A DNA stretch of 64,000 nucleotides from Dehalococcoidia bacterium UBA2979 (GTDB lineage: Bacteria > Chloroflexota > Dehalococcoidia > UBA2979). The number at the start of each line of letters is the position of its first letter. Position 1 is the first letter of the stretch. Both the position numbers and the translations under genes were made by a program. The stretch covers positions 5,047-69,046 of the forward strand of contig DEAP01000041.1 of assembly GCA_002348225.1 (NCBI GenBank), read 5' to 3'. Of this stretch, positions 1-64,000 are shown in pieces. The notes beneath the pieces are model-generated. The model was not told the DNA's origin. It ran no database searches and was given only the letters and a program-made list of their open reading frames with translations.

Positions 1-5
1 CAGCG

Positions 6-1001
6 ATGGGATTCCGGAAGTTTGATGAAATGATTGGCCGTAGCGATCTTCTTGATATGAACGCGGCCATACAACATTGGAAAGCCGATGGTCTTGATCT
101 ATCGCCTATCCTTTATCGTCCGGAGGTCGACGATGATGTTGCCACTCGGTGTGTGATCGATCAAGATCATGGTCTTGAAGAGGCTCTCGACCAGCAGTTG
201 CTTGAACTAGCCGCCAATGCACTCGAGTCTGGTCAACCAGTGAGTATTGACTTGCCGATCAGTAACGTAAATCGGACGGTCGGAACTATTTTGGGTAGTG
301 AGTTAAGCAGAAAATACGGAAATACAGGACTACCTGACAACACAATTGATATTCAGTTCCACGGCTCGGCTGGAAATAGTTTCGGCGCATTTGTCCCTGC
401 GGGGATGACGCTCCGGATCGAAGGTGACACGAATGATTATGTGGGTAAAGGACTGTCGGGTGGTCGGATCATCGTCTATCCGCCTAAAGAGTCAACCTTT
501 GTTCCGGAAGATAACATAGTGATCGGGAACGTTGCCTTGTATGGTGCAACGAGTGGCTCAGCATTTTTTAGAGGTGTCGCAGGAGAGCGCTTTGCGGTGC
601 GAAACAGTGGTGCGCTTGCGGTAGTTGAAGGAACTGGAGACCACACTTGCGAGTATATGACCGGGGGGCGAGTCGTGGTTATTGGAAGGACTGGTCGTAA
701 TTTCGGGGCCGGAATGAGTGGCGGCATCGCCTATGTACATGATCCCGATCAGACATTCCATACTCGGTGCAATATGGAAATGATAGGGCTTGAACCCCTT
801 GATGAACCCGAAGATCTGGATCTGGTGAAGGGACTTCTGGAACGTCATACGGAATATACCGGAAGTACTGTCTCAAGCAATTTGCTTGATGGTTGGCCGG
901 CCAAAGCATCTGAGTTCGTTAAGGTGATGCCGACTGAATATCGCCGAGTTTTGGATGAACAGGCAGCGGCCCAGCAGGAATCTACGGTGTCCAATGGCTA
1001 A
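6..1001 (+). CDS. gltB: Glutamate synthase large subunit, C-terminal domain (5' partial).
   Basis: The translation carries the characteristic GltB C-terminal beta-helix (GXGXG-repeat) domain, e.g. GSAGNSFGAFVPAGMTLRIEGDTNDYVGKGLSGGRIIVYPP. The ORF is open to the window edge, and its stop overlaps the gltD start by 8 nt. Confidence 0.85.
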   Translation: MGFRKFDEMIGRSDLLDMNAAIQHWKADGLDLSPILYRPEVDDDVATRCVIDQDHGLEEALDQQLLELAANALESGQPVSIDLPISNVNRTVGTILGSELSRKYGNTGLPDNTIDIQFHGSAGNSFGAFVPAGMTLRIEGDTNDYVGKGLSGGRIIVYPPKESTFVPEDNIVIGNVALYGATSGSAFFRGVAGERFAVRNSGALAVVEGTGDHTCEYMTGGRVVVIGRTGRNFGAGMSGGIAYVHDPDQTFHTRCNMEMIGLEPLDEPEDLDLVKGLLERHTEYTGSTVSSNLLDGWPAKASEFVKVMPTEYRRVLDEQAAAQQESTVSNG

Positions 1002-2436
1002 GCCAACAGGTTTTTTAGAGTTTGGGAGAGAATTACCAACGCGCCGGCCGGTGGAAGATCGTGTGCACGACTGGCTCGAAGTATATGAGGAATTTCCTGT
1101 ACCTGTTCTGCAAAATCAGGCGAGTCGCTGCATGGATTGTGGTATTCCATTTTGTCACCAAGGCTGTCCTTTAGGAAATATGATTCCGGATTGGAACGAT
1201 CAAATCTATAGAGGCAAATGGGAAGAAGCTATTGAACGACTCCATGCTACGAATAATTTTCCTGAGTTCACCGGTAGGCTTTGCCCAGCGCCTTGTGAAG
1301 CTTCCTGCGTCTTAGGTATTAATCAGGATCCTGTGACGATCAAGCAGGTTGAAGTTGAGATTATCGAGCGAGCATTCGCCGAAGGATGGGTGCATCCAGA
1401 ACCGCCGGAAAACAAGACTGATAAGAAGGTAGCAGTGGTTGGATCTGGGCCAGCTGGTCTGGCTGCTGCGCAGCAACTGGCTAGAGCTGGTCATACAGTT
1501 ACTATTTTCGAGCGTGCTGATCGGATCGGTGGACTACTCCGCTACGGAATCCCTGATTTCAAAATGCAGAAAGAATTTATTGACAGGCGTATCGATCAGA
1601 TGGAAGGCGAAGGTGTCATATTTCAGACATCAGTAAATGTTGGAATTGACATAACTGCCGAGCAATTGCGCGAAGAATTTGACGCTATATGTTTAGCGGG
1701 AGGATCTACTGTTGCAAGAGATCTACCAGTTCCAGGGAGAGAACTTGAGGGCACGTATCCGGCCATGGTCTATCTCCCGAAACAGAACAAAATAAATGCA
1801 GGAGATGACATCACTGACGAAGGATTCATAAGCGCTGAAGATAAGCGAGTCATAATCCTCGGGGGTGGAGACACTGGGGCTGATTGTCTGGGTACGGCTA
1901 TCCGCCAGGGTGCTAAGGAGGTTCTCCAATATGAACTTCTCCCTCGCCCGCCAGAAGCTAGAGACGCCAACCAGCCTTGGCCCACGTATCCCAATCTGTA
2001 TCGCGTATCTTCTGCTCACGAAGAGGGTGGTCTAAGGGATTACAGCATAATGACAAAAAGCCTTTCAGGTGAAGATGGGGTCTTGAAAAAGCTACATGCC
2101 ATACGTGTTGAGATGGTTGCTGATGGAGATCGCATGACCATGGAGGAAGTTCCCGGATCTGAATTTGAAGTCGATGTCGACCTTTTACTGCTTGCCATGG
2201 GATTTGTCGGGCCTGAACAGGATGGGATTCTGCACCAGCTTGGCGTGGAGCTAACGGATCGAGGCAATGTTTGGGCTGATGAACAGAAAATGACCAGCGT
2301 TGCCGGAGTATTTACAGCAGGTGATATGACGAGGGGTCAGTCGCTGATTGTTTGGGCGATTGCCGAAGGTCGCACTGCAGCCAAACATATAGATGAATAT
2401 CTTATGGGTAGCAGTATACTACCGGCTCCTTTGTAG
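994..2436 (+). CDS. gltD: Glutamate synthase small (beta) subunit, NADPH-dependent.
   Basis: The N-terminus MAKPTGFLEF and the Fe-S Cys cluster CMDCGIPFCHQGCPLGNMIPDWN match GltD, followed by FAD/NAD Rossmann motifs (VAVVGSGPAGLAAA). The internal ATG at 994 is preferred over the ORF-track start at 955 because it gives the conserved GltD N-terminus. Confidence 0.9.
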   Translation: MAKPTGFLEFGRELPTRRPVEDRVHDWLEVYEEFPVPVLQNQASRCMDCGIPFCHQGCPLGNMIPDWNDQIYRGKWEEAIERLHATNNFPEFTGRLCPAPCEASCVLGINQDPVTIKQVEVEIIERAFAEGWVHPEPPENKTDKKVAVVGSGPAGLAAAQQLARAGHTVTIFERADRIGGLLRYGIPDFKMQKEFIDRRIDQMEGEGVIFQTSVNVGIDITAEQLREEFDAICLAGGSTVARDLPVPGRELEGTYPAMVYLPKQNKINAGDDITDEGFISAEDKRVIILGGGDTGADCLGTAIRQGAKEVLQYELLPRPPEARDANQPWPTYPNLYRVSSAHEEGGLRDYSIMTKSLSGEDGVLKKLHAIRVEMVADGDRMTMEEVPGSEFEVDVDLLLLAMGFVGPEQDGILHQLGVELTDRGNVWADEQKMTSVAGVFTAGDMTRGQSLIVWAIAEGRTAAKHIDEYLMGSSILPAPL

Positions 2437-3480
2437 GATTTCCGGTTTTTTTGCTGTGATAAACCCTTTCCCGCTGAGTTGCGTTTCTCCGATCAATTTG
2501 CAGTCACGGTAGAAATCTTTTTCGGTTCCGTCCGCCCGCCTGAAGGCTGCTCGGGCTTGATCGTCAGGAAGAGCAGAAGCCTGGATATTTGTGAAACCCG
2601 CTTTATCCAGCAGATACACAAGCTCCTCATCGGCATAGCGGACCAGTGAGTATTGAAAGCAGTCAAGGATATGAGCCTCTAGTATCTCTACTTCGAGGTC
2701 AATACTCGTTTCCAATGATGACGGATTAGCGGGTATCCAGGCCTCTCCAAAAATTGACGGATATCCGGCGAGTGTAAGGAGTATTTTTTCGCAAATGGCG
2801 CGAGTGTGTTCCGTATCGCTCACCACGGCTACGATTTTGGTTTCTCGGTTTGGGTTTTTCTGCCGAACGGTTTCTACCAATATTAGGCAATGCTCAATTC
2901 CCTGCCGAATTCCCTCCAGTACTGAAAAAGTTTTGACGGTCTGATCAGGCAAGTCCCATATCTGATGAAGGAACGATATTTTCCCGTGTGGTTTCAGGAT
3001 ACGAAAAATCTCATCTAGGGTATCTGGCAGAGTTGCGGATTCTTCCACGGCGAAAGATGAAATAACTGTATCTGCAGTGCAATCAGATAACGGTATCTTG
3101 TCCATTTGGGCACTGACGAAGTCAGCATTTGTTATGTGTAACCTCGTGCCGTTCTCAATGCAGCGTTGGACCCGTTGGGCCGAGGACTCAATTCCAAGCA
3201 CACGTATATTGCTTTTAAGTGATGCAAGAACCAGGCTTGGCCATCCATCACCCGATCCTAAATCGACAACTAATTCAGATCGTTCAGAACTAATCGCTTT
3301 GGCAAATGTTTCAACTCGACTATGTTCGATCCAGTGTTCTTCCCGCCCCGGATCGTAGGGGCTATCAATGAACGGGGTATTACCACTTCTCCATTTCGGG
3401 ATCAGTTTATAAAAATCTGAGGAAATCGCAGTACGTGGATGTTGAGACTCTAGCCATGATCGTAAAATAACGTATCTCAT
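2419..3480 (-). CDS. Class I SAM-dependent methyltransferase with a C-terminal domain of unknown function.
   Basis: It has the SAM-binding motif I (VVDLGSGDGWPSLVLA) and a post-I acidic motif. The rest of the 353-aa protein is unassigned. Confidence 0.6.
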   Translation of the reverse strand: MRYVILRSWLESQHPRTAISSDFYKLIPKWRSGNTPFIDSPYDPGREEHWIEHSRVETFAKAISSERSELVVDLGSGDGWPSLVLASLKSNIRVLGIESSAQRVQRCIENGTRLHITNADFVSAQMDKIPLSDCTADTVISSFAVEESATLPDTLDEIFRILKPHGKISFLHQIWDLPDQTVKTFSVLEGIRQGIEHCLILVETVRQKNPNRETKIVAVVSDTEHTRAICEKILLTLAGYPSIFGEAWIPANPSSLETSIDLEVEILEAHILDCFQYSLVRYADEELVYLLDKAGFTNIQASALPDDQARAAFRRADGTEKDFYRDCKLIGETQLSGKGFITAKKPEILQRSR

Positions 3481-3491
3481 CTCGATTTCAC

Positions 3492-5417
3492 ATGACGCTC
3501 GTTCGTATACGACACGTTACCATGTCTTTTATGTCAGCATTCAACATTACCTCCACATCTCATCAGGCCAGAGATGGAATCCGGCTGGCTATCGATATTT
3601 ATAGACCGGCTGACAGTTCAGGTGAGCCGCTGCCTGGTCCTTTCCCGACCGTATTGATCAGGACTCCTTATGACCGGAAAGGTACTCGATATCGCCGCGA
3701 TGGAGAGTTCTGGGCACGTAATGGCTATGTTCTCGCCGTGGAAGACTGTAGAGGTCGTTTTGATTCAGAGGGGAACTTCGTACTGCTGGCCAACGAAGGA
3801 CCGGATGGATTCGATGCCATTGAATGGCTTGCCCAGCAATCTTTTTCGAACGGAAGGATCGGTACCTACGGAACTTCTTACTCGGGATGGATTCAAAACG
3901 CTGCTGCGATTGAGAGACCTCCCTCTTTGTCAGCCATGTGGGTCACTCAAAGTGCTTCAAATGGTGCAACGAGTTCGCTCCGGCATAATGGAACTATGGA
4001 ACTTAGATGGCTCACCTGGGCCGTAACTCATGGTGCTGTATCGCCTGAGGCATTGTCTGACCCAGCGATTCAAACAGCTCTCTCCAATAATGGGATAGAC
4101 ATGTATAGCTGGCTGCGTAAATTACCCTGGGGTGAAGGTCCGGAAAATACACCGTTGCATATGCTCCCCGACTATGACAAATGGGCCAAAGATCTCTATT
4201 TGCACTCAGATCTAGATGAATCCGAAGGTGCCTTCTGGGCGCAGTCAGGTCTGAATTTCGAACCTTATTATAATATTTCAGCAAATGTGCCGACTGTTTA
4301 TTGTGGTGGATGGTACGACTCATACACCAGAGCGACCGTCGAGAATTTTCAGGCGCTAGGTGAGATGAAGGACCATCAGTATCTGTTGATGGGACCTTGG
4401 ATACATGGCGGGATGGATTCACAGATATCCGGGTCGGTAGATCTCGGCGATGATGCTAACCCAGCGGTCGGACTAGGGGCGAGCTATATAAATCTTGTTA
4501 AATCGTGGTTCGATCATTGGCTGCCCGAGGAAGCATATCGCTCAACTGAAGACATCGCCCGGGTGAGAACATTCGTTATGGGTGGTGGTTCTGGAAACAA
4601 GACTGCTGCCGGCAAATTACTCCACGGCGGAAGTTGGAGGGAAGATTCGAATTGGCCTCCACAGAGTATTGTCGTTCAGCCTTATTACTTGCACGAAGAT
4701 GGACTTTTGGATCCTCATCCTGCACCCGAAATGAAGTCGTCAACTTCGTTCATATTTAACCCAGAACAGCCCCTTCCAACCATTTCAGCGAATACATCCT
4801 CACTTAACGAAATTGTTTCCACTCCTGACAGGATCAGAGTTCCCACGCCAATAACATTGATGCGGGTACAAGTCATACAAGGGGGGGCTGATCAGGTGAC
4901 TGATGCAACTGTTCTTGGAGCTGAGCCGCCATTTGGGCCGCTTGAGGATCGTGACGACGTCGTAATTTTCCAGACTACGCCACTTGAGAGACCTCAGGAG
5001 GTTACAGGTCCGCTCGAGGTGGAGCTATTTCTTGAGTCCGATGCTCCTGACACGGATCTTTTTGTCATGTTGCAGGATGAATATCCACCATCAGCAGAGT
5101 GGTCTGATGGTTACAAGCTGAATATTGCGGACGGTATATTTCGTGTGCGCTATAGGGAAAGTATGAGCGAGCCTAAATTGATGGATCCAGGAGTCCCAGT
5201 GAAGGTCCGTTTTGACCTCTATCCTACCAGCAATATTTTTGGCACCGGACACAGAATTCGTCTGATGATATCCAGCTCCTCATTTCCTAGATTTGACGTG
5301 AATCCAAACACCGGTGAACCGGTGGGCAGACACACCTCACTTCGTAAGGCAACTAATACAATCCACCATTCGCAAGAATTTCCTTCAAGGATTCTCCTTC
5401 CGATTAAGGATTCTTAG
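3492..5417 (+). CDS. CocE/NonD family hydrolase (X-Pro dipeptidyl-peptidase S15-like alpha/beta hydrolase).
   Basis: At 641 aa, its N-terminal alpha/beta-hydrolase domain has a GxSxG nucleophile (GTSYSGW) and the C-terminal beta-sandwich typical of the CocE/NonD family. The exact start codon is uncertain. Confidence 0.7.
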   Translation: MTLVRIRHVTMSFMSAFNITSTSHQARDGIRLAIDIYRPADSSGEPLPGPFPTVLIRTPYDRKGTRYRRDGEFWARNGYVLAVEDCRGRFDSEGNFVLLANEGPDGFDAIEWLAQQSFSNGRIGTYGTSYSGWIQNAAAIERPPSLSAMWVTQSASNGATSSLRHNGTMELRWLTWAVTHGAVSPEALSDPAIQTALSNNGIDMYSWLRKLPWGEGPENTPLHMLPDYDKWAKDLYLHSDLDESEGAFWAQSGLNFEPYYNISANVPTVYCGGWYDSYTRATVENFQALGEMKDHQYLLMGPWIHGGMDSQISGSVDLGDDANPAVGLGASYINLVKSWFDHWLPEEAYRSTEDIARVRTFVMGGGSGNKTAAGKLLHGGSWREDSNWPPQSIVVQPYYLHEDGLLDPHPAPEMKSSTSFIFNPEQPLPTISANTSSLNEIVSTPDRIRVPTPITLMRVQVIQGGADQVTDATVLGAEPPFGPLEDRDDVVIFQTTPLERPQEVTGPLEVELFLESDAPDTDLFVMLQDEYPPSAEWSDGYKLNIADGIFRVRYRESMSEPKLMDPGVPVKVRFDLYPTSNIFGTGHRIRLMISSSSFPRFDVNPNTGEPVGRHTSLRKATNTIHHSQEFPSRILLPIKDS

Positions 5418-5422
5418 CTGAT

Positions 5423-5725
5423 TTATCGATCGACATCGACAATTTCGGTTACGCGGCTAATTTCAGGTCGAGCGCCAGATATTCCTTTTAGCGTTTGACC
5501 AAATGCCTTCATGTGATCGGTCTGGCCGTGTGCTTTGAGGGCGTCATCATTGGCATACACCTCATGTAGAAAGAACGTTCCTGGTGATCCTGCTACCTCA
5601 TGTAATGCATATTTCATTACGTCAGGCTCATGTTCACTTACCGCGGCTACCATCGTCTCGATTGCTGAACGGAATTCGTGTTCTTTTCCTTCAGCTGCTT
5701 GTAATTTTGCAAATACTGTAATCAT
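5423..5725 (-). CDS. Antibiotic-biosynthesis-monooxygenase (ABM) domain protein, putative quinol monooxygenase.
   Basis: It is a 100-aa ferredoxin-like ABM fold (MITVFAKLQAAEGKEHEF...LHEVYANDDALKAHGQTDHMKAF). It lies convergent to the CocE-like gene. Confidence 0.65.
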   Translation of the reverse strand: MITVFAKLQAAEGKEHEFRSAIETMVAAVSEHEPDVMKYALHEVAGSPGTFFLHEVYANDDALKAHGQTDHMKAFGQTLKGISGARPEISRVTEIVDVDR

Positions 5726-5787
5726 ATTTCACCCCAATGTCATACCTTGTGATTGGTAGTGTAGTGTCATTTCGTATTTGCTGGAAT

Positions 5788-6348
5788 TCAGAGAGTGGCT
5801 CTGATTTCCTCAAAAATTCCAGACATTTTATTCTCTAGAAATTCAACCCAAACATTATGACCGGATTCTCCCCCTTGATCGGAGACGACTTTGATTGCTC
5901 GAAAAGGAATTTGGTATTTTGCACAAACGGTTGCGATTGCAAATGCCTCCATCTCCACGCAGTCGACACTCATAGGGATATCGGTCTGGAATCGGTCGGC
6001 ACTCCCGCATATCACTGCTGAGGTATGCCCATCACCAAATTTCAGTACTGACGGAAGATCAGAAAATGGAGTTTCACCCATTGCGAGACCAGCCGGAGTG
6101 GCGTCCATATCCATCTGTATGAACTGGTTGCAATGGAGTATGGTCCCCGGAGGATGTTTGGCTGACCCGCAGGTACCGATATTGACTATTTCAATTTCGG
6201 GTCCAAGTTCCATGTGGATTTCAGCAGCCGCAATAGCGGCATTGATCTTGCCAACTCCCGAGTATTTAAGATAGACGTCGGGTGGCACCAGTTTTGGTGA
6301 AATCTCCTGCTCAAGCGCGATCAGTAGTACGAGCGTTTTCTCAGTCAT
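5788..6348 (-). CDS. Nucleoside phosphorylase superfamily protein (PNP/UDP/MTAP type; MTA/SAH-nucleosidase-like or futalosine-hydrolase-like).
   Basis: It is 186 aa with a PNP_UDP_1-like pattern (LIALEQE...GVGKINAAIAAAE...IVNIGTCGS...VEMEAFAIA). Its start codon overlaps the stop of the upstream gene in an ATGA junction. Confidence 0.5.
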   Translation of the reverse strand: MTEKTLVLLIALEQEISPKLVPPDVYLKYSGVGKINAAIAAAEIHMELGPEIEIVNIGTCGSAKHPPGTILHCNQFIQMDMDATPAGLAMGETPFSDLPSVLKFGDGHTSAVICGSADRFQTDIPMSVDCVEMEAFAIATVCAKYQIPFRAIKVVSDQGGESGHNVWVEFLENKMSGIFEEIRATL

Positions 6349-7232
6349 TTCATGTTTTTGCGACTGTTGCTGATAATTTCCTGCAGTGCCAGTGCTAGTT
6401 TCTTTCCTCCTGGAGCGTTGGAGTCATCTTTGTAGGTCTCTAATTGTTGGTACAACTCTGCCGCCGCTAAGTGAAACCCGTTGGGCAAGCCGGCTTCTGC
6501 GAATGTCTTTGCAATTTCCTCCATTTCGCCAGCAAATCTCCAGGCCTTTGCTACAGATGGACCAAGCGTATCAGAACGAGTGTTTAGCATCGGTTGTGAT
6601 AAATCCCATTCCTTTGCTAAGTGCTCGAATACCCCGTTGCTTTCTGCGAGAGTGATAATACCTGCTAAAAGGGCTGCGGATCCCTTGGTCCAACCTGCAT
6701 AGGCCATTTTCAAACTGGATGCGGCAGTGGCATCTCCCTCCAGAGCGATGGTCTCCAACAATCCTCCATTAAGTCGGTCAGAAACTGTATTTGCTCCGTC
6801 ACCAGAGATGTACAATCTAGTACTCCCTTCTTTGGTTGCTGGAGGGCCGATAATCCCACCATCGATATATTGAGCCCCAGAGGATTCGACCTCACGTGCA
6901 ACCAATCGCGCCGTCTCAGGTGATATGGCATTGGCATCTAGGTATAGACCCCTATAACCAAGTGACGATACCTCAAATGCTACATCCAGAGCGGCAACCG
7001 GTGGAACAACGGAAATAATTAATTTGCTGCGATTAACGAGACCGTTCAACCATCCAGTATCAACTAGATCGGCTACCGTTCTGGCACGCTCTTTCGATTC
7101 AGGACTTCTGCCGTCGGAACACCACATTACTTCGTTGCCAGCTGCTATCAGTGATTCAGCGACAGATATACCCATGGCACCGGGATGGAGAATACCTATC
7201 GTGTATCTGACGGATTCGACATCTGAGATCAT
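6345..7232 (-). CDS. NAD(P)-dependent oxidoreductase with a 6-phosphogluconate-dehydrogenase-like NAD-binding domain (DUF1932-like).
   Basis: It has an N-terminal Rossmann motif IGILHPGAMGISVAESLIAAG and 6PGDH/HIBADH-like architecture. It is translationally coupled to the downstream nucleosidase-like gene. Confidence 0.55.
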   Translation of the reverse strand: MISDVESVRYTIGILHPGAMGISVAESLIAAGNEVMWCSDGRSPESKERARTVADLVDTGWLNGLVNRSKLIISVVPPVAALDVAFEVSSLGYRGLYLDANAISPETARLVAREVESSGAQYIDGGIIGPPATKEGSTRLYISGDGANTVSDRLNGGLLETIALEGDATAASSLKMAYAGWTKGSAALLAGIITLAESNGVFEHLAKEWDLSQPMLNTRSDTLGPSVAKAWRFAGEMEEIAKTFAEAGLPNGFHLAAAELYQQLETYKDDSNAPGGKKLALALQEIISNSRKNMK

Positions 7233-7241
7233 ATTTTTACT

Positions 7242-8870
7242 TTACCAACTGACTGCTGCTCCATCACCCCTACCATCAGATCCTCCCCATAAAACGTTAG
7301 AATTTCTATCTCTCATAATGATTTGTCCACGTCCGAATAGTCCGAGTCGCCGTGATCCGGTAGCAATATCCATATGGTGCCCTCTCCGGTTCAATTCATG
7401 AATTGTTGGAGCCGGGATACTGTCCTCAATTGAAACAATGCCCCATGGAGGGTTTCGGTAAATAGAAAAACGAGGTTCGTCGAGGGCAGCTTGTGGGTTC
7501 ATGTCGTAATCAATTAAATTGATCATCGTTTGGACGTGCCCCTGTGGCTGATGATACCCACCCATAACACCCATGCTTGCGAAGAGTTCGTTTGTATCGG
7601 CGTGAGTGATGAGTGCTGGAATTATCGTATGGTATGGCCGTTTGTTTGGTTCGAGTTTGTTCGGATGGTCGGGATTAAGTACAAAACCAGAACCTCTATT
7701 CTGAAGCGTAAAACCACATCCCATTGGAACTATTCCTGTTCCAAATCCTCCGTAATTACTGTTTATAAAGGAACAAGCATTTCCTACTCCGTCAACGACG
7801 CTCAAGTAGACGGTGTCAGACACTTGCTCTGGTCCCTCATTTGGTGCAATACAGACAGCTGGATCTAATTCACCCCGAAGCTTCAAAGTGTGTTCGTCAG
7901 AAAGTAGTTCTTCTACCGGGACCTCATGGAAGTCGGGATCGGCGATGTGAGACTTGCCTTCTCGAAAAGCCAGGCGGACAGAGTCAATTAACAGATGTAG
8001 GAGGTCCGGTCCACGACGATCAAATTCCCTAATATCGAACGACTTGAGAATGTTAAGGGCAATAAGTGCTATTAGTCCTTGTCCATTCGGTGGATGTTCC
8101 CAAATTCGATAGTCACGATATTGAGTGGATATCGGATCTGGGAAACTAGACCGATGGGAACTGAGGTCTTCTTCAGTCAACCAACCGTTCAGTGGTTCTA
8201 AAACCTTAACAATATTCTTCCCTGCATAACCTTCGTAGAACGCCTTCGGGCCACCTTCGCCAATCTCTCGGAAAATTCGAGCAAGATTTAGATTCGTCCA
8301 GATTTCACCCGCTCGAGGGGCCCGTCCGTTCAGTAAAACTTCGTCAGCGTGTGGGCTGGCGCCTTTGAGCAGATCTTCGCTATCGACCCATAATTTTGAA
8401 ATTACCGGTGTAACGGGGATTCCGTCCTCAGCCAGTGTGATGGCAGGCTTAAGAACATCGAGGAGTGGCATCGTACCGAACCTGGTAATCGTGTCTGCCC
8501 ACCCCATCGCCGCGCCCGGGACAGTAACGCTATGAGCGGTAGTCGAGACTTCTCCGAAATCCTGAATCCCGAGGCTCTGCATTTCTGCGATTGTCTGAGC
8601 TCCCCCGCTGCGCCCACTGCCGTTTAAGCATCTGATATTTCTGGTATTGCTGTCGTAATATAGGGCGAAGCAGTCTCCACCAATTCCGGTGGAAGTTGGT
8701 TCAACGACATTGAGAGCAGCAGCGGTTGCGACGGCAGCATCTGCAGCGTTCCCACCATTCTGTAGAGTCTGTAGACCGGCCATAGCAGCAAGCGGGTGGC
8801 TTGTTGCTACCATACCTCGAGTTCCTAAGACAGGTGAACGTCGTGACTCGAAGTTCCAATTCTCGTTCAT
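7242..8870 (-). CDS. ggt: Gamma-glutamyltransferase.
   Basis: The N-terminus TSHPLAAMAGLQTLQNGGNAADAAVATAAALNVVEPTSTGIGGDCFALYY is canonical GGT, and the catalytic Thr autoprocessing region is present. The start is taken at the internal ATG 8870 (MNENWNF...), preceded by an AGGAAG RBS, rather than the ORF-track start at 9005. Confidence 0.85.
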   Translation of the reverse strand: MNENWNFESRRSPVLGTRGMVATSHPLAAMAGLQTLQNGGNAADAAVATAAALNVVEPTSTGIGGDCFALYYDSNTRNIRCLNGSGRSGGAQTIAEMQSLGIQDFGEVSTTAHSVTVPGAAMGWADTITRFGTMPLLDVLKPAITLAEDGIPVTPVISKLWVDSEDLLKGASPHADEVLLNGRAPRAGEIWTNLNLARIFREIGEGGPKAFYEGYAGKNIVKVLEPLNGWLTEEDLSSHRSSFPDPISTQYRDYRIWEHPPNGQGLIALIALNILKSFDIREFDRRGPDLLHLLIDSVRLAFREGKSHIADPDFHEVPVEELLSDEHTLKLRGELDPAVCIAPNEGPEQVSDTVYLSVVDGVGNACSFINSNYGGFGTGIVPMGCGFTLQNRGSGFVLNPDHPNKLEPNKRPYHTIIPALITHADTNELFASMGVMGGYHQPQGHVQTMINLIDYDMNPQAALDEPRFSIYRNPPWGIVSIEDSIPAPTIHELNRRGHHMDIATGSRRLGLFGRGQIIMRDRNSNVLWGGSDGRGDGAAVSW

Positions 8871-8916
8871 TAATACATTTTCTTCCTGATATTCTTTGCT
8901 TAAGGATAAGCGGACA

Positions 8917-9117
8917 ATGGAACTAAAGCCTACATACTGGGTGAACGTCGACGCTGAGGTGCAGATCATCCACAGTGGGGATTGCGATCTTGTGCAAGAG
9001 TACACTGGTGCCGAGAAAACTTTTGGCTACTGGATATCATTTGTTGAGAAAAGCATGGCTTTTGCAGAATTCGATGATCTGAGCGAGTGCGTGATGTGTC
9101 TCACTGGGGACCAATAG
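8917..9117 (+). CDS. Hypothetical small Cys-containing protein (66 aa).
   Basis: The ORF MELKPTYWVNVDAEVQIIHSGDCDL...SECVMCLTGDQ has an AAGGAT RBS about 8 nt upstream. It is divergent from ggt and has no recognisable domain. Confidence 0.25.
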   Translation: MELKPTYWVNVDAEVQIIHSGDCDLVQEYTGAEKTFGYWISFVEKSMAFAEFDDLSECVMCLTGDQ

Positions 9118-9118
9118 C

Positions 9119-9667
9119 TTACGAGTTCGGTTCAACTGCCCCAGCAATAATTAGTGTCAAAGTAGCCACATCTATAGGTCCGGCATGTCTCTCCAGTACC
9201 GTGGCTCCATCTGCATCAATGGTACAAATTCGAGGGAATCCTAAGATTCCTAACTCTCGCGCCAACTCTTGATCTTCTTTGTTGGCCACGTCCAGAATGA
9301 CATAATTTATTTGTGATTGAGTGTCGTATCGTAACCCGTCAACTACGGATCGCACCTGTTTGCAGCTCATTCAGCCGACAGCCGAATTGAATACCAGAGT
9401 TGGTAGACCATTTTGTGGAATGAAAGCACCGGTGCGGTCAATTTGCCTGTCGGACATTTTGAAATTTTGTTGAACTAGTACTGCTTTGCCGTCAGATGGG
9501 TAATTACCTGTAGCTATCGCTGACTGCTGATCTGGGGAGCTGCCAGATTGACTGCTTGATCCTTTTTCAATCTTGGAGTTTTCAGCGGCGCATGAGATCA
9601 AAAGGGCTATCATTATCGAAGCTGTCACCGAAGGCAATAATCTTTTCGGTAGTGCAAAGCTGACCAT
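9119..9667 (-). CDS. Thioredoxin-fold lipoprotein, candidate selenoprotein (Sec encoded by in-frame TGA 9371..9373; redox motif U-M-S-C).
   Basis: ORFs 9371..9667 and 9119..9370 are in the same frame, separated only by a TGA. The N-terminal part has a signal peptide and lipobox (LISC). The merged protein follows a complete thioredoxin fold: beta strand PTLVFNSAVG, then U-MSC, then helix KQVRSVVDGL, strand YVILDV, helix ELARELGI, cis-Pro FPRICTIDADG, and strand VLERHAG. The TGA falls exactly at the nucleophilic Cys of CXXC. A downstream hairpin (9330..9353, minus-strand mRNA GCGAUCCGU-AGUUG-ACGGGUUACG) starts 17 nt after the UGA and has G/U in the apical loop, consistent with a bacterial SECIS. 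Confidence 0.55.
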
Positions 9668-9702
9668 ATTTCCCCCTCTAGATCATCCTAGCTCAAGGAA
9701 AA

Positions 9703-11013
9703 TTAGCCGCAAATCCCTCGAACTGTAGCGTGCATGATTTGCATGCCGAGATGTAAGTTTTCGATGGATAGGCGCTCGTCGTGACCATGAACTCTTCCTT
9801 GCTCGCTCGGTCCGGTAAGGAACGGACTGAATCCATATGCGGTAATTCCTTCTCTCCTGAAAACTCTGGAATCGGTGAATCCGGTTGAGACGCCAGGCAG
9901 TATTAGTGCATCTTCCACCAAGTTTTTTGCTTCGCGCATCATAATTTCCCAAAGCTCCGTATTCATAGGTGAGGCTGGGGTTGAAGACTGGAATACCCTT
10001 TCAATCTGAATCCGAGGATCGTCAATGATTTTTGTCAGGCTATCTACAAAGACATCAGGGTCGTAACCCGGTACCAAACGACAGTCAAGAGTGGCTTCAG
10101 CGTCTGACGGAATTACGTTGTGCTTTACTCCTGATCTTAGTGTCGTTAGCGCAATGGAGTTCCGAGTCATAGAGTCAATGCGAGGATTATCAGCAGCTAG
10201 TGCTTTTAGAACGTCGTCGGTGGGTTCGGCTTCAAGAATGCCAGCTTCATGAACAGCTTGAAAATAATTTCTTACTTCTGGCGTGATATCAAATGGTCTG
10301 TCCCAATCCAATATTTTATTGACGGCTCTAACGAGGTGATCTGCAGCATTGTCGCTATGGGGGACTGAGCCGTGTCCAGGAGTGCCTTCCACCGTGAGTT
10401 TCAGCCAGAGCGGCCCTTTTTCCGAGACACCAATGTTGAAAGAATCTCTTTCAACTCCAAGCACTTCGGTGCTACCTCCCCCACCTTCATTGATTACATA
10501 TTCGCACTTGATGAGTTCAGGATGCTCACGAGCAAGAAATTCCACTCCAAAAGCTGACCCAGCCTCTTCATCTGCAACTGCCATAAAGACGAGATCGCGC
10601 TTCAACGGAAGATTATTGCGTTTATGAATTAAGAATGAAACGAGCTCAATGATTCCAGTGCCCTTCATATCCTGAGCTCCTCGGCCCCATATGAAGCCGT
10701 CTCTGATTTCGCCGCCAAGAGGATCAACCGTCCAGTTTTCTATTTCGAAGGGAACGACATCCGTGTGATTGAGAAGTATCAGTGAGTCGCCGCGGCTGCC
10801 ATCTCCTTCAAGAGTGGCCACCAACGTCACCCGGTTGTCACCAGCGTCGTAAAGTTTGAAAGGGATGCCTTCGTTCTCCAGAATATCCCCTAAAAAATCA
10901 CAAGCTATTATTTCATTTCCCGGTGGATTAACTGTGTCTACTTGAATGTACGTTGACAGCCATTCGGTTGCTTGTTCGGTCCACTCATCCCAATCAATAG
11001 TCGGCTCTGCCAT
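9703..11013 (-). CDS. M20 family metallopeptidase (ArgE/DapE/ACY1/CPG2-like).
   Basis: It is 436 aa with the M20 metal-binding motifs LLNHTDVVP and GAQDMKG, and has a dimerisation insert. Confidence 0.8.
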   Translation of the reverse strand: MAEPTIDWDEWTEQATEWLSTYIQVDTVNPPGNEIIACDFLGDILENEGIPFKLYDAGDNRVTLVATLEGDGSRGDSLILLNHTDVVPFEIENWTVDPLGGEIRDGFIWGRGAQDMKGTGIIELVSFLIHKRNNLPLKRDLVFMAVADEEAGSAFGVEFLAREHPELIKCEYVINEGGGGSTEVLGVERDSFNIGVSEKGPLWLKLTVEGTPGHGSVPHSDNAADHLVRAVNKILDWDRPFDITPEVRNYFQAVHEAGILEAEPTDDVLKALAADNPRIDSMTRNSIALTTLRSGVKHNVIPSDAEATLDCRLVPGYDPDVFVDSLTKIIDDPRIQIERVFQSSTPASPMNTELWEIMMREAKNLVEDALILPGVSTGFTDSRVFRREGITAYGFSPFLTGPSEQGRVHGHDERLSIENLHLGMQIMHATVRGICG

Positions 11014-11083
11014 TTTTGCCTCACTCTACCTGTTCTCGCCCTTTTCCTTCAGTTCATTTTAGTCTAGCGGGAAATAAATATTT

Positions 11084-11659
11084 CTAATCACGTTGAAACG
11101 GTGCAATTTCGCCATCGGGAACCGGTATTTCGAACACATTTAGGACGAATGATATAGCTGAGTAGTATCCGATCAATGTGGTGATTTCCATCACGCCTTG
11201 TTCGCCGAGTAGTGCTATCACAGATTCGTACGCATCATCCGAAGCTCGATGTTCATGAATCACCTGTGAACAAAACACATATACCGTCTGTTCGTCTCCC
11301 GTTAAAACAGGCTCATCGCCATTTCTAATACTTTCAACGACATGCGGCTCGACTCCTGCCTCAATAGCCATCCTGGCGTGAGCCCAGAATTCGTATTGCG
11401 CTTCCCAATGCGCTCCAATTGTAATAATCGCAAGTTCCAACAGGTTTCTTGGAACTGAAGTCCCAAACCTGAGACGAGCTCCAAGTTCTTGGAGTGCGAT
11501 ACCAATGTTTGGGGCGTGAAGCATGGCATTAAATGGGCCGCCCAATGAACCTGTATCTGATTTCATATTGGCTCCTCGAGGTCCGGATGTGAGCGCATCA
11601 TATGTCAGTTTCTGTTCAGGGCTTAATTCACCAGGTATCAACAACTTGAGTCGTGGCAT
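11084..11659 (-). CDS. Carboxymuconolactone decarboxylase (CMD/AhpD-like) family protein.
   Basis: It has an AhpD-like all-helical fold signature (MPRLKLLIPGELSPEQKLTYDAL...). The start is set at the internal ATG 11659, preceded by an AAAGGAAAAG RBS, rather than 11680. Confidence 0.7.
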   Translation of the reverse strand: MPRLKLLIPGELSPEQKLTYDALTSGPRGANMKSDTGSLGGPFNAMLHAPNIGIALQELGARLRFGTSVPRNLLELAIITIGAHWEAQYEFWAHARMAIEAGVEPHVVESIRNGDEPVLTGDEQTVYVFCSQVIHEHRASDDAYESVIALLGEQGVMEITTLIGYYSAISFVLNVFEIPVPDGEIAPFQRD

Positions 11660-11769
11660 ATTTCTTTTCCTTTCAACCATATTCGTGCGGCCTACGCGCG
11701 GTTAGGATATCTGGAGACGATCAGTTTGAATAGAGTGGCTGACTAATAAAAGCCGGAGTAGGCAGCTAG

Positions 11770-12639
11770 ATGACAAAGAGACAGTTTCTTGTTTTAGCTG
11801 TCGGCATACTTGCGGTCAGTTGGGCGGGGCCGCTGATCAGACTGGCCGACGAAGCATCATTTCTATTTGTCGCAGCAGCGAGACTTGCTCTGGCTTCACC
11901 TGTGATGCTCCTCTTAGCTCTCTATCGTCGTAACCAACGAATGATTGTCATCCCCTCTAGACATACATTACTGATGATTCTGTCTGGAGTCGCATTGGCT
12001 GCACATTTTGGTTTTTGGGTAGCGAGCATCTCTCATACATCTATCCTGGCCTCAGTTGCTCTTGTTGCTATGAGTCCATTATTTGCGGCTCTCGGGGAAT
12101 GGCTATTTCTTAGCTATAGACCTAGCAAAGTAGTGTTCATAGGTATTCTTATTAGCTCAGTTGGGGCGGTAGGACTGGCTTGGTCTGATTTCGGTACTGG
12201 AGGCATATATGGTGACCTACTCGCGATCATCGGTGCAATACTTGCTTCCGTTTATTTGTTGCTCGGAAGGTATACACGACAGCAGATTGACTTAACTGCG
12301 TACGGGGCGATCGTCTACGCGGTGGGTGCCAGTGTACTTGCCGTGATCCTGCTCATCGTAGGAGTAAATTGGGCAAATTATCAGCTCGAGACCTATGTGT
12401 TTATTTTATTCCTTGCATTAATCCCCCAGTTGATCGGTCACAATGCGATTAATTATTCCTTGGGATTTGCACCTGCAGCGGTGGTCGCTCTTGCCATCCT
12501 CGGCGAGCCAGTTGGTTCTGCTCTAATTGCTGCATTGTTGTTTGAAGAAATTCCGTCAGTAATTGAGGCGTGTTTTGGATGTGTAATATTGCTTGGAGTT
12601 GGCATTGGAGTCAGAGGTGTGGAAATCACCAAAAGTTAA
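11770..12639 (+). CDS. DMT superfamily (EamA-like) transporter.
   Basis: It is 289 aa with about 10 predicted TM helices arranged as two EamA-like repeats. Confidence 0.75.
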   Translation: MTKRQFLVLAVGILAVSWAGPLIRLADEASFLFVAAARLALASPVMLLLALYRRNQRMIVIPSRHTLLMILSGVALAAHFGFWVASISHTSILASVALVAMSPLFAALGEWLFLSYRPSKVVFIGILISSVGAVGLAWSDFGTGGIYGDLLAIIGAILASVYLLLGRYTRQQIDLTAYGAIVYAVGASVLAVILLIVGVNWANYQLETYVFILFLALIPQLIGHNAINYSLGFAPAAVVALAILGEPVGSALIAALLFEEIPSVIEACFGCVILLGVGIGVRGVEITKS

Positions 12640-13874
12640 CCTAATTCTACGTCAGGCCTTTCTTCCCACAAAATCTGTTGCTCGACAAGTTCGTCGAGTT
12701 GTGTGGTATCGAATTCAAGTAATTCCGACAGGACTTCGCGCGTGTGCTCCCCCATATCAGGGGACGTTCCCTTAATTCCACCAGGCGTTCTTGACATTTT
12801 TATCGGAGTATTTGCCAGAGGGGTAGGACCAAATGTTTTATGATCCACGTGGGGCAACATATCTCGGGCTGCTACCTGTGGCATTGCGGAGGCTTCCGCG
12901 ATGTTGTTTAGAGGTCCGCACGGGATTCCGTATTTCTGAAGTGCATCGACCCAATCCGATGTATTTTTTTTAATAAAGGCCTGGTTCAATAGAGCTTCTA
13001 AATCAGCGTGATTCCGTGTGCGGGCTGCAGAGGTCTCGAAGCGTGGGTCGTCAATGAGTTCTGGGACATCAAGTTCGACACACAGAAGCCCCCACTGGTT
13101 TGAAATTCCCCACGCGAGGGCGAGAACGATGTATCCATCTTTGGTAGGGAATCCTTGGAAAGGCACGGCCGTAGGATGTCTCGTCCCAATTCGACCAGGG
13201 ATTTCCTGAGTGATGTGGTATCTCATATATTCGTTTGTCTGAGCCGCTATCTGGCAGTCAAGCATCGATATATCAATCAACTGGCCTTCTCCAGACTTTT
13301 CACGTTCGTGTATTGCCGCTAAAACGCCGACAGAGCAATAGAGGCCAGCTGCTACATCGCCGACAGAAAACCCTACCCGAGCAGGCCCGGAATCAGGGTA
13401 TCCGGTAATGGACATCACTCCTCCAGCTCCCTGAACAATAACGTCCAGCGCGGGTTTGTCCTTAAGAGGGCCAGTCTGGCCGTAACCAGAAATCGCTGCG
13501 TATATAAGCCTGGGATTTATATTTTTGAGATCGTGGTAGCCGAGTCCAAGGCGATCCATAGCGCCAGGGGTGAAGTTCTCTACCACCACATCAACTTCTT
13601 TTATCAGGTCTCGGAAAATTTCTTTTCCTCTATCTTTGCTGAGATCCACTGCAATCGATCTCTTACCTCGATTGACAGAAAAGAAATAACCAGATTCTCC
13701 ATCGATCATAGGTAAGGTAGTACGTGCGACGTCCCCGTACGGAGGTCTTTCTAATTTAATGACATCGGCGCCGAGATCTCCAAGTGTCTGGGTACAGATT
13801 GGTCCAGACAGAACCCAGGTGAGGTCTAGAATACTGATTCCTTTGAGGGGTCCAGACGTTGGCAATGCTGGCAC
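12636..13874 (-). CDS. CaiB/BaiF family (class III) CoA-transferase.
   Basis: The N-terminus LKGISILDLTWVLSGPICTQTLGDLGADVIKLERP is the family-III CoA-transferase signature. It has a GTG start 20 nt downstream of the UGSC gene stop, so it is probably co-transcribed. Confidence 0.85.
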   Translation of the reverse strand: MPALPTSGPLKGISILDLTWVLSGPICTQTLGDLGADVIKLERPPYGDVARTTLPMIDGESGYFFSVNRGKRSIAVDLSKDRGKEIFRDLIKEVDVVVENFTPGAMDRLGLGYHDLKNINPRLIYAAISGYGQTGPLKDKPALDVIVQGAGGVMSITGYPDSGPARVGFSVGDVAAGLYCSVGVLAAIHEREKSGEGQLIDISMLDCQIAAQTNEYMRYHITQEIPGRIGTRHPTAVPFQGFPTKDGYIVLALAWGISNQWGLLCVELDVPELIDDPRFETSAARTRNHADLEALLNQAFIKKNTSDWVDALQKYGIPCGPLNNIAEASAMPQVAARDMLPHVDHKTFGPTPLANTPIKMSRTPGGIKGTSPDMGEHTREVLSELLEFDTTQLDELVEQQILWEERPDVELG

Positions 13875-13894
13875 GCTAAATGCTCACTTTCTTC

Positions 13895-14431
13895 TCAGTC
13901 GACGAGCGCATCAATCAGCTGTTCAATGACTTCGTCGGCCTTGTTATGCATTTCATTATCGGTTTGATCCTGCATTGGATGCCGAATAAACACCCGATGA
14001 ACGTCCGGCATTCCTAGTGATTTTGATTGAGCTGCGGCTGCATCCACAAATTCATTAGTTGCTACAAACACGGCGGGTATGCCGTTGCTTTCAAACCAAA
14101 CCGTATCGTGCACACTGCACGTTGTGCAAGATCCTCAGTCAGCGACTGCCTCAATTACAAAATTACACTCGTTCATGATTTTACGCCGTAAATCATATGG
14201 TGCTGGTTTTGCGAACGTTGGTTTCTTATATCTCTTGACATGAACCGACGGCATTTGTTCATGTATTTGTTGCTCCAATCGATCAAGAAATTTGTCACCG
14301 CGTGGTTTTGATATGTCGAGCAGGCCAATAGTGCCCGTTATGTGCTCGGACCGCTTAGCCTGAGACCTACTAATAGGTTCTCTTTCATCAGTAGGGTCGA
14401 GAATTATTGTCGGGTTAACTTCCAATGTCAT
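13895..14431 (-). CDS. UGSC-motif (seleno)protein; in-frame TGA at 14135..14137 read as Sec.
   Basis: ORFs 14135..14515 and 13895..14113 share a frame. Reading through the TGA gives ...EAVAD-U-GSCTTCSVHDTVWFESNG..., i.e. a U-G-S-C motif like that of the described UGSC (seleno)protein family. The start is set at ATG 14431, which has a strong GGAGGA RBS and lies after the upstream gene's stop. A hairpin 13 nt after the UGA (14107..14121, CGUGCA-GUG-UGCACG, GU in the loop) is bSECIS-like. Confidence 0.6.
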
Positions 14432-14460
14432 GTATTCCTCCGGTGTTTGCAAACTTAAGA

Positions 14461-16050
14461 TTAAAGTTGTATTTTCTTGCTGGTGGGCATCGAACCACCT
14501 GTACCGCTGGCCCATCCATCAAAGACAGACGAAAATTTTCCGGCTTTAGAGCCTGCCACAACGATATGGATATTTTCAGTTGAGCGGAATTTTGGTATGA
14601 GTGAATCAAGCTTGGGATCAGAGGGGCCATCGAATATGTTGGGGTCCAGTCCAGCTCCTATTTCGTCATTCCTAAGGAGTTCCCGGGCAGGTCGACTTGA
14701 GATATCTTGAATCCGATCCCGAATTTCTGATTTCGACCAGTTATTAGTGGAAATTGTCTCGACATGTTCTGGGCAAAGTACCAGGATTGTGTCCCCGTAG
14801 TTGTGTGAGTTGGGGTGATGAATTGCTTCCATTTTTACGCCAATTGATCCAACCAGTGATTTGGCATCTCTCGAAGTTTGGTCGATAGCATGTCCGAGTC
14901 CAGTCATGGCAAACGCAGTGACTACTGACTCATTTTTATCAAATCCCCGTTCAACATGTAGAGGAGCCCACGGGCTGATTTCCTCCCACTCCGCAAAACA
15001 TGTTGTATATCGGAGAGGACTACCCAGTGTCGACCGTTCGGTCTCTCCAGGCCGCTGTCCTCCAACATTTCTCAGGACAAGCCGGAGAGCTCGACCGATT
15101 GCGGCATTTGCCCGATTTCCTTGGCCGAGAGCATTGAGGCCCATGTTCATGCCTATTTCATGTCGGATTGGCCCGTTAACTATGAGAACCGGCGTTGCTC
15201 CCATAGTGGTCGCGCCCACACCGTGGGCATTAAATTCTTCAGTGCAAACTGCTTCTACGGCCGCTATAACCACCGGCAAGTATTCTGGTTTGCAACCTGC
15301 CATTACCGAATTGATCGCTATTTTTTCAACGGTTACTGGTGCAAGATTTGGTGGTACCACCGCAACAGTTTCTTGAGGATCTCGCTTAGTGCCTTCTAGT
15401 ATTCTGATTACTCGTTCCGGCGTAGGTGGGATCACCGGTAATCCATCAGTCAGGCCTTGTTCATATAGGAACTCATGAACGTCGTCATGTACTCCTATCT
15501 CCACTCGTCGGGCCCGTATAGGTGATCCTTCAGATTCAGCTTGTAATCGTTCAAAAATGCCCGGCTCCAAAGACTTGGAACCGCATCCAGGTCGTGATTC
15601 GGGATACGAATTCCAATCTACTTCAGGAGGTGTTTGTTCGCTGATGGCCGACATCTTCACATACAGCTCGCGCCAGTCATCTCGTCCGAAGCCGACAAAG
15701 TCAGTCACTGGAGTCCCATCAGGTGAAGCAAGAATGAGAGTGGGAACGGTTTCAATATCGTATGCGAACGAGGTGGTGAGACTGGAGTCATCTAGCAGTG
15801 GCATCATAAGGCCGTATTCTTCTGCTAATACGAGGTCATCTTCTCCATTTTGGGCTAGTGCCACTACATCAATATCTTTTCCGAACACTTCATAGGCCTT
15901 TTGTAGAAGAGGCATAGCGATTCTGGTTGTCGGACAGTCCTCCTTGACGAAACAAAGAAGTGTCGGGCGGCCTGACGGGAAGGAATAGGCGTTCTGAGTT
16001 CGGGTCGCGCCCGCTGTTGGTAGGGAAAAGTTTGGTAAATTATTCATCAC
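14461..16050 (-). CDS. Hypothetical 529-aa protein: N-terminal thioredoxin/peroxiredoxin-like domain fused to a large uncharacterised domain.
   Basis: The N-terminal approximately 140 aa carry a Trx-like pattern (TLLCFVKEDCPTTR...VPTLILASPDG). The C-terminal approximately 380 aa (GLTDGLPVIPPTPERV..., GATTMGATPVLIVNGPIRHE...) match no family I can name. It sits immediately upstream of the UGSC gene in the same operon. Confidence 0.5.
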   Translation of the reverse strand: MMNNLPNFSLPTAGATRTQNAYSFPSGRPTLLCFVKEDCPTTRIAMPLLQKAYEVFGKDIDVVALAQNGEDDLVLAEEYGLMMPLLDDSSLTTSFAYDIETVPTLILASPDGTPVTDFVGFGRDDWRELYVKMSAISEQTPPEVDWNSYPESRPGCGSKSLEPGIFERLQAESEGSPIRARRVEIGVHDDVHEFLYEQGLTDGLPVIPPTPERVIRILEGTKRDPQETVAVVPPNLAPVTVEKIAINSVMAGCKPEYLPVVIAAVEAVCTEEFNAHGVGATTMGATPVLIVNGPIRHEIGMNMGLNALGQGNRANAAIGRALRLVLRNVGGQRPGETERSTLGSPLRYTTCFAEWEEISPWAPLHVERGFDKNESVVTAFAMTGLGHAIDQTSRDAKSLVGSIGVKMEAIHHPNSHNYGDTILVLCPEHVETISTNNWSKSEIRDRIQDISSRPARELLRNDEIGAGLDPNIFDGPSDPKLDSLIPKFRSTENIHIVVAGSKAGKFSSVFDGWASGTGGSMPTSKKIQL

Positions 16051-16086
16051 GGTAAACCTAGCCTTTGAAACAAAAACATCAATTGT

Positions 16087-16461
16087 CTATTTTGGTATCC
16101 AGTCTGTTGTGAATACCAATGCTAGGGTCAGTATAGACAAAATAAGTATGAAAGATAGTATGCGCCCTCGATGTCGTTTTCGACTCTTGTGCATTAATTT
16201 CTTTGCAGCACGTACTTGACCCGTTTTCAGCGCAAACCATTCACCTCGAATTCTCGTTTCCTTGAAGGCATTATGTAGTTTGCGCTCAATCATGAGTGCA
16301 TCGTCTGTTTGAATAGACTTCACGATTTCTAATTTAGTTGGCGAGCCAGTTTGCAGATTTCTCATCCGATCCTGCATGTTTGAGGTTTGCCCTATTTTGT
16401 AGAGTTGTTCGGAGCCAATTTTTGGCCCACGGATAAGATACACGAAGCCGTCTTTTTTCAT
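16087..16461 (-). CDS. GIY-YIG nuclease-superfamily domain protein with a C-terminal transmembrane anchor.
   Basis: It has GFVYLIRG...LYKIGQT spacing typical of GIY-YIG (T5orf172-like). It also has a basic region and a hydrophobic C-terminal helix (ILSFILILSILTLALVF). Confidence 0.55.
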   Translation of the reverse strand: MKKDGFVYLIRGPKIGSEQLYKIGQTSNMQDRMRNLQTGSPTKLEIVKSIQTDDALMIERKLHNAFKETRIRGEWFALKTGQVRAAKKLMHKSRKRHRGRILSFILILSILTLALVFTTDWIPK

Positions 16462-16553
16462 GTTATGAATATTAGCCTGAACCGCGGCTGTGACTGTTTC
16501 AGTAGCGTGCTAATCTCGTGGAAGCAAAATGCGTTAAGGCTTAGGGGGAGCAT

Positions 16554-17354
16554 ATGCCCATACTCGATGAATTTAACTTGTCCGGTCAGGCAGCCATTAT
16601 CACTGGTGCCGGGACTGGCTTGGGACGAGAAATGGCACTGGCACTGGCTGATTCCGGGTGTGACATAGTTGCGATAGGTCGACGGCAGGAGCCAATCGAA
16701 AGTGTGGGAGCAGAGATAGAGTCTCGAGGCCGGAGGTTTTTGGGTATTTCTGACGGTGATGTCACAAAATCTGAGAGAGTCAACGAAATGTTCAAGGACG
16801 CTATCTCGAAGATGGGACGTATAACACTGCTGATCAATAACGCCGGGCTCGGCGGCAGTGGGCGAGGCAAGACACTGCCCGAACTTACTGATGAAGACTG
16901 GCATAGTGGGATTGAAAGTAATTTATACTCAGCCTTCTATTGTTCGAGGTCAATCATCCCTCATTTTCTTGAGAATGGTGGTGGACGTGTGATCAACGTA
17001 ACCTCCGGTTGGGGCTACCGTGGTGGCAGAAATAACTGGATGTATCCGGTAGCAAAGGGTGGAGTGATTCAATTAACAAAAGCCCTTGCTATGACTTACG
17101 CCAGAGATAACGTGCGGGCGTCGTGTATTGCACCCGGTCTTTTCCCTAAGACAGATGACGAAGCTATGCTCGAGCAAATGGGAAGCAAGCAGCCGGCTGG
17201 TCGAATTGGCTTCATGCCAGAGATGGGACCTCTCGCAGTATTTCTCGCGTCACCGGCGTCGGATTATTTGAGTGGTGAAACCATTTTGATGGATGGTGGT
17301 GCCATATCAGCTGGTCTCATCCCGGCAGGTATTATTCCGGAATCAGAAGCGTAG
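16554..17354 (+). CDS. SDR family oxidoreductase.
   Basis: It has the TGAGTGLGREMA Rossmann motif and the catalytic YxxxK. A GGGGGAG RBS precedes the start. Confidence 0.85.
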   Translation: MPILDEFNLSGQAAIITGAGTGLGREMALALADSGCDIVAIGRRQEPIESVGAEIESRGRRFLGISDGDVTKSERVNEMFKDAISKMGRITLLINNAGLGGSGRGKTLPELTDEDWHSGIESNLYSAFYCSRSIIPHFLENGGGRVINVTSGWGYRGGRNNWMYPVAKGGVIQLTKALAMTYARDNVRASCIAPGLFPKTDDEAMLEQMGSKQPAGRIGFMPEMGPLAVFLASPASDYLSGETILMDGGAISAGLIPAGIIPESEA

Positions 17355-17369
17355 GCGAAGGAGTGAAAT

Positions 17370-18218
17370 ATGACCAACGAAGTCTTTCCAATTACCCCTG
17401 AAGGTGAACAAAATCCATATTTCTCCGGGAGATATTTTGATCTGAGTGGGAAACATGCCCTTGTGACAGGTGCTACTACAGATATTGCGAGAGCTCTCGC
17501 AGTCGCCCTGGCTGAAGCTGGTGCAAAAGTGTCCGTTACTACTAGCGCTGCAGTAGATGAACAAGAAGTGCTTGCTAACTCGATATTAAATGAATGTTGG
17601 GCTGCGTCTGGTGAGGAAGGCAAGAGCCTGACCTTGGACTTGACCGATGCACCTAGTTTCGTGGAGGCAATTGAATCTCTCGAAAAAGAGCTTGGACCTG
17701 TTGATGTTTTGGTGAATGCTCCTCATTTCGCTAATATAAAGCCAGTTCTAGACTCCTCTACGGATGAATGGGCTAATGAACTATCCAGAAATGCCACAGC
17801 GGTGTTTGTGGCGAGTCAGACTGTCGGTCGTGGGATGGTTTCGCGCGGCAAGGGTCGAATAATTAATTTAGTGTCTAATCTTTATGACCGGGGTATCCCT
17901 AACTGTGCATTATTTGGTGCATCGCAAGGTGCAGTACTAGGGTTCACAAAATCACTCGGGCTGGAGTGGGGTGGAGGAGATCCGCTTACCAAAGACAGAG
18001 TCACTGTGAATGCACTAGGGATCGGATTCTATGAAGGGGTCGCAGGACCACAAAACGATCCTAATCTTTCTCCAGTTTTGGAAAAATATATCCCACTAAG
18101 GCGTCTTGGCCGACCGGAAGATCTAAGAGGCGCAGTTGTATACCTTGCCTCGGATGAAGCTGATTATGTAAACGCTGAACTTTTGGTGGTAGATGGCTCG
18201 ATAGTCAATCACGCATAA
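17370..18218 (+). CDS. SDR family oxidoreductase (divergent).
   Basis: It has SDR fold motifs (ALVTGATTDIARALAVALAEAGAKV). It is translationally coupled 15 nt after the preceding SDR. Confidence 0.8.
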   Translation: MTNEVFPITPEGEQNPYFSGRYFDLSGKHALVTGATTDIARALAVALAEAGAKVSVTTSAAVDEQEVLANSILNECWAASGEEGKSLTLDLTDAPSFVEAIESLEKELGPVDVLVNAPHFANIKPVLDSSTDEWANELSRNATAVFVASQTVGRGMVSRGKGRIINLVSNLYDRGIPNCALFGASQGAVLGFTKSLGLEWGGGDPLTKDRVTVNALGIGFYEGVAGPQNDPNLSPVLEKYIPLRRLGRPEDLRGAVVYLASDEADYVNAELLVVDGSIVNHA

Positions 18219-18238
18219 TTGAGTTATGTTCGGTGACA

Positions 18239-19909
18239 ATGAAAAGTATGGACAGAAATAAAATATTCCTACCTACTATTCCTTTTAAGTCTCTCTTTAC
18301 GAGACTTTTATTTGTGCTGACTGTGTTTTTGCTTTCATGCTCACAAGGTGATTCTGAGGAAACCCAAATCAAAGCGGAAGTAACAGTGGAAGCGGCGACC
18401 GGTCAGGATAACGCACCTCAGGCATCAAACTCCGTAGAGGCGGCAGCTGAGGTAAAAACTTTACGTATTGGAGTTGGGCGTCATTTAATTGAAACAAAGG
18501 CGCTTATAAGTGATCCGAATTTTCAGAGACTTATTTGGTCTGGTTTGCTGAGGTTAGGTCCTGATGGGAAACTCTATCCGGATATGGCTGCTTTCGTGCC
18601 TGAATTAGAGAACGAAGGTATTTCTTCAGATTTCAAAACATATACCTTTAGCTTAAGGAAAAATGCAAAGTGGACCGATGGTGGACCAGTGCAGGCAGCC
18701 CAATTCCTTACGCTTATGTTTTTAGAAGGAGAGTCAACTGATTCACGGCTTCGTGACGAATTCATTGAAAAACTCGATGTAGATAAAAGTACATCGTTGG
18801 ACGCTCAGACGTTAGTGTTTTCGTTGCAAGAATCTTATCCAGAGTTTCTTACCCTTATGACTCTCCCAGCGATGTTCCCGGACAGGGATATACAGGTGGA
18901 TTCACTTGGTACCGCTCCAACAAATGGTCCCTATCGAATATCCGAGTGGACAGAAGAGCGGGTGGTGCTAATAGCGAATGAAGCTTGGGAAGATACAGTT
19001 GGTAACTTTAGTAGCCATCAAATAGAGCGCATTGAATTTATTCCGTTCAGCGAATTTGGTGAGGCACATAAGAAATTTCTAGAGGGTTTCATCGACATAT
19101 TGCCTATGACGAGTCAGCACAGGAAAGGAGTAAATCTGAGCTCAGATGATTCCTTTCCTGTCAGACGTGACCCACCTTCTGTTTATTCGATTTTCATCAA
19201 TCATTCAGATGAGATATTTGAGGACGTGGCGGCACGTCGAGCATTGGCTATGAATCTTTCTAGGGAAGATTTGCTGATTGATATTCAACCGGATAGAAGT
19301 TCGTCACTTGAACCTGCATATTCTTGGATACCCAGATATGTATGGGGAAATAGCGAAGAGAACTTTATTTCACTGGCCTCGACTGATTTGCTGGCCGCTG
19401 ATAGCTGGTACGTTGGTGGCGGAACGGATGGTATTTCACTCGAGCTTCTTTACTCTTCGGATGACCCAATACAGAAAGCACTCGCCCCCTTATTAGAGGG
19501 GCATTGGGAGGAACACCTGCCAGTGGATGTGCTTCTTCGGGAAGAGCGTTCCGAGGAGCATTATGCAGATATTGTCTCAGGGGCTTATCAGCTGACTCTT
19601 GCCAAATGGGATGAGGAATTATTTGATCCTACTTACTGGCTATCAGATTTTCAGACGTCAGCTGCTGATAATTTTACTCGGTTTAGTGAGCCACAATTTG
19701 ATGAGTTTATTGAATTAGGATTGAGTGCTCGGACTCAGCAAGATTGGCGCGACAATATGCAGCAGGCGAGTAACATGCTTATGGAAGAGATAGTGGTAAT
19801 CCCCATGTTCAATGGGTCTAAAAAAGTTCTGGTGAGAGATGAAAATGTCCCTGTAGTAGAGACTATGCTGAGTCACTGGAATTGGGATTCTCTCGTAATC
19901 AAGGATTGA
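18239..19909 (+). CDS. Solute-binding lipoprotein, probably an ABC transporter substrate-binding protein (family-5-like).
   Basis: It has a signal peptide with lipobox LLSC. Its size (about 556 aa) and composition resemble peptide/nickel-type SBPs. The family assignment is tentative. Confidence 0.45.
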   Translation: MKSMDRNKIFLPTIPFKSLFTRLLFVLTVFLLSCSQGDSEETQIKAEVTVEAATGQDNAPQASNSVEAAAEVKTLRIGVGRHLIETKALISDPNFQRLIWSGLLRLGPDGKLYPDMAAFVPELENEGISSDFKTYTFSLRKNAKWTDGGPVQAAQFLTLMFLEGESTDSRLRDEFIEKLDVDKSTSLDAQTLVFSLQESYPEFLTLMTLPAMFPDRDIQVDSLGTAPTNGPYRISEWTEERVVLIANEAWEDTVGNFSSHQIERIEFIPFSEFGEAHKKFLEGFIDILPMTSQHRKGVNLSSDDSFPVRRDPPSVYSIFINHSDEIFEDVAARRALAMNLSREDLLIDIQPDRSSSLEPAYSWIPRYVWGNSEENFISLASTDLLAADSWYVGGGTDGISLELLYSSDDPIQKALAPLLEGHWEEHLPVDVLLREERSEEHYADIVSGAYQLTLAKWDEELFDPTYWLSDFQTSAADNFTRFSEPQFDEFIELGLSARTQQDWRDNMQQASNMLMEEIVVIPMFNGSKKVLVRDENVPVVETMLSHWNWDSLVIKD

Positions 19910-20025
19910 TCCCACTAGCTGTTGTGACCCGATATGCGTGATCGGTCGGATAGTGCAGTTCTTTATCCATCAGAAAGTCGAGTCAGCTTTTATGCCGTTA
20001 CACTAAATTCCATGGGAGGTATCGT

Positions 20026-20799
20026 ATGGACAGATATGAAGGATCAACTGCGCTCGTGACTGGTGCCGCGTCTGGCATCGGACGTGCGATGGCTGAGCGA
20101 CTGGCGGAAGAGGGATGCGCTGTAGTGTGTGCTGACATTGATGGTGAAGGCGCCGAAGACACAGCAGCCCAGCTGCTTGAAAAGGGTAGCAGGGCATCTG
20201 CCATAAAACTGGATGTAACTGACTCAACGGCGATTAAAGAAGCTATTGAGAAAACTATTGATGAATTTGGTTCGTTTGACGTGCTTATGAATAATGCGGG
20301 GATAGCTGGTGGGAGTTGGGAAGACACTATAGACATTAATTTGAGTGGTGTGTATTACGGACTTCAACATGGTTGCCGGGTCATGGCCCAGAGAGGCGGT
20401 GGTTCAATTGTGAATACAGCTTCTGTTGCTGGCCTAAACGGCTTAGTAGGCACAACAGTCACCCCTGAAGAACTTTTGCAGGGTGAGGGGGCGGTGGGCA
20501 CTGGAGCTTATACAGCCGCCAAGCATGGTGTAGTGGGTTTGACCAGGCAATTTGCTGTGACGTACGGCAAACTAAATGTTCGAGTGAACGCGATTTGTCC
20601 GGGTTACATTGTGACCCCAATGACAGCACCATTCCGTGAGCGCGAAGGCGGAACAGAATTCTTAGAAAGTCTTCATCCCATTGGCCGACTCGGTGAATCA
20701 GAAGAAATCGCATCGGCAGCGGCTTTCTTAGCTAGTTCTGATGCTTCATTTATTACGGGAATTGCTCTCCCAGTTGATGGTGGCTATACCGCTAGGTAA
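20026..20799 (+). CDS. SDR family oxidoreductase (3-oxoacyl-ACP-reductase-like).
   Basis: It has ALVTGAASGIGRAMAERLAEEG, NNAG and YxxxK motifs. A GGGAGG RBS precedes the start. Confidence 0.85.
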   Translation: MDRYEGSTALVTGAASGIGRAMAERLAEEGCAVVCADIDGEGAEDTAAQLLEKGSRASAIKLDVTDSTAIKEAIEKTIDEFGSFDVLMNNAGIAGGSWEDTIDINLSGVYYGLQHGCRVMAQRGGGSIVNTASVAGLNGLVGTTVTPEELLQGEGAVGTGAYTAAKHGVVGLTRQFAVTYGKLNVRVNAICPGYIVTPMTAPFREREGGTEFLESLHPIGRLGESEEIASAAAFLASSDASFITGIALPVDGGYTAR

Positions 20800-20861
20800 A
20801 ACCATCGAGCTTGTGATACTAATAGGCTATATATATCTATAGTTTTGGACGGAGGGTTTCA

Positions 20862-22526
20862 ATGACTGCAAATGCTGATGGGGTACAGGGGTCTGAACTG
20901 CTAGCAAAGCAAATGCGCGATGAAGGCGTAGAGGACTTGTTTTATATTATGGGCGGTCCAATCATCGAGGTGGCTGGGTTTGCAGCGGACTACGGTATCC
21001 GTACCATCGATTGTCGTCACGAACAGGGAGCTTCTTTTGCCGCTCATGGTTATGCGAGAGTCAAGCGAGAGCCAGGTGTCTGCCTAGCAGCATCAGGACC
21101 GGCTACCACCAATCTTCTTACAGGTTTAGCGAATGCTTATCTTGACTGTGTACCAATGATTGCGCTTGGGGGAGCAGCAGCACTCCGAGCCCACGACACT
21201 GATGCCTTTCAAGAATATGACCAGTTATCCATGGCAAAGCCAGTCACCAGGTGGGCTGGTAGAGTGAATCATACTGACCGATTACCTGAATATTTCAACA
21301 TGGCGAGACGAAAAGCTATCTCGGGTAAGCCAGGGCCAACATATTTGGATTTACCTGGCGACGTACTGTACGGCCGGGTTGACCAGTCATCGGTCTGGTT
21401 TCCTCCAGGTGGAAAAGGAATATCGAGACCATATCCGGGTGATGAGGAAATAAAAGAGGCCATTTCAATATTAAAAAAGGCGGAACGACCTGTCGTGATT
21501 GCAGGTTCGGGTGTGTTTTGGTCAGATGCAGGTGAACAACTACGTCAGTTTGTTGAGTCGACTCAGATTCCGTTTTTCACAACACCTCAGTCACGGGGCA
21601 TAATTCCAGAAGATCACGATCTTGCATATTTGGGTGCTCGAGGGCAAGCGTTCCGTGATGCGGACGTGATTGTGGTTGTGGGTACTCGGTTCAACTTCAT
21701 TATTTCTTTTGGGCATGCTCCTCGATTCGCTCCCGATGTGAAAGTAATTCATATAGATATCGATGCAACAGAACTTGGGCATAACCGTCCAGTGGACGTC
21801 GCTATCGCCGCCGATGCGCGGGTTGCTTTGTCGAAGCTAACTACTGCGGCGGAGGAAGCAGGTATTACAACCTCGGATAGTTGGCGCGCACAGCTTGCGG
21901 AATTGGATGATCGTAAACGTGAACAGAGTAGGATGATGGCCGAAAGCGATCAAAGTCCGATACACCCACTTCGAGTTGCTGAAGAGATTGTTAATTTCGT
22001 TGATAGAGATGCAATCATCTCAGTAGATGGGATGGAGACGTTGAATTTCGGGCGTCAATGGATCCCGTCGTTTGTTGAGGGCGCAAGACTGAATTCAGGA
22101 CCAAATGGATGCATGGGTGTTGGAATTCCATTCGCTATGGGAGCACAAGTGGCTGCTCCTGGACGACAAGTTGTCGCTTTTGTTGGCGATGGCTCATTCT
22201 TCATGAATATTCAGGAATTTGATACGATGGTTCGTCATAACCTTCCGGTGATAGCGGTAGTGAGTAATAATGGCGGCTGGACAGGTGGTGAGAATACTAC
22301 CCCAGGTCGAAGTCTCGGCTTTAACCAGCAGTATCACAAGGTAGTTGAGGCGATTGGTGGTTATGGTGAACTCGTCACCGATCCAAACGATCTACCAGGG
22401 GCTCTTGAGCGAGCAGCTGAGAGCGGAAAGCCTGCCTGCATCAACGTTCATGTGGAGGAACATGCGCGGGCAACTACGGTGGCCTTTGGAGGATACTCCA
22501 CGATGATGTCTCGTTCGGATGCTTAA
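20862..22526 (+). CDS. Thiamine-pyrophosphate-dependent enzyme (acetolactate-synthase/benzoylformate-decarboxylase-like).
   Basis: It has a three-domain TPP enzyme layout and the TPP-binding GDG...NN motif (VGDGSFFMNIQEFDTMVRHNLPVIAVVSNNGGW). Confidence 0.8.
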   Translation: MTANADGVQGSELLAKQMRDEGVEDLFYIMGGPIIEVAGFAADYGIRTIDCRHEQGASFAAHGYARVKREPGVCLAASGPATTNLLTGLANAYLDCVPMIALGGAAALRAHDTDAFQEYDQLSMAKPVTRWAGRVNHTDRLPEYFNMARRKAISGKPGPTYLDLPGDVLYGRVDQSSVWFPPGGKGISRPYPGDEEIKEAISILKKAERPVVIAGSGVFWSDAGEQLRQFVESTQIPFFTTPQSRGIIPEDHDLAYLGARGQAFRDADVIVVVGTRFNFIISFGHAPRFAPDVKVIHIDIDATELGHNRPVDVAIAADARVALSKLTTAAEEAGITTSDSWRAQLAELDDRKREQSRMMAESDQSPIHPLRVAEEIVNFVDRDAIISVDGMETLNFGRQWIPSFVEGARLNSGPNGCMGVGIPFAMGAQVAAPGRQVVAFVGDGSFFMNIQEFDTMVRHNLPVIAVVSNNGGWTGGENTTPGRSLGFNQQYHKVVEAIGGYGELVTDPNDLPGALERAAESGKPACINVHVEEHARATTVAFGGYSTMMSRSDA

Positions 22527-22529
22527 CTG

Positions 22530-23708
22530 TTGACTTCAAATCGCCTGCCTGACTCATTGGATGCACTGTTTCGTCCTGCGGTTGAGGCCGGTCATATTCC
22601 AGGTGTCGTCATGGGAGTCACCTCTTCTGACAGAGTTCTATATCAGGGGGCATTCGGGAAAAAATCCTCCGATGGTACGGCTGAACTTGAATTGGATGCA
22701 GTATTCAATATTGCGTCTATGACTAAACCGATCACAGGAGTCGCAGTGATGCAGTTGGTCGAGGCCGGCGTGGTTGACCTTGATGAACCTCTTGGACGGT
22801 TTATCCCCTATCTGGAATCGATTCAAGTATTGGAAGGATTCGACGAACAAAATAGACCACAGCTACGTGCACCGTCCAGTGCCGTGACTTTACGGCATCT
22901 TTTGACTCATACATCTGGATTTGTGTACGAGATGTGGAATGGTGACATTCGTAAATTTCAGGAAATAACGGGGCATCCAAAAATGCCTTCCGGAAAATTA
23001 GAAGCTCTGCAAGTTCCTCTGATGTTCGATCCCGGCACAAGATGGGAGTATGGCGTTGGGATTGACTGGGCTGGATTAGTGTTGGAAGCGGTCACCGGGA
23101 CAACCCTTTCCGATTACATGCAACAAAACATCTTGTCACCTCTGGAAATGAAGGACACCACTTATACGCCAACTCCAGACATCGAGCAGAGGCTAGTTCC
23201 GGTGCATCGACGACTGGCTAGGAAGGAGTTTAAGGTTAGCCAACTTCGGCCAGATCTCTCCAGAGAATATTATGGTGGTGGGGCCGGACTCTACTCGACT
23301 ATCTCTGACTACCTTCGATTCTGCCGGATGATTCTTAATCAAGGAGAATTGGATGGTAAAAGAATTCTCAGTCCTGAGACTGTTGGTCTAATGTCACGAA
23401 ATGCGATGGGCCCCAACAGAGTGCAACCACTTCCGTCTTTTGACGCGGTTATAAGTAACGATGCAGAATTTTTCCCTGGGATAGAGAAGACTTGGGGTTT
23501 GACATTTCTGATCAATGAGGAAGCGACGTTTACCGGGAGATCCCGTGAGTCGCTTAGTTGGGGAGGAATTTTTAACACATTTTTCTGGATCGATCATTCG
23601 AGAGATTCTGCAGGAGTCTTTTTGACGCAAATTAGCCCTTGGGTGGATGAAGTTGCATTACCTTTATTTGAGTCATTTGAATCAGTGGTGAATGAGGTTG
23701 AACCGTAA
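22530..23708 (+). CDS. Serine hydrolase of the beta-lactamase/esterase (class C) family.
   Basis: It has the S-x-x-K active-site motif (FNIASMTKPITG) and a beta-lactamase-fold length of 392 aa. Confidence 0.8.
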   Translation: MTSNRLPDSLDALFRPAVEAGHIPGVVMGVTSSDRVLYQGAFGKKSSDGTAELELDAVFNIASMTKPITGVAVMQLVEAGVVDLDEPLGRFIPYLESIQVLEGFDEQNRPQLRAPSSAVTLRHLLTHTSGFVYEMWNGDIRKFQEITGHPKMPSGKLEALQVPLMFDPGTRWEYGVGIDWAGLVLEAVTGTTLSDYMQQNILSPLEMKDTTYTPTPDIEQRLVPVHRRLARKEFKVSQLRPDLSREYYGGGAGLYSTISDYLRFCRMILNQGELDGKRILSPETVGLMSRNAMGPNRVQPLPSFDAVISNDAEFFPGIEKTWGLTFLINEEATFTGRSRESLSWGGIFNTFFWIDHSRDSAGVFLTQISPWVDEVALPLFESFESVVNEVEP

Positions 23709-23715
23709 ACGGGAG

Positions 23716-24681
23716 CTAATTTTCCCAAGGCAGTTTTCGGGGTTTAAGGACCTGTCTGAGTTCACCATCTGCTACCACGACGATCAGATCGAGCTGGACA
23801 TAATTCGTAGGACTCATCCCCTTAAGAGCTGTAGTGACTAATTCCTTCTCTATATGAGGGGTGGCAGTAACCACCACCAATGCCTTCAAATCCGTCTCAA
23901 TATCCACCGGAGCTTCGTTGACCCTCTTAAGTGCTCTTCGTAGATCTCGCCGAACAGGTGTGCCATCAGCTGGATCTATATCAACCGGAGGAGCGATGAC
24001 TGATACTCCAGATGCAACAGTCGAAGGCAGATGGGAAACTGTCCAGTGGTCGAATAAATCTATTTCTGTCAGCTCGTTTTCTTCTAGTACCATGGCGCGT
24101 TCGCGAATTTGATTCTTCATAGTAGTGAGCTCTGCCTCTTCTTTAGGCAGTCTGGCAATTTCACTGGAATCGAGATGGAAAGCTCCGGTCAGTCCCTCAG
24201 AAAGCGCCAGCCATTCAGGGGAAAACCCTCCGGTTACCGACATGTATGAACCCTCATTCTCGAGCTTCGCAAGTCTTACTTTTTTTGGAATGCGGAGTTC
24301 GCGTCGCTCATCGTTTCCGAGAGCCCTTAGGCCTTGAGCTAGACGTAATCTGAGTTCTGAATAATCCGGCTCGTCGGTCGGGATTTCCGCTTTCGGCGGT
24401 ATCCAAATTCCATAGCCTCCGGGCTCTACCAAGTTATCTGCTGCTACATCCTGGGTTAGCAAGGTTTCGAATTCACTCAATTCAGGTCTAGCATCAACGG
24501 GCCATAGAGTTTCGACAAAAACACCTACCGTCCGCTCTCGCTGCTTCAGGAGAGCATCATATCCGCCGGTTCCATCGTCAATACCTATGGGCCGGAAGGT
24601 TCTATAGAATCGTTCGCTCATCCATGCCGCTAAAAGATGTACTAATGTTCGATCCGTTGAAGGCGTATCCAATGGCGTCAC
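23716..24681 (-). CDS. Hypothetical protein (321 aa).
   Basis: It is a long ORF with coding-like composition and no recognisable motif. Confidence 0.4.
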   Translation of the reverse strand: MTPLDTPSTDRTLVHLLAAWMSERFYRTFRPIGIDDGTGGYDALLKQRERTVGVFVETLWPVDARPELSEFETLLTQDVAADNLVEPGGYGIWIPPKAEIPTDEPDYSELRLRLAQGLRALGNDERRELRIPKKVRLAKLENEGSYMSVTGGFSPEWLALSEGLTGAFHLDSSEIARLPKEEAELTTMKNQIRERAMVLEENELTEIDLFDHWTVSHLPSTVASGVSVIAPPVDIDPADGTPVRRDLRRALKRVNEAPVDIETDLKALVVVTATPHIEKELVTTALKGMSPTNYVQLDLIVVVADGELRQVLKPRKLPWEN

Positions 24682-24712
24682 CTATATTCGTGGTGCATAG
24701 ATTTGTAGGAAA

Positions 24713-25132
24713 CTATTCTTCCGAAACACTCGCGCGCCTAACGAGGATGGGATCAATTCCATTTTTCACGAATTGAATCACAATATTCAGGTTTATCGCT
24801 AAGAAAATAAGCACTGAAAGGAGCTTAAGGGTATTTGCAAACATTGAATCACCTTGGTCGATTTGTTGCAGAGCGATTACAGTTAACACGCACGCAAGCA
24901 GCGAGATGCCGAGTCCCACTAACCAATCCCAAGATCTGATGAACCTCGAAAAGGCTCCAATCACCCCTGCTAATAAAGCGATGTGCACGGCTGCGCCACC
25001 AAGGACCGCCCCCAGCATGGGAGTGTCGTGGTAATCCCAGAGTTCAAATGCCGTCAGTATGAGCCACATTGCACCAATCGGGGCGACGATAGCAAAGATA
25101 ATTCCGACTAGATCTGATCGGTTAAATCGCAT
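24713..25132 (-). CDS. Hypothetical membrane protein (139 aa, about 4 TM helices).
   Basis: It is a hydrophobic ORF immediately upstream of the 321-aa hypothetical. Confidence 0.4.
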   Translation of the reverse strand: MRFNRSDLVGIIFAIVAPIGAMWLILTAFELWDYHDTPMLGAVLGGAAVHIALLAGVIGAFSRFIRSWDWLVGLGISLLACVLTVIALQQIDQGDSMFANTLKLLSVLIFLAINLNIVIQFVKNGIDPILVRRASVSEE

Positions 25133-25187
25133 TTACCACTTCTTTCTCTTCAATATGCTCCTCGAAATGTCTGATGCATGCAAGAGG

Positions 25188-25952
25188 TCATATCGCACTT
25201 CGGCTCTGTCCGCCATCGACCGGAATCGTTGACCCAATAACCCACGATGCCCGTTTCGACGCCAGCCACACTACTGCATCCGCTACTTCCTCAGGCTTGC
25301 CGAATCTACCCCCTGGGATTTCATTTCGGATGAACTCAGCCATCCCTTCCGGGTCTTCGACTAGGCGGTTTCCCCAGGAGCCACCCTCAAATGCAATTGA
25401 CCCAGGAGCAATATTGTTGATTCGAATGCCATCGGATGCCCAATTACGTGCATATGAATTCGAAAGTGCTATCTGGGCAGCCTTCGACGACTGATACTGA
25501 GGAGGCCCACCGTGTTCTCTGCCGAATATCGAAGAAATATTTATGACGGATGCGTGCTCTGATTTCAGTAGAGATTCGCGTAATGTTTCCATTATTCTCA
25601 ACGGCGCCATCACGTTCAGTTCGAAAGATTGCCTCCAATTACTTTCAGTATCGCCTCCTCGGATGGTCGCACCCGCATTATTGACGAGGACGTCCACATG
25701 AGGGAATATTTCCTGCAGTTTCCTATCAATTGTGTCTGGCGCACTAGCCGACGCAACATCGCAGGAGAGGGTATGAACACTCGAAGTACCCTGCCTATCT
25801 AACGATTCTTTTAAATCCGATAGAAGCTCTTCGTCGCGGGCGATGAGGAGTAGGTGAGATCCTTCCTCATAGAACTTCTCGGTAATTGCGCGTCCAATGC
25901 CTCGGGAAGCTCCGGTAACAATCACGTATTTGTCGGTCAGTTCAAGATCCAT
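25188..25952 (-). CDS. SDR family oxidoreductase.
   Basis: It has VIVTGASRGIGRAITEKF, NNAG and YQSSKAA motifs. Confidence 0.85.
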   Translation of the reverse strand: MDLELTDKYVIVTGASRGIGRAITEKFYEEGSHLLLIARDEELLSDLKESLDRQGTSSVHTLSCDVASASAPDTIDRKLQEIFPHVDVLVNNAGATIRGGDTESNWRQSFELNVMAPLRIMETLRESLLKSEHASVINISSIFGREHGGPPQYQSSKAAQIALSNSYARNWASDGIRINNIAPGSIAFEGGSWGNRLVEDPEGMAEFIRNEIPGGRFGKPEEVADAVVWLASKRASWVIGSTIPVDGGQSRSAI

Positions 25953-26035
25953 TTTGCGCCCCTTTTTGATCTAAAAACGTATTTTCATAACGGCGACTTA
26001 TAGTCAGGCTATATGTACTAGGTTAGTCTGAAGTC

Positions 26036-26791
26036 ATGTCAATTGAAATTAATCTTAACGATCATGTCGCAACTATTACATTTAACGATAAACAAGAGGT
26101 TTTTTCAGTGGAGACTTCTAAGCAGTTGTCGGCGGTGGTTGAAGGGCTCGAGATGTCTAGTCGCGTGGACGTGGTGATCTTGGAGCACGCTGAAAATGCT
26201 GGCGGCAAATGGGCCGCACTGAACTCCGTCCAAAGCCCGACAAACGAACGATATGTAGAAATCAGAGAACTCAGCGCTGGTATACAAGCGATTGCAGCCC
26301 TCAGACAGCCGGTGATTGCCACCTGCGCAGGAGATCTACAAGGGCCTGGAATGGAGCTGTATCTTGCTGCAGATATTCGATTTGCCGGGTTGAACTCTAC
26401 CTTCCGGATGAGTGAAGCTGCGGAGGACAGACTTCCGATGAGCGGAGCTGGACAACGATTAGTGCGAGCAGTGGGCCGTGCCCAAGCGCTTAGAATGCTT
26501 CTGCTTGGTTCGCCTATGGACGTGGAAGAGGCATTCCGCATTGGTCTCATTTCTAGTTCCAGTAACACGACTCTTGCGGAAGCCCAACTCGCGGGTGAGG
26601 AAATCGCTAGCAGGGGCCCTCTGGCGGTCCGAACCTTTAAGGAGGCACTTCACAAAGGAGCTGAAATGACTCTGGAGCAGGCTCTACAGTACGAGCTTGA
26701 TCTCACTATATTGCTCCAGTCGACTGAAGACAGAAAAGAGGGTGTAGATGCCTTTCTCGAGAAAAGGACTCCTGACTTCAGGGCTCGCTGA
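26036..26791 (+). CDS. Enoyl-CoA hydratase/isomerase (crotonase) family protein.
   Basis: It has the crotonase-fold oxyanion region (ATCAGDLQGPGMELYLAADIRFAG). Confidence 0.8.
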   Translation: MSIEINLNDHVATITFNDKQEVFSVETSKQLSAVVEGLEMSSRVDVVILEHAENAGGKWAALNSVQSPTNERYVEIRELSAGIQAIAALRQPVIATCAGDLQGPGMELYLAADIRFAGLNSTFRMSEAAEDRLPMSGAGQRLVRAVGRAQALRMLLLGSPMDVEEAFRIGLISSSSNTTLAEAQLAGEEIASRGPLAVRTFKEALHKGAEMTLEQALQYELDLTILLQSTEDRKEGVDAFLEKRTPDFRAR

Positions 26792-26874
26792 CTTCTAAAA
26801 GTCTCACGATCACCTTTTCTTTGGTCGTGACTGTATTATCCTTGACGCTGAAAGAACGATGAATTGATAAGCGG

Positions 26875-27132
26875 GTGTATATGAACGTAGTAATGAACAC
26901 TGATGAAGCTCATGTAGTCTTGACTTTGGTGACTTCACAGATTCTCGATCATTTGCAGATGTCTGAGGAAGGGCGAGAGGTCGTGAAGAGCTGGCGGCGA
27001 TCGCATAATCTTGGCTCGGGTGATCTCGATGAATTTGCAATTGAACTTAATGAGGCGGTTGGTAATTTCATAGATGAAAACACACGACGTATGGTGCGTC
27101 AGCGCGGCAAACTAAAAGTTCAAGAGAGATAA
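26875..27132 (+). CDS. Hypothetical small protein (about 80 aa), paralog of the next ORF.
   Basis: The two ORFs share an approximately 55-aa block: TDEAHVVLTLVTSQILDHLQMSEEGREVVKSWRRSHNLGSGDLDEFAIELNEAV versus VDECHQMFEAVIENLTKENFSSEDNYSLENWRTNEMKPGSLLMNNLAEKINREV. Confidence 0.3.
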   Translation: MYMNVVMNTDEAHVVLTLVTSQILDHLQMSEEGREVVKSWRRSHNLGSGDLDEFAIELNEAVGNFIDENTRRMVRQRGKLKVQER

Positions 27133-27152
27133 AAATACGGGAGTTTTGCGAT

Positions 27153-27389
27153 ATGAAGGTAGAATTTACAGTCGACGAGTGCCATCAAATGTTCGAGGCA
27201 GTCATCGAGAACTTAACCAAGGAGAACTTCTCGTCTGAAGACAATTATTCCTTGGAAAATTGGCGAACTAACGAGATGAAACCGGGTTCCCTGCTAATGA
27301 ACAACTTAGCCGAGAAAATTAATCGAGAAGTACAAGGCCAGCATGACCGATCTGAGGTCTCGCCTATTAAGAAGCCGGATTGGGCATAA
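27153..27389 (+). CDS. Hypothetical small protein (78 aa), tandem paralog of 26875..27132.
   Basis: See the preceding feature. A GGGAG RBS lies upstream (acgggagttttgcgatATG). Confidence 0.3.
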   Translation: MKVEFTVDECHQMFEAVIENLTKENFSSEDNYSLENWRTNEMKPGSLLMNNLAEKINREVQGQHDRSEVSPIKKPDWA

Positions 27390-27410
27390 TTGGCTGAGAA
27401 AATCAGGTAG

Positions 27411-28151
27411 ATGACATCGAATAGTGATGAATCCCCATTAATCATCGAGCGTAGTGAGTCTGGCGTATACACCCTCGTATTGAACCGTCCTGACAAAATC
27501 AACTCGGTCAATATGGCAATGCGTGATGAATTATGGCAAGCTCTGCAATTACTTAGAGATGATAGTACTGCGACGTGTGCCATTATCCGTGGAAGCGGAT
27601 CACGCGGTTTTTCTGCAGGGGCAGACATTTCTGAATTTGGTACAGCCCCAAGTCTCTACGAGTCAAGAGAAGCAAGACTGAACAGAGATCTTTGGGGAAT
27701 GATGTCAAAGCTGGAGCTGCCACTGATAGCTGCGATACATGGATATGCGTATGGGGCTGGGCTGGAATTATCCTTGTACTGTGATATCCGTATCGCGACC
27801 AGTGGTTCGCAGTTCAGTATTCCTGAAGTATCCCTTGGCTATATTCCATCGGCTGGCGGAAGCCAGACCATTTCTAGATATTTGCGAAGATCAGATGCGG
27901 CCTTAATGGGACTCACTGGACGACCACTTACTGCCATCCAGGCCTATAGCGCGGGACTGATTCATGAAATTGTTGAGGATTCGGAGCTATACCAGCGCTC
28001 TGAGCAGATAGCCGACACAATTTCTCACTACAAGCCGGAAGTCATGCGGGCTATGAAATTAGCAATTAATCGCGGCGCTGACCTCCCGTTAAAAGAAGCC
28101 GCCCAGATGGAGCAGCTGCAGGCGTCTATGTTGAGCACTGGGAGTCAATAG
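27411..28151 (+). CDS. Enoyl-CoA hydratase/isomerase family protein.
   Basis: It has crotonase motifs (AAIHGYAYGAGLELSLYCDIRIA). Confidence 0.8.
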   Translation: MTSNSDESPLIIERSESGVYTLVLNRPDKINSVNMAMRDELWQALQLLRDDSTATCAIIRGSGSRGFSAGADISEFGTAPSLYESREARLNRDLWGMMSKLELPLIAAIHGYAYGAGLELSLYCDIRIATSGSQFSIPEVSLGYIPSAGGSQTISRYLRRSDAALMGLTGRPLTAIQAYSAGLIHEIVEDSELYQRSEQIADTISHYKPEVMRAMKLAINRGADLPLKEAAQMEQLQASMLSTGSQ

Positions 28152-28173
28152 TCGGACACGCTACTGTAGTTGT

Positions 28174-28674
28174 ATGGAGAAAATTAAATCCTTTTCCTCG
28201 GGTCCAGTAATTCTCTTACTGTCGTCACTATTTTTCATTGGCGTGGTTTTCTGGGGTCTCTTCAATGAAACTGAAATACAGGTACGGTATATCGATGCTG
28301 GTCCAGTTGACCGGTTCGCCATAGGGCAAGTTGATCAAGTCGACTCACTTCCTTTGTATGTGGTGGGATTAGAGAATGGGACACTCCGAGCGATCGACAC
28401 CCGCCTTGAGGGCACGGAGTGTGCTGCAGTCTGGGTACCCGATGACGAGCGTGGTTCGCAGATGAACTATCAAAGGTTGCCCGGAGTCTTCCAAGACCCA
28501 TGCAGTCAGAAAATCTGGGCTGGTGCGGGGCATGCTATCGGTGGGGATGTGCCGTTGCGTACACCCTACCTTGAACCGCGTCCAGAAAGTGACGGCAAGA
28601 CACATATATTTGTGGAATATATTGTGATTGCCGGATTCCCTGAAGGTAAGGATGCTGGCTGGCGCAGTGAGTAA
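28174..28674 (+). CDS. Hypothetical membrane-anchored protein (166 aa).
   Basis: It has an N-terminal TM helix followed by a soluble Cys/His-containing domain with no confident family. Confidence 0.4.
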   Translation: MEKIKSFSSGPVILLLSSLFFIGVVFWGLFNETEIQVRYIDAGPVDRFAIGQVDQVDSLPLYVVGLENGTLRAIDTRLEGTECAAVWVPDDERGSQMNYQRLPGVFQDPCSQKIWAGAGHAIGGDVPLRTPYLEPRPESDGKTHIFVEYIVIAGFPEGKDAGWRSE

Positions 28675-28742
28675 CAGTATTCAGGTGTTATCCTGCATCC
28701 CTTATTCGATAAACAGATGAAGTATTGCTTGTGGAGATAATT

Positions 28743-29564
28743 ATGACAACTTATGAAGGATCCGACATACTTGTGAGCACCGAATGGCTCGCTGAGAATT
28801 TGGAAAATCCAAATTTTGTTCTTATAGACGCGGGAGAGGCGGATGCCTACCGCCGTGCACATATCCCGGGTGCTGTTGGAGTTCCGCATCCGTATCTAAA
28901 AGGACGTGGGAGCAAACTCGTGATGGAGGCGGCTGAATTTGAAAAAGCTTGTCAGCGCTGGGGGATTTCAAATGACACGTCGGTCATAATTTATGATGAC
29001 AACGCCTCCCTGCATGCTGCTCGAGTTTGGTGGGTGTTTCAATATTATGGGCATACTGATGTTCGTGTTGTCGATGGTGGTTTCAACGCCTGGCTGGACG
29101 AAAATAGACCACTCACTTCGAGAAATCCAAGACCAGAGCCTGGTACATTCAGTGCGACGGCACAACCTGAACAGGTCTGTTTAATTTCCGAATTGAAGAA
29201 CCGAGTATCCGACGGAAGTGCTCCGGCAATTTGGGACACTCGATCGGATGCCGAATGGGATGGATCGGAGGATAGAGGTAATGACAGAACTGGCCGGGTG
29301 CCTGGCGCAGTTCATCTTGAGTGGATACGGTTGATGCAAGGTCCACCTAGTAGACGGTTTCGCCCATTAGAGGAAATCAGATCCACGCTTGTCGAGGCAG
29401 GATTGAATCCTGATGGAGAAACTGTGACTTATTGCCAGTCGGGTATACGGGGAGCATTTGGGCACTTCATTCTGGCGTTGCTTGGGAATGCATCCGCGCG
29501 TAACTATGATGGTTCGATGTCCGAATGGACGTCGGACTCATCAGCTCCTTTGACGCTTGGGTAG
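28743..29564 (+). CDS. Rhodanese-domain sulfurtransferase (thiosulfate/3-mercaptopyruvate sulfurtransferase).
   Basis: It has two rhodanese domains and the catalytic Cys loop YCQSGIRGA. The start is set at the ATG preceded by a GGAG RBS. Confidence 0.85.
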   Translation: MTTYEGSDILVSTEWLAENLENPNFVLIDAGEADAYRRAHIPGAVGVPHPYLKGRGSKLVMEAAEFEKACQRWGISNDTSVIIYDDNASLHAARVWWVFQYYGHTDVRVVDGGFNAWLDENRPLTSRNPRPEPGTFSATAQPEQVCLISELKNRVSDGSAPAIWDTRSDAEWDGSEDRGNDRTGRVPGAVHLEWIRLMQGPPSRRFRPLEEIRSTLVEAGLNPDGETVTYCQSGIRGAFGHFILALLGNASARNYDGSMSEWTSDSSAPLTLG

Positions 29565-29570
29565 AATTAA

Positions 29571-30491
29571 TTATTGTTGTGTTTTGAGCCAAGCGACGGT
29601 CTTGGCGATCCCCTCAGACAGTGGAGTTGTGGGTGTCCATCCCCAAACTTTTCCGGCTTTATCAGAGTCCAAAGCAGACCGTCTTACATCGCCTGCGCGT
29701 GCCGGCGCATGTATCGGCTGCTGTCCGTAACCAATTGCCGAGGCTAGAAGCGCAAAAATTTGATTTGTGCTCGTCTCTATTCCGGTTCCGGCAAGGCATG
29801 TGTCTGGTGCCTTCTCCCCGGCTGCCATTAATATGTTCACGACGTCATCCACATAGATATAGTCCCGAGTGTCGTTGCCATCGCCAAAAACTGTGACATT
29901 CTCATCAGACAACATACGGGCACCGAAAATTGCTATCACACCCGCTTCGCCGAGGTGATTTTGCTCGGGTCCATAAATGTTCCCGGGCCTTACCACAGAC
30001 ACTGCTGTTTCAGTGCCGTATGTGAGGACTCGCAGATAATGTTCGACCGCAAGTTTTGATACTCCATATATTGATTGTGGATTTACTGAAGTGGATTCAC
30101 TGAAAGGGACTTCTGAACTGTCCCCATACATGGCTCCACCTGTCGACGTAAAAACTATTCTAGGTATAGAAAAATGGACTGCGGATTGAATTAGAGAAAC
30201 CGATGCGGTTACGTTATCTTGGATATCTTGTATTGGTTCGCGCGACGATACCGACACCGACGTTTGAGCAGCTAAGTGGAAGATCATATCCGGACTCGTG
30301 TCGGCTATGAGCTCGTCGATGATTGGACGGTTAGACAAATCGATCGTGTGGTAGTGAACTTCGTCAATGAAAGTGGGAGGTTGTTCTTTGTCGACAGCGA
30401 CAATGCGGTGGTTACTTCCGTTGAGTCTTCGCAAGAGATGTTGCCCTACGAATCCAGAAGAACCAGTCACCAGAATACACTTCTGCGGCAT
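29571..30491 (-). CDS. NAD-dependent epimerase/dehydratase family protein.
   Basis: It has ILVTGSSGFVGQHL Rossmann motif and YxxxK, with an extended SDR architecture. Confidence 0.85.
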   Translation of the reverse strand: MPQKCILVTGSSGFVGQHLLRRLNGSNHRIVAVDKEQPPTFIDEVHYHTIDLSNRPIIDELIADTSPDMIFHLAAQTSVSVSSREPIQDIQDNVTASVSLIQSAVHFSIPRIVFTSTGGAMYGDSSEVPFSESTSVNPQSIYGVSKLAVEHYLRVLTYGTETAVSVVRPGNIYGPEQNHLGEAGVIAIFGARMLSDENVTVFGDGNDTRDYIYVDDVVNILMAAGEKAPDTCLAGTGIETSTNQIFALLASAIGYGQQPIHAPARAGDVRRSALDSDKAGKVWGWTPTTPLSEGIAKTVAWLKTQQ

Positions 30492-30607
30492 GGGGTTTTC
30501 TCACTTTCTGAGCGAGATAGTCAACTTTCCTTAAGATTATTTCATGTTTGATGATTATACATATGACTCATCTTTGACAGGGTGCTATTATTCATCACGA
30601 TTAACTT

Positions 30608-30695
30608 TGTCCCGCTGGGGGGGCCGTACGGCTGAGATCCTTGGAATATAGGACTACCCCGAGAACCTGAACTCGGTAATTCGAGCGGAGGAAAG
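30608..30695 (+). promoter_or_regulatory. TPP (THI-box) riboswitch.
   Basis: The sequence CCGCUGGGGGGGCC...GGCUGAGA...ACCCCGAGAACCUGAACUCGGUAAUUCGAGCGGAGGAA matches the conserved TPP aptamer cores (GGGG.GCC, GCUGAGA, ACCC...GAACCUGA.C.GGUAAU.C.GCG.AGG). P1 is CCGCU/AGCGG. It lies 5' of the ykoF-thiXYZ-like operon. Confidence 0.85.
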
Positions 30696-30801
30696 CGAAG
30701 GAAGAGTTGTAGAACTTGTTTCTACTCTGCTCAGATCTCCACGTAATCTCCGCAATTACCAATAGTCTCAGGCTAATGAAGGCAGTTGTTAGGAGAAATT
30801 T

Positions 30802-31098
30802 ATGCTCGCTGAGATACAAGTAATTCCACAGCCTTCGGGGACGGCGACGAATGAATATGAGTATGTTGAGGCCGCAATAGATTTGATCCAGGAATCAGGT
30901 TTGTCATATGAGGTGGGGGCATTGGGTACTTCCATTGAGGGACCTTCAGATGAAGTCTGGGATTTGCTTCGCCGTGTGATCGAAATTTCGGTTGAGTCGG
31001 GTGCAGAATCGGCACTGGCACAGATTAAAATTGGTTATTTCCCGGGTGAAGAGAAAAGTATTGCGGGTCTTACCAGCAAGTTCAGAGTAAACCGATGA
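30802..31098 (+). CDS. YkoF/MTH1187 family thiamine/HMP-binding protein.
   Basis: It is a 98-aa DUF77-type protein (MLAEIQVIPQ...YEVGALGTSIEGP...). An AGGAG RBS precedes it, and it is the first gene after the TPP riboswitch. Confidence 0.8.
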   Translation: MLAEIQVIPQPSGTATNEYEYVEAAIDLIQESGLSYEVGALGTSIEGPSDEVWDLLRRVIEISVESGAESALAQIKIGYFPGEEKSIAGLTSKFRVNR

Positions 31099-31901
31099 TC
31101 CTTCACAGTGTAAAACTCAGATGTAGTCTTCATGGGGTTTCACTTCCACTTTTGGTCATTGCTGGCTTGCTGCTGCTATGGGAAATTTTAGTCAGTATCA
31201 ATGATGTGCCCGCGGGGATACTTCCACCTCCTAGCAAGATTATGCAGGAATCATTTTTCCTTCGTGAACAATTGATGGGACATGCTCTCACCACGATGAC
31301 TGAAGCAGTTGTGGGTCTGGTTCTTGCGGCACTGCTAGGCACAGTCGTTGCTGGAGCGCTAGCGAGTTTGGCAATTCTTAGGAAGGCCCTCCTCCCAATA
31401 CTAGTAATCTCACAGAATATTCCAATGATGATTCTCGCTCCGCTGATTGTCGTTTGGTTTGGTTTTGGTATCGAACCAAAAATTGCGGTCGTAACATTAG
31501 TGTGTTTTTTCCCGATTGCTGTAAGTTCCGCAGATGCGTTGATGAATGCAGATAAAGATCTACTCGACCTGATGAAATCCATGGGGGCTAGTAGGCTACA
31601 AGTACTGCGTTATGTGCGAATTCCTCAAGCAGTACCTTCATTTTTTTCGGGTTTGCAGATTGCCGCAACATATGCGGTGCTGGGGGCCGTATTCGCTGAA
31701 TTTTCAGGGGGTACGTCAGGTCTGTGGATCTTCATAGGCCGCTCCCAGCGGGCATACCGCACCGACCAGGTGTTTGCCGCGGTATTTTTAATTGCCATTT
31801 TGAGCATTGTGCTCTTTTTGTTGGTTCGTTGGATGGCGCACATTTCGACTCCGTGGAATCGAGTCGGTTCAGACGCTGACCTTCGTGAGCAGGGGAAATA
31901 A
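31095..31901 (+). CDS. ABC transporter permease (NitT/TauT type, ThiX-like).
   Basis: It has 6 TM helices and the EAA-like loop. Its start overlaps the ykoF stop in an ATGA junction. Confidence 0.8.
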   Translation: MILHSVKLRCSLHGVSLPLLVIAGLLLLWEILVSINDVPAGILPPPSKIMQESFFLREQLMGHALTTMTEAVVGLVLAALLGTVVAGALASLAILRKALLPILVISQNIPMMILAPLIVVWFGFGIEPKIAVVTLVCFFPIAVSSADALMNADKDLLDLMKSMGASRLQVLRYVRIPQAVPSFFSGLQIAATYAVLGAVFAEFSGGTSGLWIFIGRSQRAYRTDQVFAAVFLIAILSIVLFLLVRWMAHISTPWNRVGSDADLREQGK

Positions 31902-31923
31902 TTTAGAAGAAAAGGAAGTGACT

Positions 31924-32913
31924 ATGTTACTCAAACGATTTGGATTGCTATTTATGATCATGTTGGTGGGTATTGCTGTTACAGCTTGTTCGGCAGATGA
32001 CCCGAAAGAGATGCGTGACGTGACGGTGATGCTGGATTGGACACCGAATACGAATCATGCCGGAATATATTTAGCCAAGCATAAGGGTTGGTACGAGGCA
32101 GAAGGAATCAATCTGTCAATAATCGAACCTGCTGAAGTTGGCGTGGAGGCGGCAGTTGCCGCGGGGACCGCTCACTTCGGTTTTTCGTACTCAGAATATG
32201 TAATTCCTGCGAGGCAAATGGATGTAAATGTAGTATCCATTGCTGCCGTGATGCCTTACAACGATTCTAGTTTGATGCTTTTGGAATCAGCAGGTGTCTC
32301 ACGACCTCGGGATCTTGCCGGGAAATTATACGGAGGTTGGGGAGGACTTCTTGAAACACATTTAGTCAAAACTTTGGTGGCATGTGATGGAGGCGATGCA
32401 GACACTGTGGAATTCGTCGAGGTTGGCAACGTACCTGCCGTAGAAAGTATGGAGGCGAATCGGTTTGATTTTGTGTGGGAATATGAGGGCTGGGGAGTTA
32501 TAAGATCCAGAGAATTGCTTGGTAGACAAATCACCACACTTAGATTCAGCGATTATTTCGAATGTATCCCAAATTGGTATACACCAGTGATCATCACTGG
32601 CGACAAACTAATTGACGCCGACAGTGGGCTCGTCGAAGATTTTCTTGCAGTCACAAGACGTGGTTACACCGAAGCTGGTGAAGATCCAAGTGCATCAGCG
32701 CTGGCGTTGACCTCATTGGCTCCCGAATTAGATGCAAAACTGGTGGAGCTTGCAGCGATATATCATGCTGACAAGTATCGGGACGGAAACAAAAAGTGGG
32801 GGATCCAGAAAAAGGATGTATGGGAAGAGTTCTCAGAGTTCCTGCTCGATGCGGGATATCTTGAATCAGCCCCAGATGTTGGAAGCAACTGGACAAATGA
32901 CTATCTTCCGTAG
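31924..32913 (+). CDS. ABC transporter substrate-binding lipoprotein, NMT1/THI5-like (ThiY-like, HMP-binding).
   Basis: It has a lipoprotein signal (LVGIAVTAC) and an NMT1/THI5-like periplasmic-binding fold. An AAAGGAAG RBS precedes it. Confidence 0.8.
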   Translation: MLLKRFGLLFMIMLVGIAVTACSADDPKEMRDVTVMLDWTPNTNHAGIYLAKHKGWYEAEGINLSIIEPAEVGVEAAVAAGTAHFGFSYSEYVIPARQMDVNVVSIAAVMPYNDSSLMLLESAGVSRPRDLAGKLYGGWGGLLETHLVKTLVACDGGDADTVEFVEVGNVPAVESMEANRFDFVWEYEGWGVIRSRELLGRQITTLRFSDYFECIPNWYTPVIITGDKLIDADSGLVEDFLAVTRRGYTEAGEDPSASALALTSLAPELDAKLVELAAIYHADKYRDGNKKWGIQKKDVWEEFSEFLLDAGYLESAPDVGSNWTNDYLP

Positions 32914-32927
32914 ATCAGGAATCGAAG

Positions 32928-33707
32928 ATGCGACTTCTCACGGTTACAGGCCTAGCACACAGATTCGAACGGAGCGGAGTATCGTCATTAAGTGAGCCTA
33001 TCCAAGCTATAGGTAATCTCGATCTGCATTTGGAAGCCGGCGAGTTTGTCAGTATCGTGGGGCCGAGTGGATGCGGGAAGAGCACACTTTTGAAGATACT
33101 CGCGGAACTCATTGAGCCGAGCGAAGGCCACATCAGTTGTTCTCGAGCGGGCGGTAGTCTTCGTGAAGTTGTGTCTTATATGCCGCAAACTGATTCATTA
33201 TTGCCTTGGCTTCGAGTTAGACAAAATGCGCTACTAGGGGCTCGAATTGCTGGTGTGGATGTTCAGAATGCAGAGCGTGAATTCGATCGTTTGACCGATC
33301 AATTTGGTCTGAGAGGGTTTGAAAATGCATGGCCTGCTCAGTTATCAGGGGGGATGCGACAAAGACTGGCACTGATGAGGACATTCTTGATGCCTCGAGA
33401 GATCATGTTGTTTGACGAACCTTTTGGATCTTTGGACGCGATCACTCGTCGGGAGATGCATCAGTGGTTACAGTCGGTCTGGACAGAAACTAATAGATCA
33501 GGATTGTTGGTGACTCATGATGTAGAAGAAGCTCTGTTTTTATCAGACAGAGTGTATGTTATGACTGGGCGGCCAGGCCGTATGCATGATGAGATTGATG
33601 TCAATTTCGTTCGTCCCAGAACGGTTCAGCTCTCTACTGACCCAGAATTTGTCACGATGAAAAGCAGGCTTCTTGAAAGTCTGGAGGTAGGCATGACTAG
33701 CGATTAG
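32928..33707 (+). CDS. ABC transporter ATP-binding protein (ThiZ-like).
   Basis: It has Walker A GPSGCGKST, the signature LSGGMRQR, and Walker B MLFDEPF. Confidence 0.85.
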   Translation: MRLLTVTGLAHRFERSGVSSLSEPIQAIGNLDLHLEAGEFVSIVGPSGCGKSTLLKILAELIEPSEGHISCSRAGGSLREVVSYMPQTDSLLPWLRVRQNALLGARIAGVDVQNAEREFDRLTDQFGLRGFENAWPAQLSGGMRQRLALMRTFLMPREIMLFDEPFGSLDAITRREMHQWLQSVWTETNRSGLLVTHDVEEALFLSDRVYVMTGRPGRMHDEIDVNFVRPRTVQLSTDPEFVTMKSRLLESLEVGMTSD

Positions 33708-35058
33708 TCTGACCACCCCGAGCAATCCGCATGAGTTCCAAGATGTCTGTAGTATTGGCAATATCCTCTAATCCTGAGAGGAGCTGTTGCGCTTCTTGGG
33801 TGCCTATTACCGGATGAGTTAAGTCGTTGAATTTCTTAGTTAACTTTTCGTCACTGAGTGGATTCTTTGGTGAGCCGGATGCATGTTCGATATGAACCTG
33901 ATACGTCATCCCGTCTAAGGTCCGTATCGAAGCATCAGTTTCATCTTCTTGAAACGAATTGTTGATGGTTGCTTGTATCTTTGCTCGCAGGGCCTGTACT
34001 TCTGGTTCGTTCACGCGAAGGTCGGAAAATTGTTCATCAGTCCCTGATCCATAAATGAGTGCGGTTGCAGCACAATGCTGAAATGAGAATTTTGCATCTA
34101 GTCCGGTTGTAGGGTTTGGTCTGTCCATAAGTTCAAAAACTAACGGGTGTACCTGGAGGTTGATCTCTTCGATACTTTCGTGAGCGAGTTTGTGTTCGTT
34201 TCGCAGAGTAATAATGGCATCTTGAATAGGATGTGAAACGACGCCGTTAGCGTAAGGCTTCAGTCCATTGTTGAGTAATTCCCATCTGGTACCTAATCCT
34301 TCAGTAATGCGGCTGGGATCGAATCCATCCGAGGAATACACAGCTGGCCATCCTCTCCGGCCACTTAGTATTTGTGTAGGGCCATCAAATCCATTCTGTA
34401 TCAGCAACGCGGAATGAACACCTGACGAGGCGGCGTGACCAGCATGCAGTGGTTTACCCGCTGTACCAAATGTTTCCCGGACTCCAGCAGATTGTGTGCC
34501 GGCCAATCCCAAGGCTTGGATTGTTTGCTCGGGCGAGAGTTCTAATAGACGACTGGCTGCTGCTGCTGCCCCAAAAACGCCTGCCGTCCCGGTGATGTGC
34601 CACCCTTGGTCGTAGTGCCAGGGGTGTACCGAATTTGCGACTCTACAAGCCACCTCGAGACCAATCATCCCCGCCAACAATGTATCGGTACCAGACATTT
34701 TTTTGGTTTCTGCTATCGCGAGTGTTGCCGGCCATATCGGAGCAGAGGGATGTAACACGGTTGGGAAGTGCGTGTCATCAAAATCTTGAAGATGGGCAAG
34801 ATAACCATTCGAGAATGAGGATTGTTGAAGGTTGGCTTGAAGGCCCATACCGATTACGGTTGCGAGCGCATTCCCTCCCTCTTGTTGGATCAGTGAGGCG
34901 AGTGAGTTGGCTGTTGGATGTTTAGAACCGGATAAGGCTACTGCAAAAAAATTGATTAGTGTCCTAGTTGTTTCGTGCTGAATTCGTTTATCCACGCTAT
35001 CGATCTGAATATCATGGATGAATTCTGCTAGAACCGCTTCAGTGCTCGTACTCGACAT
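33697..35058 (-). CDS. MmgE/PrpD family protein (2-methylcitrate-dehydratase-like).
   Basis: It is a 453-aa two-domain MmgE/PrpD architecture with conserved N-terminal helical domain motifs. Confidence 0.8.
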   Translation of the reverse strand: MSSTSTEAVLAEFIHDIQIDSVDKRIQHETTRTLINFFAVALSGSKHPTANSLASLIQQEGGNALATVIGMGLQANLQQSSFSNGYLAHLQDFDDTHFPTVLHPSAPIWPATLAIAETKKMSGTDTLLAGMIGLEVACRVANSVHPWHYDQGWHITGTAGVFGAAAAASRLLELSPEQTIQALGLAGTQSAGVRETFGTAGKPLHAGHAASSGVHSALLIQNGFDGPTQILSGRRGWPAVYSSDGFDPSRITEGLGTRWELLNNGLKPYANGVVSHPIQDAIITLRNEHKLAHESIEEINLQVHPLVFELMDRPNPTTGLDAKFSFQHCAATALIYGSGTDEQFSDLRVNEPEVQALRAKIQATINNSFQEDETDASIRTLDGMTYQVHIEHASGSPKNPLSDEKLTKKFNDLTHPVIGTQEAQQLLSGLEDIANTTDILELMRIARGGQTNR

Positions 35059-35132
35059 TTATAACCTCATTCTCAATCCTAAAGATATTTAGTTTCCGGA
35101 AGCGCTACCATCTTCAAAGATACAACAATTGT

Positions 35133-36080
35133 TTGATTATTGAGGGGGACGCAGTGAGCTTAGATCCAATAGTGGAGAAATATCTGAGAGAGCAGGCAGC
35201 CTTAGGGGCTCCACCGCTCAGTGAATTGGAGCCTGAACAGGTCCGACAGGGGTTGAAAGCTGCAGGCACTGGCCCTGGTCCTGATGTTCATTCAATTGAA
35301 GATATGGAGGCTGCCGGCCCAGAAGGTCCGATACCAGTACGTATATACCGCCCATCCGAGGAAAAGGATCTTCCTGCACTTGTATATTTCCATGGGGGTG
35401 GTTGGGTAATTGGTGATCTCGATTGGAATGATGGAATGTGCCGTCAACTCTGTGATATCAGTGGGTCTGTTGTCATATCGGTGAATTATCGACATGCTCC
35501 TGAGTATCCGTATCCAGCCGCCGCAGACGACGCTTATGCCGGTACTGTATGGGCATTTCAGAATGCGTCCCGACTTGGTATCAGTGAGACGCGTATCGCA
35601 GTAGGTGGGTGGAGCGCTGGTGGCAATCTTGCGGCGGTTGTGTGCCTGATGCTCCGGGACAGAGGTGGCCCAAAAGTAGTGCATCAGTTGATGATTTGTC
35701 CTGCGACTAGTGGTGCTATGGATACTGAATCGTACTTGACTCGTGCGGAGGGATTTGGACTGACCGCCGACACGATGGAATGGTTCTGGAATCACTATGA
35801 TCCGAGCGGTCAGTCTCGGGAGGAACCCTACGCATCACCCATAGATGCTCCGGATCTGAGTAATCTGCCGGACGCTCACATCATAACTGCAGACTACGAT
35901 CCGCTTCGAGACGAAGGGATTGAGTATGCAGAAATGCTTGAGTCTAGTGGTGTCAATGTGATTGCTACGAATTACGAAGGGCAGATTCATACGTTTGTAA
36001 GAGAGACAGACATTTTCCCGGCAGGGAGAGAAGCACTGGAAGAAGCTGCACATGTACTCCGGGAAAAATTTGAGGAGTAG
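35133..36080 (+). CDS. Alpha/beta hydrolase (HSL-like esterase/lipase).
   Basis: It has the HGGGW oxyanion motif and a GWSAGGNLA nucleophile elbow. Confidence 0.85.
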   Translation: MIIEGDAVSLDPIVEKYLREQAALGAPPLSELEPEQVRQGLKAAGTGPGPDVHSIEDMEAAGPEGPIPVRIYRPSEEKDLPALVYFHGGGWVIGDLDWNDGMCRQLCDISGSVVISVNYRHAPEYPYPAAADDAYAGTVWAFQNASRLGISETRIAVGGWSAGGNLAAVVCLMLRDRGGPKVVHQLMICPATSGAMDTESYLTRAEGFGLTADTMEWFWNHYDPSGQSREEPYASPIDAPDLSNLPDAHIITADYDPLRDEGIEYAEMLESSGVNVIATNYEGQIHTFVRETDIFPAGREALEEAAHVLREKFEE

Positions 36081-36192
36081 ATAGGTTTTTTGGTCTGGGA
36101 ACTCAATAAGAATTCGGCTAACAAAAATTCCTAGTTCGTGCTAACATTCCGCAGCGAGACTGTTACTGAGTGCTAGAGCTTGAGGGGGCTAG

Positions 36193-37146
36193 ATGCAGCG
36201 ATACATCCTACGACGAATCGTTCTCATGGTGCCGACGTTGTTTGGGACCACTTTCTTGGTGTTCGCGATGATGCGTTTAATGCCGGGAGATTTTACAGAC
36301 TTTCTAGGTGGTGACTTCGGAGCCTTAGATGCTGAAACGAAGGCCTTAATACAGGCTGAATTTGGGTTAGACCAAAACTGGGCTGTTCAGTACGTCGGTT
36401 GGATTGCTGACTTGCTTCGAGGAGATTTCGGGGTGAGTGTATACAGTGGTAGACCGATTAACGAGGATCTAATTCAACGGCTTCCTATCACGCTAGAGTT
36501 AGGGATACTTGCAATGGTGATCAATGTCATTATTGGTATTCCAATTGGTATTATTTCGGCAATACGTCAGTTTTCCTGGTATGACTATGTTGGCCGTGCA
36601 AGCGCTATAGGCCTTCTGGCAGTTCCCAATTTTTGGATTGCATTACTGGCTATCGCATTGGCTGGCAAGTACGCTCTGTGGGCTGTTCCGACACCGACAT
36701 ATCCGGGTTTACTAGAAGATCCTATTGAGAATATCAGATTTATGTTGTTCCCAGCGATTCTTACAGGAGCAGCAGGTGCTGGATACCAAATGCGATTTGG
36801 CCGGACTGCGATGCTGGAAGTCATGCGACAGGACTACATCAGAACTGCATGGTCAAAGGGCCTCCAGGAGAGAGCTGTGATTATTAAACATGGTCTGCGT
36901 AATGCGTTGATTCCTATCGTGACGGTGATAGGCTTATTTCTCCCCGGTCTAATTGGCGGCACAGTGGTCATAGAGACAATCTACTCAATTCCTGGGATGG
37001 GAAGATATTTCATACATGCACTAAATGGACGAGATTTGTTCATCGTACAGGCGCTGGCGGTGATATTTACACTTGTAGTTATTTTTTCGAACTTCGTAGT
37101 TGATATTTTGTATTCGGTATTAAATCCGAGGATAAGGTACTCATAA
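36193..37146 (+). CDS. ABC transporter permease (peptide/nickel type, DppB-like).
   Basis: It has 6 TM helices and an N-terminal DppB-like extension. Confidence 0.85.
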   Translation: MQRYILRRIVLMVPTLFGTTFLVFAMMRLMPGDFTDFLGGDFGALDAETKALIQAEFGLDQNWAVQYVGWIADLLRGDFGVSVYSGRPINEDLIQRLPITLELGILAMVINVIIGIPIGIISAIRQFSWYDYVGRASAIGLLAVPNFWIALLAIALAGKYALWAVPTPTYPGLLEDPIENIRFMLFPAILTGAAGAGYQMRFGRTAMLEVMRQDYIRTAWSKGLQERAVIIKHGLRNALIPIVTVIGLFLPGLIGGTVVIETIYSIPGMGRYFIHALNGRDLFIVQALAVIFTLVVIFSNFVVDILYSVLNPRIRYS

Positions 37147-38117
37147 TGGCATCAGCAGCACAACAGGAAGACACCCAGGAAATTCTCTTCGGCATGCGAC
37201 AGGCTGATGAGAGGCCTCTATACAAGAAGGCTGTTGCTGGAACTAAAAGCTTTGCCGTCAAATACCCGATGGGAATGGTTGGCGCGGTAATTATGGTCTT
37301 GCTTGTTGCTATGGCTATTGTTCCAGCCCTTTTCACGCCGCTAAGCGTCCAAAAAGCTGACTCAATCATTGGTATACATATTGGTGACCGATTCGAATCG
37401 CCAGGTTCACAATGGTGGTTTGGAACAAATGCATTAGGTCGTGATATGTACGGTCGGTTGATATACGGTGCTCGTACAGCAATTATGATTGGGTTCGGTG
37501 CAGTCATTCTGGCGAAGCTACTTTCTACTTTCATTGGAACAGTCTCTGCGTTTTTCGGAGGGTGGATTGACGCTGCAATTCAGCGGGTTGTTGAAATGGT
37601 TCAATCAATTCCGACTCTGATATTTTTGATTTTGTTTGTAGTAATGCTTGAACCACGACTGCCTGATATCGGACCCTTGTCGTCCGATATGTTGGTAATC
37701 CTTCTTGTAGTGGCTGTGCATTCTGGGTTTGTGTCGTCACGAACGGTTAGAGGTGTTGCCTTGTCCCTGCGTGAGGAGGTCTATGTTGAAGCTGCTCAGG
37801 CACTTGGGGCTTCGGATGCGCGGATTATGGCTAAGCATATGGTTCCAAATCTCTTTGCCTATGTCATCGTTTCGGCATCACTCTTCGTGGGAGCAGCTGT
37901 ACTGTTAGAGTCATCACTCTCGTTCCTTGGATATGGTGTTCAGCCACCAGCTCCGTCTTGGGGTCGTGAGCTTAATGAAGCTCGTGAAGAACTTGCTCGG
38001 TATCCACATTTGGCATTTTTCCCGGGATTATTTATTTTCGCTACGGTATGGTCTTTTAACATGTTTGGTGATGCTTTGAGAGATAGACTTGATCCGCGTC
38101 TTAGAGGATCTACCTAG
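37146..38117 (+). CDS. ABC transporter permease (DppC-like).
   Basis: It has 6 TM helices and is coupled to the preceding permease by a 1-nt overlap. Confidence 0.85.
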   Translation: MASAAQQEDTQEILFGMRQADERPLYKKAVAGTKSFAVKYPMGMVGAVIMVLLVAMAIVPALFTPLSVQKADSIIGIHIGDRFESPGSQWWFGTNALGRDMYGRLIYGARTAIMIGFGAVILAKLLSTFIGTVSAFFGGWIDAAIQRVVEMVQSIPTLIFLILFVVMLEPRLPDIGPLSSDMLVILLVVAVHSGFVSSRTVRGVALSLREEVYVEAAQALGASDARIMAKHMVPNLFAYVIVSASLFVGAAVLLESSLSFLGYGVQPPAPSWGRELNEAREELARYPHLAFFPGLFIFATVWSFNMFGDALRDRLDPRLRGST

Positions 38118-38181
38118 GGGCAGTTGCTGAGCCGAATACCAGCCTCCTGCAGTATAAAGAGTAGGATTATTGCGCTTAGGT

Positions 38182-39006
38182 TTAAGGCAGTAATAACACT
38201 ACGGTGATAACAGCGGCTAGGGTGAATCTGTACCAGACAAACATTTGTAGTGAATGGTTTTCGAGGTATCTAATAAGATATTTAATCACTAGAAGCCCAC
38301 AAGCGAAGGAAGTTAGAATTCCGACTGCAAAATTGGCAAGAGTACCGTTATGCTCTGTCAAATCGGCACCGATAATTGTAAATAGACCAGCTCCGAAAAT
38401 GATAGGTAAGGCCAATAGAAATGACAATTCTGCCGAATCCCTTCGGGAGATTCCTAGTAGTCTTGCAGCGCCGATCGTCATTGCTGAGCGTGAGAATCCG
38501 GGAACAAGCGCAATTGCTTGCGCTAATCCAATAGAAATCGCATCACGTATACGTAATCGGTTGATCCCTGATGTTATTTCCTGATTACTGTCACTTTTCC
38601 AGAGGAAGATCCCTCCAACCGTGAGTGTAAGGACAATCAGCCACGGTTCTCTAGTGTATGTCTCAATAATTTCGTGAAGAAAGAATCCAGCTACGGCAGC
38701 TGGTACTGTCGCAATTAGAATGATTGTGGCTTGTTGGTGGCCTGTAGGTTCAGTGCTTGATCCGACAAGATATTTTGCACTTGCGACGATCAATGTCGCA
38801 ATACGTTTTCTGAAATAGACGGCTACCGCTAATCCAGTCCCTACGTGAAGACTGACATCAAATAAGAGTGAGTCGAGCGAGGAATCAAGAACGTCTTGGG
38901 CGATCACGAGGTGCCCTGATGAAGAGATAGGGAGGAATTCCGTGATTGCCTGCAAAATGCCAAGTAGGAAAGCTGAGGCGATATCGACGTTAGTAGCAGG
39001 TTGCAT
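38182..39006 (-). CDS. uppP: Undecaprenyl-diphosphate phosphatase.
   Basis: The N-terminal motif GILQAITEFLPISSSGHLVI and 8 TM helices identify the BacA/UppP family. Confidence 0.9.
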   Translation of the reverse strand: MQPATNVDIASAFLLGILQAITEFLPISSSGHLVIAQDVLDSSLDSLLFDVSLHVGTGLAVAVYFRKRIATLIVASAKYLVGSSTEPTGHQQATIILIATVPAAVAGFFLHEIIETYTREPWLIVLTLTVGGIFLWKSDSNQEITSGINRLRIRDAISIGLAQAIALVPGFSRSAMTIGAARLLGISRRDSAELSFLLALPIIFGAGLFTIIGADLTEHNGTLANFAVGILTSFACGLLVIKYLIRYLENHSLQMFVWYRFTLAAVITVVLLLP

Positions 39007-39015
39007 AGTTGTAGC

Positions 39016-39720
39016 CTATAGCCATTCAGTTATTGGATTACCCCATTGAAATGGTCGGGTCAGGATATAACGCAAGCCCGACTCACCCGCATACATCGCA
39101 AGCGCATCAATGATAGGTTGCGTAACATCGATATTGTATCCAACGCCATATGCATATCCGGGACCATCGTGCCAAATATCCAGATAGAGATATGTAGAAC
39201 TGATGCCCTCTGGTTTAGTGAGTTTCGTTTGTTCAACTGCATCGATCACTTGTTGCCAAATTTCCTGCAGCGTCCGTACTGGTTTCAGACGTATAACATG
39301 GATACCGAAATCAAATTTTTCTATTTTAGAAACTATCCAGTTACCATACTCCTTCTGTCGGTCGATCTGTTTGTGCGGCGTGGGGAGTGTATCCATACCA
39401 AACGCTTTCATACACCAAGCCATCGCACAAGTCTCAGTGATTAGGACTTGAATTGCCTCATCTTTCGAATAATCGCCACTACAGCTGAAACTACCATGAG
39501 TTTGAAACATGCGATGTTGCAGTTCTGGTAGTCCTCCATTCTGATACACAGCATCAAATGCCCGCGCCATCCACGCAAATGGCGGATTATGTTCGGTTTC
39601 ACGCGTCATCATAAATGCTATCCAACAACCGTCTTGCTCGTACATTGCGGGCTGGATATCAGGGAATAAACATCTGAGCCATTGCGACATTTCTTCGGGT
39701 CTATCGACTAGCTGTTCCAT
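39016..39720 (-). CDS. Hypothetical protein (234 aa).
   Basis: It is a Trp/Cys-rich soluble ORF directly upstream of uppP with no recognised family. Confidence 0.4.
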   Translation of the reverse strand: MEQLVDRPEEMSQWLRCLFPDIQPAMYEQDGCWIAFMMTRETEHNPPFAWMARAFDAVYQNGGLPELQHRMFQTHGSFSCSGDYSKDEAIQVLITETCAMAWCMKAFGMDTLPTPHKQIDRQKEYGNWIVSKIEKFDFGIHVIRLKPVRTLQEIWQQVIDAVEQTKLTKPEGISSTYLYLDIWHDGPGYAYGVGYNIDVTQPIIDALAMYAGESGLRYILTRPFQWGNPITEWL

Positions 39721-39783
39721 ACCGTTATCGTAAGCTTTCTTTAGCTAGTGCACCGTTACCATAAGAATCATTGAGGAAACGTT

Positions 39784-40590
39784 ATGGTACTTGAAAAATT
39801 TAATTTAAAGGACAAAGTAATTTGTGTGACCGGTGGTGGCCGAGGGCTAGGTAGAGGAATGGCGAAGGCCTTGTCTGAAGCTGGAGCCAAAATTGTGGTC
39901 GCATCACGGACTCAAAAACAGCTTGACTCCGTAGTGGAGGAGATAGTATCTGGTGGCGGAGACGCCATGAGTATTGCCTTTGATGCAACGCAATCAGAGC
40001 AAGTGGACAGTCTGATTGCAGGATGTGTAGCAGAATATGGTCGACTGGACGTGATGTTCGCAAATGCCGGAATCGGTGGTGGGACACAAGCAGAGTTTTG
40101 GGAATATCCAGATTGGGCGTTTGACGGAGAGCTAAGTACTAATCTCAAGTCTACTTTTTACACTTGCAGAGCAGCGGCGAAACAGATGATTCAGCAGGGT
40201 GATGGTGGTGTTTTGGTAACGACTTCGTCCGGAACTGCTCTTCGTGGAAATAAAAATTTTCCTTATCCGACAGCAAAGGGTGGAGTTATATCACTCACTA
40301 AGTCAATGGCGACGATGCTTTACAGTCACGGTATAAGATCGAATTGTATTATTCCCGGATTTGTGTCACAGGCCCCTCCAGAGAATGAGCAAGAAAGAAT
40401 ATTTAGAGAGCAAAGAGGGAAATTTATTCCGGCCCAGCGACTGGGTGAGTGGTGGGAATTGGGGCCATTAGCAGTATTTTTGGCTTCAGAAGCATCATCC
40501 TATATCACCGGAAGCTCTTTCGTAATCGACGGAGGAGGATTAGCCGGTGGACTTGGTCCGATTGGCTACAGACCGGAATATGAGTGGTAG
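39784..40590 (+). CDS. SDR family oxidoreductase.
   Basis: It has VTGGGRGLGRGMAKALSEAGAKIVV, NAG and YxxxK motifs. Confidence 0.85.
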   Translation: MVLEKFNLKDKVICVTGGGRGLGRGMAKALSEAGAKIVVASRTQKQLDSVVEEIVSGGGDAMSIAFDATQSEQVDSLIAGCVAEYGRLDVMFANAGIGGGTQAEFWEYPDWAFDGELSTNLKSTFYTCRAAAKQMIQQGDGGVLVTTSSGTALRGNKNFPYPTAKGGVISLTKSMATMLYSHGIRSNCIIPGFVSQAPPENEQERIFREQRGKFIPAQRLGEWWELGPLAVFLASEASSYITGSSFVIDGGGLAGGLGPIGYRPEYEW

Positions 40591-40597
40591 GCCGGAC

Positions 40598-41395
40598 ATG
40601 AATCAAGATATTCCAGTGCTTGAACATTTCAATCTCGATGGCAAGCGAGCTTTAGTAATTGGATCAGAGTTCCCTGCTGGCGGCGAAATTGCCAAGACCT
40701 ATGCTGTCGCAGGGGCCGATGTTGCTTTGTGCTCCATCACTCCTGATCAGGCGGTGATGGAATCTAGAAAAATAAAAAGAGAGATTGATGCCCTTGGGAG
40801 AAATTCTTTTGAGTATGTGATGGACGTGACTTTAGGGAAAAACGTGCAGGTGACAATGCGCCAAGCCACTAAGGACTTAGGAGGACTTGATTGTGTCGCT
40901 ATCGCTCCAGATTTATTCCTGGCAAAGCCGATCGAATCTGTGACGGAGACTGAACTTGCGAGAGTTATGGCCGTTAACTTCAACGCACATTTTTTTGCCA
41001 TGCGATCAGCTGCGGCTGAATTCCGTAGACAAGGAGTGCCTGGTCGTATTGTGTCAGTTACGTCAGTTCTTGGTGAAAGAGGCCTGCCCAACACTTCTGC
41101 ATATTCTGCCGCGCATAGTGCAGTTCACAACCTTGTGAGGGCTTGTGCACAAGAATTTGGCGGTGACGGAATTATGGTTAACGGAATTGCACTCGGCTAT
41201 ATGGAGTGGATGGGTGATCGTATTAATCCTAACGACGAGGAAGCAATGAGGGCGATCCGCTTTGCGATTATGAGAAGAGCAGGCCGAAAAGATGAAATAG
41301 GTCCGCTAGCACTATATCTATCTGCAGAGAGTGCCACGCGATACGTGACGGGACAAGTTTTCCCGCTCGATGGTGGACTGTTACAGCATCTGTAA
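40598..41395 (+). CDS. SDR family oxidoreductase (atypical glycine motif).
   Basis: It has an SDR fold (ALVIGS...; YSAAHSA). The start is chosen as the first ATG after the upstream stop; 40580 is an alternative. Confidence 0.7.
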   Translation: MNQDIPVLEHFNLDGKRALVIGSEFPAGGEIAKTYAVAGADVALCSITPDQAVMESRKIKREIDALGRNSFEYVMDVTLGKNVQVTMRQATKDLGGLDCVAIAPDLFLAKPIESVTETELARVMAVNFNAHFFAMRSAAAEFRRQGVPGRIVSVTSVLGERGLPNTSAYSAAHSAVHNLVRACAQEFGGDGIMVNGIALGYMEWMGDRINPNDEEAMRAIRFAIMRRAGRKDEIGPLALYLSAESATRYVTGQVFPLDGGLLQHL

Positions 41396-41423
41396 ACTTC
41401 GAAACTTCTTCTCGATAATGTGA

Positions 41424-42197
41424 CTACCGGCCAGTCCAGTCTGGTTTTCGTTTGTCACGATATGCTGGAGGCCCCAATGAAGCGTCATCAGTACTTCCCG
41501 CAACCTTTCTCATAGTTTCGCCGAATCGAATTGCCTCCGTAAACGACATTTCCTGCCCACGCGCTGCTACTTCTTTTGTCGCCCGCACGGCTAAAGGGGC
41601 ACTGTCTAGTAGCCGATTCGCTAGGGCGATGGCTTCTGCCATTAGTGTTTCGTGTTCAACAACTTTCCAAGCGAGTCCCATTTCCTTGGCTCTTTGCGCG
41701 TCGACACGTTCACCGATCAATAGTAGTTCCATGGCATTTTGCCAGCCGATTTTTTTAGGCATTCGAACAGCTCCCTGTATTGTTGGGACTCCGATCCTGA
41801 CTTCCGGGAAACCGAACTGAGCGTGTTCACTAGCTATTACAAAATCGCATGCTGCGACAAGAGTCAAACCAAACCCAAGAGCATAACCGTTGACGGCTGC
41901 GATAGTAGGCTTCCATACCTCCATACCAGATTCCAAAGATGTAAGAGAAGGTATTTCCCAGAAACTTCCTTTTTGGCTGGGAGTTTGCCCAAAAGATTTG
42001 ATATCTGCACCGGCGCAGAAAGCTCGGCCGTTACCCGTAACTATGCCAACCCACGCGTCTTCGTCCTCTCGAAACTGACTCCATGCGTCGTTCAAATCCT
42101 CACGCAATTGGGGATTTATAGCATTCATAGCTTCAGGTCTGTTGTATGTAATAGTTGCTATATGACCCTCGCGTTCATATAGGACTGTGTCACCCAT
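41424..42197 (-). CDS. Enoyl-CoA hydratase/isomerase family protein.
   Basis: It has crotonase motifs (FCAGADIKSF; AAVNGYALGFGLTLVAACDF). Confidence 0.85.
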   Translation of the reverse strand: MGDTVLYEREGHIATITYNRPEAMNAINPQLREDLNDAWSQFREDEDAWVGIVTGNGRAFCAGADIKSFGQTPSQKGSFWEIPSLTSLESGMEVWKPTIAAVNGYALGFGLTLVAACDFVIASEHAQFGFPEVRIGVPTIQGAVRMPKKIGWQNAMELLLIGERVDAQRAKEMGLAWKVVEHETLMAEAIALANRLLDSAPLAVRATKEVAARGQEMSFTEAIRFGETMRKVAGSTDDASLGPPAYRDKRKPDWTGR

Positions 42198-42238
42198 TTT
42201 CTACTCCTAAGTTGTGAATAAATATTCTGAAGCTTAAG

Positions 42239-42535
42239 TTACCAGATTACGGTTGCAGCAAGCATCAGTATTAACAGTCCCATAACTCCTATACCAGAAA
42301 GATATAGAATTGCGACTACCAGACGACTTTCACTCGTTGGAGATTGAATCCCCGACTGGGACAATAGTTCCGGAGGGATATCTGCCTCCACAGCTGGTAT
42401 TTTACGGGAGTGAATTTCCGGGAGCCCAGCATTATTGTAACCACCAGTAAATGCTAGTCCGACCGTCACTAATGCCCAGAGCATCAGTGCGCCTGCAAGA
42501 ACAAATGGAATAATCGCCGGTACATCTATTGTCAT
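42239..42535 (-). CDS. Hypothetical small membrane protein (98 aa, 2 TM).
   Basis: It is a hydrophobic ORF located between the crotonase and alpha/beta-hydrolase genes. Confidence 0.35.
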   Translation of the reverse strand: MTIDVPAIIPFVLAGALMLWALVTVGLAFTGGYNNAGLPEIHSRKIPAVEADIPPELLSQSGIQSPTSESRLVVAILYLSGIGVMGLLILMLAATVIW

Positions 42536-42571
42536 ACTGATCCTAATTCTATGATTTTGTTCAGCTCTGCA

Positions 42572-43375
42572 CTAGAGCAATGCATCAAGGACTGCCTCAG
42601 GTTGCTCGAGGAGAATCTCATGGCTGGCGTTATCAATTTCCGTCAGAGTAGATCCTTTAATCCCATCAAGAAAATCCTGCGCATATGCTATCGGCACAAC
42701 TTTGTCCTGTTTTCCCCAAACAATTTGGGCAGGGCCTGATATTCGGTGTATTCTTTTCTTCAATCCGCGGTCGGGGAGTGGCCAGAGATATTTTGCAGCA
42801 GTGGCTAGTGTTTTGGAACGTTCGACATAGATTTCAATTAGTTCTTCTCCCTCTGCCGATTCGGCACCAGCCTGCGCCAGTCTTCGAAGACCGGTATCAC
42901 CTGCTGATTGAGCTGCCTCACCTTCGGGATCGAGAAAAAAAGCAGCAGCCATCTCAGATGGCGTGCAGGCGAAAAAGTCGAAGGTCGGGTTTTCTTTATG
43001 GAAAAAGCCCATAGGCGATATGAGGCTGACTGATCTAAACCGTTCCGGTTGTGTTGCGGCGAGTTCTGCCGCGATCATTCCTCCGAGCGAGTGCCCAACA
43101 ATTGGAAGGTTATCTAGCCCGAGCTCATCTAAAAGGTCGAGATATACATAGACCAAGTCATGGATGGTGTCGAGCTCAGTCTGACTTTCGTCACCAAAGC
43201 CTGGGTGGCGTGGTGCTATGACATGTTTACCCGCTTGCGCCAAGCCGACGATGACTGGATCTTCGTGAAGGCCGGATATGCCGTGTAGAAATAATAGATA
43301 GTCGTCGCTGTCGCCCCACTCAGCAATCTCAATCTCGAAGCGGCCATTACCCACTGGGATCTGTCTTGTTTGCAT
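42572..43375 (-). CDS. Alpha/beta hydrolase.
   Basis: It has the HGISG oxyanion region and a GHSLGG nucleophile elbow. Confidence 0.8.
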   Translation of the reverse strand: MQTRQIPVGNGRFEIEIAEWGDSDDYLLFLHGISGLHEDPVIVGLAQAGKHVIAPRHPGFGDESQTELDTIHDLVYVYLDLLDELGLDNLPIVGHSLGGMIAAELAATQPERFRSVSLISPMGFFHKENPTFDFFACTPSEMAAAFFLDPEGEAAQSAGDTGLRRLAQAGAESAEGEELIEIYVERSKTLATAAKYLWPLPDRGLKKRIHRISGPAQIVWGKQDKVVPIAYAQDFLDGIKGSTLTEIDNASHEILLEQPEAVLDALL

Positions 43376-43448
43376 AGGGCCCCCGAATCTTCGCCACTAC
43401 TTGATATCTAAAGGCGAGTATAGCGCTCGTAGCTACATTTGAATCAGA

Positions 43449-44330
43449 TTATTTACTAGGGATAACCAGTAACTGCCCAATCGAAAGTGAATCAGGATTT
43501 AACAGTTGATTTGCGCTTCGGAGCTCGGCGGGAGTGATAGAAAATTTGGCTGCAATGGCATTCAATGTGTCCCCACTTTGAACAGTGTAGGTACTTGAAG
43601 AGCCATTATTACTAGCAGAAGCGGTTGAGGCTGACGGAGCTCCTCCTTCAACTATCAGTGTCTGACCTATTGATAAGGAATTTGGATTCGTGATACTTGG
43701 GTTGAGCTTGGTTATCTCTGCAATAGTCAAATCGAATCGGTCGGCAATCGCACCTAGTGAGTCCCCGCTAACAACCGTATAAGTACCGGCCTTGATTTCT
43801 TCGGCCGAACGAACAGTCCCCACCGTGATTGCTGGCGCCAGGTCGGTATCTACAGTCAATATTTGACCGGCTCGCAATATTATTCCTACATTTGGATTCA
43901 GTCTAACCAAATCAGGAATAGAAATATCAAATTTTTCGGAAACGCTGGCCATGCTGTCCCCCACCTGAGTCCGGTACAGTCCACTTGCAGGATCAAGACT
44001 TTGTATTTCCGAGTCGGGGGAAGTAATCAGTATTGGGGTCGATCGGTACCAGGTCCCCGTAACTGAGTTTTCATAATCAAACATGCGGAGTTTCGGACAT
44101 TGGCGCTCTGGTTGTTCGCCAGCTCCGACATCTAGGCAGAATTCAAGCTTCCCATCAGGTAATTTTCTTACGACGATTTCAGCTTGTTGAGTTAGCCATA
44201 CAGACCGTGCAACAAGCAAGGTGCTTGGTAGGAAGGCTATGAGACCAATCAAGACTATAAAGACAAGCACTTTTGAGCGCGTAACTCGGGTGTGGAATTT
44301 TGCAGAAAGATTGCCCTGTGACACATTCAC
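43449..44330 (-). CDS. LysM peptidoglycan-binding domain protein (membrane-anchored, 3 LysM repeats).
   Basis: It has an N-terminal TM helix. It has three LysM repeats (YRTQVGDSMASVSEKF...; YTVVSGDSLGAIADRF...; YTVQSGDTLNAIAAKF...) separated by linkers. Confidence 0.8.
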   Translation of the reverse strand: MNVSQGNLSAKFHTRVTRSKVLVFIVLIGLIAFLPSTLLVARSVWLTQQAEIVVRKLPDGKLEFCLDVGAGEQPERQCPKLRMFDYENSVTGTWYRSTPILITSPDSEIQSLDPASGLYRTQVGDSMASVSEKFDISIPDLVRLNPNVGIILRAGQILTVDTDLAPAITVGTVRSAEEIKAGTYTVVSGDSLGAIADRFDLTIAEITKLNPSITNPNSLSIGQTLIVEGGAPSASTASASNNGSSSTYTVQSGDTLNAIAAKFSITPAELRSANQLLNPDSLSIGQLLVIPSK

Positions 44331-44447
44331 TCCGTGACTATCAATGTTCGATGGATCTATGAAATTATAGTGCTCCTTCGAGCAAGAGGAACCACACTCG
44401 CATGCAAGTCAAAAATACTGGGCAGAGTCCCTGCTGTAATTTCTGAC

Positions 44448-45707
44448 TTAAGCGCCGCCGCCGGCTGCCTCTGCGAGCTCAGGGTTATTGAACATGGGTT
44501 GCTGTTGGACTCGTCCAGCTAACATTTGTGGCCACCAGCGGTCCTCATAATCAGAGTGCAGATGCCGTAGATTCGGGACTACTTCCGTGGCAGTCTTCTT
44601 AATATTTTCCATAGCCAGCTCATGTGGCATAGAGCCGATTTGCGGCAAGAGCATCAAATGTCCAATATTCAAGTCTAAAGCTACCTGTTCCAGCTGTTCG
44701 GTTACGTCCTTCGGGGTTCCGGCAACAACATTTCCAGCCTCAAGCAGAGTCTCCCAGGTACTCCCACCAGGGCGCTCACCAAACGAGCCAATTTGTCCCA
44801 GTAGTCCAGCCTTTAACGTGTCGAGTGTTCGATATCCTGGGGCGTCTCCGAAGCCAGGATATGTATGGAGCATCTTATTGAAAAAATACTCAATATGCGG
44901 GCCATATTTCTCAGCACATTCATCCAATGAATCACCTGTTACGACGAGCTGTAGGAAGCCTGCCTGATAGGGATTTTTTTCCATACCGCGCTGGTCAGCC
45001 TTATTCCAAAAGCCATCCATGACTTGTTTACCACGTTTGAATCCTGAATATGACAAATATGCATAGTTGAATGACTGATCGAGACACCAATCCCAGGTTT
45101 CTATGGAGCCCGCGCCTGGCACCCATACGGGTGGATGAGGTTGCTGTACTGGTCGAGGCCATATATTGACGTATCTCAGTTGAAAGAACCGTCCATCCCA
45201 CGTGAAAACTTCTGGGTCTGTCCAGGCTTTGAGTATCAGATCAGAAGCTTCATAGTACTTATCACGAAGAGTCGCAGGATTTTGGCCATAGGCATAGTTT
45301 GTATCCATCGAAGTTCCGGTAGGGAAACCGGAGACCATCCGACCACCTGATATGCAATCGAGCATAGCCATTTCTTCAGCGACTCTTGTGGGGGGGTCGT
45401 ATAGAGCAATCGAATTTCCCATCACGATTATTGCTACATCTTTGGTTCGCCTGGCCAGACTTGCCGCCATGATATTAGGGGATGGCATGTAACCGTAGGC
45501 ATTTTGATGATGTTCGTTTACACAGACACCATCAAAACCAAGAGACGCGCCGTATTCAAGTTCGTCCAAAGTCCAGTTGTACATTTCGTGAGCCTTAGGG
45601 GGATCAAACAATTCGATTGGGACGTCTACCCATACAGATCGGTATTTCTCAGCGAAGTCTTCAGGAAGGTCGCGGTAGGGATGTAAATGGAACATTTCAA
45701 TTTTCAT
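44448..45707 (-). CDS. LLM-class (luciferase-like) flavin-dependent oxidoreductase.
   Basis: It is 419 aa with a TIM-barrel luciferase-like monooxygenase signature across its length. Confidence 0.8.
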   Translation of the reverse strand: MKIEMFHLHPYRDLPEDFAEKYRSVWVDVPIELFDPPKAHEMYNWTLDELEYGASLGFDGVCVNEHHQNAYGYMPSPNIMAASLARRTKDVAIIVMGNSIALYDPPTRVAEEMAMLDCISGGRMVSGFPTGTSMDTNYAYGQNPATLRDKYYEASDLILKAWTDPEVFTWDGRFFQLRYVNIWPRPVQQPHPPVWVPGAGSIETWDWCLDQSFNYAYLSYSGFKRGKQVMDGFWNKADQRGMEKNPYQAGFLQLVVTGDSLDECAEKYGPHIEYFFNKMLHTYPGFGDAPGYRTLDTLKAGLLGQIGSFGERPGGSTWETLLEAGNVVAGTPKDVTEQLEQVALDLNIGHLMLLPQIGSMPHELAMENIKKTATEVVPNLRHLHSDYEDRWWPQMLAGRVQQQPMFNNPELAEAAGGGA

Positions 45708-45963
45708 GGAGACTCCTCAATCGATTTAGTGTCGTCCTAAGAGAAGTAGACTCTAGCGATATCTATCTTAGTAACACTTACTGGGCACATTGTAGGCTAA
45801 TTTAAGCTGTTTAGACGACGAATAATGCGGTTAAAGAATGGAAGAATTATCTCCCTAAATCTTGAAAAATCCTGTATAGTCTCCCAACCGGCTGAGAAAC
45901 CAGGCAGAGGGGACACTGCACGCAGTGTGTCGCCGGTAGAGAACGACAAGGAAGGGAATTCGA

Positions 45964-47838
45964 ATGGAAAAGAATTATTGGAGTAGATTGGGAGCTCAAC
46001 GACGAGTTTCCAGACGCTCTGTGATACGCGGAGCAGGTGTTGCTGCTGCCGGTATTACGGGCGCTGCACTCATTGGGTGCGGTGGAAGCGACGAAGAAGA
46101 GGCTACAAGTTCGACGGCTGCTCAGGCAACAGCGACTTTGGCTCAGCAGAGAGAAACACAGGCCGCACAGGCCACGTCAACACAGACGTCAGTTGCGGCA
46201 GTTGCGACAACAGCCGCAAATGTTGATCCATATCCGGGAGTCAAGCGCGGTGGAACAATTGTTGGGAGCTGGGTTCAGGACCCTCCAACTATTGATCCGT
46301 ATGGGAACCTTTCGTATCTTTCGAAGTACCCAAGTTTGTTCTCCGTCAGTAGATTGTTTAGAAACGGTACTGAAGAAGGCACCAGTCCTTATAACCTAGG
46401 TCCAGTGCCTGATCTTGCTGAATCAGCTGAGACTGAGGATGCAGTTACTTGGATTGTTAAATTGAAGCAAGGAGTGAAGTTCCACAACAAGGCGCCGGTC
46501 AACGAGCGCGAGGTAACTTCCGCAGATGTACTTTCTTCATGGGATAAGTTGATTGCCGACGATTCGCCGAACAAGGACACTGTCCCTAACATTGATTCGG
46601 CCGAAGCTATAGATGACCACACAATTAAGTTTGTATGTGGTGCTCCATCAGCAACATTTATCGATACTCTTGCTGATCCGAACGCATTGCACGTGCAGCC
46701 TGTAGAGGCTCACAATGGCGGTTTCGATCCTGCGAAAGAAATCATCGGTTCAGGCCCTTGGATATTTGAGAAATATGAGCCATCAGTTGACTTTATGTTC
46801 TCTCGAAACCCAAATTGGCACGGCTCTTTAGCACCAATGGGAAGTGAATATGCGGCTCCATTTGCCGACGCATTCCATTGGATAAGTGTTCCGGAATATC
46901 AGAACCGACTTGCACAGCTCAAGGCAGGGAACCTGCATTATCTGAACAGTGTGAACGCAAATGATGTTATTCCAACAAAAGAAGAGATGCCCGGTATTCA
47001 GTGGTATGGTGCTCGGCCCGCACTGATGTCATTCCTCTACTTCTCTAACAACGAGCTTGACACAAATCCGATATGGCAGGACCTCAGATTCCGTCGATTC
47101 ACTTCGATGGCTCAGGACCGTGATGCGATTACGGAGCTTGGTTATGAGGTTGAGGCTATGGAGAAGGCCGGAGTTGGTTCACGCGCCGATCTATTGCGCT
47201 GGAACAACTTGATACCAGCAGGTTTTGAGAAATGGTGGCTGAACCCGACTGATCCGAAGATGGGAGCTGCTGGAGAGGACTTTAAGTACAATCCAGCAGA
47301 GGCCGCAAAACTGTTGAGTGCTACTGGTTACGATGGTTCGAGCATTAAATTCCAGTACTACCCATACGGTGGTACAGGTGGAACCTTCAATAAGATCGGT
47401 GAGGCAATCCAGGCGTATCTGACTGCTTCCGGACTCACGAGTGAGATCGAGCATCAGGACTACTCCTCACAGTATATTACTCAGACATTCACTGGTAACT
47501 TTAGCGGTATTGCTTGGGGTTATGAGACTCCATTCCCTGAAGTTGGTGGATATTTCCCACGAATGTTCGGTGATAATGAGCGTAACCATGGTCGCATTAA
47601 AGACATGAAGATCCGTGAGCTTGACGCTTTGCAGGCAGCTGAGGCTGACTATGAGCAGAGGAGAGAGTACATCCACGAAATCCAAAAGATTAACGCGGAA
47701 AATATGTACTATGTTCCCGGTCAGGCCGGAGCAGGTGTGGGTTGGACTGGTGCCGATTCCTCTCTACGCGGTTACCGTGTGTGGAAGTCTTACGGTATGG
47801 GTACTGAAAACTCGCCGTGGCTGTGGTTGGACGCTTAG
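45964..47838 (+). CDS. ABC transporter substrate-binding protein (family 5, peptide/nickel type) with a Tat signal and lipobox.
   Basis: It has a twin-arginine motif SRRSVIRGAG, a LIGCGG lipobox, a Thr/Ala/Gln-rich linker and the family-5 SBP core. Confidence 0.8.
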   Translation: MEKNYWSRLGAQRRVSRRSVIRGAGVAAAGITGAALIGCGGSDEEEATSSTAAQATATLAQQRETQAAQATSTQTSVAAVATTAANVDPYPGVKRGGTIVGSWVQDPPTIDPYGNLSYLSKYPSLFSVSRLFRNGTEEGTSPYNLGPVPDLAESAETEDAVTWIVKLKQGVKFHNKAPVNEREVTSADVLSSWDKLIADDSPNKDTVPNIDSAEAIDDHTIKFVCGAPSATFIDTLADPNALHVQPVEAHNGGFDPAKEIIGSGPWIFEKYEPSVDFMFSRNPNWHGSLAPMGSEYAAPFADAFHWISVPEYQNRLAQLKAGNLHYLNSVNANDVIPTKEEMPGIQWYGARPALMSFLYFSNNELDTNPIWQDLRFRRFTSMAQDRDAITELGYEVEAMEKAGVGSRADLLRWNNLIPAGFEKWWLNPTDPKMGAAGEDFKYNPAEAAKLLSATGYDGSSIKFQYYPYGGTGGTFNKIGEAIQAYLTASGLTSEIEHQDYSSQYITQTFTGNFSGIAWGYETPFPEVGGYFPRMFGDNERNHGRIKDMKIRELDALQAAEADYEQRREYIHEIQKINAENMYYVPGQAGAGVGWTGADSSLRGYRVWKSYGMGTENSPWLWLDA

Positions 47839-47880
47839 TTCAATCAGGAATTCATTGCTTCTTTTGAGCAACGAACTTAA

Positions 47881-47925
47881 AAAGGAGCATCTCTACGGAG
47901 ATGCTCCTTTCTTTATGCTATTTTA
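47881..47925 (+). terminator. Rho-independent terminator after the SBP gene.
   Basis: It is a perfect 13-bp stem AAAGGAGCATCTC-TACG-GAGATGCTCCTTT followed by a T-rich tract (CTTTATGCTATTTTATT). The ORF-track ATG at 47901 lies inside the stem. Confidence 0.7.
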
Positions 47926-47966
47926 TTCTCGGAAGGTCACGAGCATTCGATAACAGAGGGGAAAAA

Positions 47967-48749
47967 ATGTCATCTGAAAAGAGATTTAGTGGACAAGTTG
48001 CGGTTGTAACTGGTGCTTCGGGCGGCATTGGCTCAGCCACTGCTCATCGATTTGCCGAGGATGGGGCAAATTTAGTACTTGTTGACTTGGATGGGACTTC
48101 CTTGGAGGAAGTTGCAGCACGCGTGGAGCGTGCTGGTGCGAATGTCATGATGATTGCTGCAGACGTGAGTAAATCTGACGAAGTCGAAAGATATGTGTCA
48201 CAGGGGATGGACAAATTCGGACGGATCGACTCTTTTTTCAACAACGCGGGTATTTTAGGACCATGGAATAATCTCTTTGAGTATCAAGAAGAAGATTTTG
48301 ATCGCGTCTTGTCTGTGAATGTTAAAGGTGTATGGCTTGGGATGAAGTTCGTGGCTCAGGCTATGATGCAGAGTGGGACGGGGGCGATAGTTAACACCGC
48401 CTCTGTGGCTGGACTAAGCGGAACTCCGCCTGTGTTCGCCTACGGAGCGAGTAAACACGCTGTTGTGGGTATGACGAAATCTGCAGCCATGAGCCTTGGG
48501 CCGCATGACATACGAGTTAATGCCGTATGCCCGGCTGTGATCGATACCCCAATGGGTGAAGCAGTATTGCGGGGAGGAAATCCTGACGATATTGAGGCAG
48601 CCAAAGATCGTCTGTCTGAAGTCTATCCGCTAGGTCGAATTGGTCAGCCGGAGGATGTTGCCGGTCTAGTGACTTATTTATGCTCTGATGATGCAGGGTT
48701 TGTAACTGGCGGCATTTATCCAGTCGATGGAGGAAGTAGGGCTCGCTAA
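47967..48749 (+). CDS. SDR family oxidoreductase.
   Basis: It has VVTGASGGIGSATAHRFAEDGANLVL and YGASKHAV motifs. The start is at the ATG preceded by a GAGGGG RBS. Confidence 0.85.
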   Translation: MSSEKRFSGQVAVVTGASGGIGSATAHRFAEDGANLVLVDLDGTSLEEVAARVERAGANVMMIAADVSKSDEVERYVSQGMDKFGRIDSFFNNAGILGPWNNLFEYQEEDFDRVLSVNVKGVWLGMKFVAQAMMQSGTGAIVNTASVAGLSGTPPVFAYGASKHAVVGMTKSAAMSLGPHDIRVNAVCPAVIDTPMGEAVLRGGNPDDIEAAKDRLSEVYPLGRIGQPEDVAGLVTYLCSDDAGFVTGGIYPVDGGSRAR

Positions 48750-49930
48750 TTCGCCCTAGTTTTGAGGACTTGAAGAAGTCGTGCAGGCGCGATGATTGTG
48801 ACTGTCGATTTACCTGATTCGGTGACTATTTCTAGTTGTTCAGTTAATTGGTCAGTGGGTATATAAGCAAACCCAACACTCACCTGCCCCTGGGAGGAAT
48901 ATATCCCAGCAACGCACGCCGCAATTGGTTGTTCAGTTGACGAGTTTACTAACGGGTCTCCTTTTTTTGCCAGTCCTTTATCTCCCAAGACTAAAGCTCG
49001 GAGTAGCCTTTCAGGTCTAGCCATGGTGTCAGGGCTACGAAGCGAATTTGAGCCGACAAAGTCACGTTTTATTCCATCGGATGCCACAAAGTCCACGAGG
49101 TGGTTTAGTCCAGCATGGGCAGGAGTAGAGGGAGCCGGAGTTTCAGTGGGGGCCTCAAGTCGGTTTGCTTCAAGCCGTAGCGCATCTGACGCAGCAAGAC
49201 CCATTGGTTCAGTCCCTACAGATAACATTTGCTGCCAAATATGTTCGCCCACCTCAGGCGATGTCAATAGGTAGTAGCCATCTTCACCAGTATCGCTGTA
49301 TCTGGCGACAAGCGCTCTATATCCACCCAAAAGGATTTCGTGAGCCTCCCCTGTTGGAACTGCCTCAGGGATCGTTGGACCTAGCGCAGAAACCAAATCC
49401 TTTGCCGCTGTTGGTCCTGATACATGGAGCAAGACAGACTCCTCAATCCGGTCACGAATTACAACGTCACTATCGGGACCCACCGCGGCTTGGAGTGCAA
49501 TTAATAGGGCTGTTTGAGTCCGCGGACCTGTGATGATCACCCATCTATTTGAGTCAAGCTTGGCCCATGCCACTATGTCAAAGATCGTCCCATCTTGATT
49601 ACATGCGATTGCCGGGCCAATATTTCCGATACTCATACGTCTTGGATCAGTCGCGAAAATTTTTTCTAAAAGAGCTTCCGTATCTTCGCCAGTGACATAG
49701 AATCTGCCAAGATAGGAACGATCAGCGATAACACTCCTTGTCCGTGCCGTCATCTGCTCGTCGTACGTTCCCCGATACCATAGAGGTAGGGTGAAGGAGT
49801 GAACCGGGGCTGGATGCCAATTCGCTTTCATATGAAGATGAGCCAGCGCTAGCACGTTGGTACGCAGGGCTCCGCCGATTGTGGGAATTATTGGCGTTCG
49901 AGAATTGTCCTGGTCAGTATTGTCATCCAT
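48746..49930 (-). CDS. Aminomethyltransferase (GcvT) family folate-binding protein.
   Basis: It has a GcvT-like N-terminal domain (RSYLGRFYVTGEDTEALLEKIFATD). It is a member of the family that includes GcvT and DmdA; its specific function is not determinable. Confidence 0.65.
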   Translation of the reverse strand: MDDNTDQDNSRTPIIPTIGGALRTNVLALAHLHMKANWHPAPVHSFTLPLWYRGTYDEQMTARTRSVIADRSYLGRFYVTGEDTEALLEKIFATDPRRMSIGNIGPAIACNQDGTIFDIVAWAKLDSNRWVIITGPRTQTALLIALQAAVGPDSDVVIRDRIEESVLLHVSGPTAAKDLVSALGPTIPEAVPTGEAHEILLGGYRALVARYSDTGEDGYYLLTSPEVGEHIWQQMLSVGTEPMGLAASDALRLEANRLEAPTETPAPSTPAHAGLNHLVDFVASDGIKRDFVGSNSLRSPDTMARPERLLRALVLGDKGLAKKGDPLVNSSTEQPIAACVAGIYSSQGQVSVGFAYIPTDQLTEQLEIVTESGKSTVTIIAPARLLQVLKTRAN

Positions 49931-49948
49931 TTCTAGTATCCATTATCG

Positions 49949-50839
49949 TTAGTGTGAGTGGTCAGAGGAACGCTCATCTATCCACTTGCGAAATCCACGT
50001 TCGTCCAATTTGAGGCGACCGACGCCTGGATAAGGTCCATGACAGAACATTATGAGTGCTTCAGCATCAATGCACTCTTCGGCGAGCCGCTTCTTCGTAT
50101 CCATCGAGACTAAAGGCAAAACATCTAATCCTGAGACCCAGGCTGTCCGTTCAAGTTGTGTTTGATGCTGAACCATGTCTCCTACATATACTCCCCACTC
50201 TTGCCCTGATTTTATGATGACTGCACTATGGCCTTCCGTATGCCCTGGAGTTGGGGTAAGAATGACATTATCCGTAACTTTCAGTTCATCGGAGTATAGT
50301 TCCACATGATCCTCGATTGGATTTAGGTTTTTGCTTAGATAAGTAGCTCGGGTGCGTTCATTTGGGTTAGTGGCATCAGCCCATTCTTTTTCAGAAATGT
50401 AATATTTTGCGTTTGGAAACGTGACTAAAGGTTCGTCCTCATTTTCCCCAGGTGATGTATTCCATCCGCAGTGATCAAAATGGAGATGTGTATTGACTAC
50501 GATGTCGATGTCCTCAGGGAGTATTCCCTGACTCTCCAATGATGAGATTAGATTTCCATGTTCGAGCGGCGTTGCATTCGCCCGATCTCCTGGTTTTCCA
50601 CCCACACCTGTATCTAGAAGAATATTTTTTCCCTGTGAGCGGAGAAGTATACAATTAAGACCAAGAGGTATGCGGTGTTGATCGTCTATCGTGTTTACCA
50701 CATTTCTTTCCCACATAACTCGTGGTACGACTCCGAAAATCGCGCCAGCATCATACATAAAGTGACCGTCATTTACGACAGTAATAGGTATTGATCCGAT
50801 ATCGAAATTAGCGCCAGTAAGAAATGTGTCCGTGGTCAT
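49949..50839 (-). CDS. MBL-fold metallo-hydrolase.
   Basis: It has the HxHxDH motif (HLHFDHCGW) and downstream His/Asp ligands. Confidence 0.8.
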   Translation of the reverse strand: MTTDTFLTGANFDIGSIPITVVNDGHFMYDAGAIFGVVPRVMWERNVVNTIDDQHRIPLGLNCILLRSQGKNILLDTGVGGKPGDRANATPLEHGNLISSLESQGILPEDIDIVVNTHLHFDHCGWNTSPGENEDEPLVTFPNAKYYISEKEWADATNPNERTRATYLSKNLNPIEDHVELYSDELKVTDNVILTPTPGHTEGHSAVIIKSGQEWGVYVGDMVQHQTQLERTAWVSGLDVLPLVSMDTKKRLAEECIDAEALIMFCHGPYPGVGRLKLDERGFRKWIDERSSDHSH

Positions 50840-51015
50840 TACTTTAGATTACCAACAGAACCGGTTTCGCAGGGATTGTCACTTTTTTGTCTTCTATTTG
50901 AAGAAGTGCTCTAAGGTAGTCGCGTGGAGTTTTCAGATTGTGCAGAAAATTCTAACGATCTATCATTGCTTATCGACTCATTATATTTTTTGGGGTTGGT
51001 AAAGGGGGGATTCAT

Positions 51016-51939
51016 ATGGCAAAGCAGATGGCCTATTTTGAAGGCGAGTTTGTGCCTATTGAGGAAGCCTCTCTGAATGTAATGACCCACGCATTTAATT
51101 ACGGTACTGCTGTTTTTGAGGGTATTCGTGGTAATTGGAATTCGACACACGAAGAACTTTATCTGTTTAAGGTACACGAGCACATTGAGCGTCTCGTTCA
51201 GAGTGCCCGAATTATCAGAATGAACGGCAAGTACGATGTACAGGAAATCTCTCGGCTTGTGGTTGAATTGGCCGAACGATGTGATTATCGCGAAGATATT
51301 TATATTCGGCCTATGGTCTATAAATCTGGTCTTGATATTGGACCGGCCATTCACTCAGTGGAAGATAAGCTATTGCTTTATGTCAGGCCGCTTGGTGACT
51401 ACCTCGACCCCGAGGCCGGTGCCACAGTAATGACTTCCTCCTGGCGCAGAGTTGACGATACTTCGATCCCGGCGAGGGCTAAGGTTTCAGGTTTGTATGT
51501 CAATAACGGTTTGGCAACGAGTGAAGCAAAACAGAATGGCATGACGGAAGCAATTATGCTCAACCAGGATGGTCATGTTTCTGAAGGTGCAGGTGAAAAC
51601 TTGGTAATGATCCGAAACGGCGTTTTGATTACTCCTCCACCCAGTGACAATATTCTGGAAGGTATTACCCTTGATACAGCGTTATTTCTTGCTCAGGAAG
51701 AACTGGGATTAACTGTCGAGCGAAGGACGATCGATCGGTCAGAACTATATATTGCTGAAGAGCTATTTATGACTGGGACTGCAGCGCATGTAACGCCAGT
51801 CACTGAGGTCGATCGAGTTGAGGTAGGAGATGGTAAGCCAGGGCCGATATCTCGTGAGTTACAGAAATTATTTTTCAATGCGATAACGGGAGAGCTCGAC
51901 AAATACCATGGCTGGTTAGATTCTGTATATAAGAAGTAG
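51016..51939 (+). CDS. ilvE: Branched-chain-amino-acid aminotransferase.
   Basis: It is a fold-type IV PLP enzyme with the conserved EGxxxN-like region (FEGIRGNW) and the catalytic Lys region. An AAAGGGGGG RBS precedes it. Confidence 0.9.
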   Translation: MAKQMAYFEGEFVPIEEASLNVMTHAFNYGTAVFEGIRGNWNSTHEELYLFKVHEHIERLVQSARIIRMNGKYDVQEISRLVVELAERCDYREDIYIRPMVYKSGLDIGPAIHSVEDKLLLYVRPLGDYLDPEAGATVMTSSWRRVDDTSIPARAKVSGLYVNNGLATSEAKQNGMTEAIMLNQDGHVSEGAGENLVMIRNGVLITPPPSDNILEGITLDTALFLAQEELGLTVERRTIDRSELYIAEELFMTGTAAHVTPVTEVDRVEVGDGKPGPISRELQKLFFNAITGELDKYHGWLDSVYKK

Positions 51940-51950
51940 TTTTTCCCAGC

Positions 51951-52892
51951 ATGAATGATTCTGCAACTCTCCGACCATCCTGGTCAAAAATTGTTCTTGC
52001 ATACGCAGCGTTGAGCCTAGTAATCGTAGCGTTCGCGCTGTGTTTATTTCTATACGCATCCTCGCAGGAGTTAAGCGCGCTCAGGACTGCCTGTTATACA
52101 CTTGGCGGATTAGCCCTAGTGTTAATTCCAGTCCTTACCTACCAGGCCTACGTTTTTCATACAATGAATTTTGAAGTGTTTGAAGATGCTCTTAGGTTGA
52201 AACTAGGCCTTATAACGCATGTAATTCCGCTACATCTGATTGAGAAAGTGGGGGTGGGAACTTTCACCACAAGTTTCACAGCGAATCCGCTGTCGATGTT
52301 TGGTTTTTATAACGTGGAGGGAAAATCAGCTAGTGGTCCCTCCACTGTGGACCAAAAAAATATCTATATTTTTTCCTGTTCAGGTGTGGGAAGAGATTTG
52401 TTCTATGTGGAGACAAATGATTGTGTTTTTGGATTAGGTGTCACGGACGAGGCAGCTTTTTCTGCTTCTATAGGGGAATATGGGTCTAGCAGGAGCCGTC
52501 AACAAGGTCGTGGACTGACTGTAGAGCATTCATACCATCACATAGTTAAGTTTTTCACTGATTATATTTGGTGGTATTTGGTGGCGTTGAGTATTCTTCT
52601 TACTGGTCTTATGTGGATACTTGTTGGATTGAGAGTGGATTCAATTCCAACGTATCTAGAGGGAGCATTTCCTTTGAGTAGTCCTGAACCTCGTTTTATC
52701 GAATTGTGGGATAGCAGACTTCTCTTTCAGATTCCAGAAATGATCAGTTGGTTCGTGGTGTCCAGCGTCTGCCTAGGCTTCCTTTGTCATTTCGGTAACA
52801 ATCTGGTAGGTAGGGGACTCGTGTTACTAGCAAATATCTGGCCGCTACTAGGAATCTTTTTGACGGAATCAGCTATTCGGATCTATTCTTAA
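51951..52892 (+). CDS. Hypothetical membrane protein (bacterial PH-domain/DUF304-like).
   Basis: It has two N-terminal TM helices followed by a soluble domain and further TM helices. Confidence 0.4.
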   Translation: MNDSATLRPSWSKIVLAYAALSLVIVAFALCLFLYASSQELSALRTACYTLGGLALVLIPVLTYQAYVFHTMNFEVFEDALRLKLGLITHVIPLHLIEKVGVGTFTTSFTANPLSMFGFYNVEGKSASGPSTVDQKNIYIFSCSGVGRDLFYVETNDCVFGLGVTDEAAFSASIGEYGSSRSRQQGRGLTVEHSYHHIVKFFTDYIWWYLVALSILLTGLMWILVGLRVDSIPTYLEGAFPLSSPEPRFIELWDSRLLFQIPEMISWFVVSSVCLGFLCHFGNNLVGRGLVLLANIWPLLGIFLTESAIRIYS

Positions 52893-52937
52893 TCACTCAG
52901 TCATGACTGTATATCTATACAGGTATAACCTTGATTT

Positions 52938-54137
52938 ATGGGGAATATAGAGACAGAAGTACTCGTTGTCGGAGCCGGTCCTGCGGGTAGCATCGCGGCT
53001 CATCAAATCGCTAGTTCTGGCTTTGAAGTTACCTTACTGGATAGGGCTAAGTTTCCGCGTGACAAACCTTGCGGGGGTGGAGTCACTGTTCGGTGTGAGT
53101 CACTTCTTCCATTCTCAATTGATCCGGTGGTTGAGGATATTATCAGCTCGGCTGAAATCGCCTTGCGCGATGAGAAACCAATCTTTCGGGAGTCTTCGCA
53201 AACTTTAACCTATATGACACAAAGGTCTAAACTTGATGCGTTCTTGGCAGAGAAAGCGCAGGAATCTGGTGCGGTATTCCGGGACAGTGAGTTGGTTCAG
53301 GATATAAGGTCTCTGGCTGGAGATGGTTTTTCTGTGACTACCAAATCTGGCACGAGGATTCTGTCAAAAGTTATATTAGGTGCTGATGGAGCAAATGGGA
53401 TTACAGCAAATCGACTTGGCTACGATAGACATCTAGGAGGTGCAGTAGCACTCGAAGGGAATATTTATTTTCCTGAGGGTGTTCCAGAACGATTTGCTCA
53501 CACGGTTGTTCTTAATTTTGGATATCTTACCGATGGGTACGGCTGGATTTTTCCTAAAAAGGATCACATCAATATAGGCGTGGGCGCTAGTCGTGATAGT
53601 GGTGGTAAGAGACTAAGTTCAGCCCTCACAAGATTGGCAGAAATATATGGGGTCGATTTACGGAAAATAGAAAATCTTCGCGGCCACCATCTGCCAATGC
53701 GTCAGAGTTCCGCAGCTTTAACGCGGGGAGGTTCGGCCCTGCTCGGTGATGCAGCGGGCTTAGTTGATCCACTGTCTGGTGAAGGTATTTTTGCTGCTCT
53801 TAGCTCCGGAATGGCTGTCGCACCGGTAGTAGGGCAGTATCTGACTGGTCAGTCCTCTTCCCTCGTGTCCTATGCTAGCAAGCTAGAAAAAGACTTGATT
53901 CCCGAAATAGAAACATCACATGCCTTGATGGAAATACTACACGCTTATCCACGCCCATTTATATGGATGCTCCAGCATTTGGATCTTTTCTGGACCGGGG
54001 CGATTGATTTGATTCGTGGTGATTCCACCTACATAGACTTGACTGCTAGGTTTGGTGCGGTTGGCAGGAAACTTCTTACTCCTACTGCGATGGCGGGATC
54101 ATTTATCTCCCGATGGCGCAGGAACCATCTTAATTGA
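52938..54137 (+). CDS. Geranylgeranyl-reductase family FAD-dependent oxidoreductase.
   Basis: It has VLVVGAGPAGSIAAHQIASSGFEVTLLDR FAD-binding motif and the GDAAGLVDPLSGEGI motif. Confidence 0.8.
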   Translation: MGNIETEVLVVGAGPAGSIAAHQIASSGFEVTLLDRAKFPRDKPCGGGVTVRCESLLPFSIDPVVEDIISSAEIALRDEKPIFRESSQTLTYMTQRSKLDAFLAEKAQESGAVFRDSELVQDIRSLAGDGFSVTTKSGTRILSKVILGADGANGITANRLGYDRHLGGAVALEGNIYFPEGVPERFAHTVVLNFGYLTDGYGWIFPKKDHINIGVGASRDSGGKRLSSALTRLAEIYGVDLRKIENLRGHHLPMRQSSAALTRGGSALLGDAAGLVDPLSGEGIFAALSSGMAVAPVVGQYLTGQSSSLVSYASKLEKDLIPEIETSHALMEILHAYPRPFIWMLQHLDLFWTGAIDLIRGDSTYIDLTARFGAVGRKLLTPTAMAGSFISRWRRNHLN

Positions 54138-54177
54138 CTTGACTCTTCCGCAAGATTACCGGAGACTACGGGATACT

Positions 54178-54300
54178 ATGAACACGATGTATTCAGACAC
54201 CAGGTTAACAACAGTGTGCACACACTTGTCGGTGTCCGTCGTGGTTAACGTGTCCTAGGGTGGCCTTCTGGCCGCCCGCCCGCTCGCGTGTCGAGCCATG
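54178..54300 (+). promoter_or_regulatory. Candidate Val-rich leader peptide (MNTMYSDTRLTTVCTHLSVSVVVNVS) plus a GC-rich hairpin upstream of ilvBNC.
   Basis: It is a 26-codon ORF with 6 Val, 4 Thr and 2 Leu. Five of seven codons before the stop are Val. It is followed by GGCCTTCTGGCC and GCCCGCCCGC elements and lies about 190 nt upstream of ilvB. Confidence 0.25.
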
Positions 54301-54447
54301 TTGCGAAAATCTTGCAAATCAAGTTTACGCTTTACCTAATTAAGTTAATAATTAAAGTTTAGGAACGTTATCTATCGAGATACCTTGAGAATATCGATGA
54401 AATAGTCTTTTGGCTTTTCTTAAACACCGAAAAGAAAGAAAGCAAAT

Positions 54448-56142
54448 ATGTCAAAAATAAGTGGTGCCGACATTGTTTTAAGATGCTTACAGGAGCTTGG
54501 AGTGGATACGCTATTTGGCTATCCCGGGGGGGTAGTTCTGCCTCTTTATGATCGCTTTCCACAGTATCCTGATATAAATCATATTTTAGTCCGTCACGAG
54601 CAGGCAGCCGGACATGCGGCGGATGGATATGCCCGTGCCTCGGGGAAACTTGGTGTTGCATTGGCTACGTCAGGTCCAGGAGCCACAAATCTTGTGACTG
54701 CTATTACGAATGCCCACATGGATTCGGTACCCACACTGTTTATTACCGGAAATGTCACTCGTTCACTGTTGGGGAAAGACGGATTTCAGGAAGCTGATAT
54801 AACTGGTATTACCATGCCCACGGTTAAGCACAATTATTTGGTTATGCGACCCGATGATCTTGCGTATGCATTTAAAGAGGCAGCATATATTGCCACAACA
54901 GGTAGGCCGGGTGCGGTGCATATTGATATCCCGAAAGACGTATTCATTGAAGAAGCTGAATTCAGCTGGCCCGAGACGATAAATGTTCGAGGATATAATC
55001 CACCGTCAACCGCTGAGCAGGATTCAATACAGCAAGCGGCTGAGATCATCGATCAGTCAGAGCGCCCGCTAATCTTTGCGGGTCATGGGATCATTTTATC
55101 TGATGCCGCCGATGACCTTAGAAAGTTTGCAGAAAAATCGGGCACCCCTGTCGTGAATACCCTGCTTGGGCTGGGATCCATCGCACCCGATCATGTCCTT
55201 TCCTATGGAATGATGGGGATGCACGGTTCTTATTGGGCTAATCATGCTGCTTCAAATGCGGATGTGATCATTGGGCTTGGGATGCGGATGGACGACCGGG
55301 CCTTGGGAAGATTCGAGGACATGAACCCTACGGCAAAAATCATTCATGTGGATATTGATCCTGCCGAGCATCAAAAAAACCTTGAAACTCATGTTCCAAT
55401 AGTTGGAAACGTCTGTGATGTACTCAAGCAATTAACCAATACAGTGCAGAAAGCAACTCACCCAGACTGGCTTTCGTGGATTGATGACTTGAGGATCGGA
55501 CATCGAGCGTCGATGTCAGTGCCTGAAGGCCCTGAACTTACTGCTCAATACGCGATTGCCCGAATTGCTGACTACATTGGAACCGAATCAGTTCTTTGTA
55601 CAGGCGTGGGTCAACATCAGATGTGGTCAGCACAGTTCGGTGCGATCTCTAGACCCCGTCAGTTCATAACATCAGGTGGACTGGGGACGATGGGGTTTGA
55701 AGTGCCTGCTGCTATGGGTGCTCAGGCAGCATGCCCAGATCGATCTGTTTGGACTATTTGTGGTGATGGTGGATTTCAAATGACCTTCCAGGAAATCGGT
55801 ACGATGGTAGACGCTAAACTCCCGGTGCGGATGGCAATAATGAATAACTGCTATCTCGGGATGGTTCGCCAGTGGCAAGAACTCTTCTACGATCAAAATC
55901 TAGTCGATGTAGATATTTCTCAACCAGATTTTCTCAAAATTGCAGAGGCTTATGGGATCAAGGGGATCAGGGTTGATAACCAGGAAGATGTGGATGCTGC
56001 TATAGAGGAAGCCGAAGCCACGGAGGGACCTGTACTTATAGATTTCCGCGTCGTTCGGCAGGACAATGTTTGGCCTATGGTGCCGGCCGGTGCTGCCCTA
56101 AGCGAGACGATAGAATCCGCTGAAGAGTCAGGTATGAGCTAG
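54448..56142 (+). CDS. ilvB: Acetolactate synthase, large subunit (biosynthetic type).
   Basis: It has the canonical AHAS N-terminus (ISGADIVLRCLQELGVDTLFGYPGG) and the TPP motif GDGGFQMTFQEIGT...NN. Confidence 0.92.
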   Translation: MSKISGADIVLRCLQELGVDTLFGYPGGVVLPLYDRFPQYPDINHILVRHEQAAGHAADGYARASGKLGVALATSGPGATNLVTAITNAHMDSVPTLFITGNVTRSLLGKDGFQEADITGITMPTVKHNYLVMRPDDLAYAFKEAAYIATTGRPGAVHIDIPKDVFIEEAEFSWPETINVRGYNPPSTAEQDSIQQAAEIIDQSERPLIFAGHGIILSDAADDLRKFAEKSGTPVVNTLLGLGSIAPDHVLSYGMMGMHGSYWANHAASNADVIIGLGMRMDDRALGRFEDMNPTAKIIHVDIDPAEHQKNLETHVPIVGNVCDVLKQLTNTVQKATHPDWLSWIDDLRIGHRASMSVPEGPELTAQYAIARIADYIGTESVLCTGVGQHQMWSAQFGAISRPRQFITSGGLGTMGFEVPAAMGAQAACPDRSVWTICGDGGFQMTFQEIGTMVDAKLPVRMAIMNNCYLGMVRQWQELFYDQNLVDVDISQPDFLKIAEAYGIKGIRVDNQEDVDAAIEEAEATEGPVLIDFRVVRQDNVWPMVPAGAALSETIESAEESGMS

Positions 56143-56184
56143 CATCTCGTATTTAAAATTGGACGAAATGATAAGGAAAATAGT

Positions 56185-56781
56185 ATGAAGGTAAGTCGAA
56201 ATGGCTCGCGACAAACTATCGCTGCTTTGGTTGAGGACCGTCCGGGTGTTTTGACCCGAGTAGCATCGCTGTTTCGCAGGCGCGGATACAACATCGAAAG
56301 CCTAGCGGTAGGCACAACTGACGAGCAGGGTGTTTCTCGGATGACGATTGTGGTCGAGGGTACCAGTGAGGTCGGTGATCAGGTAGCGAAGCAACTTGAT
56401 AAGTTAATAGATGTCATAAATGCAGCCGTTCTTGATTCGACTGAATCGATAGAACGCGAGCTCGCACTTATCAAGGTCATGGCAAGACCTGACCAGCGGC
56501 GCGAGATATTGGATGTGGTCGAGATATTTAGGGCATCTGTTGTTGACCTCTCTGTCTCAAGTCTGATAATCCAGATCACAGCTGCAAATGAGACAATAGA
56601 GGCTTTAACGGATAATCTTCGGCCATATGGTATTTTGGAGATGGTGCGGACAGGAGCGATTGCTTTGGTAAGGGGTGAAGATACCACTCAGGTTGTTGAA
56701 TTTGAGGATGACGAGCTCCGTAGATTCCATATGGAGTCTGGGAGAATACCAACTGGACAGCTGCCGCATTTAAGTGATTGA
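56185..56781 (+). CDS. ilvN: Acetolactate synthase, small (regulatory) subunit.
   Basis: It has an ACT domain (IAALVEDRPGVLTRVASLFRRRGYNIESLAVG) and follows ilvB immediately. Confidence 0.9.
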   Translation: MKVSRNGSRQTIAALVEDRPGVLTRVASLFRRRGYNIESLAVGTTDEQGVSRMTIVVEGTSEVGDQVAKQLDKLIDVINAAVLDSTESIERELALIKVMARPDQRREILDVVEIFRASVVDLSVSSLIIQITAANETIEALTDNLRPYGILEMVRTGAIALVRGEDTTQVVEFEDDELRRFHMESGRIPTGQLPHLSD

Positions 56782-56811
56782 ATCAACTGAATTTAGGATT
56801 AACAAAGGGGG

Positions 56812-57813
56812 ATGGTTTTGGCCAAAGTATATTACGAGAACAATGCAGATCTTTCAGTACTAGATGACAAGAAGGTTGGGATAATTGGCTTTGGATCACA
56901 AGGGCATGCGCACGCCCTTAATTTGCATGAATCAGGAGTAGATGTATCAGTTGGGCTGTATCCCGGTTCTAAATCCTGGGATGCAGTCAAGGAAGCAGGA
57001 CTAGCTGTAGGTACGGTGGACGAAGTAGCTCAGACTTGTGATGTCATAATGATCTTGGTTCCCGATCAGATACAGTTTCAAGTATACAAGGAACACATTG
57101 AGCCACATCTTGAGTCTGGTAAAACCCTTATGTTCGCGCACGGGTTTAATATCCATTTCGATGCGATCAATCCTCCTCCAAATATTGATGTGTCCATGAT
57201 CGCACCCAAAGGACCAGGCCATTTGGTTCGTCGAGTGTTCCAAGAGGGCGGTGGAGTGCCTGCTCTTGTTGCAATTCATCAAGATGCCAGTGAATCAGCC
57301 CTCGCGGTTGCGCTGGCCTATGGGAAAGGCCTAGGTGCTACTAAAGCCGGAATTCTCGAAACAACTTTCAGAGAAGAAACCGAAACCGATCTGTTTGGCG
57401 AGCAAGCAGTTCTGTGTGGAGGTATTGCAGAGATGGCTAAAGCAGGATTTGAAGTCTTGATTGAAGCCGGATATCAGCCTGAATCCGCATATTATGAGAC
57501 CTTCCACGAGATTAAGCTTATTGTTGATCTTATGTATGAAGGTGGATTAGCTGCGATGTTCTCATCAGTCTCTGACACGGCTGAATATGGGGCGTACACG
57601 AGAGGACCACGCATTATTACTAGTGAGACTAAAGATGAGATGCGTAAAATTCTTGCTGAAGTTCAAGAGGGTAAATTCGCTCGCGAGTGGCTTCTGGAGA
57701 ATCAAGTTGGTCAGCCACATTTCAGAGCACTGAGACGAATCACAGCTGAACATCCTGTTGAAGAAGTCGGCTCAGAAGTCCGTTCAATGATGGCTTGGTT
57801 AAACCAAAAGTAG
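56812..57813 (+). CDS. ilvC: Ketol-acid reductoisomerase.
   Basis: It has the N-terminus [35 protein letters not shown] and the class I KARI length. Confidence 0.93.
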
Positions 57814-57831
57814 AAGATTTACTTACTTTGG

Positions 57832-58746
57832 TCAGCGATACACTGGTGGTCTGATCCCTGTTACATTCACGTCTAGCCTATATACGCTTGTGCGTGCGGT
57901 AAGGAAGATAGTTTGGTAATTGTCTCCACCGAATGCAATATTTGCCGGTAATTCTGGGAATTCAATTTGTCCAAGTACTGTGCCATTGGGCTCAATGACC
58001 CAGACACCTCCTGCTCCGGTGGTCCAGAGCCTTCCTTCGGTGTCAACTTTCATTCCATCTGGGTTTCCGGGCCTGTCGTCTGAGGACATATCAATGAATA
58101 ATTGTTGATTTTCTAGTCGGCCGTTTTCATCGATATCAAATGTTCTAATGAGACCATCTTTAGAGTCACCAACGTACAATTGATTTTCGTCAGGTGATAA
58201 TGCTAGACCGTTGGGCTGCGTAAATATATCTGTGAGGAGTTCTAGCTTTCCATCTGGATCAATCTTGTAAACTCCTTGAAAATTAAGTTCTTGTTTGGCA
58301 TCCGGGTTGCCCTGAACATGTACCCGCCCGGGTTGCGGTAGCCCGTATGTTGGGTCCGTAAAGTAAATAGACCCATTGCTATGAACGACTATATCGTTGG
58401 GGCTGTTGAGGAGCTTGCCGTCCCAATGATCCGCAAGGCTATTCACGACCGAATCGTTATATGAGGCCTGCGAGACCCGTCTCCCCGAGTGCTCGCACGC
58501 GAGTAGTTTCCCTTCGTTATCTACAGTAAGACCATTCGAATGCCCGCTTGGTTCCCGATATATGTCTACTTCACCAGTGGACTTAGTCCAACGGTGGATT
58601 CGCTGATTATTGATATCACTGAACAATAAAACGTTCTGATCGACAAGCCAGATTGGGCCTTCGGTGAATGCGAATCCTGTGGCAATCTGAACAGCATCAT
58701 CGTTTGTCACGAGTCCAGAAAGTCCAGTGTCGTTACTGATTACCAT
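57832..58746 (-). CDS. SMP-30/gluconolactonase/LRE family protein.
   Basis: It has the six-bladed beta-propeller signature (NDIVVHSNGSIYFTDP, GLALSPDE). Confidence 0.8.
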   Translation of the reverse strand: MVISNDTGLSGLVTNDDAVQIATGFAFTEGPIWLVDQNVLLFSDINNQRIHRWTKSTGEVDIYREPSGHSNGLTVDNEGKLLACEHSGRRVSQASYNDSVVNSLADHWDGKLLNSPNDIVVHSNGSIYFTDPTYGLPQPGRVHVQGNPDAKQELNFQGVYKIDPDGKLELLTDIFTQPNGLALSPDENQLYVGDSKDGLIRTFDIDENGRLENQQLFIDMSSDDRPGNPDGMKVDTEGRLWTTGAGGVWVIEPNGTVLGQIEFPELPANIAFGGDNYQTIFLTARTSVYRLDVNVTGIRPPVYR

Positions 58747-58776
58747 GGTGAAATCCTTTTACTGAATGATGTATTT

Positions 58777-59571
58777 TTATCTGCCTTTGAACTCAGGCTT
58801 TCTTTTCTCTGCAAAAGCTCGTGGCCCTTCTTTTGCATCTTCGGTGAAGCCAAGTCTGGCCTGCATGGCTGATTCAAGTCGAAGGCCGTCACCTAATGGC
58901 ATGTACTGCGCTCGCACCGAGAGTTCTTTGATCGCTCTCACCGCCAAAGGGGGCATAGCCGCTAATTCTTCGGCACGCTCCATCGCGGTTTCATGAACTT
59001 TGTCATGTTCTACTACTTCATTAATCAACCCGTAATGTGCAGCTCGTTCTGAAGTCAGCCTTCTTCCGAGAAGAAGCACCTCCATCGCAATCGGATAAGG
59101 CAATTGTCTGATAGTTCGTTGCGTACCTCCGTTACCGGGTAAGATGCCTCGTTTTACTTCTGAAAGGTCGAATAGAGCATGCTCTGAAGCAATACGGATG
59201 TCAGTGGCGAGCAATAGCGTCATTCCTCCGGCGAGACACAGTCCGTTAATGCCGGCAACAACTGGTTTCCAGACTTCGAGTCCTCGGTTGAGGATTTGGT
59301 TGCTTTGCGTTTGCCAAAATTCGTGAGCTTCGGGGCGCTGCGGTATCGTTTGCTTAAGATCCGCACCCGCGGAGAATACTTGTTTCTCCGGAGGACGATT
59401 GGGCTGCGATGCGGCAGTCACTACTGCTACCCAAATCTCAGGATTATCACGTACCTCGACCCAAGATTCAGACAACTTGGAATACATGTCTGGCGTCATC
59501 GCATTCAAGGCCTCCGGCCGGTTGATGGTGATTGTGGCTATGTGGTTAGCTACCTCGAAATCAATGGTCAT
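58777..59571 (-). CDS. Enoyl-CoA hydratase/isomerase family protein.
   Basis: It has crotonase motifs (FSAGADLK; AGINGLCLAGGMTLLLATDIRIA). Confidence 0.85.
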   Translation of the reverse strand: MTIDFEVANHIATITINRPEALNAMTPDMYSKLSESWVEVRDNPEIWVAVVTAASQPNRPPEKQVFSAGADLKQTIPQRPEAHEFWQTQSNQILNRGLEVWKPVVAGINGLCLAGGMTLLLATDIRIASEHALFDLSEVKRGILPGNGGTQRTIRQLPYPIAMEVLLLGRRLTSERAAHYGLINEVVEHDKVHETAMERAEELAAMPPLAVRAIKELSVRAQYMPLGDGLRLESAMQARLGFTEDAKEGPRAFAEKRKPEFKGR

Positions 59572-59618
59572 TTGTATTTCTCCTCAGATAATGATGAAAT
59601 CTCTGTGTTATTGGCTAT

Positions 59619-60788
59619 CTAGGATCCACTTCTGATGTTCAGTAAGTCGCGAGCCATGACAATTCTTTGCACCTCAGAGGGTCCTTCACCGATGCGGCGG
59701 ATGCGTAGCTCTCGATACCACCTTTCTAATGGAAGATCTTTACTCATTCCCAATCCTCCAAATATTTGCATCGAACGGTCGACTACCCGTCCAGCACCTT
59801 CTGTGGACACGAGTTTTGCCATAGATGATTCGAATCGGAAAGGTTCTCCTCGTTGGGCGAGGTCAGCAGCAGCTAGGCATGCCCAGCGCCCTGTTCGAAT
59901 ATCAATTTCGTTATCTACCAACATCCATTGAATTGCCTGCCGGTTCGCAAGTGGTTGTCCAAATGTTTCTCTTTGTTTGGCCCAGTCAGTTGCCATTTCG
60001 TGGGCATAGATTGCGACGCCCAAGCCAGTTGCTGAATAAGGAATACGCTGCATGCTCAGATATTCGTTTGCCAAGGCAAACCCTCCCCCTTCCTCACCAA
60101 GGAGATTCTCTTTCGGTATACGCATATCTGTGAAGGATAGTTCTGTGGTGTAGTGAGCACGGAGTACCTGGACAAGCCTTTCAACTCGGAACCCAGGTGT
60201 GTCAGTATCGACTATGAATGCGCTCACACCTTCTCTTCCCTTGGAGGGATCTGTCCGAACGTAAACAATTCCAAAATCGGCGGTATCCGCGCCTGAGTTC
60301 CAGAGTTTCCCTCCGTTGATTACCCAGTCGTCACCATCCTTTACACCTCGTGTTTTGATTGCACGAGCTGGGTCCGATCCACCGCTAGGTTCACTGAGCC
60401 CAAAAAAGGAGCTTTTCTCACCTCTGATCACTGGCCACAAATATTTCTCTTTTTGCTCCTCTGTGGCATTATAAAGTTGGCCGGGAGGTCCACTGCCGAA
60501 CACTCCATATGCAGGTGAATACAAGCCGGCTCTGTGTTGCGAAAGTTCCTCAGCCACAAGGGTACGTGTTACCAAATCTACACCTGGCCCACCGTATTCT
60601 GTAGGAACATCCATTTTATAGAGACCCATGTCTTTGACCATACCTACCAGTCTGTCTTTTTCAGACTCTGGTAGCGAAAAAGCATCCGGGTCGAGCTCCT
60701 CTTCAAGCGGTCTTATTTCGTCTCTGATAAGTCGTCGCACATTATCGATGATGAGCTGCTGTTCGTCAGTGATTTTAAAGTCAACCAT
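59619..60788 (-). CDS. Acyl-CoA dehydrogenase.
   Basis: It has the ACAD N-terminal, middle and C-terminal domains, including the signature FGLSEPSGGSDP and the catalytic base region. Confidence 0.9.
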   Translation of the reverse strand: MVDFKITDEQQLIIDNVRRLIRDEIRPLEEELDPDAFSLPESEKDRLVGMVKDMGLYKMDVPTEYGGPGVDLVTRTLVAEELSQHRAGLYSPAYGVFGSGPPGQLYNATEEQKEKYLWPVIRGEKSSFFGLSEPSGGSDPARAIKTRGVKDGDDWVINGGKLWNSGADTADFGIVYVRTDPSKGREGVSAFIVDTDTPGFRVERLVQVLRAHYTTELSFTDMRIPKENLLGEEGGGFALANEYLSMQRIPYSATGLGVAIYAHEMATDWAKQRETFGQPLANRQAIQWMLVDNEIDIRTGRWACLAAADLAQRGEPFRFESSMAKLVSTEGAGRVVDRSMQIFGGLGMSKDLPLERWYRELRIRRIGEGPSEVQRIVMARDLLNIRSGS

Positions 60789-60794
60789 TCTAGT

Positions 60795-61220
60795 TCAGTC
60801 CTCCATTGCACTTTCTTGGGTTTTCCAGTGATATTTCCCAAGTTTTGGGATGTCCTCTTGGTCTTCGAGATTTGCGGGCGGCAGCCGCCCGTGATCTTCA
60901 TTAAATCTTGTCAAAATTTCTATCCAGCGGCTGTAGTACATATGATTGACTTCGTACCGATAGTATTTGCCTTTTTCTTTTATGGTGGGTAGTACCTGGC
61001 CCATTTTCGGATGAGTCCAGTTGGCGTCCTCTAATCGCGCGGTGTCTGCAAAGCAAAGAAATAACTCACCCCTCAGCCCAAAAGGAGATTTTCCCGACGC
61101 CTTACCTATATATATTGTTTTTCGGTCCTCATCAGCTATTTCAAAGACCCCCATAGCACCTGGTAGTGATTTGAAGTTAATTTCATCGTCCCACTCAGTC
61201 CATGGTTTTCTAATTCTCAT
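60795..61220 (-). CDS. Hypothetical protein (141 aa).
   Basis: It is an ORF embedded in the ACAD/thiolase operon. It has a weak GVF...YIG (GIY-YIG-like) spacing that is not convincing. Confidence 0.35.
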   Translation of the reverse strand: MRIRKPWTEWDDEINFKSLPGAMGVFEIADEDRKTIYIGKASGKSPFGLRGELFLCFADTARLEDANWTHPKMGQVLPTIKEKGKYYRYEVNHMYYSRWIEILTRFNEDHGRLPPANLEDQEDIPKLGKYHWKTQESAMED

Positions 61221-61227
61221 TAGTTCC

Positions 61228-61653
61228 CTACCTTATTTTTTCAAATAGAAGCATTGCTTCTGTTTCGCTAATTTTCTCTATCCGTGCAGCAACGCGGTCA
61301 CCTATCTCTAGGATGTCATCTGATTCAAACATCGCCGCTAGCATTCTCGGCCCGTCATCAAGTTGCACAGTGGAAACGAAGTATGGGATAAAAGGTTTAA
61401 ATGCCGGATGATATGGTTGATGGACTTTAACAAACGAATACACGCTACCTTCACCGGTTGAACTGACTTCAGTTAGATCGGTCGAGCCACATTCATAGCA
61501 GAACGATTCAAACGGGTATTGATTTTTGTTGCAGAGCATACAAGCTTGCAGAACGAGGCGTCCTCCAGCAAGGTTTTCTCTATAGCTTTTGTTCAGTTCT
61601 GTGATTGGCGGTACCAAGTCTTCGAAAGCATTGAAATTTTCTTTTATTTGCAT
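61228..61653 (-). CDS. Zn-ribbon OB-fold protein (DUF35 family), partner of an SCP2-type thiolase.
   Basis: It has the Cys4 ribbon CMLCNKNQ...CYECGS followed by an OB-fold. Its stop overlaps the thiolase gene start. Confidence 0.75.
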   Translation of the reverse strand: MQIKENFNAFEDLVPPITELNKSYRENLAGGRLVLQACMLCNKNQYPFESFCYECGSTDLTEVSSTGEGSVYSFVKVHQPYHPAFKPFIPYFVSTVQLDDGPRMLAAMFESDDILEIGDRVAARIEKISETEAMLLFEKIR

Positions 61654-62798
61654 TAGTTTGCTCCAATATTGGAAAGCAGCATGGTTGCATGTGTAGTCAT
61701 TATTCCTCCCTGTTGACTCACAAGGCCCACTTGTGCACCCTCTACCTGCCGATTTTCACACTCACCACGTAGTTGTCGCACAGCTTCTACCACCAATTGT
61801 GTCCCGGGCATGCCAGTCTCTGAAAGCAGCCCCCCCGACGTATTGCAGGGCAGTTCGCCTCCTAGATGAGTTCGTTTCTCTTCATAGAACGAGCCTCCCT
61901 CACCCTTTTTTACGAATCCATATTCCTCTAGGCTTATCAAAGGAACAATAGTGAAGCAGTCATAAATTTCGCAAAAATCGACATCGTCCGTCGTCATCTG
62001 TGCTGAATCGAAGGCCATCTTACCTGCTATTGCTGCCCCACTTGTAGCTAGTTCAGGACGCCTAAAGAAGTCCCATGATGGATGCCCTTGACCTATGCCC
62101 TCTATGTAAATTGGCTCCTTATTCAGTTCTTTTGCGTTTTCTTCCGTTGTGATGATGTAAGCTGCGCCTCCGTCTGAGACCGGACAACAATCCAACAATC
62201 GAAAAGGCTCCGCTACCCATCGTGATGCAAGGTAATCTTCTAGCGTGAATAATTCTTGGAATTGAGCTCCTGGATTCATACTTGCGTGAGTCCGATGAGC
62301 TATTGCCACGTTTGCTAATTGTTCGGGTGTTGTCCCGTATTCATACATGTGTCTTTTGGCGACCATTGCATAGCTTGAGGGGGCACCGAATAGCCCCGCG
62401 AGAGCATCCTCTCCTCGTGGTCTGGCATATGAAGCTCGGGTACCAGTTCTAGGATTGTCTCCATACGAAATAGCAATATATTCTGCCTGCCCAAGCTCTA
62501 TCGCACTGACAGCGTACTGGATCAGTCCGATATTGCTAGCTCCAGCCTGATCTATTGTGCCAGTGACCTTTGGCTGGACTCGCAGAGCTTCAGCTATCTT
62601 CGGTCCCCAAAGCATGGGAAAGGTGGATGTAGGAGCCTTAGTGAGAATACCATCGAGCTGTTTGGCTTCGAGTCCAGCATCTTCTAGAGCTGATCGAATG
62701 GCTAGGATGTTGTGAGCCACCTGCGAAACTCCAGGGTTTTTCCCATAGGCAGTATTGCCGACTCCGACGATACAGTATCTGTTTCTGAGATTTTTCAT
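61653..62798 (-). CDS. Thiolase-like protein (SCP2/nonspecific lipid-transfer-protein-type thiolase).
   Basis: It has the thiolase fold with conserved Cys/His regions (VGNTAYGK...; GQGHPSWDF). It has the typical DUF35 partner gene downstream. Confidence 0.85.
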   Translation of the reverse strand: MKNLRNRYCIVGVGNTAYGKNPGVSQVAHNILAIRSALEDAGLEAKQLDGILTKAPTSTFPMLWGPKIAEALRVQPKVTGTIDQAGASNIGLIQYAVSAIELGQAEYIAISYGDNPRTGTRASYARPRGEDALAGLFGAPSSYAMVAKRHMYEYGTTPEQLANVAIAHRTHASMNPGAQFQELFTLEDYLASRWVAEPFRLLDCCPVSDGGAAYIITTEENAKELNKEPIYIEGIGQGHPSWDFFRRPELATSGAAIAGKMAFDSAQMTTDDVDFCEIYDCFTIVPLISLEEYGFVKKGEGGSFYEEKRTHLGGELPCNTSGGLLSETGMPGTQLVVEAVRQLRGECENRQVEGAQVGLVSQQGGIMTTHATMLLSNIGAN

Positions 62799-62939
62799 CG
62801 TTCGGCACCCCCAAAGAAGTAGAATAACTTTAATTATTTGTTCTAACGCCGAACTATAACAGAAAGACGCGATGAAATAAAAATTATCTAGCTAATAAAT
62901 CCCGACCGAATATTGAGGCCTTCAAATTGTTTATCAGCT

Positions 62940-63059
62940 ATGATATCTGGCAGTACGAGAATTAGTTTCGAGGACACCTTGAAGAAGATCTGTTTACTTT
63001 CACTTCTCGCTTTGTCGCTACGGCGGCCCTCCGTCGCTTAAATGCGATTGGGAGGGCCT
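62940..63059 (+). promoter_or_regulatory. Leu-rich leader peptide (MISGSTRISFEDTLKKICLLSLLALSLRRPSVA) with an overlapping terminator-like hairpin: candidate leu attenuator.
   Basis: It is a 33-codon ORF with 6 Leu in 9 codons (tta ctt tca ctt ctc gct ttg tcg cta). Its stop codon TAA (63039..63041) lies inside an 8-bp GC stem GGCCCTCC...GGAGGGCC (63024..63059) followed by TGTTTC. It sits 40 nt upstream of leuA and divergent from the thiolase operon. Confidence 0.4.
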
Positions 63060-63100
63060 GTTTCACCTAATACTATCTAAATTATTGAGAGAAAAATGAA

Positions 63101-64000
63101 ATGAATGACGACAAAGTTTATATTTTTGATACGACACTTCGAGATGGAGAGCAGTCTGCCGGAATAGCCTTTACTCGAGAGGACAAAATAGAGATAGCTA
63201 AGCAGTTAGCCAAACTCAATGTAGATATCATCGAGGCGGGCTTCCCCGCTACATCACCAGGAGATCTTGACGCAGTTGCGAGTATTGCTCGTGAGGTTAA
63301 AGGTCCGGTAATTGCAGGTTTGGCTCGTGCAGTGCCAGATGACATTGATGCCGCTTGGGAAGCATTGAAGGATGCTGAATCTCCTCGTATTCATGTCTTT
63401 TTGTCTACCAGCGATATCCATATGGCTCATCAGTTACGAAAGAATAGAGAAGATATTATTGAGATGGCACGGGCTGGGGTTGCACAAGCCAAAGGCTACG
63501 TATCCGACGTGGAGTTTTCGCCAATGGATGCGTCTCGTTCAGATACAGATTTTGTCTATCAGATTTTAGAGGCAGCAATTGAAGAGGGTGCCACCACGAT
63601 CAACATACCGGATACCGTGGGGTATGCAATTCCTGAGGAATTCACTGCATTTATTCAATCTATCTACGACAATGTAGCCAATATTCACAAAGCACGAATT
63701 TCAGTGCATTGCCATAACGATCTTGGGATGGCAACTGCCAATTCAATTGCTGGAGTTCTCGGTGGAGCGCGACAAGTTGAAGGTGCCATTAATGGTATTG
63801 GCGAGCGAGCAGGTAACACTTCAATTGAAGAGGTAATTATGTCGATTGCCACCCGCAGTGATTTGATGAATGTGTATACCGATGTGAACCATGTGGAACT
63901 CTATCCAGCCTCTAAGCTGGTTGAGCGACTTTCAGGGATGCAAGTACAAAACAACAAAGCGATCGTTGGTCGAAATGCATTTCGCCACTCGTCGGGTATT
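63101..64000 (+). CDS. leuA: 2-isopropylmalate synthase (3' partial at the window end).
   Basis: The N-terminus [20 protein letters not shown] and the [13 protein letters not shown] motif are canonical LeuA. The ORF is open to the window end. Confidence 0.92.

What the first reader, a model, noticed from the sequence alone, without database searches (positions are those of the whole stretch)
9119..9667. Thioredoxin-fold lipoprotein with an in-frame TGA at the CXXC nucleophile (U-M-S-C): candidate selenoprotein
Two ORFs the track reports separately (9371..9667 and 9119..9370) are in the same frame and separated by one TGA. The upstream half ends in a beta strand (PTLVFNSAVG). The downstream half begins MSCKQVRSVVDGL (helix) and continues with every element of the thioredoxin fold, including the cis-Pro (FPR). 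The TGA therefore sits exactly where the attacking Cys of CXXC belongs, giving U-x-x-C. A hairpin with an AGUUG apical loop starts 17 nt 3' of the UGA (9330..9353), as expected for a bacterial SECIS. A frameshift or pseudogene would not preserve this geometry. The protein is also a predicted lipoprotein (LISC), i.e. an extracytoplasmic Sec-dependent thiol-disulfide oxidoreductase.
Basis: partly seen in the sequence, partly recalled or inferred. Interest (0 to 1): 0.8.

Follow-up and report, generated by a model that had tools for sequence, protein, structure and literature searches.

The report
Selenocysteine thioredoxin-like lipoprotein of marine Chloroflexota
Two neighbouring "hypothetical" ORFs are really one gene for a membrane-anchored thioredoxin-like enzyme whose active-site cysteine is replaced by selenocysteine (encoded by UGA); it is a solid but unsurprising addition to the commonest class of bacterial selenoproteins.

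Summary
The observation and the interpretation both hold. ORFs 9371..9667 and 9119..9370 (minus strand) share a frame and are separated by one TGA.

- **The TGA is conserved.** It sits at the same column in all 62 related loci from public assemblies that carry the split form. The codon there is never TAA or TAG. In most of these loci no start codon follows it.
- **Both halves are translated.** Both are under purifying selection.
- **The active site fits.** Family profiles align the TGA column to the first Cys of the thioredoxin WCGPC motif, even with X placed there.
- **Cys orthologues exist.** Full-length orthologues in the same gene neighbourhood carry TGC or TGT at that column.
- **A hairpin goes with the TGA.** A 7-bp hairpin with a 5-nt NGUNN loop starts 19 nt after the UGA. 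It is the only conserved structure in the gene, and 5 of its 7 pairs show compensatory changes. It is present in TGA forms and absent from Cys forms.
- **The genome probably decodes Sec.** A UGSC-family selenoprotein gene with its own in-frame TGA lies 4.5 kb away.
- **It is a lipoprotein.** Every complete family member has a lipoprotein signal peptide.

The organism is a marine Chloroflexota (Dehalococcoidia). GenBank lists the two halves as separate hypothetical proteins, and no NCBIfam selenoprotein model matches.

Not shown: selA, selB, selD and tRNA-Sec in this genome, selenium incorporation, the substrate. Verdict: supported; a new member of a known kind.

The parts
9119..9667 (-). Single gene for a 181-residue selenoprotein precursor: ATG at 9667..9665, in-frame TGA, TAA stop at 9121..9119. 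Public annotation splits it into two hypothetical proteins.
   Evidence: same frame, one TGA. (conserved in close relatives). (GenBank MBK33463.1 + MBK33462.1, 'hypothetical protein', Chloroflexi bacterium).
9672..9678 (-). Shine-Dalgarno-like GAGGGGG, 4 nt upstream of the ATG. The gene starts 35 nt after the stop of the M20 peptidase gene, so co-transcription is likely.
   Evidence: Read directly. No promoter-like or terminator-like site lies between the two genes. The co-transcription is an inference.
9590..9667 (-). Lipoprotein signal peptide (residues 1-26) ending in the lipobox L-I-S-C. Cys26 is the predicted lipidated first residue of the mature protein.
   Evidence: every family member with a complete N-terminus has a PROSITE-type lipobox 54-90 residues before the Sec; the Cys orthologues have one too (LVAC, LAAC).
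9371..9373 (-). TGA codon read as selenocysteine (residue 99), at the position of the attacking Cys of the CxxC motif (U-M-S-C).
   Evidence: TGA in 59/59 loci, plus L044, L056 and L061. TGC/TGT in orthologues. The column aligns to the first Cys of WCGPC.
9362..9364 (-). TGC, Cys102: the resolving cysteine of the U-x-x-C motif.
   Evidence: Invariant in alignments A2 and A4. Aligns to the second Cys of WCGPC.
9330..9354 (-). SECIS-like hairpin inside the coding sequence. Core 7-bp stem 9351..9345 / 9339..9333, apical loop AGUUG 9344..9340, two weaker outer pairs. The stem starts 19 nt after the UGA and the loop 26 nt after it.
   Evidence: RNAalifold finds it de novo, with 5 of 7 pairs showing double changes. 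92% of cells are paired against 19-43% when partners are slid, and 0/500 shuffles reach the observed value. It is the only consensus structure between -60 and +123. It is absent from the Cys forms.
9122..9415 (-). Thioredoxin-fold domain (about residues 85-181) spanning the TGA, with the cis-Pro at P145 (9233..9235).
   Evidence: Pfam Thioredoxin_2 matches residues 85-167, E = 7e-6, just under the gathering score. The family profile matches PDB thioredoxins at E = 3e-9 to 1e-5. P145 is invariant.
13895..14431 (-). Second selenoprotein gene of the window (UGSC family) with an in-frame TGA at 14135..14137. It serves here as evidence that this genome decodes UGA as Sec.
   Evidence: The sequence reads ...AVAD-TGA-GGA-TCT-TGC, i.e. 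U-G-S-C. NCBIfam NF041046 'UGSC family (seleno)protein' scores 170 bits against a cutoff of 125. Pfam UGSC E = 7e-49. It is split into 98 + 72 aa ORFs on all related contigs.

Best explanation
The locus 9119..9667 (minus strand) is one gene for a selenocysteine-containing thioredoxin-fold lipoprotein.

**How it is made (mostly inferred).** The ribosome reaches UGA at codon 99. A hairpin 19 nt downstream (7 bp, loop N-G-U-N-N) acts as a bacterial SECIS. It recruits SelB carrying Sec-tRNA(Sec), so Sec is inserted and translation continues into the rest of the thioredoxin fold. The precursor is exported by its signal peptide and lipidated on Cys26. It then sits on the outer face of the cytoplasmic membrane.

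**How it works (inferred from the family).** Sec99 takes the place of the attacking Cys of the CxxC motif. It attacks a substrate disulfide, or a sulfenic or oxidised thiol, to form a selenenylsulfide. Cys102 resolves this intermediate. The enzyme is then recycled, most likely by a CcdA/DsbD-type membrane electron carrier, as in TlpA, ResA and CcmG.

**What is shown.**
- One reading frame with a conserved TGA.
- Sec/Cys orthologue pairs.
- A hairpin that travels with the TGA.
- The thioredoxin fold and the active-site register.
- A conserved lipobox.

**What is inferred.** SelB-dependent insertion, export, the direction of the redox reaction (probably reducing), the electron donor and the substrate.
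For: 1. **Conserved TGA.** It is at the identical column in 59 loci, plus L044 and L056 and L061. These span 33-100% protein identity and low-GC to high-GC genomes. The codon is never TAA or TAG.
2. **No restart codon.** The codon after TGA is ATG only in the window's clade and one other. Elsewhere it is CTC, CTG, CCC or CCG, so reinitiation cannot explain the second half.
3. **Purifying selection.** dN/dS is 0.17 upstream and 0.38 downstream of the TGA, over 312 pairs that are not independent.
4. **Fold.** Pfam Thioredoxin/Thioredoxin_2 match across the TGA. The family profile hits PDB thioredoxins at E down to 3e-9. The TGA column aligns to the first Cys of WCGPC and the invariant Pro to the cis-Pro. 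The same register is found with X at the Sec position.
5. **Cys orthologues.** 26 full-length lipoproteins carry W-C-x-x-C. Six distinct sequences were checked at DNA level and carry TGC or TGT. The two on long contigs (L062, L065) lie among the same neighbours: DUF1932, ABM, M20 peptidase, EamA, CoA-transferase.
6. **Hairpin.** RNAalifold predicts it de novo, with 5 of 7 pairs showing compensatory changes. 92% of cells are paired against 19-43% when partners are slid, and 0/500 shuffles reach the observed value. It is the only consensus structure from -60 to +123.
7. **Hairpin tracks the TGA.** Some compensations cost an amino-acid change (GGG to AGG, Gly to Arg, paired with a silent CCC to CCT; GTC to GGC with CAC to GCC), so the constraint is on the RNA. 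Of 37 distinct TGA forms, 35 keep 6-7 of the 7 pairs. The 6 distinct Cys forms keep 2-4, with positive forced-fold energy.
8. **Sec use in this genome.** A curated-family selenoprotein gene (UGSC, NF041046) with its own in-frame TGA lies 4.5 kb away.
9. **TGA is otherwise a stop.** It ends 8 of 53 long ORFs in the window, so there is no global reassignment.
10. **Lipobox.** It is present in every complete family member.
11. **Literature.** Some Chloroflexi are known to have the Sec trait and tRNA-Sec (PMC1794560, PMC5389517).
Against: - No selA, selB, selD or tRNA-Sec was found in the window or in any fetched locus. The rest of the genome could not be searched.
- The window's own hairpin is weak (-7.4 kcal/mol, three G-U pairs) and on its own is no better than shuffled sequence.
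- No Rfam family matches.
- The window protein alone is just below the Pfam gathering scores (26.7 against 27). It has G rather than W before the Sec.
- The single-sequence AlphaFold model was too poor to use (pLDDT 49).
- No CcdA/DsbD-type partner is in the neighbourhood.
- The substrate and the direction of the reaction are unknown.
- There is no experimental evidence for selenium incorporation.
Confidence: 0.88

Rival explanations
1. Two separate small genes coupled by a UGA-AUG stop-start junction. The ribosome terminates at UGA and reinitiates at the adjacent AUG, giving a 98-aa lipoprotein and an 83-aa cytoplasmic protein.
For: In the window the TGA is followed directly by ATG. Gene callers annotate two ORFs.
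Against: - In most homologues the codon after TGA is CTC, CTG, CCC or CCG, and there is no start codon for at least 8 codons.
- One thioredoxin domain spans the junction. Neither half is a fold on its own: the upstream half has no Pfam match and the downstream half scores lower than the merged protein.
- Cys orthologues are single uninterrupted proteins.
Confidence: 0.02
2. The gene is a pseudogene, or the TGA is a sequencing or assembly error, in an ordinary Cys-thioredoxin gene.
For: A single TGC-to-TGA change would produce this picture in one genome.
Against: - The TGA is present in 62 independently assembled loci from many samples and divergent lineages.
- The half downstream of the TGA is under purifying selection.
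- A co-varying hairpin accompanies the TGA.
Confidence: 0.01
3. The UGA is read through, but not as selenocysteine. Either a near-cognate or suppressor tRNA (Trp, Cys or Gly) reads it, with the hairpin acting as a read-through stimulator, or there is a lineage-specific reassignment of UGA.
For: - The Sec machinery was not observed.
- Hairpins downstream of stop codons can stimulate read-through in other systems (general knowledge).
- One database translation shows W at this position.
Against: - The W is an artefact of a code-4 gene call. The DNA has TGA and the product does not translate under table 11.
- TGA terminates 8 of 53 long ORFs here.
- The position is the catalytic nucleophile, where only Cys or Sec would work, and orthologues have Cys.
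- The hairpin's spacing and its small G-containing loop fit the bacterial SECIS description (PMC1088965).
- A curated selenoprotein family member with TGA is in the same window.
Confidence: 0.06
4. It is a selenoprotein, but it works as an oxidant (DsbA-like disulfide-forming enzyme) or a peroxide or selenium-handling protein, rather than as a TlpA/CcmG-like reductant.
For: - Most family members have Pro as the first x (U-P-F-C, C-P-T-C). From memory, this is also seen in the oxidising DsbA (CPHC) and in glutaredoxins (CPYC/CPFC).
- No CcdA/DsbD partner is nearby.
Against: - The only family-specific profile similarity beyond generic thioredoxin is a weak DsbE/CcmG hit.
- PGAP names a Cys orthologue 'TlpA family protein disulfide reductase'.
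- From memory, WCPTC is the E. coli CcmG motif.
- The domain has no DsbA-type helical insertion: only 83 residues follow the Sec.

None of this is decisive.
Confidence: 0.2

Closest known systems
Trx-like UxxC selenoproteins predicted from marine metagenomes (Zhang & Gladyshev: 'Thioredoxin', 'Trx-like 1/2/3', 'thiol:disulfide interchange protein', 'thiol-disulfide isomerase-like'; PMC1088965, PMC2398784, PMC9312934)
   Same: Thioredoxin fold. Sec at the first position of the redox motif (UxxC). Cys-containing homologues exist. A bacterial SECIS-like hairpin with a small G-containing apical loop lies just after the UGA. Marine origin.
   Different: I could not establish whether this family is inside one of those broad bins. 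It matches none of the selenoprotein-specific NCBIfam models. Both halves are 'hypothetical protein' in GenBank. It is a lipoprotein and appears restricted to Chloroflexota/Dehalococcoidia where names are available.
TlpA / ResA / CcmG (DsbE) extracytoplasmic thiol-disulfide reductases
   Same: Membrane-anchored, extracytoplasmic thioredoxin-fold proteins with a W-C-x-x-C motif preceded by a G-K-P-x-L-V-x-F strand. A Cys orthologue is named 'TlpA family protein disulfide reductase' by PGAP. Cys forms carry WCPTC, which from memory is the CcmG motif.
   Different: The DsbE model scores only 15.9 bits against a cutoff of 123. The domain after the motif is as short as in classical thioredoxin (83 residues). 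No ccm, res, sco or ccdA genes are nearby. The nucleophile is Sec.
Classical thioredoxin (TrxA, PF00085)
   Same: Best-scoring solved structures. The WCGPC and cis-Pro registers align.
   Different: This protein has a lipoprotein signal and a roughly 60-residue low-complexity linker, so it is extracytoplasmic. The x-x dipeptide is P-F, P-T, M-S or L-T rather than G-P. TIGR01068 scores 21-27 bits against a cutoff of 96.8.
UGSC-family selenoprotein (NF041046 / PF24696), the neighbour in this window
   Same: A U-x-x-C selenoprotein with an in-frame TGA in the same genome. It is also split into two ORFs by gene callers. Its apical loop also contains G-U.
   Different: An unrelated family with no profile cross-match. 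It has no signal peptide. Its hairpin lies closer to the UGA.

Membership tests
Bacterial selenoprotein gene (Sec-encoding UGA) | In-frame UGA conserved at the homologous codon across divergent homologues | tested here: met
   TGA in 59/59 loci, plus L044, L056 and L061. No TAA or TAG.
Bacterial selenoprotein gene (Sec-encoding UGA) | Cys in homologues at the column of the UGA (Sec/Cys pair) | tested here: met
   26 full-length homologues with W-C-x-x-C. TGC/TGT confirmed in 6 distinct DNA sequences; the two on long contigs share the window's neighbours.
Bacterial selenoprotein gene (Sec-encoding UGA) | SECIS: stem-loop just 3' of the UGA with a small apical loop containing G | tested here: met
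   7-bp stem, 5-nt loop N-G-U-N-N, G31 and U32 invariant, loop 26 nt after the UGA. Covariation. Only structure in the region. Absent from Cys forms. No Rfam model matched. bSECISearch itself was not run.
Bacterial selenoprotein gene (Sec-encoding UGA) | selA, selB, selD and tRNA-Sec in the same genome | not testable with these tools
   None found in the window or in the fetched loci. Indirect support: a UGSC selenoprotein gene with TGA in the window, and the Sec trait is known in Chloroflexi (PMC1794560, PMC5389517).
Bacterial selenoprotein gene (Sec-encoding UGA) | Selenium shown in the protein (75Se labelling, mass spectrometry) | not testable with these tools
   Experimental.
Thioredoxin superfamily (PF00085 / PF13098) | Profile match at or above the curated threshold | tested here: inconclusive
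   Window protein: Thioredoxin_2 26.7 bits against 27, Thioredoxin 20.4 against 23.5. Homologue L016 passes PF00085, 25.6 against 23.5. Cys orthologues carry precomputed PF00085. Family profile against PDB thioredoxins: E = 3e-9.
Thioredoxin superfamily (PF00085 / PF13098) | C/U-x-x-C at the start of helix 1, and a cis-Pro loop | tested here: met
   Alignment registers. C102 and P145 are invariant. Three-dimensional confirmation failed: AF2 pLDDT 49.
TlpA / ResA / CcmG (DsbE) family | Match to the family model (TIGR00385 DsbE, NF002854 ResA) | tested here: not met
   DsbE scores 15.9 bits against a cutoff of 123, for homologue L016 only. No hit for the window protein.
TlpA / ResA / CcmG (DsbE) family | Extracytoplasmic location through a membrane anchor or lipid anchor | tested here: met
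   Conserved signal peptide plus lipobox. This is a pattern-based prediction only.
TlpA / ResA / CcmG (DsbE) family | Genomic or functional link to CcdA/DsbD and to cytochrome c, CuA or Msr clients | tested here: not met
   The neighbours are an M20 peptidase, a gamma-glutamyltransferase, DUF1932, EamA and a CoA-transferase. There is no ccdA, ccm, res or sco gene.
Curated Trx-like selenoprotein families in NCBIfam (e.g. SaoT NF040730, HUIPC-motif NF047660, VPGUxxT NF041383) | Match to the family model | tested here: not met
   Scanning the window protein and L016 against NCBIfam at E <= 0.01 returned only generic thioredoxin, plus DsbE for L016.
Bacterial lipoprotein | n-region, h-region and lipobox [LVI..][..][AGS]C | tested here: met
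   MVSFALPKRLLPSVTASIMIALL-ISC in the window. The PROSITE-style pattern is found in all complete members. Lgt and LspA in the genome were not tested.

The most novel reading that the evidence does not exclude
This is a selenoprotein family that earlier catalogues and current annotation pipelines have not recognised. On this reading:
- It is a surface-exposed, lipid-anchored Sec enzyme specific to Dehalococcoidia (including marine SAR202-type Chloroflexota).
- Sec forms outnumber Cys forms: about 94 fragments against 26 full-length proteins among the best 120 clusters.
- Sec and Cys have been exchanged several times, each time with gain or loss of the in-frame SECIS.
- Its conserved linkage to an M20 peptidase, and in part to a gamma-glutamyltransferase, would point to a selenium-dependent step in handling extracellular thiol or disulfide peptides, such as glutathione or Cys-Gly, in the oxic ocean.
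Probability: 0.3. Interest if true: 0.55.

Novelty: new member of a known kind. Interest (0 to 1): 0.4.

Why it matters
- **Annotation.** It corrects a systematic error. One gene is split into two "hypothetical proteins" on hundreds of public contigs, and at least once it was mistranslated with Trp.
- **Selenoproteome.** It adds a well-supported selenoprotein to marine Chloroflexota, an abundant group in the deep ocean. Together with the UGSC neighbour, it shows that these organisms invest in selenium.
- **Teaching case for SECIS.** Orthologues with TGA carry a co-varying hairpin. Orthologues with TGC lack it, even where the encoded peptide is nearly the same. That makes the family a clean natural experiment on how a SECIS is gained or lost inside a coding sequence.
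- **Limits.** It does not change what is known about how selenoproteins work.

Tried and rejected
- **First protein search.** The word-indexed search with the window's merged protein found nothing. The window protein is too divergent, and only the family profile worked.
- It could not be submitted to the representative search or the structure tools, because of the internal stop or the non-window sequence. The C-terminal half alone gave two true relatives.
- **A wrong turn, corrected.** The metagenome scan returned only TGA forms. For a while I took this to mean a Sec-only family. One search showed this was wrong, and the Cys forms were then checked at DNA level. Why the scan missed them is unclear. 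Possible reasons are the degenerate patterns, the caps, or which collections hold them.
- **Rfam.** Nothing at gathering threshold or at E <= 10 around the hairpin.
- **Single-sequence folding.** z-scores were not significant for this hairpin or for the UGSC one. I dropped this line of evidence in favour of covariation.
- **AlphaFold2.** The model of P0017 (TGA read as W) had pLDDT 49. I did not run a fold search on it.
- **Sec machinery.** No tRNA in the window or in 60 loci. Ten size-matched window ORFs are not SelA, SelB or SelD.
- **Redox partner.** No CcdA/DsbD-type gene among the neighbours.
- **Promoters and terminators.** The scan was uninformative.
- **Literature.** No paper mentions both selenoproteins and SAR202.
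Full report
**1. The observation**

The minus strand reads ...AAT TCG GCT GTC GGC TGA ATG AGC TGC AAA CAG GTG CGA TCC GTA GTT GAC GGG TTA CGA.... ORF 9371..9667 (98 aa) and ORF 9119..9370 (83 aa) share a frame, with one TGA (9373..9371) between them.

I scanned the window for TGA codons flanked by at least 40 open codons on both sides. This gave 31 cases. Twenty-nine lie in alternative frames of long ORFs. The other two are this locus and a second one at 14135..14137.

The core stem is 9351..9345 / 9339..9333 with loop AGUUG, and with two outer pairs it spans 9354..9330. Taken alone it folds no better than shuffled sequence (z about -0.5 to -0.7). A single sequence therefore proves nothing here.

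**2. Organism and distribution**

Both halves occur, always adjacent, on many marine metagenome contigs (Tara Oceans and others) and on a MAG contig, GCA_002720365.1.

- Species-level relatives are titled "Chloroflexota bacterium" and "uncultured Dehalococcoidaceae bacterium".
- GenBank lists the two halves as separate hypothetical proteins, MBK33463.1 and MBK33462.1, of a Chloroflexi bacterium.
- A distant homologue comes from a Dehalococcoidia MAG.

**3. The TGA is conserved and both halves are translated**

- A full HMMER search with the C-terminal half found two true relatives. Both are 74-aa ORFs that start just after the motif.
- Their contigs carry TGA at the same column. The contexts are ...NSAVG-TGA-CTC-ACC-TGC (U-L-T-C) and ...DAIW-TGA-CCG-TTC-TGC (W-U-P-F-C).
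- A metagenome scan used two peptide patterns that lie upstream of the site. It returned 43 more loci.
- In total, 59 loci matched the motif, and all 59 have TGA. The two that my pattern missed, L044 and L056, also have TGA.
- A MGnify protein showing W at this position is a code-4 translation of TGA.
- In most lineages the next codon is not a start codon, so termination followed by reinitiation is excluded.
- Nei-Gojobori estimates over 312 sequence pairs (not independent) give dN/dS of 0.17 for the 22 codons before the TGA and 0.38 for the 48 codons after it.
- TGA is an ordinary stop in this window, ending 8 of 53 long ORFs.

**4. Fold and active site**

- With C substituted for the stop, the merged window protein matches Pfam Thioredoxin_2 over residues 85-167, across the TGA. 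E = 7e-6 and 26.7 bits, just under the cutoff of 27.
- The high-GC homologue passes the PF00085 threshold.
- A profile of 23 family members hits 185 solved thioredoxin-fold chains, with E down to 3e-9. The TGA column lies on the first Cys of WCGPC, C102 on the second, and the invariant Pro (P145, F-P-R) on the cis-Pro.
- I repeated the search with X instead of C at the Sec column. The register was the same, so my substitution did not cause it.
- A single-sequence AlphaFold model was too uncertain to use (pLDDT 49).

**5. Cys orthologues**

A profile search of the 5.8-billion-cluster protein collection gave 439 hits. Of the best 120:

- 26 are full-length proteins of 150-210 aa. All carry a lipoprotein signal and W-C-x-x-C. 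One is named [quoted passage not shown] by NCBI.
- The other 94 or so are 72-85-aa fragments. These are the C-terminal halves of TGA forms.

Six distinct Cys-form DNA sequences carry TGC or TGT. The two on long contigs (L062, L065) sit among the same neighbours as the window gene: DUF1932/NAD-binding protein, ABM, M20 peptidase, EamA transporter and family III CoA-transferase. They are orthologues.

A rough NJ tree places Cys forms in at least three positions among Sec forms (no support values). This suggests repeated Sec/Cys exchange. The window's low-GC marine clade is uniformly Sec.

**6. The hairpin**

I aligned 34 distinct sequences from the UGA to +63.

- RNAalifold predicts one 7-bp helix (positions 23-29 with 35-41) and a 5-nt loop. 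Five of the seven pairs keep pairing through changes on both sides.
- Counting pairs on my stated structure, 92% of cells are paired, against 19-43% when the 3' partners are slid by 1-3 columns. No shuffle out of 500 reached the observed paired fraction or covariation score.
- Over -60..+123 in 43 distinct sequences, this is the only consensus structure. It scores -9.15 kcal/mol, against 0 to -1.45 elsewhere.
- Loop positions G31 and U32 are invariant. They are also the first two bases of a conserved Val codon, so this point is weaker.

Several compensations show that the constraint is on the RNA rather than on the protein:

| 5' side | 3' side | Pair change |
|---|---|---|
| GUC to AUC (Val to Ile) | CAC to CAU (silent) | G-C to A-U |
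| CCC to CCU (silent) | GGG to AGG (Gly to Arg) | C-G to U-A |
| GUC to GGC | CAC to GCC | U-A to G-C |

The decisive control is the comparison of TGA forms with Cys forms.

| Form | Distinct sequences | Pairs kept (of 7) | Energy of the forced hairpin |
|---|---|---|---|
| TGA | 37 | 7 in 28, 6 in 7, 4 in 2 | mean -7.8 kcal/mol |
| Cys | 6 | 2-4 | +2.7 to +12 kcal/mol |

The two TGA forms with 4 of 7 pairs use a bulged variant. The Cys-form set includes L064, whose peptide (RPVVHSL) is almost the same as in the Sec forms (RPVVHGL).

The element starts 19 nt after the UGA, and the loop starts 26 nt after it. It has a small apical loop containing G, as described for bacterial SECIS elements (PMC1088965). 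From memory, the bSECISearch model allows 16-37 nt between the UGA and the loop. No Rfam family matched.

**7. Does the organism decode Sec?**

- The window has no tRNA gene.
- Ten ORFs of the right size are not SelA, SelB or SelD.
- The fetched loci hold no tRNA.
- The whole genome could not be searched.

There is indirect support. At 13895..14431 (minus strand) lies a gene whose product, read through a TGA at 14135..14137, is ...EAVAD-U-G-S-C-TTC.... It scores 170 bits against NCBIfam NF041046 "UGSC family (seleno)protein" (cutoff 125) and E = 7e-49 against Pfam UGSC. It is split in the same way on all related contigs. Some Chloroflexi are reported to have selenoproteins and tRNA-Sec (PMC1794560, PMC5389517).

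**8. Lipoprotein**

The N-terminus MVSFALPKRLLPSVTASIMIALL-ISC has a charged n-region, a hydrophobic core and a lipobox. Every family member with a complete N-terminus, Sec or Cys, has a lipobox 54-90 residues before the active site. A low-complexity linker follows it. Export and lipidation are predictions from pattern only.

**9. Mechanism and function**

The best-supported reading is a lipid-anchored, extracytoplasmic thiol/selenol-disulfide oxidoreductase. Sec99 is the attacking nucleophile and Cys102 the resolving residue.

I favour a reducing, TlpA/CcmG-like role, with low confidence, for these reasons:

- The G-K-P-T-L-V-F strand lies before the motif.
- There is a weak DsbE hit.
- PGAP gives a TlpA name to a Cys orthologue.
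- Cys forms carry WCPTC, which from memory is the CcmG motif.

The family fails the DsbE and ResA model thresholds, and no ccdA, ccm, res or sco genes are nearby. It should therefore not be filed as a member of those families.

A homologue of the adjacent M20 peptidase (56-68% identical) is linked to the gene in many distant loci, although the orientation differs. A gamma-glutamyltransferase is linked in some. Both neighbours seem to lack signal peptides. Any link to glutathione or Cys-Gly disulfide metabolism is speculation.

**10. Comparison with what is known, and novelty**

UxxC thioredoxin-fold proteins are the most common class of predicted bacterial selenoproteins, especially in marine metagenomes (PMC1088965, PMC2398784, PMC9312934, PMC13188914). 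This gene works like them and belongs to that kind.

It matches no selenoprotein-specific NCBIfam model and is unannotated in GenBank. I could not determine whether it is hidden in the broad "Trx-like" bins of earlier catalogues.

I rate it a new member of a known kind, with interest about 0.4. It is a clean true positive with unusually clear comparative support, but it would not surprise a specialist.

Noticed in passing
window 13895..14431 (minus strand); TGA at 14135..14137: A second selenoprotein gene of the UGSC family (NF041046, 170 bits) with an in-frame TGA at the U of U-G-S-C. Gene callers split it into 98 + 72 aa ORFs on all related contigs. A hairpin with apical loop GUGCA follows the TGA, but it is not significant on its own.
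   Followed up: partly
window 14461..16050 (minus strand): A 529-aa protein directly upstream of the UGSC gene. It has an N-terminal AhpC/TSA or ResA-like thioredoxin-fold domain (residues about 4-120) fused to about 400 residues with no Pfam match. The pairing is conserved on related contigs and may be a functional partner of the UGSC selenoprotein.
   Followed up: no
window 9703..11013 (M20 peptidase) and 7242..8870 (gamma-glutamyltransferase); loci L029-L058, L062, L065: An M20 peptidase homologue (56-68% identity) stays next to the Sec or Cys thioredoxin lipoprotein gene across distant lineages, although its position and orientation change (upstream and co-directional here, downstream and convergent elsewhere). 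GGT is linked in the window clade, in L016 and in L035. This suggests functional coupling of unknown nature.
   Followed up: partly
window 8896..9117 (plus strand): A small ORF (73 aa; 66-73 aa in relatives), convergent with the selenoprotein gene. It is conserved at 34-39% identity in the next clade (L015, L022-L026) and has no Pfam match.
   Followed up: no
window 30607..30710 (plus strand): A TPP riboswitch (RF00059, 63.9 bits). It was the only Rfam hit in the window at gathering threshold.
   Followed up: no
window 16087..16461 (minus strand); compare L001 with L007-L010: A T5orf172/MUG113-domain ORF (124 aa) is present between the short-chain dehydrogenase genes and the AhpC/TSA gene in the window and some strains. 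It is absent from, or shortened in, other near-identical contigs (L001, L002), which suggests a small mobile or variable insert.
   Followed up: no
window 3492..5417; L001 13954..15420, L003 11236..12702: The 641-aa S15/PepX peptidase gene of the window is replaced in some closely related strains by a 116-aa PepX_C remnant plus two small ORFs. This is strain-level gene decay or rearrangement.
   Followed up: no
whole window (53 long ORFs): TGA is the least used stop codon (8 TGA, 23 TAG, 22 TAA) at 47.7% GC.
   Followed up: no
L061 (ENA ERZ27286524 k119_817092), protein P0017: A public MGnify protein reads the Sec TGA as Trp (…AVGWMSCK…). The gene was evidently called with genetic code 4 on a short contig. 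Database artefacts of this kind can hide or mislabel selenoproteins.
   Followed up: yes

What the first reader, a model, noticed from the sequence alone, without database searches (positions are those of the whole stretch)
9119..16461. Two independent UGA-recoded redox genes within 5 kb plus AhpD-like and Trx-like neighbours: possible selenium-dependent thiol-redox module
Within 7 kb, on the same strand, lie a Sec-Trx-like lipoprotein, an M20 peptidase, a CMD/AhpD-like protein, a UGSC selenoprotein, a 529-aa protein with an N-terminal Trx/Prx-like domain (TLLCFVKEDCPTTR) and a GIY-YIG protein. Clustering of two different Sec-recoded genes with further thiol-redox folds is unlikely by chance. 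It suggests a functionally linked, so far uncharacterised redox system. Its link to the CaiB CoA-transferase (acyl-CoA chemistry) is unexplained.
Basis: inference. Interest (0 to 1): 0.7.

Follow-up and report, generated by a model that had tools for sequence, protein, structure and literature searches.

The report
UGSC selenoprotein and its conserved partner
Both stop-codon-recoded (selenocysteine) genes are real, but only one of them, the known but uncharacterised UGSC selenoprotein, forms a conserved unit with a neighbour (the 529-aa protein); the rest of the proposed 7-kb "module" is just local gene order.

Summary
Both in-frame TGA codons (9371-9373 and 14135-14137, minus strand) are genuine selenocysteine codons. 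One lies in an exported thioredoxin-like lipoprotein. The other lies in a member of the UGSC selenoprotein family, which is known from computational work and has no known function.

The proposed seven-gene redox module is not supported. Across 160 related loci, the Sec-Trx, T5orf172 and EamA genes never travel with the UGSC gene, and M20 and CMD-like matches are rare and distant. The "AhpD-like" call fails family thresholds.

What is conserved is a two-gene unit: the 529-aa protein directly followed by UGSC. The 529-aa protein is a TlpA/ResA-like thioredoxin domain joined to a ~340-aa domain with no Pfam, NCBIfam or PDB match.
- UGSC is adjacent to the 529-aa homologue in 65 of 80 genomes, and in 58 of 69 loci in the reverse test.
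- TGA is kept in 151 of 151 loci, with a SECIS hairpin whose synonymous sites are frozen.
- The two proteins are fused, in both orders, in 23 of 150 representative clusters.
- In Alphaproteobacteria selA, selB and tRNA-Sec sit directly upstream.
- Cys-type versions in cultured bacteria sit in operons with trxB and trxA.

Best reading: a thioredoxin-driven, two-part seleno-reductase with an unknown substrate. A family III CoA-transferase neighbour recurs but is not universal.

The parts
14461..16050 (-). Partner protein, 529 aa. Cytoplasmic TlpA/ResA-like thioredoxin domain (residues 1-137, active site CPTT here, CxTC in relatives), a linker with an invariant PGCGS, and a ~340-aa domain of unknown fold with a conserved NAVMAGC motif (Cys253).
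13895..14431 (-). UGSC family selenoprotein, 178 aa, motif D-U-G-S-C-T-T-C. The ATG at 14431 is preceded by GGAGG.
   Evidence: NF041046 170.1 bits (cut-off 125); PF24696 166.7 bits. Directly downstream of the partner gene in 65 of 80 genome loci.
14135..14137 (-). UGA selenocysteine codon of UGSC.
   Evidence: TGA at the homologous position in 71 of 71 genome loci and 80 of 80 metagenome loci.
14107..14121 (-). Bacterial SECIS hairpin of UGSC: 6-bp stem C17-G31, loop G23-U24-N25, counted from the U of UGA.
   Evidence: RNAalifold consensus. In 143 distinct sequences the codons inside the hairpin are invariant (ACG 133/133, TGC 143/143, AGT 142/142, GTG 74/74), while flanking codons use 2-5 synonyms. 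All six pairs are kept, and pair 18:30 varies between G-C and G-U.
12636..13874 (-). Family III (CaiB-type) CoA-transferase. It starts 20 nt after the UGSC stop, so it is probably co-transcribed. Whether it belongs to the system is uncertain.
   Evidence: PF02515 425 bits. No terminator-like site between the genes on the minus strand. A CoA-transferase recurs near the pair in Roseovarius, Natrinema, Halalkalicoccus and Haladaptatus. It is the first downstream gene in only 5 of 74 genome loci and lies within 10 kb in 15 of 80.
9119..9667 (-). Separate selenoprotein: thioredoxin-like lipoprotein, 182 aa, lipobox LLISC, active site U-M-S-C. Not part of the UGSC unit.
   Evidence: Thioredoxin_2 26.7 bits (cut-off 27). 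U aligns with the first Cys of CGPC. TGA and frame are conserved in L081-L084. Absent from all 160 other loci.
9371..9373 (-). UGA selenocysteine codon of the Trx-like lipoprotein.
9333..9351 (-). SECIS-like hairpin of the Trx-like gene: 7-bp stem at +23..+41, loop AGUUG with GU at +31/+32.
   Evidence: Fold. The orthologue can form the same hairpin in the same register, with U25:G39 changed to G25:U39 and A24:U40 changed to G24:U40 (read from the sequences). Only two distinct sequences were available.

Best explanation
The window holds two unrelated selenoprotein genes.

(1) An exported Trx-like lipoprotein carries Sec in place of the attacking Cys (UxxC). It is an ordinary member of the Sec-containing Trx-like proteins common in aquatic bacteria.

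(2) A conserved two-gene unit, most likely an operon with the CaiB gene downstream, encodes a cytoplasmic two-part seleno-oxidoreductase. The UGSC protein carries the redox centre U-x-x-C(-x-x-C). Its partner supplies a ~340-aa substrate-binding or catalytic domain of unknown fold with a conserved Cys in NAVMAGC. In this subfamily the partner also carries a fused TlpA-like thioredoxin domain.

Proposed cycle (inferred, not shown): the selenolate of UGSC attacks the substrate held by the partner domain; a selenenylsulfide forms with the nearby Cys; the fused Trx domain re-reduces it. In relatives free TrxA would do this step, and TrxB with NADPH recharges the Trx. In this window's lineage the Trx domain is CPTT, so it would act as a monothiol through a mixed Se-S or S-S intermediate.

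The substrate is unknown. Recurring neighbours are family III CoA-transferase, CoA-ester lyase, enoyl-CoA hydratase, acyl-CoA dehydrogenase, RraA-like proteins, and TRAP or TTT transporters. These point loosely to catabolism of an imported carboxylic acid, possibly as its CoA ester.
For: Shown:
- Both TGAs are Sec codons.
- UGSC lies within 400 nt downstream of the partner gene, same strand, in 65 of 80 genomes; these come from Chloroflexota, Gamma- and Alphaproteobacteria, Binatia, Acidobacteriota, Actinomycetota and Myxococcota.
- In the reverse test, 58 of 69 UGSC loci with enough upstream sequence have the partner directly upstream.
- Of the 150 best representative clusters of the partner domain, 23 are fusions with UGSC: 14 UGSC-domain and 9 domain-UGSC. 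Pfam confirmed the five fusion proteins that were scanned.
- A stand-alone partner domain without Trx is also followed by a TGA-containing UGSC gene.
- The Sec machinery sits next to the pair. tRNA-Sec is directly upstream in 19 genome and 6 metagenome loci. selA and selB lie upstream of it. An Ndh-SelD fusion lies downstream in L037.
- Thioredoxin-system genes sit beside Cys-type pairs in cultured hosts: trxB-trxA-domain-UGSC in Arthrobacter, domain-UGSC-trxB in Roseovarius, and trxB three genes upstream in Variovorax.
- Sec is almost never replaced by Cys: 151 of 151 loci here, and 255 Sec against 21 Cys in GOS (PMC2398784). This fits chemistry that needs selenium.
- 12 of 22 UGSC proteins give weak hits to the Sec region of glycine and sarcosine reductase selenoprotein B (best E=1e-3, model positions ~331-410).
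Against: - There is no experimental datum for any member; reviews up to 2026 list the function as unknown.
- The electron path from Trx to UGSC to substrate is inferred from domain content and neighbours only.
- The window's Trx domain lacks the resolving Cys (CPTT), so a classical dithiol relay cannot operate here.
- 8 of 69 UGSC loci and 8 of 79 partner loci with enough sequence lack the adjacent mate.
- The similarity to GrdB is far below family cut-offs (12-15 bits against 600-800). No GrdA, GrdE or PrdA-like pyruvoyl subunit is present.
- Neighbours are heterogeneous. CaiB paralogues are common in these genomes, so the acyl-CoA link may be background.
- The model of the C-terminal domain on its own is of moderate quality (pLDDT 73.8; 86.6 for the full-length model), so 'no known fold' is provisional.
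- UGSC itself was not modelled.
Confidence: 0.6

Rival explanations
1. One reading: a seven-gene selenium-dependent thiol-redox module (Sec-Trx, M20, CMD-like, CaiB, UGSC, 529-aa protein, GIY-YIG) working together.
For: The genes are close together and mostly on one strand. The arrangement is kept in four contigs whose 529-aa protein is 79% identical to the window's.
Against: Those contigs are collinear over the whole 20 kb, including unrelated genes, so the synteny carries no information. In the 80 genome loci Sec-Trx, EamA and T5orf172 are never found; M20-like genes appear in 5 of 80 at 24-29% identity and CMD-like in 2 of 80, none adjacent. In the 80 metagenome loci none of these five genes is matched. 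Sec-Trx is an exported lipoprotein, whereas UGSC and its partner have no signal sequence. The CMD-like protein fails the Pfam threshold and has no redox Cys pair.
Confidence: 0.04
2. The UGSC pair is a general antioxidant or disulfide-repair system (a peroxidase or protein-disulfide reductase), not a metabolic enzyme.
For: The partner's N-terminus matches AhpC/TSA and ResA/TlpA models. It has a UxxC redox motif, and most prokaryotic selenoproteins are thiol oxidoreductase homologues (PMC2398784). trxB and trxA are neighbours.
Against: The conserved association is with the ~340-aa non-Trx domain, which is often present without any Trx domain (85 of 150 clusters). That domain has many invariant Arg, Glu, His and Asn residues typical of a small-molecule site. 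No peroxiredoxin-type T/S-x-x-C motif precedes Cys39 (sequence). Neighbours are catabolic genes and transporters with LysR regulators rather than stress regulons. The near-obligate use of Sec is unusual for simple thiol-disulfide exchange.
Confidence: 0.2
3. The pair is part of the selenium-utilisation machinery itself, for example reducing or delivering selenium to SelD. That would explain why it sits inside selA-selB-selC(-selD) clusters.
For: There is tight clustering with selA, selB, tRNA-Sec and an Ndh-SelD fusion in Alphaproteobacteria and with selB in Paracoccus.
Against: Cys-type pairs occur in haloarchaea, Arthrobacter, Variovorax and Roseovarius plasmids without Sec genes nearby. Outside Alphaproteobacteria no sel genes are adjacent, and none are in this window. 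A simpler explanation is that the Sec machinery travels with its main client gene.
Confidence: 0.1
4. The TGA codons are real stops, sequencing errors or pseudogene lesions.
For: Public gene calls split UGSC into fragments of 98 and 72 aa.
Against: TGA is at the same codon in 151 of 151 loci from many phyla, with protein conservation on both sides. The SECIS hairpin has frozen synonymous sites. Curated family models span the site. The Sec-Trx orthologue keeps the TGA and the frame.
Confidence: 0.01

Closest known systems
UGSC family (seleno)protein (NCBIfam NF041046, Pfam PF24696); the 'UGSC-containing protein' of Zhang and Gladyshev (PMC1976440, PMC2398784)
   Same: The window protein is a full member: it scores above both curated cut-offs and has the U-G-S-C motif, the expected size, an in-frame TGA and a SECIS hairpin. 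The 2008 GOS paper already noted a 'UGSC/Unknown_1' fusion; the partner domain here is probably that Unknown_1. This could not be checked because that figure panel is an image.
   Different: Nothing differs for the UGSC gene itself. What the papers read here do not describe: the near-constant operon with a Trx-fused partner; fusions in both orders; the selA-selB-tRNA-Sec-partner-UGSC islands; and the trxB/trxA operons of the Cys forms.
Selenoprotein B of glycine, sarcosine, betaine and D-proline reductases (GrdB, GrdF, GrdH, PrdB), which are driven by thioredoxin and TrxB
   Same: Sec sits in a U-x-x-C context. There are weak but repeated HMM hits of UGSC to the Sec region (12 of 22 members). 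Sec is rarely replaced by Cys. trxB and trxA are encoded in the same operon; that this is also the case in grd operons is from my own knowledge. Both are two-part enzymes in which one subunit binds the substrate and the other carries Sec.
   Different: Scores are about fifty times below the family cut-offs. UGSC is about 175 aa against about 435 aa for GrdB. There is no GrdA, no pyruvoyl proprotein (GrdE or PrdA) and no GrdC or GrdD. The hosts are aerobic heterotrophs, not Stickland fermenters. The partner domain shows no similarity to any Grd or Prd subunit.
TlpA/ResA/DsbE thiol-disulfide oxidoreductases
   Different: There is no signal peptide or membrane anchor, so the domain is cytoplasmic. 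It is fused to a large unrelated domain. In this window the second Cys is Thr (CPTT). The database names 'TlpA family protein disulfide reductase' and 'redoxin domain-containing protein' describe only a quarter of the protein.
Sec-containing Trx-like proteins of marine metagenomes (the 'Trx-like' UxxC families in PMC2398784)
   Same: The lipoprotein at 9119-9667 has a Trx fold signature, with Sec replacing the first active-site Cys.
   Different: Which Trx-like subfamily it belongs to was not determined. No homologue was retrieved by the word-indexed protein search.

Membership tests
UGSC family (NF041046 / PF24696) | Whole-protein score above the curated cut-off | tested here: met
   170.1 bits against 125 (NCBIfam); 166.7 bits against 25 (Pfam).
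UGSC family (NF041046 / PF24696) | U(or C)-G-S-C motif with U encoded by an in-frame TGA | tested here: met
   The sequence reads VAD-U-GSCTTC, with TGA at 14135-14137. The same codon is TGA in 151 of 151 related loci.
UGSC family (NF041046 / PF24696) | Bacterial SECIS hairpin just downstream of the UGA | tested here: met
   6-bp stem at +17..+31 with loop G23-U24. Synonymous sites are frozen in 143 sequences. SelB binding itself cannot be tested here.
TlpA/ResA-type thiol-disulfide oxidoreductase (N-terminal domain of the 529-aa protein) | Thioredoxin fold | tested here: met
TlpA/ResA-type thiol-disulfide oxidoreductase (N-terminal domain of the 529-aa protein) | CxxC active site | tested here: not met
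   The window has C39-P-T-T42. 79 of 79 relatives have CxTC.
TlpA/ResA-type thiol-disulfide oxidoreductase (N-terminal domain of the 529-aa protein) | Export signal or membrane anchor (extracytoplasmic location) | tested here: not met
   The N-terminus MMNNLPNFSLPTAGATRTQNAYSF has no hydrophobic segment (read from the sequence). No dedicated predictor was run.
Peroxiredoxin (AhpC/TSA, PF00578) | Pfam score above the gathering threshold | tested here: met
   33.1 bits against 26, but a generic Trx-fold match.
Peroxiredoxin (AhpC/TSA, PF00578) | Peroxidatic Cys in a P-x-x-x-T/S-x-x-C context | tested here: not met
   The context is F-V-K-E-D-C-P-T-T, with no T/S three residues before the Cys (sequence).
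CMD/AhpD family (PF02627), for the 198-aa protein at 11084-11680 | Pfam score above the gathering threshold | tested here: not met
   12.5 bits against 23, E=0.16. No NCBIfam hit and no PDB sequence relative.
CMD/AhpD family (PF02627), for the 198-aa protein at 11084-11680 | CxxC (or CxxU) redox motif of AhpD-like members | tested here: not met
   There is a single Cys in the protein, in the context VFCSQV (sequence).
Glycine/sarcosine/betaine/proline reductase selenoprotein B (TIGR01917, NF040794, TIGR01918) | Score above the curated cut-off | tested here: not met
   12-15 bits against 600-800 for the window protein. The best E among 22 relatives is 1e-3.
Glycine/sarcosine/betaine/proline reductase selenoprotein B (TIGR01917, NF040794, TIGR01918) | Companion subunits (GrdA; the pyruvoyl proprotein GrdE or PrdA; GrdC/D) | tested here: not met
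   No such family appears among the 150 immediate neighbours scanned or among the eight window genes at 9119-16461.
Glycine/sarcosine/betaine/proline reductase selenoprotein B (TIGR01917, NF040794, TIGR01918) | Sec of UGSC aligned with the catalytic Sec of GrdB | tested here: inconclusive
   The matched stretches (protein 80-164 to model 331-410) put U99 near model position 350. I recall that as the Sec position of GrdB, but no residue-level alignment could be printed.
Thioredoxin family (Sec-Trx lipoprotein at 9119-9667) | Family score above the cut-off | tested here: not met
   Thioredoxin_2 26.7 bits against 27; Thioredoxin 20.4 against 23.5; TIGR01068 21.3 against 96.8. The first is borderline.
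Thioredoxin family (Sec-Trx lipoprotein at 9119-9667) | Redox pair at the CxxC position | tested here: met
   U-M-S-C aligns with C-G-P-C of thioredoxin 2l5l.

The most novel reading that the evidence does not exclude
UGSC and its ~340-aa partner domain form a previously unrecognised class of thioredoxin-driven seleno-reductase with a new fold. It would carry out a selenium-requiring bond cleavage (C-N, C-S or C-O, in the manner of GrdB/PrdB) on an abundant small organic acid or osmolyte in aerobic marine and soil bacteria. In some Alphaproteobacteria it would be the main reason the selenocysteine machinery is kept.
Probability: 0.2. Interest if true: 0.8.

Novelty: new member of a known kind. 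Interest (0 to 1): 0.5.

Why it matters
UGSC is one of the most abundant selenoprotein families in ocean and freshwater metagenomes. It ranks in the top five in GOS (PMC2398784), yet reviews up to 2026 still list its function as unknown (PMC13188914).

This analysis gives the open question concrete handles:
- an obligatory partner protein whose main domain is not covered by Pfam, NCBIfam or the PDB;
- a likely electron source, namely a fused Trx domain or adjacent trxA and trxB;
- self-contained selA-selB-tRNA-Sec-partner-UGSC islands;
- cultured hosts, both Sec-type (Sulfitobacter sp. M05; Paracoccus ferrooxidans; Hyphomonas neptunium according to PMC1976440) and Cys-type (Arthrobacter, Roseovarius, Variovorax, haloarchaea), in which genetics and biochemistry are feasible.

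It also shows that public annotation hides the system. UGSC is usually split at the TGA, and the partner is named 'TlpA family protein disulfide reductase' after a quarter of its length.

Tried and rejected
- Profile search of the partner family against PDB sequences gave only Trx hits.
- Profile search of UGSC against PDB sequences gave no hit at E<=10.
- The afdb50 library was not available.
- Pfam and NCBIfam at E<=10 on the C-terminal domain gave nothing.
- An idea that three Cys residues bind an Fe-S cluster was dropped. Cys253 is replaced by Ala in 6 of 80 relatives, Cys269 is missing in more than 12 of 80, and Cys156 exists only in the Trx-fused subfamily.
- An idea that PGCGS is a pyruvoyl-forming cleavage site, as in GrdE and PrdA, was considered but has no support.
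- The word-indexed homologue search for Sec-Trx returned nothing.
- Rfam found nothing in 8-18 kb.
- Promoter and terminator scans were at background level.
- Figure S1A of the GOS paper (Unknown_1) is an image and could not be compared.
- Folding energies of the two SECIS regions alone are not better than shuffles. The SECIS evidence comes from the comparative data, not from the energies.

Full report
**1. What is in the window**

On the minus strand between 9.1 and 16.5 kb lie, in order of transcription:
- a T5orf172/MUG113 gene (16087-16461);
- a 529-aa protein (14461-16050);
- an ORF interrupted by one TGA (13895-14431);
- a family III CoA-transferase (12636-13874);
- a 198-aa protein (11084-11680);
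- an M20 peptidase (9703-11013);
- a second ORF interrupted by one TGA (9119-9667).

An EamA transporter sits on the plus strand at 11770-12639, between the CoA-transferase and the 198-aa gene. A mechanical scan of the whole window for ORF pairs joined by a single TGA found only these two credible cases. The window has no tRNA gene and no selA, selB or selD.

**2. Both TGAs are selenocysteine codons**

The UGSC gene:
- The product reads ...EAVAD-U-GSCTTCSVHD.... It scores 170 bits against NCBIfam NF041046, 'UGSC family (seleno)protein' (cut-off 125), and 167 bits against Pfam PF24696.
- All 71 homologues found next to relatives of the 529-aa gene in reference genomes have TGA at this codon. 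So do all 80 found in metagenome contigs.
- Downstream of the UGA, RNAalifold predicts a 6-bp hairpin (C17-G31, counted from the U of UGA) with loop G23-U24-N25.
- In 143 distinct sequences from genomes of very different G+C content, the four codons inside the hairpin never vary at synonymous sites: Thr ACG 133/133, Cys TGC 143/143, Ser AGT 142/142, Val GTG 74/74.
- The codons just outside use two to five synonyms. That is the signature of an RNA element overlapping the coding sequence.
- A G-U in the loop at +23/+24 is where, from my own knowledge of the E. coli fdhF SECIS, SelB contacts the hairpin.

The Trx-like gene:
- Its product has a lipoprotein signal (…IALLISC) and reads ...NSAVG-U-MSCKQ....
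- The U aligns with the first Cys of the CGPC motif of a solved thioredoxin.
- The orthologue in contigs whose 529-aa protein is 79% identical keeps the TGA, the frame and protein similarity on both sides.
- A hairpin at +23..+41 with GU in the loop is retained there through a U:G to G:U exchange.

**3. The seven-gene module is not supported**

- Four contigs of a close relative show the same gene order, but they are collinear over 20 kb. The collinear stretch includes a gamma-glutamyltransferase, a nucleoside phosphorylase and an ABM monooxygenase gene, so this says nothing about function.
- In 80 loci from other lineages fetched with the 529-aa protein, Sec-Trx, T5orf172 and EamA are never present.
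- In those loci CMD-like matches occur twice. M20 matches occur five times, at 24-29% identity and at varying positions.
- None of these genes appears in 80 further loci fetched with UGSC.
- The 'AhpD-like' protein reaches only 12.5 bits for PF02627 (cut-off 23). It has a single Cys and no PDB relative.
- Sec-Trx is exported, while UGSC and the 529-aa protein have no signal sequence.

**4. What is conserved: a two-gene unit**

- A UGSC gene follows the 529-aa homologue on the same strand in 65 of 80 genomes. The median gap is 41 nt.
- Six more genomes have UGSC 0.7-7 kb away. Eight of the 79 genomes with enough downstream sequence have none.
- The genomes are Chloroflexota, Gamma- and Alphaproteobacteria, Binatia, Vicinamibacterales, Actinomycetota and Myxococcota.
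- In the reverse test, 58 of 69 UGSC loci with at least 300 nt upstream carry the partner directly upstream, 3 carry it elsewhere on the contig, and 8 lack it.

**5. The partner protein**

- In 79 of 79 relatives the active site is CxTC. In the window and its nearest relatives it is CPTT.
- The remaining ~390 residues are highly conserved, about 60% identical between phyla.
- Invariant features include PGCGS, GLTDGLPV, NAVMAGC, HG..ATT, GNRAN..IGRA.RL..RN.GG, E.EE..PW.P.HVE.GF, DQ, PEH and AG..AGK.
- This region matches no Pfam or NCBIfam model even at E<=10 and no PDB sequence.

**6. The association is with the unknown domain, not with the Trx domain**

An exhaustive HMMER search with the C-terminal region found 5319 representative clusters. 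The 150 best break down as follows:

| Architecture | Clusters |
|---|---|
| Domain alone (some are fragments) | 85 |
| Trx-domain | 29 |
| UGSC-domain fusion | 14 |
| Domain-UGSC fusion | 9 |
| Remainder: two or three hits to the domain in one protein (some are ~710-aa tandem duplications) | 13 |

- Pfam confirmed the five fusion proteins that were scanned.
- Many fusion entries begin or end exactly at the TGA, because gene callers truncated them.
- A stand-alone 351-aa domain protein is followed by a UGSC gene with the usual ...EALAD-TGA-GSCTTC.
- The GOS paper of 2008 mentions a 'UGSC/Unknown_1' fusion. This domain is probably Unknown_1, but the figure could not be read.

**7. Links to the Sec machinery and to the thioredoxin system**

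- In 19 of the 80 genome loci and 6 of the 80 metagenome loci, a tRNA-Sec gene lies directly upstream of the partner gene. Those that are named are Alphaproteobacteria such as Sulfitobacter, Phenylobacterium, Hyphomonas and Henriciella.
- selB and selA lie just before the tRNA-Sec gene. In Henriciella an Ndh-SelD fusion follows UGSC.
- On plasmids and chromids of cultured organisms the domain-only form pairs with Cys-type UGSC proteins (GDCGSC...).
- There the neighbours include thioredoxin-system genes: trxB-trxA-domain-UGSC in Arthrobacter sp. ERGS1:01, LysR-domain-UGSC-trxB in Roseovarius sp. THAF8, and trxB three genes upstream in Variovorax sp. SRS16.
- A separate trxA placed exactly where the window protein has its fused Trx domain is a strong hint that the Trx module feeds electrons to the pair.

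**8. Mechanism**

Shown:
- two proteins that co-occur, are often fused, and sit with Trx/TrxB genes;
- a Sec that is almost never replaced by Cys: 151 of 151 loci here, and 255 Sec against 21 Cys in GOS.

Inferred:
- NADPH to TrxB to Trx (fused or free) to the U-x-x-C centre of UGSC, which acts on a substrate bound by the unknown domain. The near-universal Cys of NAVMAGC may take part.

Also relevant:
- Twelve of 22 UGSC proteins give weak hits to the Sec-bearing region of glycine and sarcosine reductase selenoprotein B (best E=1e-3). Those enzymes are also recharged by thioredoxin (my own knowledge). So the system may work like a GrdB/PrdB-type reductase.
- It is not a member of that family. 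Scores are far below the cut-offs and no GrdA, GrdE or PrdA equivalents are present.
- The substrate is unknown. Immediate neighbours are heterogeneous.
- A family III CoA-transferase recurs: in the window, 20 nt downstream; in Roseovarius, Natrinema, Halalkalicoccus and Haladaptatus; as the first downstream gene in 5 of 74 genomes; and within 10 kb in 15 of 80.
- CoA-ester lyase, enoyl-CoA hydratase, acyl-CoA dehydrogenase, RraA-like proteins, and TRAP or TTT transporters also recur.
- This fits catabolism of an imported carboxylic acid, but it cannot be separated from the high background of such paralogues in these genomes.

**9. Verdict**

- The UGSC gene is an ordinary member of a family known since 2005-2008.
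- The interest lies in the partner domain, the Sec islands and the thioredoxin link. Together they make the unknown function of a very abundant aquatic selenoprotein experimentally approachable.

Noticed in passing
L017, L037-L039, L041, L043-L048, L052-L055, L058, L060-L062 (about 9.2-12.2 kb in the full-length loci); also L138, L148, L155, L156, L161, L164: Compact selenocysteine islands, in the order selA, selB, tRNA-Sec, partner gene, UGSC. In L037 an Ndh-SelD fusion follows. The tRNA-Sec gene lies within a few hundred nt of the partner gene. Sulfitobacter sp. M05 (L058) is a cultured isolate.
   Followed up: partly
L169 4638-7812 (Arthrobacter plasmid); L167 5950-8761 (Roseovarius plasmid); L170 3110-7590 (Variovorax plasmid): Cys-type UGSC proteins (GDCGSC...) pair with the stand-alone partner domain in operons that include trxB and, in Arthrobacter, trxA. 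RefSeq names the partner only 'hypothetical protein'.
   Followed up: partly
L166 2847-3314 (Natrinema) and L169 3668-4456 (Arthrobacter): A phosphosulfolactate synthase (ComA-like) gene lies close to the UGSC/partner pair in two unrelated hosts. This is a possible hint at organosulfonate chemistry.
   Followed up: no
window 15925-15936 (codons 39-42 of the 529-aa gene): The Trx active site is C-P-T-T in this window and in its closest relatives (P0002; C-A-T-T in P0005). All 79 more distant relatives have C-x-T-C. The resolving Cys has been lost in this lineage.
   Followed up: partly
P0121-P0240; L081 11613-12149: Public gene calls almost always split UGSC into a ~98-aa and a ~72-aa ORF at the TGA. 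P0122 reads the TGA as Trp. P0186 is a read-through or frameshift fusion of the partner's C-terminus with UGSC.
   Followed up: yes
P0253, P0272, P0275, P0276, P0311, P0362 (about 710-740 aa): These proteins consist of two tandem copies of the unknown partner domain. In Halalkalicoccus (L173 3279-5978) two separate domain genes appear to flank a UGSC gene (the identity of the upstream one was not checked).
   Followed up: no
window 7242-11013, minus strand: The M20 peptidase, the Sec-Trx lipoprotein and a gamma-glutamyltransferase-family gene are tightly spaced (gaps of about 35 and 113 nt) and may be co-transcribed. A role in gamma-glutamyl or cysteinyl peptide handling is conceivable but untested.
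   Followed up: no
window 16087-16461, minus strand: A T5orf172/MUG113 (GIY-YIG-related) protein with a C-terminal hydrophobic segment lies 36 nt upstream of the partner gene. It is kept only in the close relatives (L081-L084) and is absent from the other 160 loci.
   Followed up: partly
window 16554-18218, 20026-20799, 25188-25952, 39784-41395, 47901-48749: There are at least seven short-chain dehydrogenase paralogues within 64 kb, together with CoA-transferase and peptidase genes. This is typical of a paralogue-rich heterotroph, possibly a marine Chloroflexota lineage; the best hits of the 529-aa protein are Chloroflexi MAGs.
   Followed up: no
L168 5737-7422 (Vibrio europaeus plasmid): A divergent 561-aa relative of the partner (29% identity over residues 71-513) sits between aconitase X/DUF126 genes and an enolase gene, with no UGSC annotated nearby.
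   Followed up: no

What the first reader, a model, noticed from the sequence alone, without database searches (positions are those of the whole stretch)
13895..14431. UGSC-motif selenoprotein hidden by a TGA split, co-operonic with a CoA-transferase
ORFs 14135..14515 and 13895..14113 share a frame. Read-through of the TGA at 14135..14137 yields ...NFVIEAVAD-U-GSC-TTCSVHDTVWFESNGIPAVFVATNEF..., i.e. the U-G-S-C signature of the described UGSC (seleno)protein family. A 6-bp hairpin with a GUG loop (14107..14121) begins 13 nt after the UGA, which is bSECIS-like. The best start (ATG 14431, GGAGGA RBS) lies 27 nt after the stop of the upstream 529-aa gene. A GTG-start CaiB-type CoA-transferase follows 20 nt downstream, implying one transcript: Trx-like fusion protein, then selenoprotein, then CoA-transferase.
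Basis: partly seen in the sequence, partly recalled or inferred. Interest (0 to 1): 0.75.

Follow-up and report, generated by a model that had tools for sequence, protein, structure and literature searches.

The report
Split UGSC selenoprotein gene with partner
The two short ORFs are one gene for a known but functionally uncharacterised selenocysteine protein (UGSC family); it is an ordinary new member, but it sits beside a conserved partner gene that gives a lead to its function.

Summary
On the minus strand, ATG 14431 to TGA 13895 is one 178-codon frame interrupted only by TGA 14137..14135. The merged protein passes the curated cutoffs of both UGSC models (NCBIfam NF041046 170 bits vs 125; Pfam PF24696). 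In 80 of 80 related genomic loci from several phyla the same codon is TGA, the frame continues, and GSCTTCS[VLM]H follows. Natural homologues have Cys there. Its codons show zero synonymous variation in 81 sequences, while the other degenerate codons vary. A second UxxC selenoprotein gene at 9665..9119 shows that this lineage uses selenocysteine.

The family has been known since 2007-2008, so this is a new member of a known kind. The 529-aa upstream gene (a TlpA/ResA-like domain plus an orphan ~380-aa domain) precedes UGSC in 71 of 80 loci. The CaiB-type CoA-transferase follows directly only in the two closest relatives. The predicted UGSC fold is flavodoxin/Rossmann-like, not thioredoxin-like. 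Weak recurrent hits to GrdB-type selenoprotein B models, together with the shared UxxCxxC motif, are an unconfirmed lead. No Sec machinery genes were found in the window.

The parts
13895..14431 (-). UGSC-family selenoprotein gene (178 aa plus stop), ATG 14431 to TGA 13897..13895
   Evidence: Translation. NCBIfam NF041046 170.1 bits (cutoff 125) and Pfam PF24696 166.7 bits. The N-termini of the closest homologues (P0001, 96% identical) match the ATG 14431 start.
14135..14137 (-). In-frame UGA read as selenocysteine (residue 99)
   Evidence: TGA at the homologous codon in 80/80 loci, with the frame continuing, and also in L081, L083 and L086. Cys at this position in the uninterrupted homologues P0003, P0266, P0363, P0371, P0374, P0378, P0390, P0399 and P0410.
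14107..14121 (-). bSECIS-type hairpin CGUGCA-GUG-UGCACG (apical loop 14115..14113)
   Evidence: It is the only helix in the RNAalifold consensus of 81 sequences and is 100% paired. Synonymous entropy is zero at codons +5 to +8. The loop is 3 nt and starts G-U, the stem is 6 bp, the loop lies 19 nt from the UGA, and the energy is -7.4 kcal/mol in context or -10.1 for the local fold. Criteria are from PMC13188914.
14436..14441 (-). Shine-Dalgarno-like GGAGGA, 4 nt upstream of ATG 14431
   Evidence: Read directly from the sequence.
14461..16050 (-). Conserved partner gene, 529 aa: N-terminal TlpA/ResA-like thioredoxin-fold domain (about residues 1-140, motif C39-P-T-T here) plus an orphan domain of about 380 aa
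12636..13874 (-). Family III (CaiB-type) CoA-transferase gene, GTG start 20 nt after the UGSC stop; adjacent here but not a conserved neighbour
   Evidence: Pfam CoA_transf_3 425 bits; below every NCBIfam equivalog cutoff. It lies directly downstream on the same strand only in L001 and L002.

Best explanation
The region encodes one 178-residue member of the UGSC (seleno)protein family. The UGA at 14137..14135 is decoded as selenocysteine. SHOWN: family membership; conservation of the in-frame TGA with a conserved C-terminal half; Cys in uninterrupted homologues; and a short hairpin 13 nt downstream whose nucleotides are frozen at synonymous sites and which fits the bacterial SECIS model. INFERRED from established knowledge of bacterial Sec insertion: SelB carrying Sec-tRNA(Sec) binds this hairpin on the translating mRNA and delivers Sec at the UGA.

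The Sec opens a U-G-S-C-T-T-C (UxxCxxC) motif. In the model of a Cys homologue this motif lies at the end of strand beta3 and the start of a helix in a five-unit beta/alpha (flavodoxin/Rossmann-like) domain. That position is typical of a redox-active or nucleophilic centre.

SHOWN: the gene is tightly linked (median gap about 13 nt) to an upstream gene that fuses a TlpA/ResA-like thiol-disulfide oxidoreductase domain to an orphan ~380-aa domain with invariant cysteines. INFERRED: the two proteins work together as a cytoplasmic thiol/selenol redox module. The UGSC selenol would be the reactive centre, forming a selenenylsulfide with the neighbouring Cys or with the partner. The partner's thioredoxin-fold domain would recycle it, and the orphan domain would supply substrate or catalytic specificity. 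The downstream CaiB-type CoA-transferase is probably co-transcribed here, but it is a lineage-specific neighbour and not part of the module.
For: Family: (scores above curated cutoffs). Sec codon: (TGA in 80/80 loci spanning Chloroflexota, Binatota-type, Alpha-, Gamma- and 'Delta'-proteobacteria and Myxococcota; locus list). Sec/Cys pairing. SECIS: zero synonymous entropy at ACG UGC AGU GUG against 0.2-2.2 bits at other degenerate codons; Ser +7 is always AGU, while Ser +2 uses all six Ser codons; RNAalifold consensus is this hairpin only; 100% paired; criteria met; a divergent subfamily keeps a helix in the same register with different bases and a U-G-U-A-C loop. TGA also acts as a true stop in the same gene (13897..13895), so decoding depends on context. 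Sec use in this lineage: a second UxxC gene whose TGA is conserved in two relatives and which has its own SECIS-like hairpin. Partner linkage. Fold. Partner domains.
Against: No selA, selB, selC or selD gene was found in the window: no tRNA was detected, and 20 of the larger ORFs scanned with Pfam gave none of them. Sec machinery is therefore not demonstrated for this genome. The hairpin shows no compensatory covariation, because five of its six pairs never vary. Its stand-alone energy (-6.3 isolated, -7.4 in context) is at the edge of the -7.5 criterion, and the regional fold is no better than shuffles. The structural model is of a 50%-identical Cys homologue, not the window protein. Nothing tested here shows physical interaction or redox chemistry between UGSC and the partner. 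In one of three reciprocal look-ups, and in 9 of 80 loci, the pair is not adjacent. In the window the partner's CxxC is CxxT, so a classical dithiol mechanism for that domain cannot apply here.
Confidence: 0.85

Rival explanations
1. The TGA is a genuine stop. The locus then encodes two separate polypeptides, a 98-aa N-half and a 72-aa C-half starting at GTG 14113, or it is a pseudogene or sequencing error.
For: Gene callers split nearly all homologues this way: about 98-aa and about 72-aa proteins dominate the hit lists. The MFE of the downstream region is unremarkable.
Against: The two halves are always in the same frame with no spacing in 80/80 loci. The seven residues after the TGA (GSCTTCS) are invariant, although they lie upstream of any possible start of a C-half ORF, and the called C-half starts vary (MSCSVHD, VHD, MHD). 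Uninterrupted Cys forms exist. An error or pseudogene cannot recur identically across phyla.
Confidence: 0.03
2. The UGA is read as a standard amino acid (Trp, Gly or Cys) through a reassigned genetic code or near-cognate read-through, not as selenocysteine.
For: One database entry (P0002) shows W at this position. Sec machinery was not found in the window.
Against: P0002's W is a TGA in the DNA, so it is a translation-table artefact. The same gene ends with TGA as a true stop, and its C-terminus matches those of homologues. In-frame TGAs with conserved flanks were found only at UxxC positions, here and at 9373..9371. The position aligns with Cys, the standard Sec counterpart. A SECIS-type hairpin under RNA-level constraint follows it.
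Confidence: 0.03
3. UGSC works with the downstream CaiB-type CoA-transferase in CoA-thioester metabolism, as the operon layout in this window suggests.
For: The CaiB gene is on the same strand with a 20-nt gap and no intergenic terminator. The arrangement is kept in the two nearest relatives, L001 and L002.
Against: No CaiB-family gene was detected at all in 68 of the 80 loci. Where one occurs near UGSC outside L001/L002, it is on the opposite strand and 27-36% identical. Only 7 cluster members lie near UGSC, and 4 of those are on the opposite strand.
Confidence: 0.07
4. UGSC is a miniature GrdB/PrdB-type selenoprotein B domain. With its partner it would carry out a reductive C-N (or C-X) bond cleavage through a Sec nucleophile, rather than generic thiol-disulfide exchange.
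For: The same UxxCxxC motif is described for GrdB (PMC13188914). Eight of 11 UGSC-family proteins have their best non-self NCBIfam hits to GrdB/GrdF/GrdH/'various_sel_PB' models, always in the same register (UGSC ~75-175 against profile ~325-420 of 431), with E from 4.6e-5 to 0.03. The fold is not thioredoxin-like.
Against: All those scores (11-22.5 bits) are far below the family cutoffs (65-800). Pfam GRDB did not hit. My hhalign of a 90-sequence UGSC profile against four GOS GrdB-type reads gave P >= 0.078, no better than reversed sequences or unrelated selenoproteins, although the one 40-column alignment placed U on U. The partner shows no similarity to the pyruvoyl subunits GrdE/PrdA. The roughly 330 N-terminal residues of GrdB are absent.
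Confidence: 0.25

Closest known systems
UGSC family (seleno)protein (NCBIfam NF041046; Pfam PF24696), first reported by Zhang and Gladyshev (PMC1976440, 2007; PMC2398784, 2008)
   Same: It gives a full-length HMM match above the curated cutoffs. It has the U-G-S-C motif, Sec forms far outnumber Cys forms, and it comes from an aquatic or environmental lineage. Its function is unknown, as for the whole family.
   Different: Nothing essential differs; it is an ordinary member. Three points found here are absent from the papers I could search. The predicted fold is flavodoxin/Rossmann-like rather than the 'likely Trx-like fold' stated in 2008. The hairpin is nearly invariant across phyla. The gene is tightly linked to a 529-aa TlpA-like/orphan-domain gene. 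The 2008 paper mentions a 'UGSC/Unknown_1 fusion', but that figure panel is held only as an image, so I could not tell whether Unknown_1 is this orphan domain.
Glycine/sarcosine/betaine/D-proline reductase selenoprotein B (GrdB, GrdF, GrdH, PrdB; TIGR01917, TIGR01918, PF07355)
   Same: Both have a UxxCxxC motif with Sec first. Sub-threshold profile hits recur and align the UGSC Sec region with the Sec region of GrdB. Both are encoded next to a larger partner subunit.
   Different: UGSC is 178 aa against about 430 (GrdB) or about 240 (PrdB). All scores are far below the cutoffs. The partner is not a pyruvoyl proenzyme of the GrdE/PrdA type. My hhalign test was not significant. These organisms are not amino-acid-fermenting clostridia.
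Bacterial SECIS consensus model (bSECISearch; summarised in PMC13188914, Fig. 2)
   Same: The apical loop is 3 nt and starts G-U, the upper stem is 6 bp, and the loop lies 19 nt from the UGA. All are within the stated ranges.
   Different: It is a minimal element. The hairpin alone is -6.3 kcal/mol, or -7.4 in context, which is borderline against the -7.5 threshold. The local fold including a weak lower stem reaches -10.1. The sequence is almost invariant across phyla, whereas bSECIS elements of different families are described as dissimilar.
TlpA/ResA/DsbE/CcmG-type thiol-disulfide oxidoreductases (comparison for the partner's N-terminal domain)
   Different: I saw no obvious signal peptide or membrane anchor at the N-terminus on reading the sequence (no predictor was run), so it is probably cytoplasmic. 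It is fused to an orphan ~380-aa domain. In this window the motif is C-P-T-T, with one Cys only.

Membership tests
UGSC family (seleno)protein (NF041046 / PF24696) | Whole-protein HMM score at or above the curated cutoff | tested here: met
   NF041046 170.1 bits against a cutoff of 125, E 2.9e-50. PF24696 166.7 bits against 25, covering profile positions 2-171 of 172 (Sec replaced by Cys for scoring).
UGSC family (seleno)protein (NF041046 / PF24696) | U/C-G-S-C motif at the conserved position, with Cys in non-Sec homologues | tested here: met
   The window has D-U-G-S-C-T-T-C. 80/80 loci have U-G-S-C. Nine uninterrupted homologues have C-G-[SG]-[CN] there (eight with Cys at the fourth position, P0363 with Asn), and one further homologue (P0265) has Ser in place of Sec.
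UGSC family (seleno)protein (NF041046 / PF24696) | In-frame UGA with conserved coding sequence on both sides | tested here: met
   80/80 loci, plus L081, L083 and L086.
Bacterial selenoprotein gene (general) | bSECIS: 3-9 nt apical loop, 4-16 bp upper stem, G in the first two loop positions, 16-37 nt from UGA to loop, MFE <= -7.5 kcal/mol | tested here: met
   Loop GUG, 6-bp stem, 19-nt spacing. Energy is -7.4 kcal/mol for the hairpin in context (borderline) and -10.1 for the local fold. RNA-level constraint is shown by zero synonymous variation. There is no covariation, because the stem does not vary.
Bacterial selenoprotein gene (general) | Sec machinery (selA, selB, selC tRNA-Sec, selD) in the same genome | not testable with these tools
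   The window has no tRNA and no Rfam hit other than a TPP riboswitch. None of the 20 larger ORFs scanned with Pfam is a sel gene. The rest of the genome is not available. Indirect support comes from a second conserved UxxC selenoprotein gene at 9665..9119.
Bacterial selenoprotein gene (general) | Selenium actually incorporated at the UGA | not testable with these tools
   This needs 75Se labelling or mass spectrometry.
Thioredoxin-fold oxidoreductase (the fold suggested for UGSC in PMC2398784) | beta-alpha-beta-alpha-beta-beta-alpha thioredoxin topology, with structural matches to Trx-fold proteins | tested here: not met
GrdB/PrdB reductase selenoprotein B (TIGR01917, TIGR01918, NF040794, PF07355) | HMM score at or above the family cutoff | tested here: not met
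   Best scores are 11-22.5 bits against cutoffs of 65-800, and there is no Pfam GRDB hit.
GrdB/PrdB reductase selenoprotein B (TIGR01917, TIGR01918, NF040794, PF07355) | UxxCxxC motif with Sec first | tested here: met
   The window has U-G-S-C-T-T-C. The motif is described for GrdB in PMC13188914. The third Cys is replaced by Trp in more distant UGSC homologues.
GrdB/PrdB reductase selenoprotein B (TIGR01917, TIGR01918, NF040794, PF07355) | Remote homology of the Sec-bearing C-terminal domain | tested here: inconclusive
   Same-register sub-threshold hits recur in 8 of 11 proteins, with E down to 4.6e-5. hhalign against four GOS GrdB-type reads was no better than the controls.
GrdB/PrdB reductase selenoprotein B (TIGR01917, TIGR01918, NF040794, PF07355) | Adjacent pyruvoyl-proenzyme subunit (GrdE/PrdA type) | tested here: not met
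   The partner's C-domain and its stand-alone paralogues have no Pfam or NCBIfam hit to such families, even at E <= 10.
TlpA/ResA-like thiol-disulfide oxidoreductase (partner, N-terminal domain) | Thioredoxin fold with a CxxC active site | tested here: inconclusive
Family III CoA-transferase (downstream gene) | Pfam CoA_transf_3 above cutoff; assignment to a specific equivalog | tested here: inconclusive
   PF02515 scores 425 bits against 23.3, so the superfamily criterion is met. All NCBIfam equivalogs are below cutoff (best 338 against 750), so substrate specificity is unknown.

The most novel reading that the evidence does not exclude
UGSC and the 529-aa gene may form a widespread, undescribed two-protein selenoenzyme. 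More than 590 species-level genomes encode a UGSC relative, and the pair is adjacent in 71 of the 80 loci examined, which span several phyla. In this reading UGSC is a stripped-down GrdB/PrdB-type Sec domain (UxxCxxC on a flavodoxin-like fold). The partner contributes an orphan catalytic or substrate-binding domain of about 380 aa, plus a built-in TlpA-like domain that recycles the selenenylsulfide. The chemistry would then be substrate reduction, not generic antioxidant thiol exchange.
Probability: 0.25. Interest if true: 0.6.

Novelty: new member of a known kind. Interest (0 to 1): 0.4.

Why it matters
As stated, the finding rediscovers a catalogued selenoprotein family. Its practical value is annotation: ORF callers split the gene into two 'hypothetical proteins', here and in most public records. 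The same holds for the second selenoprotein at 9665..9119.

The wider interest is that UGSC is reported as one of the most abundant selenoprotein families in aquatic metagenomes (PMC2398784, PMC9402790), yet its function is still unknown after nearly two decades. Three results from this work make that question more testable. There is an almost obligatory partner gene with an orphan domain and invariant cysteines. The predicted fold contradicts the assumed thioredoxin fold. And there is a possible, unconfirmed kinship with the Sec domain of glycine/proline reductases. The near-invariant 15-nt SECIS also gives a simple DNA signature for finding the family.

Tried and rejected
(1) MFE folding of the 81 nt around the UGA gave z = 0.07, which is uninformative.

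(2) The covariation test on the hairpin has no power, because the stem is invariant: 0 compensatory pairs, and the shuffles equal the observed value.

(3) Alignment A4 (N- and C-fragments together) was split into two registers by MAFFT and was discarded. A7 and A8 were rebuilt with fewer fragments.

(6) PDB sequence and profile searches found nothing for UGSC or for the C-domain.

(7) P0263, which looked like a 651-aa fusion, is a frame-scrambled ORF call in a high-GC genome spanning partner and UGSC. It is not a real fusion.

(8) The exhaustive HMM search lists only its top 150 hits, all UGSC fragments or Cys forms, so it could not test the GrdB link.

(9) hhalign against GOS GrdB-type reads was not significant relative to the controls.

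(10) GOS Figure S1A (UGSC/Unknown_1 fusion) is held only as an image, so the identity of Unknown_1 is unresolved.

(11) DNA for the Cys-form gene P0003 was unavailable. The control I wanted, relaxed synonymous sites where no SECIS is needed, could not be run.

(12) The promoter and terminator scan gave nothing above background.

(13) The CaiB functional link was considered and rejected for lack of conserved synteny.

Full report
OBSERVATION. ATG 14431 is preceded by GGAGGA at 14441..14436. It opens a frame that runs to TGA 13897..13895 and is interrupted once, by TGA 14137..14135. The two listed ORFs (14135..14515 and 13895..14113) share this frame. The merged product has 178 residues and reads ...NFVIEAVAD-U-GSCTTCSVHD... 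The 15-nt palindrome CGUGCA-GUG-UGCACG occupies 14121..14107 and starts 13 nt after the UGA. The only numerical slip concerns the gap to the upstream gene's stop (TAA 14463..14461), which is 29 nt, not 27. The 20-nt gap to the GTG start of the CoA-transferase is correct.

FAMILY. With Cys substituted for the TGA, the protein scores 170.1 bits on NCBIfam NF041046 'UGSC family (seleno)protein' (cutoff 125, E 2.9e-50). It scores 166.7 bits on Pfam PF24696 over essentially the whole model. The family was reported by Zhang and Gladyshev in 2007-2008 as a selenoprotein of unknown function. It is described as one of the most abundant selenoprotein families in ocean-survey data, with 255 Sec forms and 21 Cys forms in GOS. 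A 2026 review still lists it as uncharacterised.

IS THE UGA A SEC CODON? A word-indexed search returned mostly proteins of about 98 aa that end at ...EA[LV]AD, that is, at the TGA. It also returned separate C-terminal ORFs of about 72-79 aa. A scan of one genome per GTDB species found at least 591 loci, and I kept the best 80. These come from Dehalococcoidia and other Chloroflexota, Binataceae, Alpha- and Gammaproteobacteria, 'delta proteobacteria' and Myxococcota.

In all 80 loci the homologous codon is TGA and the frame continues without spacing. The next residues are G-S-C-T-T-C-S-[V/L/M]-H, and the C-terminal half is 53-80% identical to the window's. Uninterrupted homologues carry Cys at the position (C-G-[SG]-C in P0003, P0266, P0371, P0378, P0390, P0399, P0410 and others), and one has Ser. 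The single entry with 'W' (P0002) is a TGA in the DNA, translated with the wrong table. The gene's own terminator is also TGA, so decoding depends on context. Together these results exclude a sequencing error, a pseudogene, a split two-polypeptide protein and a reassigned code.

SECIS. The regional MFE is unremarkable. The comparative evidence, however, is strong. Across 81 unique sequences I measured codon-usage entropy among sequences sharing the majority amino acid. Every degenerate codon from -25 to +40 varies (0.2-2.2 bits), except codons +5 to +8. There Thr is always ACG, Cys always UGC, Ser always AGU, and Val (when present) always GUG. By contrast, the Ser at +2 uses six codons and the Cys at +3 uses both.

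These frozen nucleotides form the 5' arm and the loop of the hairpin. RNAalifold on the 81 sequences returns this helix and nothing else. The formal pair count gives 100% pairing. Five pairs never vary, one alternates between G-C and G-U, and there are no compensatory changes, so covariation cannot be used. The divergent P0002 subfamily (GSCTSCCTHD) has GUCGUGC-UGUAC-GCAUGAC at the same place. That is a 7-bp helix in the same register with different bases and a loop containing G-U. It is a single example of structure kept through sequence change.

Measured against the published model (3-9 nt loop, 4-16 bp stem, G in loop position 1 or 2 usually followed by G or U, 16-37 nt from the UGA, MFE <= -7.5; PMC13188914), the window element has a 3-nt GUG loop, a 6-bp stem and 19-nt spacing. 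Its energy is -7.4 kcal/mol in context, and -10.1 when a weak lower stem is included. I call this a minimal bSECIS that is borderline on energy alone.

SEC MACHINERY AND A SECOND SELENOPROTEIN. The window has no tRNA genes. Its only Rfam hit is a TPP riboswitch. None of the 20 larger ORFs scanned with Pfam is selA, selB or selD. This cannot be settled from 64 kb.

A scan for TGAs flanked by long open frames did find a second candidate in an otherwise ORF-free gap. On the minus strand, ATG 9665 to TAA 9121..9119 has a TGA at 9373..9371. It encodes a lipoprotein-type signal (...ALLISC) and a thioredoxin-like domain in which U-M-S-C replaces CxxC. Orthologues in L001 and L002 are 50-52% identical and keep the TGA at the same codon (NSAVG*LSCK, NSAVG*PTCK). 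A 7-bp hairpin with an AGUUG loop follows 26 nt downstream, and the orthologues have GUGAA and GUG loops. This independently shows that the lineage uses Sec.

By tblastn, both domains lie upstream of UGSC on the same strand in 71 of 80 loci. The estimated gap is <= 60 nt in 58 loci, with a median of about 13 nt. Starting instead from three partner proteins in other lineages, two have a split UGSC immediately downstream and one does not. The Cys-form P0003 also follows a 452-aa gene with no Pfam hit, overlapping it by 4 nt. In ten Dehalococcoidia loci, stand-alone copies of the orphan domain (about 370 aa) lie directly downstream of UGSC. Invariant partner residues include C39 (position 42 is Cys in 38 of 45, Thr in 5 and Ser in 2; the window has C-P-T-T), C156 in a P-G-C-G-S motif, and C253. 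C269 is nearly invariant.

A CaiB-type gene, by contrast, follows UGSC directly only in L001 and L002. Elsewhere such genes are absent, or distant and on the opposite strand. The three window genes may well share a transcript, given the short gaps and the lack of an intergenic terminator. Conservation, however, ties UGSC to the 529-aa gene and not to the CoA-transferase.

STRUCTURE AND MECHANISM. I therefore modelled the natural Cys homologue P0003 (50% identical) with a 31-sequence alignment that includes the window's two halves. The result has mean pLDDT 85.5 and pTM 0.80. After a low-confidence but sequence-conserved N-terminal peptide (LDPTDER.P..R), the domain consists of five alternating beta/alpha units. 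The Cys/Sec lies at the end of beta3 and the start of helix 3.

The inferred mechanism is as follows. The selenol at the helix N-terminus is the reactive centre and forms a selenenylsulfide within U-x-x-C. The partner's thioredoxin-fold domain recycles it, or, where that domain has only one Cys as in this window, forms a mixed bond with it. The orphan domain provides specificity. These steps are inference, and none was tested.

A POSSIBLE LINK TO GrdB/PrdB. The window protein weakly hit the sarcosine reductase GrdF model (E 0.009). I then scanned ten diverse full-length homologues at permissive thresholds. Seven of them have their best non-self hits to GrdB, GrdF, GrdH or 'various_sel_PB' models. 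The register is always the same (UGSC ~75-175 against profile ~325-420 of 431), and E ranges from 4.6e-5 to 0.03. GrdB is described as carrying a UxxCxxC motif, and PrdB as its homologue. The window has U-G-S-C-T-T-C.

Several results argue against the link. All scores are far below the family cutoffs, and Pfam GRDB did not hit. My hhalign of a 90-sequence UGSC profile against four GOS GrdB-type reads gave P >= 0.078, no better than reversed sequences or unrelated selenoproteins, although the one 40-column alignment did place U on U. The partner shows nothing resembling a pyruvoyl subunit. I rate this link as an interesting but unconfirmed lead.

VERDICT. The gene is a new member of a known selenoprotein family, mis-split by ORF calling, and it has a minimal, highly conserved bSECIS. 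It most likely belongs to a Dehalococcoidia (Chloroflexota) genome: the closest loci, L001 and L002, are 74-77% identical. The family identification is not novel. The tight partnership with the TlpA-like/orphan-domain gene, the non-thioredoxin predicted fold and the possible GrdB-like kinship are leads on a long-standing unknown function. I found none of them in the papers I could search.

Noticed in passing
window 9119..9665 (-), TGA at 9371..9373: A second, unannotated selenoprotein gene. It encodes a lipoprotein-type signal peptide plus a thioredoxin-like domain with U-M-S-C in place of CxxC. The TGA is conserved in orthologues L001:5639-6145 and L002:10827-11333, and a SECIS-like 7-bp hairpin with an AGUUG loop lies 26 nt downstream. 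The region has no ORF of 120 aa or more, so standard calling would miss it.
   Followed up: partly
window 14461..16050 (-), residues 39-42: The partner's redox motif is C-P-T-T in this window, whereas 38 of 45 relatives have C-P-T-C. The N-terminal domain therefore has a single active-site Cys, which would favour a mixed bond with another protein, possibly the Sec of UGSC.
   Followed up: partly
L034, L036, L046, L047, L050, L051, L058, L065, L066, L075 (just downstream of UGSC, e.g. L065:6533-7645): Stand-alone paralogues of the partner's orphan C-domain (about 367-407 aa, sometimes two in tandem) lie directly downstream of UGSC in a Dehalococcoidia subclade. Two of the three scanned gave weak hits to a glycerate 2-kinase model (E 0.005-0.017), which may be noise.
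   Followed up: partly
L081/L082 3403..4593 (+): In another lineage, two adjacent DUF3179 ORFs (150 and 238 aa) lie 400 nt upstream of the partner-UGSC pair. DUF3179 is a listed selenoprotein family, so this looks like another Sec gene split by the gene caller.
   Followed up: no
L086:187-708 (protein P0002): A public JGI gene call translates the UGSC Sec codon as Trp. The DNA has TGA, so this is a translation-table artefact that hides a selenoprotein.
   Followed up: yes
window 16087..16461 (-): A small T5orf172/MUG113 (GIY-YIG-related) domain ORF ends 36 nt upstream of the 529-aa gene. This domain type is often associated with mobile or phage DNA.
   Followed up: no
window 30607..30710 (+): A TPP riboswitch (Rfam RF00059, 63.9 bits, full length).
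   Followed up: no
window 11084..11680 (-): A 198-aa ORF between the EamA transporter gene and the M20 peptidase gene has no Pfam or NCBIfam match even at E <= 0.1.
   Followed up: no
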